Part shown: piece by piece, positions 1-32,000 of the stretch | How positions within the stretch are numbered: the stretch's first letter is position 1 | How the letters are laid out: each line of letters begins with the position of its first letter | From: an uncultured Syntrophobacter sp. | GTDB lineage: Bacteria > Desulfobacterota > Syntrophobacteria > Syntrophobacterales > Syntrophobacteraceae | DNA: 32,000 nucleotides | Direction of reading: 5' to 3' | Assembly (NCBI GenBank): GCA_964539645.1 | Contig: CAZIJV010000030.1 | Span: 3,200 to 35,199, forward strand | The notes under the pieces: model-generated | Databases searched by the model: none | Seen by the model: only the letters and a program-made list of their open reading frames with translations | Told to the model about the DNA's origin: nothing | Program-made: the position numbers and the translations under genes

Positions 1-62
1 TACGGGGGGACACGGTGAAGAGCCTTATTGGGGTTCAAACCCCAGTCGGAGTCACCCAACCC

Positions 63-1047
63 GTCATTCCCGCGGCTTTAGGCGGAACCCAGTGTCTTGC
101 AATTCACGACCCAAAGCGGAAGACTACTGGTATCTGAGCTTCCTTTGTTCGTCGACCTGCGAGTTTAGGTTTAAACCTTGCTTCTGTCTTGATAAACATA
201 CGAAAAGACGCTGGATTCCGGCTCAGGAGCGCCGCCGGAATGACGGGGTCCTGCGACAGCCCGAGGAGACCAAATACGCCGGTTTGCCCTCTATAACCTA
301 CGTCACAATGACATTGGCCAAACTTGTCAAAGGCGGGGTTCCCGTTGTTGCAGGTCCGATCTCCAATCCCAAACCGGTTTGCCGGGGAGCCTCCCACTCC
401 GTCATTCCGGCAGGGCTTCTGAGCCGGAATCCAGCCCGGGAACTGTATCCAGGTCCTTTTGAACTGCTTCGATAACCCTGCTACGCGGCGCCTTTACATG
501 GTTTGAAGGTGTCCAGGAGGGGACGTGGAAGCTTATATGAGACTCCATTTTTAAAGGAGCACGCCAGGGGAAGAATGTAGTATCATCCTCGTTAAAACCA
601 CGCCAAAGGCTTGGCGGCTCCCGCTGGATCTGGCTCAGGAGGTCTGCCGGAATGACGATTGTGATGCTGGCAGGAGTTCATTAGACATCCTCAAAAATTC
701 CGACTGCAATCATCATGGCGCCGTGGATAAGGGGGGTGAACACGATGAAATCGTGTCCACCGGCCTTTCCGCTCCACGCTCAACCACACGGGACGCAGAC
801 ATTTTCGTTATTGATGCACTCGTGGCAATCCGCCCTGTAACAGGCAATGCAACCGGTTTGTTCTGCTCGGTTATCGATACCGGGGATGGCGCCGGTATCG
901 ACGAGTTCTCCCCTGGGGCAACAACTGCAGTCATTAAGATCCACTTGATCCTCCTTGTAGAATTTCACTGTATGTTGGTCAGGTACTGCCCACACAAAGA
1001 CATGTCCAAGCTGAATCATTCCGGCTCAGATGCGCCGCCGGAATGAC
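63..1047. repeat. Cluster of five REP-like palindromic units (about 30-37 nt each) in alternating orientation
   Basis: Units lie at 63-92 (degenerate), 211-244, 401-434, 624-656 (degenerate 5' arm) and 1011-1047. The consensus is GTCATTCCGGC-N11-GCCGGAATCCAG or its reverse complement. The arms ATTCCGGC/GCCGGAAT form an 8-9 bp stem, for example 404-411 with 423-430 and 1017-1025 with 1037-1045. The loops of units 211-244 and 401-434 are near reverse complements of each other, which shows opposite orientation. The units account for the recurring VIPAGLLSRN / IPAQERRRND peptides in the ORF track. Confidence 0.8.
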
Positions 1048-1246
1048 GTAATGTGATGGCTCCTGATACCTCATTGTGTGGAGCTGTAAGTACTTTCTAT
1101 CCTTGTAGGGTAAGCAGTTTTTTTCGCTTTGCCGCCTGCTTCCGTGGTTTTTGCCTGGAGGTATGCTCAGCCAAAGCAATCAACGGGTTACTTTTAATGC
1201 GAAACAAGGTAAAGAGAACTGATGGGTTCCTGACTCTGACTGGAGA

Positions 1247-2902
1247 ATGAGCTTGCGTACTGTAATTCGCCTGGTGGTGTTACTGTTGGTCGTTTGTGGG
1301 GTCCCCGGTTCAGGGGAAGCTTCCGGGTACGACCTCGTAATCAGAGGCGGCATGGTCTATGACGGGTCCGGTGGGGCGCCCTTGAAAGCCGACATCGCCG
1401 TGCGCGGTGACCGGATCGCTGCGGTGGGGGACCTCCGCGGTGCTAAGGCCCGGAACGTCATCGATGCCGCCGGACTCGCCGTGGCGCCCGGGTTCATCAA
1501 TATGCTCTCCTGGTCGGGGGTGTCCCTGATCCTTGACGGACGCTGCCAGAGTGAGATCCGCCAGGGGGTTACGACCCAGATTATGGGAGAGGGCCATTCC
1601 ATGGGCCCGCTGACCGAAGAGATGAAGCAGCGCATCATCGCGACCCAGGGTGACTGGAAGTACGACATTGCCTGGACTACGCTCTCCGAGTACCTGACCT
1701 ACCTTGAGAAGCGGGGAATCTCGCCCAACGTATCTTCTTTCATCGGAGCGGGAACCATTCGGGAGCACGTGATAGGTCTTGAAAACAAAAAGGCCACTCC
1801 CGCTCAACTCGAGCAGATGTGCAACCTGGTGCGGAGCGAAATGGAGGCGGGCGCTCTCGGTATCGGCTCCTCCCTTGCTTATGCCCCGGACATGTTCGCC
1901 TCCACGGAAGAACTGATTGCTTTGTGCCGGGTGGCCGCGAAGTACAAGGGCATGTATATCTCTCACGTCCGCAATGAGGGCAGCAGCCTCATCGAAGCGG
2001 TTGACGAGCTTCTGCGCATCAGCCGGGAAGCGAAAATCCCGGCGGAGATATATCACTTGAAGGCGGGAGGTAAGGGAAACTGGCACAAAATCGACCAGGT
2101 GATAGCCATGGTGGAAGCAGCCCGCCGCGAAGGGCTTTCGATTTCTGCGGACATGTATCTCTACACCGCCAGCTCGAACAGGCTCTCCGCGAGGCTCCCG
2201 GACTGGGCCCACGACGGCGGTGACGAAGCCCTTCTGAGAAGACTCCGGAACCCGGCGCTCCGAAAGAGGATAAGCTCGGAGATGCATGCCAGGGGCAGGC
2301 AGCCTAAAACCCTTCTCATCGGCTTCGATGCCGATCACTTGCGCCCCCTGACCGGAAAGACACTTGAAGAGGCGGCCCGGCTCCGGGGAAAGGACCCGGT
2401 TGAAACCATGCTCGACCTGGTTGTCGAAGACAGGACAAAAACGCGGGTGGTGACCTTCACCATGAGTGAGGAGAATATCAGGAAAATACTTCGCCGGCCG
2501 TGGGTCTCACTCGGATCGGATGCCGTCGCCATTGCTACGGAGGGCATCTTCATAAAATCATCAACACATCCGCGCGCCTATGGAAACTTTGCCCGGCTGC
2601 TCGGTAAGTATGTGCGCGAGGAAAAGGTAATCCCGCTCCAGGAAGCCATCCGCCGCCTGACGGGACTTCCTGCTGCAAACCTGGGCCTGGACCGTCGCGG
2701 CCTGATCCGGGAGGGCTTTTATGCGGACATCGCCGTCTTCGATCCCGGGACGATCAGCGACCGGGCTACCTACGACAACCCCCATCAGTATGCAACCGGC
2801 ATGAAACACGTTCTGGTAAACGGTGTACAGGTGTTGAAGGAGGGCGAACACACGGGTGCAAAGCCGGGCCGGGCGTTGTGGGGAAGGGGGAAACGCGAGT
2901 GA
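1247..2902 (+). CDS. N-acyl-D-amino-acid deacylase (D-aminoacylase) family amidohydrolase with an N-terminal signal peptide
   Basis: The 551-aa ORF has a hydrophobic N-terminus (VIRLVVLLLVVCGVPGSGEASG). This is followed by the typical D-aminoacylase start YDLVIRGGMVYDGSG...ADIAVRGDRIAAVGDL and then APGFIN. The C-terminal FYADIAVFDP...ATYDNPHQYATGMKHVLVNG motif is also present. The antisense ORFs look like high-GC shadow frames. Confidence 0.8.
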   Translation: MSLRTVIRLVVLLLVVCGVPGSGEASGYDLVIRGGMVYDGSGGAPLKADIAVRGDRIAAVGDLRGAKARNVIDAAGLAVAPGFINMLSWSGVSLILDGRCQSEIRQGVTTQIMGEGHSMGPLTEEMKQRIIATQGDWKYDIAWTTLSEYLTYLEKRGISPNVSSFIGAGTIREHVIGLENKKATPAQLEQMCNLVRSEMEAGALGIGSSLAYAPDMFASTEELIALCRVAAKYKGMYISHVRNEGSSLIEAVDELLRISREAKIPAEIYHLKAGGKGNWHKIDQVIAMVEAARREGLSISADMYLYTASSNRLSARLPDWAHDGGDEALLRRLRNPALRKRISSEMHARGRQPKTLLIGFDADHLRPLTGKTLEEAARLRGKDPVETMLDLVVEDRTKTRVVTFTMSEENIRKILRRPWVSLGSDAVAIATEGIFIKSSTHPRAYGNFARLLGKYVREEKVIPLQEAIRRLTGLPAANLGLDRRGLIREGFYADIAVFDPGTISDRATYDNPHQYATGMKHVLVNGVQVLKEGEHTGAKPGRALWGRGKRE

Positions 2903-3026
2903 TGCAAAATTGCGGAGTTGATGTTTCTCTCCCTGGGTTTTTCTCACCAAGTTCTTGATTTTTAAACCATGCGTATATTTATTATCCCCACACAAGATCC
3001 CCAAGGTACAATTCGGAGGCTTCGGC

Positions 3027-4430
3027 ATGTTTGAAATCCTCGATCCGGTCCTGCTCTCACGCATTCAGTTCGCGTTCACCATTTCTTTCCATATAATATT
3101 TCCTTCCTTCACGATAGGCCTTGCCAGTTGGCTGGCGGTGCTGGAATGGAGGTGGCTGAAAACGGGTGACAACGCCTATGCGGAGGTCTACCGGCTGTGG
3201 GTCAAGATCTTCGCCGTCACCTTCGGCATGGGGGTTGTCTCGGGTGTGGTGATGTCCTTTCAATTCGGCACCAACTGGTCGGTTTTCGCCGATAAGTCCG
3301 CGAATGTGATCGGTCCGCTGCTGGGCTACGAGGTGATGACCGCCTTCTTCCTGGAGGCGTCCTTTCTTGGCGTTATGCTCTTCGGCTGGAACCGCGTCAG
3401 CAGGAGACTGCATTTTGCCTCAACCCTGATCGTGGCTGTCGGAACGCTATTTTCGGCTTTCTGGATACTTTCTGCCAGTAGTTGGATGCAGACTCCACAA
3501 GGGTTTCGAGTGGATGTAAACGGTCTATTCTACCCGACCGACTGGCTCAAAGTGATCTTCAATCCTTCATTTCCGTACCGGTTCGTCCATATGGTGACCG
3601 CCGCCTACCTGACCACGGCTTTTGTCGCCGGAGGAATAGGCGCCTTCTACCTGTGGCGTGGGCGAGTCATAAGACAGGCCCGGATCATGCTGGGAATGGC
3701 CATGATCATGGCGGTCCTGGTGGCCCCGATGCAACTGGTGTTTGGCGATCTGCACGGGATCAACTCGTTTGAATACCAGCCGGTCAAGGTTGCGGCAATA
3801 GAGGGTCTTTGGGAAACTCAGCGCGGCGCGCCCCTGGTGCTTTTCGGATGGCCGGATCAGGAGGCGGAGCGGACGAAGTATGCCGTTGAAATACCGGGGC
3901 TTTCGAGCCTGATTCTTACGCATGACCTGAAGGGCGAGGTGCGTGGCCTGAAGGCCTGGCCGAAAGCGCAACGGCCTCCCGTTCTCCCGGTGTTCTGGTC
4001 TTTCCGGCTGATGGTGGGACTCGGCATGCTGATGAGCCTGACCGGTCTGATGGCGCTGGTGCTCTACTTCAGAAAGCGGCTGTTCGATACGAAATGGTTT
4101 CAATACTGGTGCATGGCCATGACGCCGGCGGGGTTCCTGGCCGTCCTGGCGGGGTGGTTCGTGACGGAAATCGGGAGGCAGCCCTATATCATCCAGGGAG
4201 TGATGCAAACCTCCGAGGCAGTGTCCCCGGTGGCCGGCCCACCCATAGCCATTTCGCTGGCCGCTTTTTTCCTCACCTATTCCGTAATCTTTGGCGCCGG
4301 AGGGTATTACATAGTGAAGCTCATCAGGAAAGGCCCGGACATCGAACCGGAAACATACGGCGCCCATGGCGTCAAACAGCCTCCGCTCATTGCAAAAGCA
4401 GCTTCCGAAGAGGGAGGACAGCATGTTTAG
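3027..4430 (+). CDS. cydA: Cytochrome bd ubiquinol oxidase subunit I
   Basis: The N-terminus is the canonical MFEILDPVLLSRIQFAFTISFHIIFPSFTIGL. The protein is multi-pass and hydrophobic, with a Q-loop-like segment. I chose the ATG at 3027, preceded by GGAGG at 3015-3019, over the longer ORF start at 2955. Confidence 0.92.
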   Translation: MFEILDPVLLSRIQFAFTISFHIIFPSFTIGLASWLAVLEWRWLKTGDNAYAEVYRLWVKIFAVTFGMGVVSGVVMSFQFGTNWSVFADKSANVIGPLLGYEVMTAFFLEASFLGVMLFGWNRVSRRLHFASTLIVAVGTLFSAFWILSASSWMQTPQGFRVDVNGLFYPTDWLKVIFNPSFPYRFVHMVTAAYLTTAFVAGGIGAFYLWRGRVIRQARIMLGMAMIMAVLVAPMQLVFGDLHGINSFEYQPVKVAAIEGLWETQRGAPLVLFGWPDQEAERTKYAVEIPGLSSLILTHDLKGEVRGLKAWPKAQRPPVLPVFWSFRLMVGLGMLMSLTGLMALVLYFRKRLFDTKWFQYWCMAMTPAGFLAVLAGWFVTEIGRQPYIIQGVMQTSEAVSPVAGPPIAISLAAFFLTYSVIFGAGGYYIVKLIRKGPDIEPETYGAHGVKQPPLIAKAASEEGGQHV

Positions 4431-5439
4431 TTTCGAACATTACCTTGACCTGCCGCTCATCTGGTTCGGGCTGATCGTCACCGCTCTTTTCCTTTACGTG
4501 CTGTTGGACGGGTTCGATCTCGGCGTGGGCATTCTTTTTCCCTTCGCTCCTTCCGACCAGTGCCGGGACCGGATGATGAATTCTATCGCCCCTTTCTGGG
4601 ACGGCAACGAGACCTGGCTGGTATTGAGCGGAGGAGGACTTTTTGCGGCCTTCCCCCTGGCATATGCCATACTGATGCCCGCGCTCTACATGCCGGTGAT
4701 CCTCATGCTGCTCGGACTCATCTTCCGGGGAGTGGCGTTCGAGTTCCGATTCAAGGCGGTCAAATCCCGGTTCATCTGGGATTACGCCTTTCATTTTGGC
4801 TCTCTTGTCGCTGCCTTCATGCAGGGCATGATCATCGGGGCCGTGGTGAAAGGGATCACTGTACAGGGCAGAAGCTTTGCGGGTCATCCGTTCGACTGGT
4901 TGAGCGCCTACAGCTTCATGACCGGCGTGGGGCTATTGTTCGGTTATGCGCTGCTCGGGTCTACGTGGCTCATAATGAAAACCGATGGAGTCACACAGGA
5001 TTGGGCGCGAAAATGCGCTTCCTATGTGCTCGGTTATGTAGGAGTATTTCTGGGAATCGTGAGCATCAGCATGCCGCTCATGCATGATTATGTAAAGACC
5101 CTGTGGTTCAGCCTTCCGAATTTTCTCTACCTGCTTCCCATACCGCTTATTACCGCGGGCTGTTTCATCCTTATGTGGTCCGATCTTCACAAGGGCAGGG
5201 AATACCGGCCTTTCTTCCTGAGCATCGGAATATTCCTCACGGGCTACCTCGGGCTGGGGATAAGCACCTGGCCGTGGCTGGTTCCTTTTGCCTTCACCTT
5301 CCGAGAGACGGCCGCCGCGGCCACCTCTCAGTCTTTTCTGCTGATCGGAACGGCAGTGGCGCTTCCGGTGGTGCTCATCTACACGGGTTTTTGCTATTAC
5401 CTGTTCAGGGGCAAAGTGTCCCATGAAAGCTATTACTGA
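4423..5439 (+). CDS. cydB: Cytochrome bd ubiquinol oxidase subunit II
   Basis: The N-terminus LPLIWFGLIVTALFLYVLLDGFDLGVGILFP and the motif WDGNETWLV are typical of CydB. The ATG at 4423 overlaps the cydA stop (ATGTTTAG, 8-nt overlap), which indicates translational coupling. GGAGG lies at 4413-4417. Confidence 0.92.
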   Translation: MFSFEHYLDLPLIWFGLIVTALFLYVLLDGFDLGVGILFPFAPSDQCRDRMMNSIAPFWDGNETWLVLSGGGLFAAFPLAYAILMPALYMPVILMLLGLIFRGVAFEFRFKAVKSRFIWDYAFHFGSLVAAFMQGMIIGAVVKGITVQGRSFAGHPFDWLSAYSFMTGVGLLFGYALLGSTWLIMKTDGVTQDWARKCASYVLGYVGVFLGIVSISMPLMHDYVKTLWFSLPNFLYLLPIPLITAGCFILMWSDLHKGREYRPFFLSIGIFLTGYLGLGISTWPWLVPFAFTFRETAAAATSQSFLLIGTAVALPVVLIYTGFCYYLFRGKVSHESYY

Positions 5440-5558
5440 GAGGGGGCTGATGTGCTCCGAGCCCTGTCCCCGTATCGAGGAACGTTTACAATTTGGGCTC
5501 TGTAAGTATCTTATTCTAAAGGACTTTCTAAACAGAATAAAAAACTCTGGAGCTTGAA

Positions 5559-5909
5559 ATGCACAACTATCCGCGGCCCAAGAGCAGTATGCCGAAAAAA
5601 CCCACCCGATCCAGCTTGCATCCGCATGGCGCCCCCAGCTTTTCTGAAACGCTGGAAGGGCTCAAGCGCGGACTGGCAAATCTCGGAGCGCATCTGGCCG
5701 GCGCCGGCGCCGGTATTGCCGGAAACCTGATCGGAGGCCTCATGAATCTCAAAAACTCGGCAAAAGAGGGAAACGAAGAGGCTGAGGAGGCCTACCTCGA
5801 AGCTCTTTCGCTTCTCCGCAACTCCGGGAGTGACTTTGCCGACAGCCTTCTGAAGGACCTGGGCGAGGAAACGGAAGAAAAGGAACAGGATCGGGAGAGC
5901 CTGCAATAG
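5559..5909 (+). CDS. Hypothetical small protein with a Gly/Ala-rich amphipathic core and an acidic C-terminus
   Basis: The ORF is 116 aa, with GGAG 7 nt upstream of the ATG (5548-5551). I preferred it over the fully overlapping antisense ORF 5511-5906, which lacks a comparable ribosome-binding site. I recognised no family. Confidence 0.4.
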   Translation: MHNYPRPKSSMPKKPTRSSLHPHGAPSFSETLEGLKRGLANLGAHLAGAGAGIAGNLIGGLMNLKNSAKEGNEEAEEAYLEALSLLRNSGSDFADSLLKDLGEETEEKEQDRESLQ

Positions 5910-6030
5910 CAGATCGAACCCTTTCTTGCTCTATCTACCTGTCGCCCGTATGATTTTTTTCTCCGCACCCCGGTTGATATCCCTGAATTGTCGATTATAC
6001 TTCGCGGTTTTAAACAGGGAGATGATAATA

Positions 6031-6582
6031 ATGTCGAACGCGAAAGAATTTACGCTCTACAGCGGGGGGCTGAGGGGTTCTGAGGCTGAATTCGGAATCC
6101 AGGCCGAGAAGCATGGTGTCGGGGAAGTGACTTTTTCCTACGAGGGACACCAGTTGTCACGGGACAAGGGTCTGATCATGCTGAGTCCGGGAGAAATGAA
6201 AAGAGGCGACATCAGCATGGAAATCGTCTGTATGCGCATGAACCGGACCTACTCCAGCGCCGAGGCCATCCGCAAAGTGATGCAGATGATCTTCCACATG
6301 GTGAACAATGGGTTCCAGGTGTTTGCAGTCGGCTGGATTCAGCCGGACGACACCGTGAAAGGCGGAACCGGTTGGACCGTCGAACTGGCGAAACTGTTCA
6401 ACCGCCCTTTGAGTGTGTTCGACCAGGACCGTAAGGCCTGGTTTACCTGGAAAGACAACACCTGGGTGGAGAGTGCTCCGGTCATCGAACACAAGACTTT
6501 TGTCGGTACAGGCACGCGACACCTTTCCGAGGAAGGGAAAAAGGCCATTAGCGACCTTTTCCAACGCTCCTTCCGATCCTGA
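6031..6582 (+). CDS. Hypothetical protein, tentatively a SLOG/DprA-like Rossmann-fold nucleotide-binding protein
   Basis: I chose the start at ATG 6031, with AGGGAG at 6016-6021. The N-terminal LYSGGLRGSEAEFGIQAEKHG resembles the GGxxGxD/E glycine loop of DprA/LOG/DUF2493-type SLOG folds. The later GGTGWTVELAKLFNRPLSVFDQ resembles the second conserved GGT loop. The assignment is by eye only. Confidence 0.5.
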   Translation: MSNAKEFTLYSGGLRGSEAEFGIQAEKHGVGEVTFSYEGHQLSRDKGLIMLSPGEMKRGDISMEIVCMRMNRTYSSAEAIRKVMQMIFHMVNNGFQVFAVGWIQPDDTVKGGTGWTVELAKLFNRPLSVFDQDRKAWFTWKDNTWVESAPVIEHKTFVGTGTRHLSEEGKKAISDLFQRSFRS

Positions 6583-6655
6583 ATTCAGTTGCATTCTTTG
6601 GTGATCCCCGTGGACGCTTGCCATGTACCGGCATCCTGCAGGTGAGCGGATTTCC

Positions 6656-6702
6656 GCAAAATAGCGCAGGGCTCTTATTCTTTGAACTCTGCGCTATTTT
6701 GC
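6656..6702. repeat. Perfect 14-bp inverted repeat (stem-loop) between convergent genes
   Basis: GCAAAATAGCGCAG (6656-6669) is the exact reverse complement of CTGCGCTATTTTGC (6689-6702), with a 19-nt loop between them. No T-tract follows on either strand, so it is not a canonical intrinsic terminator. Confidence 0.8.
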
Positions 6703-6745
6703 ATGATGCTCTGGCTGGTGGGCTCGCGCCGAGTGTGAGGAGGAA

Positions 6746-7120
6746 TCAGCAGAGTTCAGTGAGTCTTTTGATGCTTGCCGGACTGAGATGGATCTTCCAG
6801 CCCTCGTAGACCGGCTCTTTCATCTTTGCGATATCCGCATCACTCCATTCGCCGGCAACTTCCCACAACGCCGGATCGAGGCTCCATGCCAGCTCGATGA
6901 GATTCTTCCGGGTCTCCGCACCCCGTGGATAATAATGGTCGGCAAAGGAAATCGGCTGCCTCATTTTTCTGATACAGTCTGCAGGCAATTCAATGCCTTC
7001 CTCTCCGTAGTTCGCTCCATCATCTCCGTCACCGTTGCCGTTTTCCGCACCATGGAGCGGCCAAATATACAGCTCGGCAAACGGAATGAGTCTGTCCAGG
7101 TAATCCTTGTAGTTGCTCAT
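6746..7120 (-). CDS. Hypothetical protein (124 aa)
   Basis: AAGGAG lies 6 nt upstream of the ATG (reverse complement of 7127-7132). The composition is protein-like. I recognised no family. Confidence 0.55.
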   Translation of the reverse strand: MSNYKDYLDRLIPFAELYIWPLHGAENGNGDGDDGANYGEEGIELPADCIRKMRQPISFADHYYPRGAETRKNLIELAWSLDPALWEVAGEWSDADIAKMKEPVYEGWKIHLSPASIKRLTELC

Positions 7121-7270
7121 GGCGATCTCCTTTCATTCCCTAAAGGCATAGACGGTGATTCATACAGGCTTGCCGAGACAGGCGCCTGAGTTAGCCCCCT
7201 ATTAACGTAAGGTGGGTTATAAAAAGGTTACTCGGGAGATCGCCACGCAGGGAGGTTCCATGGTTAGGAA

Positions 7271-8323
7271 TCACTCATCCACAATTCCTTCCTTCAGCGC
7301 GTGCAGGCTTATGATGGGTATGGGAATGTGGCTTCCTCTCTCCGGATCGTGGGCGTGCCGGTACGACATTCCGGGATTTCCCTGACAGCTCATTGTTTGC
7401 CAGCCCGCGACCAGGTAGGGGCATTCGTCATTGAAACAGATATAGAGGAACTCGGTGTCCCAGGTGCTGAAGGGGCTGTTCGGCGGAGTCCATTTTCTAA
7501 GCCTCATGCCGCAATACGGGCAGGAGTGCGAACTGGATCGGGGTTGCTCATCCGCCGCCGGTTGCGATGGCCGGGCTTCCATCAAATCCGTTAGATCCGG
7601 CCTGCGCCGGCTGTTTCCCTCATGAGCCCGTTTATCGGCGTAAACGGCGTATACCGGGTCGCTGGGGAGTCCGGTATGGTAATACTTGTCGTCCGGAGGC
7701 CGGGGCTTACCGCTCGAAATGAAGACGGCAGGTTCCTCAAAACGAGAGGCGCTCTCGAAGAAACTTTTTACAAGCTCAACTCTTTGGCTCTCTGCGCTTT
7801 CTCTCCAGATCTTTACGGCCTTCTCCGGGAACATGCGATTTGAAAAGATCACCAGGAAAAGGCCCCCTGGCTTGAGTACACGTCCCACTTCGGAAAAAAC
7901 CTCAACGGGCTTCGTCATATAATCCACGGAGACGGTATTGATGACGATGTCGAAAGTATCATCGCGAAAGGGCAAAACGGGATGCGCATTCAGATCGTGG
8001 ATGATACGCTCGGTGAGCCTCCCGTTGCGGTGCAGTTCGTTTATGTTGAGTCCGAGTCCGGTAACCTTCGCCGCGTTGAGGATTGCCGGGAGGTGAGAAT
8101 CCCAACTGGCCATCAAATCGAGAATGACCGGCTCTTTCTCTACCGCAAGAGCGCCGATAATTCTTGTTACCGTTTCCAGGGCAACCGAGTCGAGATGATG
8201 CACCATCCGGTCTTTGCGATAGAATTGCTCGTCGTTGGATTCATCGTGCCTGGAAAAAGCGTCTTCAGGGTGAAGCGAAAGCGTATGGGTGTGTTTCAGT
8301 ACGGTTTTTTCCTCTGCGCTCAT
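7271..8323 (-). CDS. Class I SAM-dependent methyltransferase with a C-terminal Cys4 zinc-ribbon-like extension
   Basis: Motif I-like VILDLMASWDSHLP and the post-I/II motifs FDIVINTVSVDYM...VLKPGGLFLVIFSN are typical of Methyltransf_11-like folds. The C-terminal roughly 100 aa carry CPYCG...CFNDECPY. I chose the ATG at 8323 (GGGAGGG upstream) over the TTG at 8338. Confidence 0.8.
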   Translation of the reverse strand: MSAEEKTVLKHTHTLSLHPEDAFSRHDESNDEQFYRKDRMVHHLDSVALETVTRIIGALAVEKEPVILDLMASWDSHLPAILNAAKVTGLGLNINELHRNGRLTERIIHDLNAHPVLPFRDDTFDIVINTVSVDYMTKPVEVFSEVGRVLKPGGLFLVIFSNRMFPEKAVKIWRESAESQRVELVKSFFESASRFEEPAVFISSGKPRPPDDKYYHTGLPSDPVYAVYADKRAHEGNSRRRPDLTDLMEARPSQPAADEQPRSSSHSCPYCGMRLRKWTPPNSPFSTWDTEFLYICFNDECPYLVAGWQTMSCQGNPGMSYRHAHDPERGSHIPIPIISLHALKEGIVDE

Positions 8324-8358
8324 TCCGATCCCTCCCAACCGGGTAATAGTGTGCCCAT

Positions 8359-8395
8359 AAAAAAAACCAGGATACAGAATCTTCTGTAAACCTGG
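8359..8395 (-). terminator. Putative rho-independent terminator or 5'-leader hairpin
   Basis: The minus strand reads CCAGG-TTT-ACAGA-AGAT-TCTGT-AT-CCTGG followed by T8 (reverse complement of the A8 run at 8359-8366). It lies downstream of the 8579-8983 ORF and only about 35 nt upstream of the methyltransferase start. Confidence 0.55.
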
Positions 8396-8578
8396 CTCGT
8401 GCCCCGTTTCCGGGCAGGTTTCACGTACATGTCACCAATAGTAGAAGTAAAATTAAACAATAAGATTCATTTGTCAATATTCATTTCACGAGCAGGGCAC
8501 GACGAGGAGGCGCGGAATATTCCGGGGCTTCAAGGAGGAGTGTTCGGTGTTTCGGCCTGCTTCGCGGGCTTTGGCCGT

Positions 8579-8983
8579 TCATCTGCCGGTAATGAACCTC
8601 AACAGGCGCCGCAAAAAGCCTTGGGGCGCCTGCGTGGCGAAAGGGAATTCCCCCGCGGGTCCAGTGGGCTGATGAGAGTCTTCGGTCATCGGGAACCCGC
8701 CCTCGAAACGATAGATACGCGCCAGTTCCGGCAAGTCCTGTTCCTGAAAATCGGAGAGCGCTTTACAGTGCTGTGCCTCGGCTTGCTCTCGATTGGAAGC
8801 GTTAAGCACCAAAATGGGATTGCCGGATTTTCGCGGTATAAAAAAGCGATTTGCTGCGAAAACGCAGGTTTCCCAAATCCCGAATCGGTTGCAGGACGTT
8901 GAAATGAGGTATTTGCGGTTTACCGACGGGTTAACGACCCGGGAGAGAGCGCCCGATTGTGTCCATTCCAACTGATCCGGCAT
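8579..8983 (-). CDS. Hypothetical protein (134 aa)
   Basis: A GAGGTG Shine-Dalgarno sequence lies 3-4 nt upstream of the ATG at 8983. The terminator-like hairpin lies downstream. The gene is co-directional with the flanking genes. The overlapping plus-strand ORF 8399-8902 is Arg/Gly-rich and looks less protein-like. Confidence 0.45.
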   Translation of the reverse strand: MPDQLEWTQSGALSRVVNPSVNRKYLISTSCNRFGIWETCVFAANRFFIPRKSGNPILVLNASNREQAEAQHCKALSDFQEQDLPELARIYRFEGGFPMTEDSHQPTGPAGEFPFATQAPQGFLRRLLRFITGR

Positions 8984-9089
8984 AAATCACCTCTGTTCAG
9001 GCACGGCAATTCCGTTTCAGCACGCTTGAAACCCCGGCCAGGGGCCTGATTGCTTCGGGTCAAATCGAACTGACTTCGTGACGCGGGTT

Positions 9090-10196
9090 CTATTCGTCCA
9101 GGAGCAGGTTCAATGCAGGGATGGAAGCTCCCGGTGACACCTCGCAGGAAAACACACCTCCTTGGTATGTCCCCGCATACAAATGAGTTCCCGAGGGATC
9201 GATAGCAAGGGTATAGAGTTGAGTATGAGTGAGGCCTGCATTCATGGATGTCCAGCTTGCTCCCGCATTTGTGCTCCTGTATACACCGTTCCCCCATGTT
9301 CCGGCAAAAAGGTTCGCCGGTTGAATGGGATCGATGACGAGAGCGTATACATCAGTGAACTGGGGAAACCCGGTGCTGAGAGCCGCCCAATTGCCACCGC
9401 CGTTTGTACTCTTGTATACGGCATTGTAGCCTCCGGCATAGAGGACGTTTGAATCAGCGGTATCCATGGCAAGGGTTTTGATACTCGGGTTTTCCGGCAA
9501 GCCGGTGCTCACGGCTGTCCAGGTTCCACCCCCGTTCGTGCTCTTGAACATACCCTCACCGCTGTAAGTAGTGACATACATCACACTGGGTTGAGAGGGT
9601 TTTATGACGACACTCGAAATGTAAAGGTTGGCGTCGGTAAGTCCCTCATTCGTGGCTGTAAAGCTGTCCCCGCCATTGACGCTTTTGAATACACCGCATC
9701 CGGAAGTTCCGGCATACACGATATCGGTCTGCCCCGGATTGATTGCAAGAGAATTTATAAAACAGGATGTGCCGGTGGAGTGCGTCCAACTCTCTCCACC
9801 GTTTATGCTCTTGGAAACAACGTTACTACCGGCATATACGGTGTTTGGCGCAACGGGATCTATCGCAAGGGAAAAAACAGCGGAGAGGAGAGAGGTGGGA
9901 GTCCAGTCCATCCCTCTATTGGTGCTTTTATATAGACCGTTGTTGGTTCCGGCATACAGGGTCGCCGGCTGAGCGGAGTGCATGGCGAAGCTCCTGGGGT
10001 TGTCAGCGGCAAGTCCCCGGGGAGTCCACTCATTGATGCCAGCCCAAAGAGTCGTCGGCAGGGCCAGGAGGGCGATCAGGCCGATCACCAGCAAGGTAAT
10101 TGTTGAACAACAGGCACTGGAGTCAGTCGCCATTGGCCGCAAAAAGTCTCTCCCGCGGCCGAGCCATTTTGCTTTGTGCTTCATAGCAGCTCTCAT
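9090..10196 (-). CDS. BNR/Asp-box repeat beta-propeller protein (Ycf48/sialidase-like fold) with an N-terminal signal anchor
   Basis: There are at least six Asp-box-like repeats: YKSTNRGMDWT, SKSINGGESWT, FKSVNGGDSFT, FKSTNGGGTWT, YKSTNGGGNWA and YRSTNAGASWT. The hydrophobic segment ITLLVIGLIALLALP lies near the N-terminus. AAGGAG lies 8 nt upstream of the ATG at 10196. Confidence 0.8.
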   Translation of the reverse strand: MRAAMKHKAKWLGRGRDFLRPMATDSSACCSTITLLVIGLIALLALPTTLWAGINEWTPRGLAADNPRSFAMHSAQPATLYAGTNNGLYKSTNRGMDWTPTSLLSAVFSLAIDPVAPNTVYAGSNVVSKSINGGESWTHSTGTSCFINSLAINPGQTDIVYAGTSGCGVFKSVNGGDSFTATNEGLTDANLYISSVVIKPSQPSVMYVTTYSGEGMFKSTNGGGTWTAVSTGLPENPSIKTLAMDTADSNVLYAGGYNAVYKSTNGGGNWAALSTGFPQFTDVYALVIDPIQPANLFAGTWGNGVYRSTNAGASWTSMNAGLTHTQLYTLAIDPSGTHLYAGTYQGGVFSCEVSPGASIPALNLLLDE

Positions 10197-10249
10197 CTCC
10201 CTTACTCCTTTCCGAGTAGTATCCTCCTCATAATGGCGCTCGGTAGCGC

Positions 10250-11803
10250 TCAGGCGAGCATCGCCTCGATCAGGCTCGGACCGGGTTCGGCAATCGCGCG
10301 TGCAAGCGCCTCAGAGAACCCGGCGTCAGTATTCACGCTGCAGGCGGGTACGCCAAATCCTTTGGCCAGTTGAACCCAGTCTACAGGCGGGCGCGTGAGA
10401 TCCGTCAGGGCCTGCGCCTTTGGGCCTGGCCGTGCTATTCCGGCGCGTGCAAGCTCGATCTGAAGAATGCGGTAGCGGCGATTGGCGCATATTACTACGG
10501 TCACATCCGCGCCCTCGCGCGCCATGGACCAGAGCGCCTGTGGCGTGTAGAGAGCGCTCCCGTCCGCCTGGAAAGCGATAACCCGGCGCTCCGGACATGC
10601 GACAGCGGCCCCGAGCGCCAGGGGCAGCCCGTGGCCCATTGAGCCGCCCGTCAGATTGAGTATGGTATGGGGTGCGGCGCTGAAAGAATACCGGCTGTTC
10701 CAGGCGGAACCGGAGGTGACCGCGTCGTTCACTACTATTGCGTTCTCCGGGGTGAACGCCGCCAACGTACGGCCCAAGTTATCCGGATCGAGCGGTTGAT
10801 CGCCTGGAGGGAATGCAAGGTGCGGGGCAGAAGACGGAGAGAGCGGCGGCGCACGCAATTCATCGGCCAGTATCTCGAGCGCCAGGGCCGCATCGATGTC
10901 ATCATCCGGATCTGCGAGGGTATGCAGCCTTGCCCCCTCCGGGAGGAGTCGTGAAGGCTGACCGGGATATCCGAAAAAAGAGATCGGCTCGTCCGCGCCC
11001 GTCAACACCAGCGCCTCGATGTCTGAAAGCGCCTCACGCGCCTGCTCGGGGAAATAGGGCAGGGAGGGAAACGCGGGCAGGTGACGCCCTCGCTCCTGGC
11101 GTGAAGGAAACGTCTCCAGCCAGACCGTGCAGCCCGTAGCGGCGGCCGTCCGGGCGGCTGCAGTAAGTCCTCGGCCGCTCAGGGCATTGCCGCCGAGCAA
11201 CAGCCCGCACCGTCCGGTTCGCAGCAACCGCGCCGCTTCCAGAAGTGTCGAAGAAGGAGGTTCTCGCAATACCGGGGCGGAGCGGACGGAAAGGGGCTCG
11301 GGTCCCTGTTCCCATTGGCAGTCAGCGGGAATTATCAGCGAAGCTACGCGTCCCGGCGGGCCGAAGGCCGCCTCGACCGCTGCGAGGCTTGCCTCCGCCA
11401 TCTCGTGCACGGACTTCACGGATCTCGTCCAGCCCACGGTTCCGCTGAGCGCTTTTATATCGGAGGTAAGCGGCGCATCGAATCCGAGGTGTGCGGTTGC
11501 ATGATCGCCGATCCAGTTGACAATGGGAGTGCGGGCGCGTCGTGCGTTGTGCAGATTTGCCAGGCCGTTGGCGAGCCCCGGGCCGAGGTGAAACAGAGTC
11601 GCCGCGGGACGGCCGGCCATGCGTGCCCACCCGTCTGCGGCGCCTGCGCAGACGCCCTCGAATAACCCGAGTACGACCCGCATTCCCTGGACACCGTCCA
11701 GCGCAGCGACAATCGGCAGTTCCGTAGTTCCGGGATTTGCAAAGCACACCTCTACGCCTGCGTTCATTGCGGTGCTCACCAGACTGAATGCGCCTGTTCT
11801 CAT
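10250..11803 (-). CDS. Thiamine-diphosphate-dependent enzyme, acetolactate synthase large-subunit-like family
   Basis: The N-terminal ThDP pyrimidine-binding domain motif (VCFANPGTTELPIV) is present. The C-terminal ThDP-binding motif GSMGHGLPLALGAAVA...ADGSALYTPQALWSMAREG...VVICANRRY is also present. I chose the ATG at 11803 (GGAGGAGAG upstream) over the longer ORF start at 11842. Substrate specificity cannot be inferred. Confidence 0.85.
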   Translation of the reverse strand: MRTGAFSLVSTAMNAGVEVCFANPGTTELPIVAALDGVQGMRVVLGLFEGVCAGAADGWARMAGRPAATLFHLGPGLANGLANLHNARRARTPIVNWIGDHATAHLGFDAPLTSDIKALSGTVGWTRSVKSVHEMAEASLAAVEAAFGPPGRVASLIIPADCQWEQGPEPLSVRSAPVLREPPSSTLLEAARLLRTGRCGLLLGGNALSGRGLTAAARTAAATGCTVWLETFPSRQERGRHLPAFPSLPYFPEQAREALSDIEALVLTGADEPISFFGYPGQPSRLLPEGARLHTLADPDDDIDAALALEILADELRAPPLSPSSAPHLAFPPGDQPLDPDNLGRTLAAFTPENAIVVNDAVTSGSAWNSRYSFSAAPHTILNLTGGSMGHGLPLALGAAVACPERRVIAFQADGSALYTPQALWSMAREGADVTVVICANRRYRILQIELARAGIARPGPKAQALTDLTRPPVDWVQLAKGFGVPACSVNTDAGFSEALARAIAEPGPSLIEAMLA

Positions 11804-12013
11804 GGTGATCTCTCTCCTCCTGTTTATGAACTTGATTATCATGTCCGGGAAGGATTACAACCTTCTTGAGGGAAAAAAGCTCTCATGGAGTTCGAAAAGA
11901 CAATGAAATAATCCCGATTCGTGTTGTATAAAAACTCATGTCCCGACCTCCGGCGCCGCCGGAGGTGTCTGACTCTTTCCATGGCGCCGACTCTCCGGGA
12001 GCAAAAGGAGCTT

Positions 12014-12523
12014 ATGATGTCTGAGCCCAAAGAAATATTCGTCCGGCTGGATAAATGTATGGGATGCCATTCGTGTGAGTTGGCGTGTGCGGTTGCACAT
12101 TCGTCCTGCCGCTCTCTTTACGGGGCTGTAAACGAGCATCCCCTGCCTAAACCGCGTGTCTACGTGGAAGCGGCAGCATCCCGAAAACCGGCGCCCATCC
12201 TCTGCCGACACTGTGAAGACGCGCCCTGTATGCACGCCTGCATCGCGGGCGCTATCCGGCGCACGGAAAAAGGAGTGGTGCTGACGCAGAGCGAGAAGTG
12301 CATCGGCTGCTGGACCTGCGTGATGGTGTGTCCTTATGGAGTCATCGGCAGGCACATCGAAGAGCACAAAGCATACCGCTGCGACCGCTGCCCGGACCGG
12401 GAAATGCCCGCCTGCGTTGAGGCCTGTCCCACCAGGGCGTTGGTTTACCGGAGTGTAAAAGACTTTTCGAAAGAGACGCGCCGAAGCGCTTCCGCCGGGA
12501 TGCTTGGAGCGCAGGGGGAATAG
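12014..12523 (+). CDS. 4Fe-4S dicluster ferredoxin-domain protein (DmsB/HybA-like)
   Basis: Multiple CxxCxxCxxxC(P)-type motifs are present: CMGCHSCELAC, CRHCEDAPCMHAC, CIGCWTCVMVCP and CDRC...CVEACP. I chose the ATG at 12014, with AAGGAG at 12005-12010. Confidence 0.85.
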   Translation: MMSEPKEIFVRLDKCMGCHSCELACAVAHSSCRSLYGAVNEHPLPKPRVYVEAAASRKPAPILCRHCEDAPCMHACIAGAIRRTEKGVVLTQSEKCIGCWTCVMVCPYGVIGRHIEEHKAYRCDRCPDREMPACVEACPTRALVYRSVKDFSKETRRSASAGMLGAQGE

Positions 12524-12525
12524 AC

Positions 12526-13779
12526 GTGGCACAGAGTGAAAAGCGCTATGTCATAGTGGGCGCCAGCGCGGCCGGCATGGCGGCTGCCGCGGCCATACGC
12601 GCAATCGACAGGCGCGGAACGGTCACCGTACTCTCCAATGAACCCGATCCGCCCTATTTCAGGCCGTTGATTCCCTTCCTGATCAGCGGAAAGAAAAAAG
12701 CGGCGGATATGGCGTTGACGGGGCAGGGGCCATATTCCGGCGACGGTATTGATGTCCGGATCAACTCGGGGGCCAGGAGAATCGAGCCCGGGGCGCAAAT
12801 TGTGGAGACCGCCGGCGGGGAGCGCCTCTCCTATGACCGGCTGCTTATTGCAACGGGCAGCAGTCCCTACATTCCGCCGGAGATCGAAGGGACCGGGACC
12901 GACGGCGTATATGCCCTGCGAACCCTTGCCGATGCCAGGGCCGCGGAAAGGCGCGTTGGGCAGTCGCGCCATGCCGTTATGCTGGGCGGCGGCATGTTGA
13001 ACCTCAAAGCGTCCTTTGCCCTGCTGGAGCGCGGGCTCAAAGTCACCATGATCGTCAAATCGCCCCAGGTGCTCTCTCAGTTGATGGAACCGGAGGATGC
13101 CGCCCTGATACGGGATGCGCTGAACAATGCAGGATTGAAGATAGAAACCGGCGCCGCTGCCCGCCGTATTCTATCGAACGGCAGGGGAGTAGACGGAGTC
13201 CTGCTCGACGACGGACGCACGATCCCCTGCGAGATGGTATGCATAGGAAAAGGGGTGCGGCCGAACGTTTCCTTCATCGACACGAAAGACATTAGAGTCG
13301 ACGGCGGAGTTGTCGCGGACCGGTACACGGCGTGCGGTGCGGTCAACGTCTTCGCTGCCGGAGATGTCGCCGTAACCTTCGACCCCATCACCGGCGGGCG
13401 CATAGTCACGGGCCTTTGGACCAACGCCGTGGAGATGGGCAAATGCGCCGGCGCCAACATGGCAGGCAGGCCGACGGAATACGGCGGCACGTTCGGCATC
13501 CTGAACGCGACACAGGTGGCGGACGTCGCCTTCGTCTCCATGGGAATCGCGCACACAACCGGACGCGACTATGAAGTCCATGTGGCCGCCTCGCGCAATG
13601 CCTACCGCAAAACGGTCTTTTCTCCCGACGGCGCCCGCCTGGTGGGGGTTTTGCTGGTGGGAGACATTTCCAGGGCCGGGCTGTACCGCTGCCTGATACG
13701 GGACAGGATGCCGATCTCGAGCATTAAATCGAACATCATCGATCATACCCTGCACTACGGGCATTTTATGTGCCGTTAG
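12526..13779 (+). CDS. FAD-dependent pyridine-nucleotide-disulfide-family oxidoreductase
   Basis: The GTG start lies 2 nt after the ferredoxin stop. The N-terminal dinucleotide fold is YVIVGASAAGMAAAAAI. A second Rossmann motif (AVMLGGGMLNLK) and the FAAGDVA FAD motif are present. The gene is probably co-translated with the upstream ferredoxin as a two-subunit redox enzyme. Confidence 0.85.
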   Translation: MAQSEKRYVIVGASAAGMAAAAAIRAIDRRGTVTVLSNEPDPPYFRPLIPFLISGKKKAADMALTGQGPYSGDGIDVRINSGARRIEPGAQIVETAGGERLSYDRLLIATGSSPYIPPEIEGTGTDGVYALRTLADARAAERRVGQSRHAVMLGGGMLNLKASFALLERGLKVTMIVKSPQVLSQLMEPEDAALIRDALNNAGLKIETGAAARRILSNGRGVDGVLLDDGRTIPCEMVCIGKGVRPNVSFIDTKDIRVDGGVVADRYTACGAVNVFAAGDVAVTFDPITGGRIVTGLWTNAVEMGKCAGANMAGRPTEYGGTFGILNATQVADVAFVSMGIAHTTGRDYEVHVAASRNAYRKTVFSPDGARLVGVLLVGDISRAGLYRCLIRDRMPISSIKSNIIDHTLHYGHFMCR

Positions 13780-13978
13780 GTAACGGTCTCTGATGGCAGG
13801 CCCGGGGGCGCATACCACCCGATGACTCTGATCGGTAGTGCGAAAACCGAAGGGTTTGGAAAGCTGATTGGCGGAGTGCAAAAATGTGAAGTTTCGCTTG
13901 GGTCTGAGGCTGTAATAGTATGATTTGGATCTTTTGAGCAAAAAGACAGGCCCGTGCATGAATACATAGGAGAGGTAT
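13657..13978 (+). repeat. Copy A of the repeated segment: the functional 3' end of the oxidoreductase gene plus about 200 nt of downstream tail
   Basis: 13657-13698 is identical to 17794-17835 (42/42 nt by eye). Further shared blocks are GGTAGTGCGAAAACC (13834-13848 = 17972-17986) and CTTTTGAGCAAAAAGACAG (13931-13949 versus about 18195-18213). Weaker protein-level similarity extends back to about 13546. Confidence 0.8.
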
Positions 13979-14092
13979 GTGAACTTTTCAGGGCTTGCTT
14001 ACTGACCCTACAGTGTCAAGCTCGGCGGCCGAGGGCCTTACACCATATGACACTGGGCGGTTCTGTCGTCGCCGGCTTGCCTGAGTTGGAGT

Positions 14093-14455
14093 TTATACCC
14101 ATTTCATTTCATCAAAGTTTCTGAAAGATCCTCCACACGGGCACTCTGTGGAGACATCTTCATATTTCGTCGTGCCGCATTTTGGACAGATAACGATACG
14201 GGGTTGTTTCACAAATTTGCAGTAGAGCAGTCCAAAAACAAAGCCACAAAGCAAAGACCAAGGCAGACGATGAAGAAGCTCATCGGTAGGCACAAGAGAC
14301 TGACCGCGGAGCATCGCCTCTCTCCATCCATATACGAGTAGAGTCATAAGACCTACCAAGAACCCGACAAATGCCGCGGCAAGAGCATGTCCCACACGGC
14401 GCTTCAATTTTTGCTTTACAAGCTCTTCCGGTGTTCTTTCTACCCACATATACAC
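14093..14455 (-). CDS. Small membrane protein with a C-terminal zinc ribbon (2 predicted TM helices plus CPKCG...CPCGG)
   Basis: The ORF is 120 aa. Hydrophobic segments are ALAAAFVGFLVGLMTLLVYGW and WSLLCGFVFGLLY. The C-terminus carries ICPKCGTTKYEDVSTECPCGG. It is co-directional with the TIR operon. Confidence 0.55.
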   Translation of the reverse strand: MYMWVERTPEELVKQKLKRRVGHALAAAFVGFLVGLMTLLVYGWREAMLRGQSLVPTDELLHRLPWSLLCGFVFGLLYCKFVKQPRIVICPKCGTTKYEDVSTECPCGGSFRNFDEMKWV

Positions 14456-14822
14456 GAATATCTCACCCAGTTGATGGCCCGGACATCTGTATTCGCTGAC
14501 TGGGACCGCAGGACAGGGGAATTCCTGCCTCTGGCTGCCCCTCTTGCCTATGACACTGGCGACAAAAAACCTATTGCCAGTGCCACTCGCGCATGCACAG
14601 CTTGTGTACCTACTCCTTTGCGATCATTTGCAGCTTAATCTTGCCGCCTGAAAACATCCCGCCTGCATCATCAGAAGCCACGTATCCCTTGCGTTCCTGA
14701 GCCAGATAGGGGTGGGCGCACACGGCTTTCGTGCCCACCGGCTTTCCATAATCTAGTGCATATTGGTGGGCATTGTGATACTTAGGCACACCCTTGGCTA
14801 TACGGGTCCCACGCTCCGCAGC

Positions 14823-16076
14823 TCAAGTGCAACGACCCTGAATAAAGTTGCCGACGATGTCCTCATAAATTGACTCGGCTGGTTCAAAAAAATCGAACAT
14901 TACGAATAGCGGATTCATCAATTCACGAGTCTTTTCCACCACACCACGATCCGACAATGGATGTTCGAACTGGATCGCACGTCCACAAGAATCCGCAGAA
15001 GCTTTGCTTTCCTGCCACATTATTCTACTTGGATTCGAGGTTGATAATTTGCGTCCCTTGATCCCTGAGTGACGAATCCGAAGCTGAACGGTCGCACCAT
15101 TCTGGACGCCTAGGTTAGTATACAGATTTCTACAATAAAGGAGCGCTTCTGCCGTTTGTACAATACGCGTATTAAAGAAAATAGCGTTGGGGTCCCTATC
15201 ATTCTCGAAGAGGTTTCGAGCGAGATAGAAATCTCCGTTCAGACGCAAAGCCCAATAATCAAATGACTCATGTTGGGTAAATCGGCTGGCTATCCTCGCA
15301 ACAATTCCATCTTCATCTGGAGTTGGCTTGCCATTATCCACGTGCAAAACGGCACCAATTGGCCAACCAAACGTCTTAATTTCCGAACGCTCAGCGACGT
15401 TTAGTAGCATTCGATGATCACTCCTCAATGAATCGGTTGAAGCACCGAACTCAACCTCCATGAAGGCGCCTCGGCGTTGCACCTCCGACATCGCTTCTGA
15501 TTGGTGTCTATGGAACCATTCATCTGCGAAGACGTCACGAACAGGGGATGAGATATAGGGATTTGTACCAAGCGGGGGTTTTGGGTTAAACGGTGCCTCG
15601 TGGAGCACGCGGGTTAGCTTTTCAAGATTACGGGAATAGTCCGCATCCACTTCAAAGTCGATATACATCTTGGTTTGAAGAAATGGAGGGAGCGTCTTAC
15701 TGGGATTATTCCTCAATATAGGGATAAACTTTACCACACCGCGATTCTGAAGGATCTCAGCTGTAACCAGCATCGTCTCATAACCGACTCCCCCCTTGCC
15801 CGCTACAGCCTTCTGAACGTAGTTCGCAGAACACACGATCACAACACGATCTACCGATGCCAAATGTTCCATAAACCTGGCAACATCATCTCCAGGCTTG
15901 AGGTCCCATACATCGAGAACCGCGTCAACACCTTTATTCCGGAGCTCGCTTGCAAGATGGAGAACCCAGTTCTTGTGATCGGCTGAATCATGTGAGTACG
16001 AAATAAAAACTCTCGGTGCCTGGGGCCGTGCTCGTAACGCATCGAGTTGTTCTTTTCCACTAATTCTGTCGCTCAT
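14823..16076 (-). CDS. TIR/SEFIR (STIR-superfamily) domain protein with a C-terminal domain of about 250 aa and unknown function
   Basis: The N-terminal roughly 160 aa match the bacterial TIR layout. VFISYSHDSADHKNWVLHLASELRNKGVDAVLDVWDLKPGDDVARFMEHL covers beta-A, alpha-A, beta-B and the BB-loop. VVIVCSANYVQKAVAGKGGVGYE follows, with a conserved Glu in the position of the NADase catalytic residue. GGAGAGG lies within the last codons of the upstream gene, about 9 nt before the ATG. Confidence 0.8.
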   Translation of the reverse strand: MSDRISGKEQLDALRARPQAPRVFISYSHDSADHKNWVLHLASELRNKGVDAVLDVWDLKPGDDVARFMEHLASVDRVVIVCSANYVQKAVAGKGGVGYETMLVTAEILQNRGVVKFIPILRNNPSKTLPPFLQTKMYIDFEVDADYSRNLEKLTRVLHEAPFNPKPPLGTNPYISSPVRDVFADEWFHRHQSEAMSEVQRRGAFMEVEFGASTDSLRSDHRMLLNVAERSEIKTFGWPIGAVLHVDNGKPTPDEDGIVARIASRFTQHESFDYWALRLNGDFYLARNLFENDRDPNAIFFNTRIVQTAEALLYCRNLYTNLGVQNGATVQLRIRHSGIKGRKLSTSNPSRIMWQESKASADSCGRAIQFEHPLSDRGVVEKTRELMNPLFVMFDFFEPAESIYEDIVGNFIQGRCT

Positions 16077-16079
16077 TGT

Positions 16080-16580
16080 TTAGGCCCTCTCCAATTCGAT
16101 GACATCAAAAAGCTCCGTGGGCAATTCTTCGATGACATACTCCGGTGATAGAGGATGCGCCCGTTTCGGCACCGGAACTTCCTTGAGCAGGTGAGAAACG
16201 CCTACAAAAGGAATCAAATAAAGAAGCGGACGAAAATCCGCACATTCTGCGGCGGCGGCAATTTCCTCAATTTTGCGTAACTCATCATCCGTGATGATAC
16301 CGGCACTGTGCTTATTCTGTGCGCCGTCGATTAGACTCGATCTGTTGCCAGTAATCTTGGTGCTGTGACCGTCACGACGACGAACCTCTTCAGCCAGGCT
16401 GTGATAGATATCTGAAGGACAGGAGGTCGGCGGCGGAGTGGCATGGTATCCCGGATGGTTTCGAGCGCTGAATACCGGAGAGCACCAGACATAGTGCACG
16501 CCTCCATAATAGAGAACGGAGATATTATACGCTAGCCAGGTGTTCACTGAATAGAGGAGGTTGTGCTTTTTAGGGTTCAT
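16080..16580 (-). CDS. Hypothetical protein (166 aa), translationally coupled partner of the TIR-domain gene
   Basis: The stop codon TAA (16080-16082) lies 3 nt from the TIR gene ATG (16076). I recognised no family. The composition is protein-like (WLAYNISVLYYGGVHYVWCSP...IITDDELRKIEEIAAAAE). Confidence 0.65.
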   Translation of the reverse strand: MNPKKHNLLYSVNTWLAYNISVLYYGGVHYVWCSPVFSARNHPGYHATPPPTSCPSDIYHSLAEEVRRRDGHSTKITGNRSSLIDGAQNKHSAGIITDDELRKIEEIAAAAECADFRPLLYLIPFVGVSHLLKEVPVPKRAHPLSPEYVIEELPTELFDVIELERA

Positions 16581-16974
16581 CGCAGGTTATTCTCAGCAAT
16601 ATCTTTTAAAATAAATGCAAAGCGAGAGCATCCGCATAAATGCGCGATAACCGGCGCTCGGACTAGAACTTCAAAAAAACTTCATTCAGCTTGCAGACAT
16701 TAAACCCTTTGGGCAGGATAAAGGCATGTCGCCATAGGATCAACCGGTAATTTCGCTTAATGCAGAACTTGCCACAAGGCCGAACCTGCAGCCTCCCTCC
16801 GTCTCAACAATGTATGATCTGAAACTGGAAATTTTTCAAGCCCTCGAGTTTTTGAAGTCCTGATCCATTCCAGCAGGAAATCCTCTATGGAAGCCGGGCT
16901 GAGATCAGTCGAAAGTAACTTGGATATGACCTCCAGAATGATCCGCCACAAAATATTGGGGATGAGATTGCAAT

Positions 16975-17571
16975 TCAGGCTGGATTGGCAGCCATCCAGG
17001 TTTCAATGTCTCGAATCAAGGCGTTCATGAGCTTTTTGGCGGCTTTGGATTTGCCTTCAACCGCGTTTGTCGTCACAGTCTCCCAATACGAGGCGCCCTC
17101 ATGGGAGTCAATGTGGTATGTATTCCCGTACACTTTTTCCTTCGCTCTTATCTCAATGGCAACATCCAGGGTATATCGCTGGTTGCCGGGAAAATGATGG
17201 GTTTGGGCAAACAGGATTCGGATCCTCAAGTCAGGATCAGTATTTTGCTCAGGAGCCGCCACTCTCAGCAATCCAAGCCTATTCAGTTCATTTGCCAATG
17301 ATGAAATGAAAATCTTCTGGTCTGCCTTGCCAAAGTGCAATTCAGGGTACGGTCCGGAGGAAATCGGAACGGCAAGAACGGTGCTTCCGGCGATGATTGG
17401 CATCATCCCGACTCCGCTTGATCCGCCCACCGCCCCTCCGAGCAGCTCAATGGTCGCCGTCTTTGAAGATGTCACCAGCACGGGTTTGTCGTATGATGGA
17501 GGCGCCAGCCGGAGATCTCTGGCGCAGCCGGTCGACATTGCAATGCAGATCAAAAGCGGTATTATTTTCAT
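16975..17571 (-). CDS. Putative lipoprotein (198 aa)
   Basis: I chose the internal ATG at 17571, which gives MKIIPLLICIAMSTGC. This is a signal peptide with a lipobox-like STGC cysteine. I recognised no family for the mature part. Confidence 0.6.
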   Translation of the reverse strand: MKIIPLLICIAMSTGCARDLRLAPPSYDKPVLVTSSKTATIELLGGAVGGSSGVGMMPIIAGSTVLAVPISSGPYPELHFGKADQKIFISSLANELNRLGLLRVAAPEQNTDPDLRIRILFAQTHHFPGNQRYTLDVAIEIRAKEKVYGNTYHIDSHEGASYWETVTTNAVEGKSKAAKKLMNALIRDIETWMAANPA

Positions 17572-17662
17572 GGTATTCTTCCGACTATGTAGCTGATTTG
17601 AGGTTCGCGGATCTTTGCTGAGCTGAGTTCTACCCCAGTAATGGCTCAACGGCAAGCATCAA

Positions 17663-18230
17663 TCGCGGGCGGCCCCGGCAACGGGGACTATGTTGCCGGG
17701 GCCCGAAGGACAAGGGGAATGAGCAATTGTCAATCATTCCGTTGTCCCTCTTGTCTCCGGCACGGGCAACAAAACCCGCTGCCAGTCTCACCCGTGGGAG
17801 ACATTTCCAGGGCCGGGCTGTACCGCTGCCTGATAAGGACAAGATGCCGATCTAGGATATAAAAGGAAGCATCATCTGTCATTGCGTGCGTTACGGACAT
17901 TTTATGCGCCGTTAGCAATGGCGCGTGGTGGCTGCCCCGGAGGCGCATGTCGCCCGATGACACGAGGCACAGGTAGTGCGAAAACCAAGGGATCTAGAAA
18001 GCTGAATGGCGCCTAAGGCCAAAGGCAAAAAATGGATATCCTGAAAAGGTTGAATCCTGAGCTTTTGAAGGAGCGGCTTCCAACCTCTCCGACAAGGCAG
18101 TTCGTGAAGCCCGGATAAGCATTATTTGGCATCGGCCTAAGTGTAAGAATTCAGAACTGCGCTTGGGTCTGAGCTGTAATGGTATGATCTAAATCTTTTG
18201 AGCAAAAAGACAGATCCATAGGAGAGATAC
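17663..18230 (+). pseudogene. Copy B: non-functional remnant of an oxidoreductase 3' end (last ~75 codons) plus its downstream tail
   Basis: The translation IAGGPGNGDYVAG...PVGDISRAGLYRCLIR aligns to the gene's IAHTTGRDYEVHV...LVGDISRAGLYRCLIRD. There is a 42-nt exact match to 13657-13698. The tail blocks are shared with 13780-13978. A roughly 124-nt extra segment (18018-18141) is absent from copy A. The remnant has no start codon and no upstream gene body. Confidence 0.75.
17747..17796. repeat. Hairpin element, degenerate copy (B)
   Basis: CCCTCTTGTCTCCGGCACGGGCAACAAAACCCGCTGCCAGTCTCACCCGT aligns to the elements at 21245-21296 and 22206-22256. The stem is eroded in this copy. Confidence 0.6.
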
Positions 18231-18327
18231 AGAAATCAGTTCATCTGATTAGTTGCCGAATGTGTCGAGAGTAGCCCCCTACTCCTTACCCTGTCCTTGG
18301 ATTAGTGGTGAATTGATGGCGGTTCGG

Positions 18328-19467
18328 TTACTTCTTGCGGCCATTTCTCCCGCTTAATTTTGCCCAGCTGTAACGGACTGGGTCCAGCGCAAGAAGATGG
18401 TTGCATAAATCTATTTTCTTGGTTTTTTCGGCCCGCATGAAAATGCTACGCAATTCATCATCCACTGACTCTTCGGTAAAACCTCGTTCGACAGCTTTTT
18501 CATACCAGGTTCGTCCCAGTTCATGATTACCGATTTCATAATTCACAGCACCCAACAGCGTGCAGGGACGGAAATCCTGCGGCGTTAGCAGGTGAGCTTG
18601 CTCGCCCAGACTTAATGCATCATCTAATTTCCCCAAATCTCTTTTCGCACCGCCATGCGTCGTGCAAATCGCGGACTTCAGCTTCACATTCTTTAAACCA
18701 GACAAATGAATCATACTTAACATCGTATCCGCAGTCTTCGATTCCCCGCACTTGCGATAATGGCTGCTTGCGTTGACTGCAAACCAATGATCTTTGGATT
18801 TTTCAAACTCACCTGCATAATAATCGGCCTCGTTCCTATGGTAGCGTTTTCTTAATGCGGGAGTGCAATAATCTTTACCTTCTGTCTTAAGCCAAACAAC
18901 CTCATCCTCGGATAGCCGAACCCTATTATCCACGCGTCTCAGAATTTTCATGAGAGTTGGAAAGTGGTACCTTTCGATAAAATCATACAGGTCATATTTG
19001 TGCCTCAGCTCTATTTGCAACAATCTTGCTATATTTCTTGGATCATTATCGAAAGCACGCTTTTCTGCTGCCCATCGTTCTTGTATTTGCCTTTGTCTAG
19101 CTTGCATGACCTCATCTTTCAACTTCTGCTCGGCTTGTTCTTTAAGAGCCCTGGCCTCAGCAGCAAGACAACGCTCGGATTGCTCTGATTTTGCCTCCTT
19201 CAAAAAATTTGAAAAGGTGAATTTTCCTCTTGCGTAACTGAGGAGTGCCAGAAGCCCCTTGTTGTGTAAGAATTCTAGGGCTGCACCAGAGATCCGATCT
19301 CCCAAGTCCAACTGCTTCAGTATATTGGACAGGCGGCTAAAAGGGATTAACGCGCCAGGCAGATCGTCAACACAATACTTGATTGCCGCTTCGGCAGGTG
19401 AGAGTTCCGTTGATGAAACGTTTAGCTTCTGAGGACCATCGTCGCGATCTCTGGTTTGGTTTCTCAT
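18328..19467 (-). CDS. Hypothetical protein with a central coiled-coil and a C-terminal TPR/Sel1-like helical repeat region (379 aa)
   Basis: The ORF is long and sits in an AT-rich block. The charged heptad-like stretch is EARALKEQAEQKLKDEVMQARQRQIQERWAAEKRAF. C-terminal helical repeats are present (...NHELGRTWYEKAVERGF...). I recognised no catalytic motif. Confidence 0.6.
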   Translation of the reverse strand: MRNQTRDRDDGPQKLNVSSTELSPAEAAIKYCVDDLPGALIPFSRLSNILKQLDLGDRISGAALEFLHNKGLLALLSYARGKFTFSNFLKEAKSEQSERCLAAEARALKEQAEQKLKDEVMQARQRQIQERWAAEKRAFDNDPRNIARLLQIELRHKYDLYDFIERYHFPTLMKILRRVDNRVRLSEDEVVWLKTEGKDYCTPALRKRYHRNEADYYAGEFEKSKDHWFAVNASSHYRKCGESKTADTMLSMIHLSGLKNVKLKSAICTTHGGAKRDLGKLDDALSLGEQAHLLTPQDFRPCTLLGAVNYEIGNHELGRTWYEKAVERGFTEESVDDELRSIFMRAEKTKKIDLCNHLLALDPVRYSWAKLSGRNGRKK

Positions 19468-19693
19468 ATAAGACTTTCGATCAGATCGTCGTCAATCAAT
19501 CAGTGCAATGCAGATGCGATTCTTCAGCCGGAACAGGTAGGGCTGGTCTGTTGGAGCTTGATGAGGACCAACTTTTCCCATCGTCCTGATTTCGCAATTT
19601 TATTTTATGCCTAAGGTCTCTACAAGGATATTCGGTCAAGTGTGAGCATAAGATGAACAGAAACCGTTAACCTTCTGATTTTTATCTTCTTTG

Positions 19694-19891
19694 TCACTGA
19701 AAGGCGCCAAGCCCTTTAAAATCCTGCCAAGAATCTCTGATGTTGCTATACCTTGTCAATAACTGAATTCCGAAATGACTCTTGTGATAGAGGTAATCTT
19801 CTCCGCTCTCATCGACAATTCTCAGGAGATCATCGGTTGCTGCCGCCTCATCCGGGATGATTTCGTATATCTTTCTCAAAATCAAACTCAA
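19694..19891 (-). CDS. Small hypothetical protein (65 aa) with an IPDE...VDESGEDYLY motif
   Basis: The core KIYEIIPDEAAATDDLLRIVDESGEDYLYHKSHF resembles a widespread family of small (~60-aa) uncharacterised proteins that I remember but cannot name. The only start is a TTG immediately after a stop codon, so the N-terminus may be truncated. Confidence 0.35.
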   Translation of the reverse strand: MSLILRKIYEIIPDEAAATDDLLRIVDESGEDYLYHKSHFGIQLLTRYSNIRDSWQDFKGLGAFQ

Positions 19892-20048
19892 CTAACCTGA
19901 TGTTTCCATTGGGCAGTCGTACATGGACTCTCAACCACTCAGCGTTACCTCTGAAAAATCAGCGACACAAAGGCCACCAGGAGGATAGTGAATCCATACG
20001 GTTAAGCACGAGTTTTCGAGACGGGGAGAACCAAAGTCTCCGCGTCGA

Positions 20049-20447
20049 ATGCGCTTATTTGTGGATCAACTGAAGATCTGCGAGGGTGAAGATCCGGAGC
20101 ATCTCTTTGGGCCGGAATTGCTTCCCCTCATTGTAATGCGCCTGCCTTCCAATCCCGGCAGAGTCATGCTAAATTGGATAGAAGATGGTAGTGATGCATC
20201 CGATTTGGAGGCCTTCATGAGAAAAGAGAGAATAGAGTACGGCTCATCAGTTGATGCTCTGGTTGTCGTGGCTAAGCGCCTGAGCGTTTACGAAAATCGA
20301 TACGGAATGACTTCTGAAGATTTCTATGACAAATACCGGAGAGGCCGGATAGAGGATTCGGTAGATTTCGTCGAATGGGCCAACGAGTACCAACACTTTG
20401 TGACCATTCGGCTCGAAATAGAGAAGCACATTAGCCATGTTGCCTGA
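20049..20447 (+). CDS. Hypothetical protein, possible antitoxin-like partner of the downstream truncated toxin remnant
   Basis: The ORF is 132 aa. Its C-terminal part (RLSVYENRYGMTSEDFYDKYRRGRIEDSVDFVEWANEYQ) resembles small helical proteins found upstream of DUF6516-type genes. Its stop TGA overlaps the ATG of the next ORF (TGATG). The true start may be an internal Met. Confidence 0.45.
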   Translation: MRLFVDQLKICEGEDPEHLFGPELLPLIVMRLPSNPGRVMLNWIEDGSDASDLEAFMRKERIEYGSSVDALVVVAKRLSVYENRYGMTSEDFYDKYRRGRIEDSVDFVEWANEYQHFVTIRLEIEKHISHVA

Positions 20448-20614
20448 TGCACTGCGCGATATTCCGCTACGATAACACTCCACACTTTTCCGGGTTGGAG
20501 CATTTCCCTCACCATAAACATTCGGAGAGGGGAGTCACGGACTGCGAAAGGCCATCCATTCCTGAAGTAGTCGAAGAGACAAGGCGGTATTCCGACGGAA
20601 AGCTTATGGTGTGA
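20447..20614 (+). pseudogene. Truncated DUF6516/TumE-like toxin remnant (55 codons, C-terminal half only)
   Basis: My hand translation from ATG 20447 is MHCAIFRYDNTPHFSGLEHFPHHKHSERGVTDCERPSIPEVVEETRRYSDGKLMV*. The RYDNxPH...FPHHKH signature is what I remember for the DUF6516 (TumE) family. Those proteins are normally about twice this length, so the N-terminal half appears to be missing. Confidence 0.55.
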
Positions 20615-20769
20615 GGTGTTTGACTCCTGTTGATCTCAGTGCTTTGTCGGCTGGACAACACCCGTCAAGTTCAGCGAGAGTCAGCTTTACCTGCCGGAAC
20701 CGGGAATTCCGAGGAAGCGAAAAACCTTCGCAATGATTCGGGAATGGAGTCTATCCACCAGCCAAAGGA

Positions 20770-21063
20770 TCAGGGGGAATCATCCTCGAAGGTTGTACCG
20801 AGGGACAGACCGGCCTGTTTTATCGTATCCTTGATAACACTTAACGATATATTGGTCAGATATGCATACTTAGCTGCCAGGCCCAGTAGTGTTGACCTGG
20901 ACTCCTGACGTGTGCCTCTGGACTTTCGATTTGCCTCGGCATCTTGAGCACGATGTATTTTGACCATAAGACACGCCAGTTCGTACAGGTCGTTCTCATA
21001 TAGGACCGAGATGCCTATGAGGGCGCTTGCCTTTATTCTCTCGTCATGATGTGGCGTCTTCAT
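20770..21063 (-). CDS. Hypothetical protein (97 aa)
   Basis: This is an ORF only. The C-terminal LLGLAAKYAYLTNISLSVIKDTIKQAG is vaguely helix-turn-helix-like. It competes with the overlapping plus-strand ORF 20630-20908. Confidence 0.3.
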   Translation of the reverse strand: MKTPHHDERIKASALIGISVLYENDLYELACLMVKIHRAQDAEANRKSRGTRQESRSTLLGLAAKYAYLTNISLSVIKDTIKQAGLSLGTTFEDDSP

Positions 21064-21173
21064 GTTATCAGATATGATCCCCTATGTGTGCTGTTCAGGA
21101 TTGGTAATTCCTCCGACTCATGCAGACCGAATGCCCGGCAAGCGGGCTGCGCCAGGCGCTCCGAGTTCGCACG

Positions 21174-21355
21174 TCGCGGGCGCCCGGGCAGCGGCTATTG
21201 GCTGTCTGTGTCCGAAGGACAGAGGATGTTTCCACAACTGCCAACCCCTCTTGCTTCCGCACGGGCAACGGAAAAGCCGTTGCCCGTGTCACCCGTTGAC
21301 ATTGCTTTCCAGCGAAGGTATGTTTTCATTGTGCCTCAATTTCCGACAAGGAGGA
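21174..21355 (+). repeat. Copy D: partial degenerate copy of the oxidoreductase 3'-end segment, including the best-preserved hairpin element
   Basis: 21174-21260 aligns to 17663-17761 (TCGCGGGCG..CCCGAAGGACA..CCCTCTTGCTTCCGCACGGGCAAC). 21289-21355 aligns loosely to 13657-13713 (TCACCCGTTGACATTGCTTTCCAGCGAAGG versus GTGGGAGACATTTCCAGGGCCGGG). The copy ends exactly where the antitoxin gene starts. Confidence 0.55.
21245..21296. repeat. Hairpin element, best copy (D): 12-bp perfect stem
   Basis: CACGGGCAACGG (21260-21271) and CCGTTGCCCGTG (21277-21288) are exact reverse complements, with loop AAAAG. The flanks CCCCTCTTGCTTCCG and TCACCCGT are shared with the other copies. Confidence 0.8.
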
Positions 21356-21358
21356 CCC

Positions 21359-21574
21359 ATGACCGAACTGCTCAAGAAAGCTTTTGAGGCTATCTCAAAG
21401 CTTCCCCCGGAGAGCCAGGATGCCATAGCGGCAAGAATGCTCATGGAATTGGAGGATGAAAGCCGCTGGGATAAAGCCTTTGCCGGATCACAGGACAAGT
21501 TGGCGCGGATGGCTGATGAGGCCATAGCTGAGTTCAAGGTCGGTAAAACAATTCCCCTTGAAGACATCTTATGA
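21359..21574 (+). CDS. Type II antitoxin, ParD/RelB-like addiction-module antidote (71 aa)
   Basis: MTELLKKAFEAISKLPPESQDAIAARMLMELEDESRWDKAFAGSQDKLARMADEAIAEFKVGKTIPL matches the common KLPxExQDxIAxxxLxELEDExxWDxxFxxSQDKLxxLAxEA antitoxin pattern found upstream of RelE/ParE toxins. AAGGAGGA lies at 21348-21355. The stop overlaps the next ATG (ATGA). Confidence 0.75.
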   Translation: MTELLKKAFEAISKLPPESQDAIAARMLMELEDESRWDKAFAGSQDKLARMADEAIAEFKVGKTIPLEDIL

Positions 21575-21720
21575 TTTCGAGTGTAACCTCCGGATTTCGG
21601 AAAGTTTATCGACATAATCCTCTCTCAACTTTAAAATGCCCTCTGGCGCCCTGGCCTATCCTTACAGACAAAAGCCTGTCAAATGAGCGGCTACTTCAAA
21701 TCCGGCAGTTCGTCCCGTGA
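21571..21720 (+). pseudogene. Truncated RelE/ParE-like toxin remnant (49 codons)
   Basis: The hand translation is MISSVTSGFRKVYRHNPLSTLKCPLAPWPILTDKSLSNERLLQIRQFVP*. Only the first ~15 residues (SGFRKVYRH) resemble a RelE/ParE N-terminus (F-R/K-K-x-Y-K/R-K/H-L). The rest is unrelated and overlaps the 3' end of the convergent gene at 21691-21900. Confidence 0.4.
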
Positions 21721-21900
21721 GAGTAGCAACTTCATGCTCCGGGGTTCATTGGGCTTCTTCGCTATGAATCCCTTCTTATCGAGCTGAACGACCATATTGC
21801 GTACACTGGGCGGCGTAGTATGAAAATAGCTCTGTATGTCAGCTTCGACCGGCGGCCGGCAGTCATCCCTTGTGCCTGCTACATTCGGTAATATGATCAT
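21691..21900 (-). CDS. LexA/MarR-like winged-helix DNA-binding protein fragment (69 aa), possibly frameshifted
   Basis: RPPVEADIQSYFHTTPPSVRNMVVQLDKKGFIAKKPNEPRSMKLLLSRDELPDLK matches the GRPPAEADIQxYFxVTPPSVHxMxxxLExKGxIxRxPGxxRSIxLL pattern of small LexA-N-terminal-like regulators. The usual N-terminal helix is missing in this frame. Confidence 0.5.
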   Translation of the reverse strand: MIILPNVAGTRDDCRPPVEADIQSYFHTTPPSVRNMVVQLDKKGFIAKKPNEPRSMKLLLSRDELPDLK

Positions 21901-22195
21901 TGTTTATGAGGTGCTGCACTTCCTTCCTGTCTTTAAAGATGCTGATGTGCGGTATCTTATGTTTGGTTCTTTTCCAGCGGCTCATTTTTTCGAAGTCCAT
22001 CAGGATAGTTTTGCCCGTCGTATCGTCATCAACGATGAATATGGGCCGTCCACTCCATTTTATGCCGGGAAACAAGCTGTGGTCCTGAAGAGGATGCTGG
22101 GAAGGAAGAATTTCTTTAATCTGAGCAAGCAAATCGTCTATATATTCAGACCACACCATTTCCCATGGCCACTTGATCTCAAGAATGTCTTTCAT
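21863..22195 (-). CDS. Hypothetical protein (110 aa), overlapping the wHTH ORF by 38 nt in another frame
   Basis: I chose the internal ATG at 22195 because the longer ORF (to 22336) would read through hairpin element E. The C-terminal KEVQHLINNDHIT resembles the KQGQYLAFIYNYT helix expected upstream of the wHTH fragment. This suggests one gene split by a frameshift. Confidence 0.4.
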   Translation of the reverse strand: MKDILEIKWPWEMVWSEYIDDLLAQIKEILPSQHPLQDHSLFPGIKWSGRPIFIVDDDTTGKTILMDFEKMSRWKRTKHKIPHISIFKDRKEVQHLINNDHITECSRHKG

Positions 22196-22205
22196 AAATG
22201 CCCAA

Positions 22206-22256
22206 TCCCCCCTGCCGCCGCACGGGCAACGAAAAAGCCGTTGCCCGTGCCACCCT
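22206..22256. repeat. Hairpin element copy (E): 11-bp perfect stem
   Basis: CACGGGCAACG (22221-22231) and CGTTGCCCGTG (22239-22249) are exact reverse complements. The flanks CCCCCCTGCCGCCG and CCACCC are similar to those of copy D. Confidence 0.75.
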
Positions 22257-22361
22257 TCAGGATGCAGCCACTTCCATAAATGCATAGTGTATATTGATTC
22301 GAGCCGAAATAGCAACTTTGTTGCTGCTCCCTCCATCCGTGTCCATCACCGTTCATCCGTG

Positions 22362-22490
22362 TCTTGAAATTGCCTTGCTGTACGACAATCATATCCAAAA
22401 CCACCGGCTTTTCATGTGCAGTCAGCAACGGTCCCTGACGCAGACCCTGCCGGGGGGGCGCATACCACGGAATGATCCGAATCAGGGACT
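22362..22490 (+). repeat. Copy C: degenerate copy of the distal part of the oxidoreductase 3' end (last ~20 codons, stop, and about 60 nt of tail)
   Basis: CTTGAAATTGCCTTGCTGTACGACAATCATATCCAAAACCACCGGCTTTTCATGTGCAGTCAGCAACGGTCCCTGACGCAGACCCTGCCGGGGGGGCGCATACCACGGAATGATCCGAATCAGG aligns to 13716-13836. At protein level, EIALLYDNHIQNHRLFMCS aligns to SIKSNIIDHTLHYGHFMCR. GGCGCATACCAC is shared. Confidence 0.65.
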
Positions 22491-22502
22491 GTTTTTCCGT
22501 CT

Positions 22503-25500
22503 TTATTCGAAGAGCACCCCTTGCATCAGGGTAGCGTCCTTGCCGGCGCTCAGTCTGCTCCAGCCGGGGTTGGAGTAGAGATAGAGTCCCTTATCGGGAA
22601 TAACGGCTGCAAGCTTCCCGCCGTATATGGCGATCCTGTCGGGATTATAGGGGGTGATCGTCTTCCAGGCTTTTTTCTCGTACCTCGCGATTCCCTGTGC
22701 TCCACGGTCGATGTAGAGCGTGAACCGGGTGGAGGCAAAGCCTTCCGCCGAAGGATTCGAGGAGATCCTTGTCCAGGAGTTGTTCCTGTAGAGGTAAATC
22801 CCCGGGGTTGAGGCCGAGTCGATAGAAGCGGCAAGAGTTTTGCCGAAGGCGTGCATGAGACCCGGGTTTCGAGTGGTGATTCTCACCCATGAGCCGTCAT
22901 AGCGGTAGATGCCTCTTTTTCCGAAATCCACGAAGAGCCTTTTCTCGATACCCACCATCTGCTCGGCGCCGGTCCAGGAACTGATTCTTTTCCACTCAGA
23001 CCCGTCGTACATCCAGAGGCCGATTTCGGGAAAGTTGGCCACGAGCTTTTCACCGCAGGCCGCCATCATGGTGGGGTTGGAAGTGTGGATCTTGGTCCAG
23101 CCTCCCTTATACCGGTATACTCCTTTGGCTCCCGCATCCACATAGAGCGAGTCGCCAATGCCCAGAACCGACTCGGTGGACTTCAACGAAGTGAGCTTTT
23201 CCCAAGCCGATCCATCGTGCAGGTAGAGTCCCAGCTCAGGGAAGCTCACCACCAGCCTGTCACCCCAGGTGGACAGCACGTTCGGGTGTTGCGAGCTGAT
23301 CTTTTTTCGGCTTCCATCCCAGAGCTGCAGCCTCTCGGAGGGGAAATCGACCGCGAGGGCAGGGCGCCCCTTCCATTTGGCTATGCGGCTGGAAGGTTTT
23401 CCGCCCGCCGTGCTGAAAGATCCCCCGGCGTAGATGTTTCCGCCAACATCCGCGGCAAGGGCCAAGACGGCGTCATTCATCCCGGAGCCAAGAGCAGACC
23501 ACTCCCTGCCATTCCATTTGGCGATTCTGTTCGCTGCCACTCCGCCAATCTCTGTAAAGTACCCCGCGGCATAAAGATTGCCAATTTCGTCGGCGGCAAG
23601 TGCGCTGAGGTCGTGAGTTCCCCGTGCAATATTGAACCAGGCGGTTCCATCCCATCTGTAAATATTTGAACCAGTCGCCATTGAGTAGGCAGTGGCACAA
23701 TAGAGATTTCCGCGCCCGTCCACGGCAAGGGCGAGAACACTACGGTTGGCGCCTTTTCCCAAAGCAGACCATTCAGTCCCGTTCCATTTTGCGATATGGT
23801 TTGCCGGCGTGTCGCCTGCCCTGGTAAAATCGCCCCCGGCGTAGAGATTTCCGCTCCCATCCACAGCCAGGGCATAGACACTGCCATCGAGACCTTTCCC
23901 TAGCGCAGACCATTCAGTGCCGTTCCACTTGGCAATGTGGAGTGCGGGTTTACCGCCTGCCATGGTGAAATCTCCGCCGGTATATAGAGTTCCCCTCCCG
24001 TCCACAGCAAGGGCATTGATGCGGTGGTTGGCGCCTTCTCCCAGAGCAGACCATTCGCTACCGTCCCATTTAGCAATGTGATTGACTGACTTGCCCCCGG
24101 CAGATGTAAGCCATCCGGCTGCATACAGGTTCCCGTCGGGATGTGCCGCGAGCGCCAGGACACCATCATCAACTCCCGATCCGAGGGGCGACCATGCACT
24201 TCCGTTCCATTTCGCTATGTTTTGCGTGGATGCATTACCGGCAATGTCGAAACAACCGGCGGCATAGAGCATTTCTCCGGCGTCGAGGGTAATTGCAGCG
24301 ACATGAGAATCGGAGTTGTCGTTGTTGATGACCCCTGAGCCACCACCAACAGAGGTCCATTCACCGCCATTCCATTTTGCAAAATTGTTTGCTGTAATCC
24401 CTCCCATACGGGAGAAATATCCTCCTGCATAGAGGCTCCCCTGCCGATCGATGCTAATGGCTGCAACGCTATCGTTAAAAGATTCGTAGGTGATTCCCGA
24501 GCCAAGGGAAGACCACTCGCTGCCGTTCCATCTGGCTATACCGCTTGCCGCCACCCGGCCTTCAGTAATGAATCGTCCCCCCACGAAAAGATTTCCAAAA
24601 CTATCCGTTTTAAGAGCCCAGACACGATCATTTTCACCGCCGCTGATTCCGGGTCCAAGTGGAGCCCATCCTCTGCCGTTCCATTTAGCCAGGTTTTTTG
24701 CCGCTACTCCGCCTGCCGTGGTGAAATGTCCTCCGGCATAGATATTCCCGGCCACATCAATGGCGATGGAGTTGACATCATCATTCGTACCCGATGAAAT
24801 AGCAGACCAACATGATCCATTCCACCTGGCTATGTTCCCAGCTTCTATTCCCCCCGCGGTGGAGAAGCGCCCTCCGGCATACAGATTTCCACTCTGATCG
24901 ATTGCGAGGGCACGGACAAAGGGGAGATAGAAAGCGCCTATAGGACCTATTCCGGAACCAAGAGCAGACCACTTCGCGCCGTCCCATTTGGCTATAGAGT
25001 GTGCCGCGACCTCACCTGCGATGGTGAAATGTCCACCAGCGTAGAGGTTTCCCGCTTCATCCACTGTCAAGCCATAAACCCCTCCAGGTGTATAATGACC
25101 AAATTCAGGCTCCCGCCTTACTCCATTTCCGAGAGCAACCCACTCAACGCCATTCCATTTAGCGATGTTGTTTGCCGGGACTCCCCCCGCAAATGCGAAC
25201 AGTCCACCGGCATAGAGATTTCCCTTTCCATCCAAGGCAAGAGACCAGACAGGGCCGTCCATTCCGGACCCGAGAGGAGACCATCTGCTACCGTCCCATT
25301 TGGCGATATGGTTTACCATGACCCCCCCGGCGGTGATGAATGGTCCCCCGGCATAAACGTTACCCTGTGCATCCGTAACAAGGGTATTGATTCCGTATTC
25401 TATTCCGCTCGGATAGAAGTTTTCAGCCCACCGCACATCACCGGCAACAGCCTCCACCTCAACCCCCGGCGCTTCGTCGGAGGCGATTTGCACTTCGACC

Positions 25501-25586
25501 GGGGCATTCAACAACATGGCAAATGCTGCTGCGAATGGGAACGCCAGAATGAGCAATAGCGTAATTCTCAAAATGCGTTTAATCAT
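22503..25586 (-). CDS. Large secreted repeat protein (1027 aa): about 13 tandem ~55-aa IAKW(D/N)G-type repeats plus a second C-terminal repeat class; predicted beta-propeller arrays
   Basis: The start is ATG 25586 (AGGAG upstream), giving the signal peptide MIKRILRITLLLILAFPFAAAFA. The unit NHIAKW(D/N)GxxWSxLGxGxxxxVxALAxDxxGNLYAGGxFTxAGGxxA recurs throughout. The C-terminal third has about 6 repeats of the type GLYLHDGSAWEKLTS / GIYRYDGSWVRITT. Confidence 0.8.
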   Translation of the reverse strand: MIKRILRITLLLILAFPFAAAFAMLLNAPVEVQIASDEAPGVEVEAVAGDVRWAENFYPSGIEYGINTLVTDAQGNVYAGGPFITAGGVMVNHIAKWDGSRWSPLGSGMDGPVWSLALDGKGNLYAGGLFAFAGGVPANNIAKWNGVEWVALGNGVRREPEFGHYTPGGVYGLTVDEAGNLYAGGHFTIAGEVAAHSIAKWDGAKWSALGSGIGPIGAFYLPFVRALAIDQSGNLYAGGRFSTAGGIEAGNIARWNGSCWSAISSGTNDDVNSIAIDVAGNIYAGGHFTTAGGVAAKNLAKWNGRGWAPLGPGISGGENDRVWALKTDSFGNLFVGGRFITEGRVAASGIARWNGSEWSSLGSGITYESFNDSVAAISIDRQGSLYAGGYFSRMGGITANNFAKWNGGEWTSVGGGSGVINNDNSDSHVAAITLDAGEMLYAAGCFDIAGNASTQNIAKWNGSAWSPLGSGVDDGVLALAAHPDGNLYAAGWLTSAGGKSVNHIAKWDGSEWSALGEGANHRINALAVDGRGTLYTGGDFTMAGGKPALHIAKWNGTEWSALGKGLDGSVYALAVDGSGNLYAGGDFTRAGDTPANHIAKWNGTEWSALGKGANRSVLALAVDGRGNLYCATAYSMATGSNIYRWDGTAWFNIARGTHDLSALAADEIGNLYAAGYFTEIGGVAANRIAKWNGREWSALGSGMNDAVLALAADVGGNIYAGGSFSTAGGKPSSRIAKWKGRPALAVDFPSERLQLWDGSRKKISSQHPNVLSTWGDRLVVSFPELGLYLHDGSAWEKLTSLKSTESVLGIGDSLYVDAGAKGVYRYKGGWTKIHTSNPTMMAACGEKLVANFPEIGLWMYDGSEWKRISSWTGAEQMVGIEKRLFVDFGKRGIYRYDGSWVRITTRNPGLMHAFGKTLAASIDSASTPGIYLYRNNSWTRISSNPSAEGFASTRFTLYIDRGAQGIARYEKKAWKTITPYNPDRIAIYGGKLAAVIPDKGLYLYSNPGWSRLSAGKDATLMQGVLFE

Positions 25587-25968
25587 GAGCGGTGACTCCT
25601 TGTGATCGGACACACATATTGCAGAAAATACATGGAAAGTGAGCCTTTGGCATAAACAGGCATAATGGCGGAACAATACCAGTAGCTATAGCTGACCTTT
25701 TTGATTAGGTTGAATAGCATCGGTCACGGAGTCTGTCAAATGCATTGCGCCTAAATGGCCACTGCGGCTATCGCCATCTGGAACAAGTGGATGCGCTTTG
25801 GGATTGGAAAAGAATGGAAAGAGCCGGTGGGCATTGAAGTTTATGCCCACCCTGCGTGCATTGCTGGTCAATAAATATCTGAGTGCATTGAGTATTTGAG
25901 TGTAGTTATCCGGGACTTTTCACGAATTGCCTGAGAATCAAATCAAATGGAACTGTCGCCACTTTGTC

Positions 25969-28900
25969 CTACCCGGCTGTCGCTCGTGGCTGTTCGTTGC
26001 TCACCGACTGTCTCAAAGGCAGTTGAATGATGAAGGTAGAGCCTTTGCCGGGTCCGCTCCGGGCAGTGATACTTCCGTTGTGACGTTCAGAAATTTTTTG
26101 GCAGATGGCCAGTCCCATGCCTGTGCCCTCATATTCATTCCTGGCGTGAAGCCTCTGGAAAGGGGCGAAAATCTGTTGCAAGTACTGTTCGTCAAAACCG
26201 ATACCGTTATCTTCAACCGAGACCCGGCAGAAATCGCCACTCACGCTTGAGGATACTCTAACAACGGGCCTTTCACCCGGCTTATGGAATTTCAGGCCGT
26301 TGCCGATCAGGTTCTGAAAGAGTTGTCGCATCTGGATTGGATTGGCTTCAATGATCGGCAGTTCTTCGACCAGCACTTCGCCCCCGGTGCTCTCTATCCT
26401 GACCTCCATGTCCGAGAGGACTTCGCCGATAATCTCGGCAAGATCCACCCTTAGGAAATCTCCCGGATTAACCGTGACCCTGGAATATTCAAGAAGAGAG
26501 TGGATAAGCGACTGCATTCGCTCCGCGGCGCCTGTTATTCGACCGAGATAATCTTTGCCGGACTGCCCGAGCGCTTCGCCATGTCTTTGCGTAAGGATAT
26601 GCCCGAACGAAATGACCTTTCGGAGAGGTTCTTTCAGATCATGAGAGGCAATGGATACGAAATCCTGCAGAGCCTGATTGCTGCGTTCGATTTCTTCGGT
26701 TCTTTCACGTACCCTGAGTTCCAGTTCCTGATGCGACTTTCGGATTTGCTCCTCCGCCCGTTTCCGTAAGAGCGCCTCGGCAAAGGCCAATGCCAGGGCT
26801 TCGATATCCCGCGCATCGTTTTCGTCGTATCCCCCCGCCTTGTTTCCCAGAGCGATCATCCCGAAAGTCCTCTCAGCTCTCTTCAACGGTACGCCCATAA
26901 AGGCGTTGATCGGTGGATGTCCTTCAGGCAATCCCGTCATATCCGGGTGAGAAGAAGGCTCGTTCGCCGTTACAATCTGTCCTTCCAGTAATACTTGGCC
27001 CAAGATGCCGCTGACGATCATATTCCGCAGCAGTTGCCGTTCATTGTTCACCGGCAGTCTGCAGGCGTCCCATCCCGGAGCGCTCAGATTGATGGAATCG
27101 AAGGAAGCGTTTTCATCGATTTCTCCCAGGAAGCCGAATTGACTTCCGGTTAGCTCTTCGGCAATGGCAAGACATGTTTTTGCGAGTTCCTCTTCAGATT
27201 CGATACATATGGCCTCTCTCAGCACCCTGTTAATCCCCTGGAGCAGGGCGGTCTGCCTCTGCAGAGCTGCCTCGGCGATCTTGCGCTCTGTTATATCGGT
27301 TCCTACCGCGAGTATTTCGGATACCTGACCGTCCTTATCTGTTATTGCCTTATTGGTCCAGGCCATCCAGACCCGCCGGCCGTCACGGCAGATGTTTTCA
27401 TTAAGAGTGGTTTTATACTTGCCCGGCCGGCGGAGGATGTCCTGGATGAGCGTAGACAGATCAACGCCCGATGAATCCTTGCCCGGAACGAGCAGCGAGA
27501 CGTTCTTGCCCATGATTTCTTCGGCGCGATAGCCGAAAAATGACTGAGCGTATTCGTTGAAGAATATCACGGTCCCATCATGCCTCCAGCGGATAATGGC
27601 GCTGTTGGCGTTTTGAACCAGTTCTCGGTACCTTCTCTCACTGTCGGCCACTGCCTCCTCGAGTTGCTTTCGCTTCGTAACGTCCACCATAACACCGTCC
27701 CAGAGTATCGAACCGTCGCCTATCGGGCGTGGAGTAGAACGGCAGTGGATCCACCTGGTTTCTCCTGCAACCGTGCGTTGCCTGAATGCACAGTCCAATG
27801 GAGAAAGAGTGCGAGCCGATATCTCTTCGGCCTCACGCAGGCGGGGAAGGTCCTCCTCCAGGATGAGGTCTCGAAACTTTTGGGGGTAAGCAAGAACATC
27901 AGCGGCGCTCATGCCCAAAAGCTTCTCTATTCCGGCGCTCATATACACATAGGTCACCCGGCCTTGAGAGTCTGAGAGGTGCTGGTAAATTGCGCCTCCT
28001 GGAATATTGTCCCCAATGGTTCTCAGGCGTTCTTCGCTTTTGCGAAGAGTCTCTTCACGATCTTTTACTCTTTCCGCCATGGTGGTGAATGCCGCTGCAA
28101 GGTCTTTGATTTCGGCGGGACCTGAGGTAATCGAAGTGCTTCCAAAATCTCCGCGGCCAAGCGCAACGGCATATTCCCGCAACTTTGCGATGGAACCGGC
28201 GATCGTGCGGGAGAAGAACATCGCAGCGAAGAAAGCGGCAAAAGAGACCAGGATCAAAAGGATGGTCTGCTGGAGAAGAGAGGAACGGATTTCGGCAACC
28301 ATCGCCTCCTCGGATCGTCCGGCAGTTGCAATCCATCCGATTGCCTCTATGGGAGCGAGACCCACCAGCCGTTTTTCCCCGGTGAAAACCGAGATGATGG
28401 TCGTCGTAGACTCTTTGCCCGCGTAAGCCTCCATAAATGCAGGGAGGTGGTTGGCCATGTTTCTTTCCTCCCACTTAAGGTGCGGTATAGGAAAGCGATA
28501 GACCAGCATCCCCATGTTATCGATGATGTTTATTGTTCCGCCTTTGGCTCTTTCAACCGAGAGCAGCGATCCAAGCTGCTCGGGCAGGACGGTGGCGACT
28601 ACCACTCCAAGCAACTCGCCGCTCTCAGAACGAATGCCTCGGGATATGCCGAAAACCGGCTGTCCCGTGGTGCGTGCAAGGACGAGTTCACCGACCGTCC
28701 ATTCACGGCCTCCGACGATGTCTTTGAAATAATTCCGGTCGCGATTATTGTTGCCGACCATCGCGGGATTGCTCGAATAAATAAAGGCGCCCTCCGGGTC
28801 CACCCAGGAAAAGTCGCGTATGGCTGCATGATCGGTGTCCGATTGTCTGAGAAGCCGTGTGATGTCTTCGGGTTTCATGGGTTGCGAGGATGTGATCGCT

Positions 28901-29172
28901 AGGCCGATTGTAAGCTCCTGGTGGAGGACGTCCTGCACAAAACCGTGGAAAGTCCTGGCCACGACCCGAGCCATTTCGAGGTTTTCCTGGAGTTCCTCCC
29001 CCCGGCGATGTTCGAACCTGTGGTGATAGACATAGCCCTGGATAAAGAGGCTGGGGATGAGCAAAATGATCAGAAGGAAGAAAAGCTTCCCTTGAATCTT
29101 TTCCGTAAATTTTCCTCTTGACGGCTGTGCTTCCGGCGAGTTCATCAATCCAGTCCTTATAGGGATGGGCAC
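25969..29172 (-). CDS. Multi-sensor histidine kinase (TM - Cache-like periplasmic domain - TM - HAMP - 3x PAS - GAF - HisKA - HATPase_c)
   Basis: Two hydrophobic helices bracket a roughly 270-aa extracytoplasmic region. A HAMP-like IAKLREYAVALGRGDF is present. PAS hallmarks and coiled-coil linkers follow. The GAF region is FGFLGEID...GVPLKRAERTFGMIALGNK. The H-box is FVSIASHDLKEPLRKV. The N/G boxes are QNLIGNGLKF, DNGIGF and GTGMGLAICQ. The start is 29172 (16-nt overlap with the upstream receiver gene) or the ATG at 29145. Confidence 0.9.
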   Translation of the reverse strand: MPIPIRTGLMNSPEAQPSRGKFTEKIQGKLFFLLIILLIPSLFIQGYVYHHRFEHRRGEELQENLEMARVVARTFHGFVQDVLHQELTIGLAITSSQPMKPEDITRLLRQSDTDHAAIRDFSWVDPEGAFIYSSNPAMVGNNNRDRNYFKDIVGGREWTVGELVLARTTGQPVFGISRGIRSESGELLGVVVATVLPEQLGSLLSVERAKGGTINIIDNMGMLVYRFPIPHLKWEERNMANHLPAFMEAYAGKESTTTIISVFTGEKRLVGLAPIEAIGWIATAGRSEEAMVAEIRSSLLQQTILLILVSFAAFFAAMFFSRTIAGSIAKLREYAVALGRGDFGSTSITSGPAEIKDLAAAFTTMAERVKDREETLRKSEERLRTIGDNIPGGAIYQHLSDSQGRVTYVYMSAGIEKLLGMSAADVLAYPQKFRDLILEEDLPRLREAEEISARTLSPLDCAFRQRTVAGETRWIHCRSTPRPIGDGSILWDGVMVDVTKRKQLEEAVADSERRYRELVQNANSAIIRWRHDGTVIFFNEYAQSFFGYRAEEIMGKNVSLLVPGKDSSGVDLSTLIQDILRRPGKYKTTLNENICRDGRRVWMAWTNKAITDKDGQVSEILAVGTDITERKIAEAALQRQTALLQGINRVLREAICIESEEELAKTCLAIAEELTGSQFGFLGEIDENASFDSINLSAPGWDACRLPVNNERQLLRNMIVSGILGQVLLEGQIVTANEPSSHPDMTGLPEGHPPINAFMGVPLKRAERTFGMIALGNKAGGYDENDARDIEALALAFAEALLRKRAEEQIRKSHQELELRVRERTEEIERSNQALQDFVSIASHDLKEPLRKVISFGHILTQRHGEALGQSGKDYLGRITGAAERMQSLIHSLLEYSRVTVNPGDFLRVDLAEIIGEVLSDMEVRIESTGGEVLVEELPIIEANPIQMRQLFQNLIGNGLKFHKPGERPVVRVSSSVSGDFCRVSVEDNGIGFDEQYLQQIFAPFQRLHARNEYEGTGMGLAICQKISERHNGSITARSGPGKGSTFIIQLPLRQSVSNEQPRATAG

Positions 29173-29621
29173 GGTAATGCCGCTGAAGGCATCTCCGCCA
29201 GTTGGAACCAGAAGCTCGAGATCAGTCTCGCGGCTTGAGTGAGTTCCTCAAACCTCGTGGGTTTTACGATATAGGCGCTGGCGCCCAGGCAGTAGCATTC
29301 TGAAATATTGTGCTCCTCATTCGAGGTGGAGAGGATCACGACCGGGATAGATCGGAGGTCGTGCGCCTTCTTGATCTCCTTCAATGCATCCTTGCCATGC
29401 AGCTTCGGCATATTCAGATCCAAGAGGATCAAGTCCGGTCGGGGTGACTGGGAGGCTTCGGAATAATCCCCCGTCCTGAGAAGATAGGCCATCAGCTCTT
29501 TCCCGTCCTCCACCGAATGGAAAGCATTTCTCCACCCTGCCTCGGTAAATGCGTCCCTGACGAGCATTACATCGTCAGCATCGTCATCAGCCATCAGAAT
29601 GACCGAATTCCTTTTCTTCAA
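29157..29621 (-). CDS. Stand-alone response-regulator receiver (CheY/Rcp1-like) protein
   Basis: The motifs ILMADDDADDV, the phospho-acceptor context DLILLDLNMPKLHG, VVILSTS and the conserved Lys in AYIVKP are all present. There is no output domain. The gene lies immediately after HK2 (stop 29622, start 29621). Confidence 0.9.
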   Translation of the reverse strand: MKKRNSVILMADDDADDVMLVRDAFTEAGWRNAFHSVEDGKELMAYLLRTGDYSEASQSPRPDLILLDLNMPKLHGKDALKEIKKAHDLRSIPVVILSTSNEEHNISECYCLGASAYIVKPTRFEELTQAARLISSFWFQLAEMPSAALPCPSL

Positions 29622-31502
29622 CTAGACAGCTCCCATTTGATTAATCGGTAGAGTCAGAATGAAAGTGGCCCCGGCATTCAGCGTGCTCTTGGCGGTAATG
29701 CTTCCGCCGTGCATTTCGAGCACCTTTCGGGAGATTGCGAGGCCAATGCCGTTTCCTTCGTACCTGGACCGGCTGTGCAGCCGTTGAAAGGGGGTGAATA
29801 TCTTTTCGAGAAAGGCCTCATCGAAGCCTATGCCGTTGTCTTCCACAAAAATATTGTATCGCCCGTCACCAGACGGTTCGCCATGAATCCGTATCTTCGG
29901 CTTTTCATCCCCGGCGAATTTCAGGGAGTTGCTTACCAGATTGGTGAACACCGTGGTCATTTGGCTCTGATCGGCTTCGATAACCGGAAGGTCTCCGATA
30001 TCGAAAACGGCCTCTTTACGTGCGATCTCCGGTTCCAGCGGGGCCAGTGCATCCCAGATAATACGGTTAAAATCGGCCGGAGCGAAGGTATCAGTGCGTG
30101 AGCTTAACATCGAATAGCAGAGAATGTCACGGGTAAGTGTACTCGCCCTTTGCGCGAGTGTTTGAATTCTATCAATATAATATCGATCTTGCATATCCAG
30201 GCGACAGGCGCACTTGGATGCGAGGCGGTCTCCGAGGGTTATCAGCAGGCGAAGGGGTTCCTGCAGATCGTGAGCCGCGATGTGATTAAAGTCGGCAAGG
30301 TCGCGGTTTACCCGCTCCAATTCCGCCGTGCGTTCCCGGACGCGAATCTCCAACAGGTCATGAGCCCTCCGCAACTCCTCTTCCATTCTTCTGCGTTCGG
30401 TGATATCGGAAAAGACACAATGTGTCTGGCTAAAGCATCCCTTCTCATCCCGGCCTGTCTTCCCATCGAGTGAGACGAGCATGAGAGAGCCATCGCCGCG
30501 GATCATCTCAAGTTCAATGCCGCGTCCCTGGCCCTCATCCTTGAAGGAAGCCAGTTTCTCCTCGAAGACCTTACGGGATTGCGGCGTGAGGAAATCGCCA
30601 AACCAGCGTCCAACGACCTTCTCGCGTGACAGACCAAGTGTCTCCAGCCATTTTTGGTTAACGGAGACGATACGCCCCTGATCATCCAGAGACTGGTAGG
30701 GAGTGGGAGCATCTTCAAAGAGGAAGCGAAAACGCTCTTCGCTTTGCTTCAGGTTTCGAAAAAGCAGGTCATAGGGGGAAACCAGGCCGGTCTCTATGAT
30801 CGCCTTGTAGATAAGATAAAAGGTGATGATCTTGAAAAAATGCCCGAGCATGTTTGAAAAACCGTAAACGCTCAGATAGGCGGTGAAGGAAAGCTCGGAC
30901 AAGATGGCAGAGGCGATCGAGGCAATGATGAGCGTCAGGACATTCTCGTTGAATTCCTTCCGGTTCTTCAAAAGTATACCGATAGAGGCAAGCAGGATCA
31001 GGCAAATGATGTATTCGCTGACAATTTTGAAGGGTGTCAGACCCTTACCCTCGATATAACAGTCGGGAAAAGCCCCATAGAAGATGGAGAAGAGGAGAAG
31101 AGCCGTCAGTATAGCGTAGCCGGCGAAAACCCGGTGCGGGCAAAGCTTTCTTTTCAGATAGCAATTGGCCAGCAGGAGCGACAAAGCTTCCATATACCTT
31201 GCGGCGATCCACAATTGAGTGGGAAGGTTCGCGTCGAATCCCTGGAATACTCCCATCCCTTTAAAGGCCAGCATATGCTGGAAATCGAATCCGCCGACAA
31301 AAATGTAGGCTATACCGATGAAGAGTAGATAATGGTTCTGGAGGAATCGCCGGGCGTTCCACGCCACCATGAATATGCCGCAGGCTATAACGATGCTGAA
31401 TCCTTCGGCAAGTGCATGAAAGAGCAGGTAGCCATAGAGGCTGGTCAGATAGATGCCGGAGAGTGCAAGGAAGAGAGGAAACGCCTCTTTAGCGATCATC
31501 AT
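29622..31502 (-). CDS. Sensor histidine kinase (MASE3-like 7-TM domain - PAS - HisKA - HATPase_c)
   Basis: The N-terminal roughly 230 aa are polytopic with MASE3-like motifs (LFHALAEGFSIVIACGIFMVAW...FIGIAYIFVGGFDFQHMLAFKGMGVF). A PAS domain follows. The H-box is FNHIAAHDLQEPLRLL. The N/G boxes are NLVSNSLKF, DNGIGF and GNGIGLAISR. Confidence 0.9.
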   Translation of the reverse strand: MMIAKEAFPLFLALSGIYLTSLYGYLLFHALAEGFSIVIACGIFMVAWNARRFLQNHYLLFIGIAYIFVGGFDFQHMLAFKGMGVFQGFDANLPTQLWIAARYMEALSLLLANCYLKRKLCPHRVFAGYAILTALLLFSIFYGAFPDCYIEGKGLTPFKIVSEYIICLILLASIGILLKNRKEFNENVLTLIIASIASAILSELSFTAYLSVYGFSNMLGHFFKIITFYLIYKAIIETGLVSPYDLLFRNLKQSEERFRFLFEDAPTPYQSLDDQGRIVSVNQKWLETLGLSREKVVGRWFGDFLTPQSRKVFEEKLASFKDEGQGRGIELEMIRGDGSLMLVSLDGKTGRDEKGCFSQTHCVFSDITERRRMEEELRRAHDLLEIRVRERTAELERVNRDLADFNHIAAHDLQEPLRLLITLGDRLASKCACRLDMQDRYYIDRIQTLAQRASTLTRDILCYSMLSSRTDTFAPADFNRIIWDALAPLEPEIARKEAVFDIGDLPVIEADQSQMTTVFTNLVSNSLKFAGDEKPKIRIHGEPSGDGRYNIFVEDNGIGFDEAFLEKIFTPFQRLHSRSRYEGNGIGLAISRKVLEMHGGSITAKSTLNAGATFILTLPINQMGAV

Positions 31503-31628
31503 GAGCTAATCCAGGGAAAAGGCTGTAAACGATACTTAATCAGGCTGCCGGGTAATTCCGCCTTATCGCCTATTTGGGGCCGCGAGAAAAGTTTTTTTCA
31601 ATTATGAGTCCGGAAGTAACGCCGACTC

Positions 31629-32000
31629 TCAATCCATTGATTCCCTTCCGATCTCTTTCCGGATATCGATTCCATACCTTTTGAGCCTGTTCCAGACGGT
31701 TACCCGGCTGATGCCAAGACTCTTCGCGGCCAGCGACTGGTTGCCCCCGCACCTGCGAAGAGCCTCGATGAGTGCATCGCGTTCGGCGGTATCTTCAACC
31801 GTCTCCAGGGGGAAGCAGACGGCAGGGCCGACGCCGGTGACGCCCGCCGGGAGGTGGGAAGGGGTGATGAGTCCTTCCTCGGCAATGACGAAAGCATATT
31901 CGAGCGCACTTTTGAGTTCCCGCACGTTTCCGGGCCATTCGTAGGCCATGAAACGCTTCATGGCTTCCGGGGAAATGCCGCTGATGTCCTTGCCGGTCCT
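31629..32000 (-). CDS. Sigma-54-dependent transcriptional activator (NtrC/EBP family), 3' part only; the gene continues beyond the window
   Basis: The open frame runs to the window edge. The end of the AAA+ module is ISPEAMKRFMAYEWPGNVRELKSALEYAFV. The Fis-type HTH is ERDALIEALRRCGGNQSLAAKSLGISRVTVWNRLKRYGI. Confidence 0.88.
   Translation of the reverse strand, partial: RTGKDISGISPEAMKRFMAYEWPGNVRELKSALEYAFVIAEEGLITPSHLPAGVTGVGPAVCFPLETVEDTAERDALIEALRRCGGNQSLAAKSLGISRVTVWNRLKRYGIDIRKEIGRESMD

Follow-up and report, generated by a model that had tools for sequence, protein, structure and literature searches.

Displaced gene ends mark an apparently inserted tract of defense and toxin-antitoxin genes at an oxidoreductase gene of an uncultured Syntrophobacter sp.

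The window analyzed here is a 32,000-nt stretch of DNA from an uncultured Syntrophobacter sp. (GCA_964539645.1, contig CAZIJV010000030.1, positions 3,200 to 35,199), and coordinates refer to this window unless stated otherwise. It contains an intact plus-strand gene for an FAD/NAD(P)-dependent pyridine nucleotide-disulphide oxidoreductase of 417 amino acids (aa) (12526 to 13779; Pfam Pyr_redox_2, E = 7e-47), the target gene of the insertion. Its orthologues are likewise 417 aa long, and a 4Fe-4S gene is always located upstream. The conserved right flank is formed by a beta-propeller repeat protein gene on the minus strand (22503 to 25676; Pfam Rax2, Reg_prop, and SBBP). The tract between these two genes has a G+C content of 0.49, compared to 0.57 and 0.54 in its flanks, and the spot counts given in the initial annotation of this DNA (22/60 at 18961 to 19020 and 43/60 at 12541 to 12600) were reproduced exactly.

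The initial annotation also predicted that related genomes would carry an empty site, and such a site was found at locus L084 of the nearest relative (83% aa identity). Here, 71 nt separate the oxidoreductase gene from a convergent gene that belongs to the same beta-propeller family as the one at 22503 to 25676, and beta-propeller paralogues directly follow the oxidoreductase gene. The site is thus unoccupied at L084. In the set of 81 related loci, none of which is closer than 83% aa identity, a duplicate of the own gene end, the tail, or the hairpin repeat described below occurs in 0/81. These comparisons draw on about 36 kb of the host genome and on a nearest genome with 83% protein identity. 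The 8.7-kb stretch of defense and toxin-antitoxin genes is an insertion at the end of the oxidoreductase gene. This insertion probably took place in at least two rounds, in which old copies of the gene end were left behind.

The cargo starts with a minus-strand gene for a 120-aa membrane protein that has a zinc ribbon at its C terminus (14093 to 14455; weak Pfam and NCBIfam matches). A homologue with 78% identity is present in an unrelated context in L092, with DNA homology confined to 14077 to 14466. It is followed by a two-gene bSEFIR defense module on the minus strand (14823 to 16580; PADLOC bSEFIR, E = 1e-68; Pfam TIR_2 and SEFIR), consisting of a 166-aa partner (16080 to 16580) and a 417-aa SEFIR/TIR protein (14823 to 16076). 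This gene pair also occurs in L093 to L096, where the DNA homology ends at 14812 and at 16571 to 16584. Next, a 226-aa open reading frame (ORF) on the minus strand (16975 to 17655) has no match in Pfam, PADLOC, NCBIfam, or PHROGs and probably encodes a lipoprotein, based on its start MKIIPLL...C. Profile searches further revealed a 379-aa minus-strand protein whose C-terminal part gives a weak TPR signal (18328 to 19467) and two small minus-strand ORFs (21691 to 22195), encoding a 69-aa winged-helix fragment that is weakly LexA-N/MarR-like and a 110-aa protein of unknown function. A plus-strand ORF (20049 to 20614) encodes the antitoxin TumA in its residues 57 to 132 (NCBIfam, 4.5e-33). Of the toxin TumE, just the C-terminal third follows (profile positions 81 to 121 of 122; NCBIfam, 2.2e-14). 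The ORF also matches PADLOC PDC-M44A/B and Pfam TumE. The label "ParD-like," originally assigned to a 71-aa ORF (21359 to 21574), has no profile support. Taken by these matches, the cargo, including the bSEFIR module, the TumA/TumE debris, and the small ORFs, appears to be assembled from modules that are also present in unrelated contexts.

Three copies of the gene end, termed A, B, and C, were found in direct orientation on the plus strand, instead of the four or more copies that had been claimed. Copy A (13657 to 13949) is functional and comprises the core, the last 26 codons, approximately 55 nt of native-like 3' untranslated region (UTR), and a tail of about 115 nt (13834 to 13949) that is common only to copy B. 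It keeps the full 417-aa frame, and its identity to the orthologues is uniform across the core (0.78 to 0.84). Copy B (17794 to 18213) is decayed. Its core (17794 to 17838) is followed by a pseudo-coding sequence up to 17915 that is disrupted by a single frame change and a single in-frame stop, the UTR, and the tail, which is split by a 127-nt insertion (18012 to 18139) related to a palindromic repeat in L011. The similarity between the two copies is significant past the 42-nt exact block described below: 13657 to 13873 aligns with 17794 to 18011 at 79% over 222 nt (E = 1e-44), 13895 to 13949 aligns with 18160 to 18213 at 91% (E = 2e-15), and the local alignment reaches a z-score of 79 against shuffles. 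Copy A had been drawn from 13546; it is homologous to copy B far beyond chance, but this homology begins only at 13657. Similarly, of the proposed copy B (17663 to 18230), the part at 17794 to 18213 is real but 17663 to 17793 is unrelated to the gene (z = 0.2). Copy B shows 85% identity to copy A and 75% or less to any orthologue, which indicates that the copies come from the host lineage.

The left edge of all A/B homology is formed by the core of copy A (13657 to 13701), a candidate crossover region that is identical to the core of copy B at 44/45 positions. This includes the 42-nt exact run reported initially (13657 to 13698 and 17794 to 17835), which has no leftward extension. The near identity of the core contrasts with 78% over the rest of the repeat (P of about 2e-4), where the homology to the right of the core varies from 66 to 88%. 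As the direct repeats A and B carry the exact core at their left edge and extend rightward only, they show the attL/attR geometry of elements that replace the 3' end of their target gene. In addition, short-read contigs from other samples break inside both cores: L087 corresponds to 13669 to 17823 of the window, and L090 and L091 begin at 17806, inside the core of copy B. Among contigs from four samples, no alternative junction (excised site or circle) was observed, although short-read contigs that break at the core could not reveal one. The tail is 82 to 88% identical between A and B and is absent from copy C and from the empty site at L084, which suggests two related incoming DNAs with the same left-end module. 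A diversity-generating retroelement was rejected, as no reverse transcriptase is present, the 31 A/B substitutions are of all types, with only 7 and 9 involving an adenine in either copy, and are accompanied by indels, and the homology runs past the stop codon.

Copy C (22388 to 22475) abuts the beta-propeller gene and consists of the last ~38 nt of the coding sequence and the native-like UTR, without core and without tail. As initially annotated, this copy is real, although short: 22388 to 22468 matches 13742 to 13818 of copy A at 73% (E = 1e-6; z = 17.9), and the sequence to its left (22256 to 22387) is unrelated and contains no core. Copy C is probably the original gene end, displaced. Since it lacks the core, the older event cannot be tied to the core site. 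The tract can be divided into unit I (13657 to 17838), flanked by the exact 42-nt core and about 290 nt of extended homology, and unit II, flanked by copies B and C, the latter being coreless.

The proposed copy D (21174 to 21355) shows no similarity to the gene (z of -0.5 to 0), and the suggestion that D and C are two halves of one copy is unsupported. No decayed core was detected just after D in an anchored test (P = 0.37). D instead belongs to a second repeat of about 65 to 130 nt with multiple hairpins, which is REPIN/MITE-like and occurs in four copies within the tract. D matches the left part of the formerly claimed copy B (z = 17.7), and the same repeat is present at 14477 to 14589 and 22182 to 22255. 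All four copies were scored on the plus strand with a covariance model. Hairpin copy 1 (14477 to 14589; 71.8 bits) is the most diverged, with palindrome arms from 14554. Hairpin copy 2 (17663 to 17794; 73.4 bits; fold z = -2.5) is a full inverted doublet with three stem-loops. It ends at 17794, the base at which the core of copy B starts. Its inverted partner (17663 to 17730) scores 36.6 bits, and further inverted-partner matches lie at positions 108 to 174 of L085 and 672 to 732 of L083. Hairpin copy 3, the former D, spans 21182 to 21296 (80.5 bits; fold z = -4.6) and is directly followed by a predicted sigma-70-like promoter (21296 to 21324) facing the 71-aa ORF. Hairpin copy 4 (22182 to 22255; 73.4 bits; fold z = -4.9) is a single unit, the 5' part of which overlaps the start of the 110-aa ORF.

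A fifth hairpin copy is located about 13.5 kb outside the tract, beside a core gene, giving five copies in about 36 kb, and two further copies reside on unrelated metagenome contigs. Four of the five known copies thus lie inside the tract (P = 0.014). The repeat has no match in Rfam. Its loop varies from 4 to 9 nt, and its stem is kept, with one compensatory pair. It is a dispersed, palindromic, intergenic repeat with inverted doublets and shares these features with REP/REPIN elements. The partitions at 14.5, 21.2, and 22.2 kb are marked by this repeat, which is also present outside the tract, and they are not proof of separate integrations. The hairpin repeat is a dispersed REPIN/MITE-like element of the host genome that may have spread into non-coding parts of the island or may have helped to form its junctions. 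Co-oriented copies could bracket cargo (14477 to 17794 and 21182 to 22255), and no conserved target motif is evident on their left flanks.

In agreement with the initial annotation, no recombinase or transposase was found by profile searches of the ORFs and of six-frame translations of four of the larger unannotated gaps. Specifically, the ORFs were compared to Pfam, NCBIfam, PADLOC, and PHROGs, and the six frames of these four gaps, which lie apart from the short stretches around copies A, B, and C and the hairpin at 14.5 kb, were compared to Pfam. Neither revealed an integrase, resolvase, transposase, relaxase, or excisionase, or any remnant of an integrase or excisionase. Within these ORFs and gaps, no integration or transfer genes reside inside the units. 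Similarly, neither the window nor the 4 kb beyond encodes a HUH or DEDD enzyme, and viral, metagenome, plasmid, and genome searches returned no intact relative of such an element.

On balance, we favor a scenario in which the tract is a decayed, mosaic accessory island. In this scenario, the 3' end of the oxidoreductase gene received two or more related integrative elements in tandem, each bringing a replacement end and the ~115-nt tail, and the remaining tract is now integrase-less and resembles a cis-mobilizable element (CIME). Related circular elements would have inserted successively into the last 123 nt of the gene, most likely by means of a site-specific, tyrosine-type integrase. The attachment site of an incoming element would comprise the 42- to 45-nt core, the replacement for the last 26 codons and the 3' UTR, and the element-specific tail. 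Crossover at the core would join the chromosomal 5' part to the replacement end of the element, keeping the gene intact, and the previous end would be displaced downstream and then decay. Copy B would have been displaced last, with C being the original end. The recombinase genes may have been lost since or may never have been carried, which would leave att-like repeats around cargo. Of the repeated 3'-end targeting proposed in the initial annotation, the insertion, the replacement ends, and the older ends downstream stand, but only copies B and C support at least two events. Several observations count against tandem integration: the searches described above returned neither an integrase nor an intact relative, copy C has no core, and the DNA directly left of the core of copy B is the dispersed repeat and not element-specific, which leaves no obvious room there for a core-type binding site.

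This same junction invites a different reading, which we consider unlikely, in which the multi-hairpin element is itself the recombination site and an enzyme acting in trans joins hairpin-ended cargo to GTG(GG) at the gene end. Candidate enzymes would be HUH Y1/Y2 transposases (RAYT, IS200/IS605, or IS91), IS110/Piv-type enzymes, or an integron-like recombinase, and the tract would be an array of cassettes, each with its own hairpin, with solo hairpins elsewhere as empty units. The last base of the hairpin at 17794 is indeed the exact start of the A/B homology, and in L082 the repeat, read by eye, ends in TCACCC followed by GTGGG, abutting a putative 3' half of a hicA-like gene. The variable loop, kept stem, and compensatory pair are more consistent with a folded single strand than with a duplex dimer site, the repeat is concentrated in the tract, and target-site duplications are absent, as for HUH elements. 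In Desulfosarcina ovata, moreover, the bSEFIR module is flanked by a pair of integrase and IS91 Y2 transposase on one side and by a Y1 transposase on the other. However, duplication of 290 nt of the target is not produced by hairpin-based systems, and the shared tail is left unexplained. No HUH/DEDD enzyme accompanies the tract, three of the four hairpin copies have no gene-end sequence after them, and the bSEFIR and 120-aa protein modules occur elsewhere without the hairpin. The ~29-nt palindrome, with GGGCAAC/GTTGCCC by the loop and no L boxes, is also unlike attC sites, which span 57 to 141 nt with R''/R' boxes RYYYAAC/GTTRRRY and L boxes and lie 3' of co-oriented ORFs; ORFs here occur on both strands, and an integron cassette array or CALIN was rejected. 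An extension of this idea appears quite improbable to us: the units would not be debris but a working family of integrase-less mini-islands with defense and toxin-antitoxin cargo, shuffled in trans by an unlinked, hairpin-recognizing recombinase. They would keep a two-part attachment module, in which the multi-hairpin element lies opposite a block of core, replacement end, and tail, amounting to an integron-like cassette system anchored at a housekeeping-gene 3' end, with solo hairpins as empty or alternative docking sites.

The repeats could also have arisen through homology. Incoming DNA with a portable gene end might have entered by a RecA-dependent single crossover that duplicated the homologous segment, repeatedly. 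The repeat is long enough for RecA (~180 nt gene derived, plus tail), no recombinase was found, and copy B is nearer to A than to any orthologue. This route nevertheless seems improbable, as the exact 42-nt block at the extreme left edge, followed by 66 to 88% identity, points to a defined crossover core and not a random point, and homologous recombination is inefficient between segments only 78% identical. The presence of the same gene end and tail on unrelated cargo DNAs would also be unexplained, unless an element family uses them for attachment. Very unlikely, finally, is the absence of any repeated integration. In this view, one old island, or else a local segmental duplication of the gene end, was later rearranged through deletions, insertions, and repeat-mediated recombination, with the gene-end copies as by-products. 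The heavy decay, including the truncated TumE, fused TumA, pseudo gene end, interrupted copy B tail, and coreless copy C, fits such a history, and the tract contains dispersed repeats capable of mediating rearrangements. Yet the displaced copies B and C share the orientation and register of the gene, the reading frame is exactly restored by copy A, an exact core at the boundary is unexpected from random rearrangement, and such a duplication is absent from all 81 related loci.

The tandem integration that we favor has precedents. CIMEs related to ICESt1/ICESt3 reside at the fda 3' end in Streptococcus thermophilus, and tandem accretion has been documented in which some members have no integrase but retain their att sites (reviewed in PMC5704250). 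Like these elements, the tract targets the 3' end of a protein gene, has direct repeats with the gene end and tandem units, and carries adaptive genes between att-like repeats without integration or transfer genes. It differs in its target gene and host clade (Syntrophobacteraceae-like), in the lack of a visible integrase-bearing partner ICE/IME or of conjugation or integration remnants, and in its long replacement end with a conserved tail and the dispersed hairpin repeat at junctions. A second parallel is offered by the Dehalococcoides ssrA islands, which target the tmRNA gene with a 20-bp repeat; 16 islands carry the serine recombinase DsiB, 15 are without integration module, and every repeat is directly preceded by an element-derived motif (PMC3146451). 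In both systems, tandem units follow a single target gene and are bounded by repeats of its 3' end, with a lower island G+C content, many units without integration module, and a motif just upstream of the repeat. Unlike these islands, the tract described here involves a protein gene and a ~290-nt repeat with a 42-nt core, and no recombinase was seen.

The hairpin repeat resembles RAYT-mobilised REP/REPIN elements (PMC3390384) as a short palindromic intergenic sequence without target-site duplication, with an inverted partner in the strong copies and an apparently lineage-specific distribution. It is longer, at 65 to 130 nt with three stem-loops, and has five known copies and no known RAYT gene. 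It is enriched in acquired DNA, whereas classical REPs, such as those of Pseudomonas, avoid it (PMC3390384). Integron arrays and CALINs share the promoter-poor small cargo units between hairpin-forming repeats and, in the case of CALINs, the lack of an integrase nearby, in contrast to the present tract with its ORFs on both strands and hairpins 5' of minus-strand ORFs. To our knowledge, integrons never duplicate the sequence of a target gene end, which is duplicated here.

The target gene of this locus is new, whereas the island footprint is a familiar one, with no recombinase gene remaining. The displaced gene ends provide a clean example of a record of insertion history. The 42-nt core and the tail can be used as probes for the missing integrase-bearing element, although their practical value is modest. 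In addition, the hairpin repeat represents an undescribed repeat family, and the locus would be much more interesting if the hairpin were indeed a recombination site. Among integration hotspots that collect defense genes, the 3' end of the Fer4-linked FAD oxidoreductase gene is a new protein-gene target, in an uncultured syntrophic deltaproteobacterial lineage.

BLASTN of the 3' region of the intact 417-aa pyridine nucleotide-disulphide oxidoreductase gene (12526-13779, plus strand; Pfam Pyr_redox_2, E 7e-47), which follows a 4Fe-4S gene here as in all relatives, against the whole window recovered two further copies of the gene end besides the resident one (copy A). Copy B matches A in two blocks, 17794-18011 with 13657-13873 (79% over 222 nt, E 1e-44) and 18160-18213 with 13895-13949 (91%, E 2e-15), while the match of copy C is weaker (22388-22468 with 13742-13818; 73%, E 1e-6). 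Beyond B and C, only noise-level matches to the gene 3' region were present in the window. Against shuffled sequence, B scores z = 79 and C scores z = 17.9. The initial annotation had counted four or more gene-end copies. Copies A, B and C are real, but the proposed copy D (21174-21355) shows no resemblance to the gene (z of -0.5), leaving three. Similarly, the B interval drawn there (17663-18230) matches A from 17794 onward, whereas its left 130 nt (17663-17793) do not resemble the gene (z of 0.2). No support was found for D and C being two halves of a single copy. C has no core, the block that opens A and B; 22256-22387, just before C, holds unrelated sequence. D and the left part of B match each other (z of 17.7), and 14477-14589 and 22182-22255 also resemble both. 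The earlier observation is thus partly confirmed, with three gene-end copies rather than four and, in addition, a previously unrecognised, separate repeat in four copies.

Copies A and B open with an exact run of 42 nt (13657-13698 and 17794-17835), which does not extend leftward by even one base. Identity between the two equals 44/45 in the core, 78% in the remaining 26 codons, 66% in a 3' UTR-like stretch, and 88% and 82% in the two blocks of a further tail, making the core more conserved than the remainder of the repeat (P about 2e-4). The reading frame of B is disrupted by one frame change and one stop. In a four-way alignment with the native gene end of the nearest relative (locus L084), the closing stretch of coding sequence, together with approximately 55 nt of 3' UTR, is common to A, B, C and L084. 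The tail of approximately 115 nt (13834-13949; for example, ATCTTTTGAGCAAAAAGACAG) occurs only in A and B, and is lacking in C and L084. B is 85% identical to A versus at most 75% to any orthologue. The identity of A to orthologues is level across the core (0.78 to 0.84), and no step in divergence was seen there. No tRNA, tmRNA or known RNA family was found at the repeats, and a DGR template/variable repeat pair was ruled out, there being no RT and no adenine bias. The tail of B is split by a 127-nt insertion (18012-18139), which is 83% similar to a portion of an intergenic, long palindromic repeat (TAGGAGCGGCTTCCAGCCGCGA...TCGCGGCTGGAAGCCGCTCCTA) from a related MAG (L011 3587-3657) and probably represents a second small repeat family.

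The separate repeat is built around a conserved hairpin unit, CCCCTCTTGCCTNCGG-CACGGGCAAC-(4-9 nt)-GTTGCCCGTG-TCACCC(G), in which a stem of 10 to 12 bp is kept, including one compensatory pair, and the loop is variable. Full copies have two further stem-loops upstream because a weaker, inverted unit precedes the strong one; a covariance model matches this inverted unit at 17663-17730 in the window, L085 108-174 and L083 672-732. The ends of the repeat form terminal inverted repeats (CGGGTG...CACCCG). No target-site duplication was seen at the copies on reading of the sequences, and Rfam contained no match. A protein-coding origin was rejected, since loop indels of 0 to 3 nt break any frame. 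The hairpin was also rejected as an intrinsic terminator, having no T-run on either strand and being absent from the terminator scan, and as an integron attC site, on size and box structure. A good sigma-70-like promoter (TTGACA-17-TATGTT, 21296-21324) begins immediately where hairpin copy 3 ends and points toward a 71-aa ORF (21359-21574); the ParD-like label previously given to this ORF was not borne out by any Pfam, NCBIfam, PADLOC or PHROGs match.

The covariance model, built from six copies and run over 1.46 Mb of DNA, recovers all four copies of the tract, hits in the metagenome contigs L082 and L083, and one more copy in the same genome outside the tract. This fifth copy (L085 108-236), located approximately 4 kb past the right end of the window, has the complete three-hairpin form. 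It follows the stop codon of a core cytochrome-b-type (Ni_hydr_CYTB-type) gene by approximately 45 nt and is near one end of its Logan contig. The model found no copy in 80 related-genome loci. Given the match outside the tract and the lack of matches in related loci, the hairpin repeat is a dispersed, lineage-restricted REPIN/MITE-like element, and not an island-specific arm. Four of the five known same-genome copies fall within the tract, which represents 24% of the known sequence (P 0.014). Classical REPs behave in the opposite way, staying out of recently acquired DNA (PMC3390384). The hairpin, the tail and the B junction are unmatched in viral contigs and plasmids, and a single metagenome scan returned only two short contigs, L082 and L083. 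The former (Ga0124853_1398377, 1-1914) offers a second island-like setting of the hairpin, in the order tRNA-Thr, frameshifted DUF433/PIN-like toxin-antitoxin genes, a tRNA-like 3' fragment (not called by ARAGORN) and the hairpin, which directly abuts the apparent 3' half of a hicA-like gene (...TCACCC/GTGGGGCATCCC).

The exact oxidoreductase protein, recorded on a 70.5-kb NCBI/ENA contig, is known from this organism only, and the nearest other protein (83% identical) is encoded in a Syntrophobacteraceae MAG. At that locus, L084, only 71 nt separate the gene from a convergent beta-propeller repeat gene of the same family as window 22503-25676, matching the arrangement that the initial annotation had predicted; L084 is an empty site, and the tract an insertion. 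Across 81 related loci, synteny is limited to the Fer4-oxidoreductase gene pair, no second copy of the respective gene end lies within 10 kb, and none contains the tail or the hairpin. The GC content of the tract is 0.49, compared to 0.57 upstream and 0.54 downstream. Downstream of its oxidoreductase gene, L084 carries a series of four or more consecutive beta-propeller repeat paralogues (11325-21254), with 54 to 70% amino acid identity to the single copy of the window, which has internal 141-nt repeats (23431-23982). Pieces of the tract recur in contigs of four independent datasets (SRR10812145, ERZ925065, ERR14064717 and JGI 3300010351), 100% identical to the window where compared by BLAST, except for one mismatch in contig L086. 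Short-read contigs terminate inside both cores, as expected of a 42-nt exact repeat; no contig of another sample shows an alternative junction, although short-read assemblies breaking at the core could not reveal one.

The cargo includes a two-gene bSEFIR defence module (14812-16584; PADLOC E 1e-68), consisting of a 164-177-aa partner and a SEFIR/TIR protein, which recurs in unrelated contexts. Its nucleotide homology ends sharply at 14812 and 16571-16584. In the window and at four other loci (L093 to L096), the bSEFIR gene is always paired with the upstream 164-177-aa gene, which has no family match, and homology between genomes (71 to 80% at the nucleotide level) ends within approximately 10 nt of the gene ends. 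With homology confined to the two genes, the pair acts as a compact, portable module. Its neighbours in Desulfosarcina ovata (L096) are a tyrosine recombinase paired with an IS91-type Y2 transposase on one side and a Y1 transposase on the other. Elsewhere, neither this module nor that of the 120-aa zinc-ribbon membrane protein gene (14093-14455, minus strand) is accompanied by the hairpin or the tail. A 78% homologue of the latter (L092) is preceded by a different hairpin-forming repeat of approximately 100 nt, present in two copies (approximately 640-740 and 1040-1140), each preceding a small ORF, an arrangement reminiscent of cassettes. The tract further encodes TumA with only the C-terminal third of TumE (20049-20614), a 379-aa weak-TPR protein, a winged-helix fragment that is weakly LexA-N/MarR-like, and several small ORFs that matched no family. 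An N-terminal extension of 56 aa on the TumA ORF has no match, and the stop of this ORF overlaps the start codon of the TumE part (residues approximately 81-121 only); this order and truncation suggest a rearranged tumE-tumA pair.

In agreement with the initial annotation, no integrase, resolvase, transposase, relaxase or excisionase was found with Pfam on all sizeable ORFs or with NCBIfam, PADLOC and PHROGs. Six-frame Pfam searches, which took in four of the larger unannotated gaps but not the small intervals next to A, B, C and the 14.5-kb hairpin, were equally negative for these classes, and the 4 kb past the right end of the window likewise contain none of them. A recombinase hidden among the ORFs of unknown function was also sought: PHROGs gave no candidate, and for the 379-aa protein, the only matches in a PDB sequence search were to TPR.

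The repeats have the geometry of integrative elements that target a gene 3' end and supply a replacement for it: the exact core marks the left edge, diverged homology is confined to its right, the proximal end is intact and the distal ends are decayed, an element-specific tail is shared, and a relative has an empty site. Because the tail is common to A and B and absent from C and L084, and B is closest to A, two successive incoming DNAs would each have brought the same left-end module of core, replacement gene end, UTR and tail. CIMEs, which have lost integration genes but retain att sites, build up in tandem by accretion (PMC5704250). Among Dehalococcoides ssrA islands, 15 have no integration module, each repeat is immediately preceded by an element-derived motif, and, as in the tract, displaced gene ends form a series (PMC3146451). 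Together, this geometry and these precedents favor at least two site-specific integrations at the gene 3' end by elements that are now integrase-less, a reading toward which we lean with some reserve; we infer the recombinase rather than observe it. The earlier interpretation, repeated targeting of this gene end, is to that extent partly supported.

At B, hairpin 2 and the core share one base, 17794, which closes the former and opens the latter. This base-exact junction and the one in L082 support insertion directed by the hairpin, through an HUH, DEDD or integron-like enzyme acting in trans; the 290-nt target duplication and the tail common to A and B speak against this reading, which is unlikely. 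An anchored test for a decayed core directly after each hairpin element was positive only at B (hairpins 1, 3 and 4: p = 0.045, 0.37 and 0.58, not significant). RecA-dependent insertion via portable homology is likewise improbable, and rearrangement of one old island very doubtful. The locus adds a further example to a known kind of island footprint.

What the first reader, a model, noticed from the sequence alone, without database searches (positions are those of the whole stretch)
14823..16580. Translationally coupled pair of an unknown 166-aa protein and a TIR/SEFIR-domain protein with an unassigned C-terminal domain: candidate undescribed defence or NAD-signalling module
- **TIR domain.** The 417-aa protein starts with a clear bacterial TIR layout (VFISYSHDS...WV..LA..L...GVD.VLDVWDLKPGDD...VVIVCSANY...GGVGYE), including a Glu where TIR NADases carry their catalytic residue.
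- **Unknown C-terminal domain.** The remaining ~250 aa match nothing I recognise. I see no SIR2, Macro, SAVED, STING, NB-ARC, helicase or nuclease motifs.
- **Coupled partner.** The upstream 166-aa gene ends 3 nt before the TIR ATG and contains the TIR gene's ribosome-binding site. The two are therefore almost certainly co-expressed. I could not assign that partner to any family either.
- **Context.** The pair sits in an AT-richer block. My hand count is 29/60 G+C at 15181-15240, against 43/60 at 12541-12600 in the core. The block is bounded by att-like duplications, with toxin-antitoxin debris nearby, which is the typical context of defence islands.
- **Comparison with known systems.** Known TIR systems (Thoeris, CBASS/Pycsar TIR effectors, TIR-NLR/AVAST, retron-TIR) all pair TIR with recognisable partners that are absent here.
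Basis: partly seen in the sequence, partly recalled or inferred. Interest (0 to 1): 0.8.

Follow-up and report, generated by a model that had tools for sequence, protein, structure and literature searches.

The report
SEFIR NADase gene with novel partner
A bacterial SEFIR-type (TIR-like) NAD-degrading immune protein is here coupled to a conserved, uncharacterised 166-aa protein whose family pairs with many different defence-type effector domains elsewhere, so this looks like a new accessory or regulatory partner for a known kind of anti-phage effector.

Summary
**Observation.** It is real. Two minus-strand genes, 16080-16580 (166 aa) and 14823-16076 (417 aa), are separated by 3 nt, and the second gene's RBS lies inside the first.

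**The 417-aa protein.**
- It has an N-terminal SEFIR domain: PADLOC bSEFIR 1e-68, PDB 5Y8E 5e-40, and an invariant Glu100.
- Its C-terminal domain is conserved in more than 3,100 homologues but differs from that of Bacillus-type bSEFIR.

**The 166-aa protein.**
- It belongs to a strongly conserved family of 773 clusters that matches nothing in Pfam, NCBIfam, PADLOC, PHROGs or the PDB.
- Family members normally sit just upstream of a ~115-aa helical "adaptor".
- Either component can be fused to effector-type domains: TIR, SIR2, HNH, TdeIII, metallophosphatase, or membrane segments.

**The SEFIR pairing.**
- Only one SEFIR clade (65-79% identity) has this partner. It is present in 9 of 9 independent loci with DNA and in 0 of about 30 more distant SEFIR loci.
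- Exactly that clade has a 17-residue N-terminal helix that mimics the adaptor's C-terminal motif (DxxRGxxLLxxLR).

**Best reading.** This is a two-gene variant of the SEFIR abortive-infection system. The 166-aa protein probably docks on that helix to control the NADase.

**Verdict.** New variant of a known kind. The mechanism is inferred, not shown.

The parts
16080..16580 (-). Gene for the 166-aa partner protein. It is a conserved alpha/beta domain of unknown fold, with invariant or near-invariant residues Y10, S11, H29, W32, C33, P51, D70, H72, S73, R140, H142, S145, E147 and D159.
   Evidence: - ORF found.
- 143 homologues at 44-88% identity and 773 clusters.
- AF2 pLDDT 90.6.
- No family hit and no significant fold match.
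16086..16092 (-). Ribosome-binding site GGAGAGG of the SEFIR gene. It is embedded in the last codons of the 166-aa gene and lies 9 nt upstream of the ATG.
   Evidence: - Read directly from the sequence.
- The 2-3 nt gap between the two genes is conserved in L001 and L002.
14823..16076 (-). Gene for the 417-aa SEFIR-domain protein (including the stop codon at 14823-14825).
16032..16070 (-). Codons for residues 3-15 (DRISGKEQLDALR). This is the clade-specific N-terminal helix that resembles the adaptor C-terminal motif DxxRGxxLLxxLR, and it is the proposed docking site for the 166-aa protein.
   Evidence: - Extension present in 15 of 15 and 5 of 5 in-clade SEFIRs and absent in 56 of 56 and about 28 of 28 out-of-clade SEFIRs.
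- PSSM median score 13.4 bits, against a null maximum of 7.4. The window's own copy scores only 6.0 bits.
- The AF2 model shows a helix at residues 4-15 with low pLDDT.
15615..16013 (-). SEFIR (TIR-like) domain, residues about 22-154. The putative catalytic Glu100 is encoded at 15777-15779.
   Evidence: - Pfam.
- PADLOC bSEFIR match over residues 20-209.
- PDB 5Y8E by sequence.
- Foldseek 5y8e, E 6e-9.
- E100 invariant.
14826..15521 (-). C-terminal alpha/beta domain, residues about 186-417. Its fold and function are unassigned. It is the presumed sensor or regulatory module, and elsewhere it occurs alone or behind other N-terminal domains.
   Evidence: - Conserved full-length in more than 3,100 homologues.
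- Invariant residues include W187, E207, TFGWP235-239, FE290-291 and R304.
- Not matched by the bSEFIR HMM C-terminal half.
- Domain swaps seen.
13657..13949 (+). Left copy of the att-like direct repeat. It comprises the 3' end of the Pyr_redox_2 gene (12526-13779) plus downstream sequence and bounds the ~4.1-kb islet that carries the pair.
   Evidence: (repeat families D1, D3-D7).
17794..18213 (+). Right, degenerate copy of the att-like repeat (74-98% identity).

Best explanation
This is a two-gene variant of the SEFIR abortive-infection defence system.

**Roles of the parts**
- The 417-aa protein is the effector. Its N-terminal SEFIR domain, with catalytic-type Glu100, would hydrolyse NAD+ once activated.
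- Its conserved C-terminal domain is the sensing or oligomerisation module.
- The upstream, translationally coupled 166-aa protein is a regulatory subunit borrowed from a separate, widespread two-gene module. In that module it works with a ~115-aa helical adaptor.

**How the two are joined**
- In this SEFIR clade the adaptor has been reduced to its C-terminal helix (consensus DKSRGKEQLEALR), grafted onto the N-terminus of the SEFIR protein.
- The 166-aa protein most likely docks on that helix. It would then gate the NADase, either holding it off until a trigger arrives or relaying a signal sensed in its own conserved pocket.

**What is shown and what is inferred**
- Shown: the gene architecture, the domain identities, the clade-specific co-occurrence, the motif transfer and the fusion partners.
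- Inferred: the physical docking, the direction of regulation, NADase activity and anti-phage function.
For: **Effector identity**
- PADLOC bSEFIR 1.1e-68.
- PDB SEFIR 5Y8E 4.8e-40, with GGVG-E aligned.
- E100 invariant.
- SEFIR is an experimentally shown NAD+-depleting defence domain (10.1101/2022.05.11.491447; 10.1101/2024.02.11.579819).

**Operon**
- 3-nt gap with an embedded RBS.
- The same geometry is seen in Desulfosarcina ovata and in metagenomes.

**Clade-specific coupling**
- 9 of 9 independent in-clade loci have the partner: the window, L001, L002, L012 and L081-085.
- About 20 further pairs share contig sizes.
- 0 of about 30 SEFIRs at 39-46% identity have it.

**N-terminal extension**
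- It is present only in that clade.
- It matches the adaptor C-terminal PSSM with a median of 13.4 bits, against a maximum of 7.4 in 4,800 random windows.
- R15 is invariant and L11 and L14 are at least 90% conserved within the clade.
- The same N-terminal tag (SRARGQEVLGALR) occurs independently on an ECF-sigma-like protein downstream of another 166-aa homologue (L008).

**Functional link of the 166-aa domain to effectors and to the adaptor**
- Fusions TIR-166 (4 clusters), HNH-166, Metallophos-166 and REC-166.
- Fusions adaptor-TdeIII (4e-91), adaptor-SIR2-TPR and adaptor-TM.
- One direct fusion of the 166-aa domain to the adaptor, P0388.
- The Metallophos-166 fusion still keeps the adaptor gene downstream.

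**Mobility**
- The pair sits in a low-GC islet bounded by repeats.
- Transposases and integrases flank it in L001 and L002.
- A related pair is a moron in a phage genome.
Against: - There is no experimental or structural evidence that the 166-aa protein binds the helix. I could not run complex prediction.
- The window's own helix is a weak motif match (6.0 bits, Ser in place of the consensus Arg).
- In L012 the extension contains an in-frame stop.
- All SEFIR-166 pairs belong to one clade, so the correlation between extension and partner is effectively a single evolutionary event.
- The motif is absent from the ~300-aa downstream partner family, from L076 and from P0388, so it is not the universal interface.
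- Generic pairs of 166-aa gene plus adaptor sit among housekeeping genes with no defence-island enrichment.
- The C-terminal domain differs from that of the Bacillus-type proteins that match the bSEFIR model end to end, so NADase and defence activity are extrapolated from the SEFIR domain alone.
Confidence: 0.45

Rival explanations
1. The core module is toxin-antitoxin-like.
- The highly conserved 166-aa protein is itself an enzyme or toxin, and the downstream helical protein is its neutraliser.
- That neutraliser is usually the ~115-aa adaptor. Here it would be the helix on the SEFIR protein.
- SEFIR would then be both the antitoxin-like partner and a second effector that is released when the complex is disturbed.
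For: - The 166-aa family is far more conserved (54-61% mean column identity, with many invariant polar residues such as S11, C33, H72 and E147) than the adaptor (27%). This is the pattern usual for a toxin and its antitoxin.
- The genes overlap or are tightly coupled, with the toxin-like gene first.
- The pairs are scattered among housekeeping genes, on a conjugative plasmid and as a phage moron.
- Some adaptors carry a DNA-binding HTH, as autoregulating antitoxins do (L076).
- There are weak fold hints to NAD-using Tpt1/KptA (ART superfamily).
Against: - There is no match to any known toxin family or fold. The Foldseek best hits have E of at least 0.05 and TM of at most 0.4.
- In the SEFIR variant only 13-17 residues of the 'antitoxin' remain.
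- Fusion of the 166-aa domain to REC, TIR and HNH domains fits a regulatory or sensor domain at least as well as a toxin.
Confidence: 0.2
2. The 166-aa protein is a small-molecule sensor or a signal-clearing enzyme, analogous to Metis MisB or to the sensor domains of CBASS and Thoeris effectors. It would set the activation threshold of the SEFIR NADase by binding or degrading a nucleotide or an NAD-derived signal, rather than by protein docking.
For: - Effector-then-166 architectures (TIR-166, HNH-166, Metallophos-166) mirror the effector-sensor layout of CBASS, Thoeris and type III CRISPR effectors (own knowledge).
- There is a dense set of invariant polar residues.
- One TIR-166 fusion lies next to a ThsB_TIR gene.
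- Metis provides a precedent for an accessory enzyme that prevents auto-toxicity of an NAD+-depleting effector (10.1101/2025.11.05.686725).
Against: - No signal-generating enzyme is conserved next to the pairs.
- This reading does not explain the conserved adaptor, or the transfer of its C-terminal helix to SEFIR.
- There is no fold similarity to SLOG, SAVED, CARF, PUA or HAD domains.
Confidence: 0.15
3. The SEFIR protein works alone, like canonical single-gene bSEFIR. The 166-aa gene would then be an unrelated selfish or regulatory gene that happened to be captured upstream in one lineage and co-travels with it.
For: - Every SEFIR homologue I checked outside this clade (about 30 loci) stands alone, and published bSEFIR is a single-protein system.
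- The association is confined to one clade.
- In L012 the N-terminal extension is interrupted by a stop while the SEFIR ORF persists.
Against: - The 2-3 nt spacing and embedded RBS are conserved across sequences that have diverged to 65% identity and across phyla (Desulfobacterota and Betaproteobacteria).
- The clade-specific N-terminal helix is conserved (R15 invariant).
- That helix resembles the normal partner of the 166-aa family.
- The 166-aa domain is fused to TIR domains elsewhere.
Confidence: 0.1

Closest known systems
SEFIR / bSEFIR single-gene anti-phage system (Millman et al. 2022; Bacillus sp. NIO-1130)
   Same: - N-terminal SEFIR domain followed by the KPPLG linker.
- The GGVG-E motif with a conserved Glu.
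- Overall length of about 410-480 aa, with the effector at the N-terminus and a second domain at the C-terminus.
- PADLOC bSEFIR HMM hit of 231 bits.
   Different: - The C-terminal domain is not homologous. Bacillus proteins match HMM positions 37-385; this family matches only about 35-227.
- This clade has an extra N-terminal helix.
- This clade has an obligatorily linked upstream 166-aa gene.
Thoeris (ThsB TIR plus ThsA SIR2/SLOG or Macro-TM)
   Same: - A TIR-superfamily protein in a small operon with a second, non-TIR protein.
- NAD+ chemistry.
- Some 166-domain proteins are fused to TIR, and one lies next to a ThsB_TIR gene.
   Different: - No ThsA, SLOG, SIR2 or Macro partner is present here.
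- NCBIfam Thoeris models score far below their cutoffs.
- The 166-aa fold is unlike SLOG.
Metis (MisA PUA-metallophosphatase plus MisB HAD phosphatase)
   Same: - A two-gene operon in which an NAD+-depleting effector is accompanied by a small conserved accessory protein that restrains it.
- A calcineurin-like phosphoesterase is also found fused to the 166-aa domain.
   Different: - The domains are completely different: no PUA and no HAD.
- The domain order in the Metallophos-166 fusion is the opposite of that in MisA.
Type II toxin-antitoxin modules with the toxin gene first (for example HigBA, DarTG)
   Same: - Two small, overlapping, co-directional genes.
- A conserved first gene and a fast-evolving helical second gene, sometimes carrying an HTH.
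- A scattered, mobile distribution that includes a plasmid and a phage.
   Different: - No homology to any known toxin or antitoxin family.
- Either component is repeatedly fused to large effector domains, which is atypical for toxin-antitoxin pairs.
Effector-associated adaptor domains of NTPase-centred conflict systems (Kaur, Burroughs, Iyer and Aravind 2020; own knowledge)
   Same: A short helical module that appears on otherwise unrelated effector proteins and appears to couple them to a conserved core component.
   Different: - No STAND or NTPase core here.
- The element is a single ~13-residue helix or a ~115-aa domain paired with a 166-aa alpha/beta protein.
- A relationship was not tested.

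Membership tests
bSEFIR (SEFIR defence system) | N-terminal SEFIR domain, with the SEFIR hit stronger than the TIR hit (the criterion used by Millman et al.). | tested here: met
   - PDB SEFIR 5Y8E 4.8e-40, against a best TIR of 5.5e-7.
- PADLOC bSEFIR 1.1e-68.
- Caveat: in Pfam hmmscan, TIR_2 (78 bits) outscores SEFIR (55 bits).
bSEFIR (SEFIR defence system) | Conserved acidic catalytic-type residue in the SEFIR/TIR active-site position. | tested here: met
   E100 of GGVGYE is invariant in 71 of 71 members and aligns with GGVGTE of 5Y8E.
bSEFIR (SEFIR defence system) | C-terminal domain homologous to that of the family model and of Bacillus members. | tested here: not met
   - Bacillus plasmid SEFIRs cover HMM positions 37-385 of 412 (352 and 334 bits).
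- The window protein covers HMM positions 38-227, and relatives P0092, P0106 and P0044 cover about 35-203.
- hhalign aligns only residues 5-171 of the Bacillus proteins.
- None of 152 plasmid hits extends beyond residue about 174.
bSEFIR (SEFIR defence system) | Single-gene system. | tested here: not met
   A conserved, translationally coupled upstream gene is present in 9 of 9 in-clade loci.
bSEFIR (SEFIR defence system) | NAD+ depletion on infection and protection from phage. | not testable with these tools
   Requires experiments.
Thoeris | A ThsA-type effector (SIR2-SLOG or Macro-TM) next to a ThsB TIR. | tested here: not met
   - The 166-aa protein or its neighbours have no PADLOC, NCBIfam or Pfam hit.
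- ThcB4 scores 16.7 bits against a cutoff of 220.
SPARTA / short pAgo TIR-APAZ | A TIR-APAZ protein encoded next to a short Argonaute. | tested here: not met
   - The Foldseek hits to TIR-APAZ chains have RMSD of about 25 A and TM of about 0.27, so they are driven by the TIR domain.
- The ORFs of 100 aa or more nearest the pair (14093-14455, 16975-17655, 18328-19467) are 120-379 aa and show no Argonaute/PIWI match in Pfam, PADLOC or NCBIfam.
Metis | MisA (PUA-like domain plus metallophosphatase) with the MisB HAD phosphatase. | tested here: not met
   - No HAD, PUA or Metallophos domain in either window protein.
- Architecture taken from 10.1101/2025.11.05.686725.
Type II toxin-antitoxin module (generic) | Two small, co-transcribed, tightly coupled genes, one conserved and one variable, with a mobile and scattered distribution. 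| tested here: inconclusive
   - The gene geometry and the conservation asymmetry are met for the generic pairs of 166-aa gene plus adaptor.
- The 417-aa SEFIR protein is not a small antitoxin.
- No known toxin-antitoxin family is matched.
Type II toxin-antitoxin module (generic) | Toxicity of one component that is neutralised by the other. | not testable with these tools
   Requires expression experiments.

The most novel reading that the evidence does not exclude
The 166-aa protein and its helical adaptor form the core of a previously undescribed, phylogenetically widespread modular conflict or immunity switch.
- It comprises 773 clusters at 50% identity and is found in Acidobacteriota, Bacteroidota, Planctomycetota, Proteobacteria, Chloroflexota, Bacillota, on a conjugative plasmid and in a phage.
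- It can be wired to at least eight effector types: SEFIR, TIR, SIR2, HNH, TdeIII, GIY-YIG-like, metallophosphatase and membrane proteins.
- The wiring is either by fusion or by transplanting a ~13-residue docking helix onto a complete stand-alone defence protein.
- The window shows the helix-transplant solution, which would add a new regulatory layer to SEFIR NADases.
Probability: 0.4. Interest if true: 0.8.

Novelty: new variant of a known kind. Interest (0 to 1): 0.66.

Why it matters
**For SEFIR biology**
- SEFIR is the bacterial counterpart of the IL-17-receptor/Act1 signalling domain.
- In the sources read here it is described as a single-protein NAD+-depleting system, and they do not say what triggers it or how it is controlled.
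- A conserved partner that appears to dock on a dedicated N-terminal helix gives a concrete, testable handle on how a SEFIR NADase is kept off and switched on.

**For defence-system discovery**
- The partner family matched nothing in the four model libraries tried here (Pfam, NCBIfam, PADLOC, PHROGs).
- It is repeatedly joined to TIR, SIR2, nuclease and membrane effectors, which is the comparative-genomic signature that has led to new defence systems in the past.
- The family is not enriched in defence islands, so island-based screens would miss it.
- A transplantable docking helix would also be an unusual way for immune systems to evolve modularly.

Tried and rejected
**Family assignment of the 166-aa protein**
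- Pfam, NCBIfam, PADLOC and PHROGs gave no hit on the window protein, and Pfam gave no consistent hit across all 105 family members.
- The PDB sequence profile search found nothing.

**Fold assignment of the 166-aa protein**
- Foldseek against the PDB and against BFVD gave no hit with E below 0.05.
- The KptA/Tpt1 hits (E 0.16, TM 0.33) are kept only as a lead.

**Fold of the SEFIR C-terminal domain**
- The whole-protein Foldseek search returned SEFIR/TIR hits and TIR-APAZ chains with RMSD of about 25 A. I rejected these as driven by the TIR domain.

**Obtaining the validated Bacillus bSEFIR**
- A search with the 5Y8E sequence returned only short proteins.
- I used Bacillus plasmid homologues as proxies instead.

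**Other tests that came back negative**
- Homology between the adaptor and the SEFIR C-terminal domain, or between the 166-aa family and the SEFIR family: none.
- Defence-island test: 122 neighbouring ORFs from 40 loci were mostly housekeeping genes, with only one-off PADLOC hits.
- An apparent P0112/P0158 pair, suggested by equal contig length, was a coincidence.
- Metis as a possible identity was rejected on architecture.
- The first metagenome scan used exact peptides and found nothing.
- The alternative ~150-aa N-terminal domain found in front of the shared C-terminal domain could not be assigned. The NDT hit had E = 1.
- No tRNA genes, no Rfam element and no convincing sigma-70 promoter.
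- A literature search for 'bSEFIR' returned nothing, and no paper describes a SEFIR partner.
Full report
**1. Observation**

Two minus-strand ORFs are present as described: 16080-16580 (166 aa) and 14823-16076 (417 aa). The first ends with TAA at 16082-16080. Three bases (ACA) follow, and then the ATG at 16076. GGAGAGG at 16092-16086 lies 9 nt upstream of that ATG, inside the last codons of the first gene.

G+C is 0.48-0.51 across the pair, against 0.58-0.65 at 10-13.5 kb. The 3' end of the Pyr_redox_2 gene (12526-13779) plus about 170 nt downstream (13657-13949) is repeated at 17794-18213 at 74-98% identity. A 22-nt core recurs at 22454-22475. This suggests two tandem islets of about 4.1-4.5 kb at one site. 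There is no tRNA gene, and I saw no integrase inside.

TumA is at 20049-20447 (4.5e-33, above its cutoff) and a truncated TumE is at 20447-20614.

**2. The 417-aa protein**

- *N-terminal domain.* Pfam gives TIR_2 (1e-21) and SEFIR (1.1e-14) for residues 22-154. The PADLOC bSEFIR model hits at 1.1e-68.
- *SEFIR rather than TIR.* A profile of the family finds the crystallised Bacillus cereus SEFIR domain 5Y8E at 4.8e-40, while TIR structures score 5.5e-7 or worse. Foldseek on an AF2 model (pLDDT 86.7) agrees.
- *Catalytic-type residue.* Glu100 in GGVGYE is invariant in 71 of 71 members and aligns with GGVGTE of 5Y8E.
- *Published function.* SEFIR is a published single-protein defence system (Millman et al., 10.1101/2022.05.11.491447). 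It depletes NAD+ through its N-terminal SEFIR domain (Osterman et al., 10.1101/2024.02.11.579819).

**3. The C-terminal domain**

More than 3,100 homologues align over 95-100% of the length, with invariant residues throughout the C-terminal domain. It is therefore a real, family-wide domain.

It is not the C-terminal domain of Bacillus-type bSEFIR:
- Two Bacillus plasmid SEFIR proteins match the PADLOC model over HMM positions 37-385 and 37-365 (352 and 334 bits).
- The window protein covers HMM positions 38-227, and three distant relatives cover only about 35-203.
- hhalign aligns only residues 5-171 of the Bacillus proteins to the family profile.
- None of 152 plasmid hits extends past residue about 174.

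A metagenome scan showed that the C-terminal domain is itself modular. It occurs:
- alone, at about 246 aa (L139, L143, L157);
- behind SEFIR;
- behind a ParA-like KGGVGR NTPase (L160);
- in 26 loci, behind an unassigned ~150-aa domain. No significant PDB match was found for that domain; the nucleoside 2-deoxyribosyltransferase hit had E = 1.

This fits a sensor or regulatory module with exchangeable effector heads. Its fold remains unassigned.

**4. The 166-aa protein**

- *A real, conserved gene.* It has 143 close homologues and 773 clusters at 50% identity in an exhaustive profile search.
- *Strong conservation.* Mean column identity is 54-61%. Invariant or near-invariant residues include Y10, S11, H29, W32, C33, D70, H72, S73, R140, H142, S145, E147 and D159.
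- *Confident model.* The AF2 model has pLDDT 90.6 and an alpha/beta fold.
- *No assignment.* Nothing matches in Pfam (also scanned over all 105 members), NCBIfam, PADLOC or PHROGs, in PDB sequences, or by Foldseek against the PDB or viral structures. The weak hits to the NAD-dependent Tpt1/KptA enzymes (E 0.16, TM 0.33) are only a lead.

**5. What the 166-aa family normally does genomically**

A genome scan returned 60 loci from many phyla. The gene immediately downstream is nearly always tightly coupled, with gaps of about -29 to +19 nt. Clustering those downstream proteins gave three groups:
- a ~115-aa, poorly conserved helical protein (the 'adaptor', 27% mean identity) in 31 loci;
- a ~300-aa family in 10 loci, whose N-terminus weakly resembles the adaptor (hhalign E 1.3e-3);
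- SEFIR in only one of the 60 genome loci (L012).

The adaptor domain occurs alone or fused to other domains:
- TdeIII restriction endonuclease (Pfam 4e-91);
- SIR2_2 plus TPR repeats;
- multi-pass membrane segments;
- a GIY-YIG-like domain (weak match);
- a sigma-70 region-4 HTH.

The 166-aa domain is in turn found C-terminal to several domains:
- TIR_2 (four clusters);
- HNH;
- a calcineurin-like phosphoesterase;
- receiver domains.

It is also fused once directly to an adaptor, in P0388. The phosphoesterase fusion still keeps an adaptor gene 16 nt downstream.

Pairs also occur on a conjugative Sinorhizobium plasmid, where both genes are annotated as 'hypothetical'. One pair sits as an oppositely oriented insert next to the portal gene of a Christensenellales phage.

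Against a simple defence-island picture, 122 neighbouring ORFs from 40 loci are mostly housekeeping genes with only one-off PADLOC hits.

**6. How SEFIR is joined to this module**

The partner is found only with SEFIRs that are 65-79% identical to the window's:
- The window, L001 (Desulfosarcina ovata DSCO28_21420/21410), L002, L012 and L081-L085 all have it directly upstream. That is 9 of 9 independent loci.
- About 20 further SEFIR and partner hits share contig sizes.
- None of about 30 SEFIR loci at 39-46% identity has it.

Exactly the partner-linked clade carries a 21-22-residue N-terminal extension, with consensus MSDKSRGKEQLEALRA..QAPR. It is present in 15 of 15 and 5 of 5 in-clade sequences. 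Out-of-clade sequences have only 0-11 residues before VFISYSH, in 56 of 56 and about 28 of 28 cases.

The only hhalign match between the adaptor and SEFIR profiles aligns the adaptor's C-terminal motif with this extension. I built a PSSM from 24 adaptor C-termini (DxxRGxxLLxxLR) and scored the extensions:
- The extensions score a median of 13.4 bits, always in register at residue 3.
- The maximum over 4,800 random windows was 7.4 bits.
- The window's own copy, DRISGKEQLDALR, scores only 6.0 bits (p about 0.002).
- Within the clade R15 is invariant and L11 and L14 are at least 90% conserved.

In adaptor-effector fusions the motif sits at the junction before the effector.

The motif also recurs independently:
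- at the N-terminus of an ECF-sigma-like protein downstream of another 166-aa homologue (L008, 12.4 bits);
- in L074, L060, L025 and L036, all above the 9.4-bit null maximum for whole proteins;
- in L051 at 8.5 bits, above the 99th percentile of that null but below its maximum.

It is absent from the ~300-aa family, from L076 and from P0388.

**7. Interpretation**

The best-supported reading is a two-gene variant of the SEFIR abortive-infection system. A SEFIR NADase protein with the family's own C-terminal domain has acquired two things from an unrelated, widespread module: the docking helix, and the upstream 166-aa subunit. That subunit most likely binds the helix and gates the NADase.

- *Shown:* the architecture, the domain identities, the clade-specific co-occurrence, the motif similarity and the fusion network.
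- *Inferred:* binding, the direction of control, NADase activity and anti-phage function.

The rivals are:
- a toxin-antitoxin-like core in which the 166-aa protein is the enzyme or toxin;
- a ligand-sensing or signal-clearing role, analogous to Metis MisB;
- a fortuitous lineage-specific adjacency.

The main caveat is that all SEFIR-166 pairs form a single clade, so the correlation is effectively one evolutionary event. In addition, one member (L012) has a stop codon inside the extension.

**8. Comparison and novelty**

The effector belongs to a known kind, SEFIR/bSEFIR, through its N-terminal domain. It fails two features of that family as described: the C-terminal domain and the single-gene status.

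It is not Thoeris, SPARTA or Metis. I found no description of the 166-aa family or of any SEFIR partner in the model libraries or the literature searched.

I rate it as a new variant of a known kind. There is a reasonable chance that the module of 166-aa protein plus adaptor is a new modular conflict system in its own right.

The identical protein pair occurs in biogas and anaerobic-digester metagenomes.

Noticed in passing
window 13657-13949, 17794-18213, 22454-22475: The 3' end of the Pyr_redox_2 gene and its downstream sequence are repeated once in degenerate form, and a 22-nt core occurs three times about 4.1 and 4.5 kb apart. This suggests two tandem islets accreted at the same integration site. 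I saw no integrase or tRNA.
   Followed up: partly
window 20049-20614 (+): An intact TumA antitoxin (NCBIfam 4.5e-33) is followed immediately by a 55-aa remnant that matches only the last 41 positions of the toxin TumE. This is a decayed toxin-antitoxin module in the second islet.
   Followed up: yes
window 21241-21294 and 22202-22255: There are two 54-nt copies (87% identical) that each contain a perfect-looking palindrome (GCACGGGCAACGnAAAAGCCGTTGCCCGTG), 961 nt apart. They could be REP- or MITE-like, or terminator-like elements flanking the 21.3-22.2 kb segment.
   Followed up: no
window 21691-21900 (-): A 69-aa ORF shows weak similarity to the LexA N-terminal DNA-binding domain (E 9e-4). 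It may be a repressor fragment in the second islet.
   Followed up: no
window 18328-19467 (-): A 379-aa protein of unknown function, with only a weak TPR signal, is the largest gene of the second low-GC islet (G+C about 0.45).
   Followed up: no
L118-L159 (26 loci), L139/L143/L157, L160: [quoted passage not shown]
- It occurs alone (~246 aa).
- It occurs behind a ParA-like KGGVGR NTPase.
- Most often it occurs behind an unassigned, highly conserved ~150-aa domain (QAFIIMQIGN...ADLTNERPNCYLEVGYAMG) that by eye resembles the nucleoside 2-deoxyribosyltransferase/TIR-like family. The PDB hit was not significant.
   Followed up: partly
L012:6496-6620: In the Betaproteobacteria MAG, the SEFIR N-terminal extension contains an in-frame stop (VMSDKTR*EEQLEALR). 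This may be a sequencing error, a recoded site, or loss of the helix.
   Followed up: no
L080:3486-4378 (phage PV036454.1): A Christensenellales phage carries a 174-aa homologue of the 166-aa protein plus an overlapping 122-aa gene. They form an oppositely oriented insert between the portal gene and an HNH endonuclease gene.
   Followed up: partly
contig carrying P0337; L073:3032-4279: TIR-166 fusion proteins are followed by further TIR-like genes: a ThsB_TIR protein in one case and a 415-aa protein with a DVFISYRG motif in the other. This hints at Thoeris-like multi-TIR arrangements.
   Followed up: no
L043, L044, L047, L071 (ORFs at about 5430-5900): In Oxalobacteraceae loci, a DUF7684 protein (best E 8.5e-48) appears to be the ~140-aa ORF just upstream of the 166-aa homologue. 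I did not map the four hits to individual ORFs. It may be a third conserved component in that lineage.
   Followed up: no
L004-L007:5638-5934: A stand-alone SEFIR homologue (P0092) is preceded by a BrnA-antitoxin-like gene 66 nt upstream. Other SEFIR clades may therefore have different small upstream partners.
   Followed up: no
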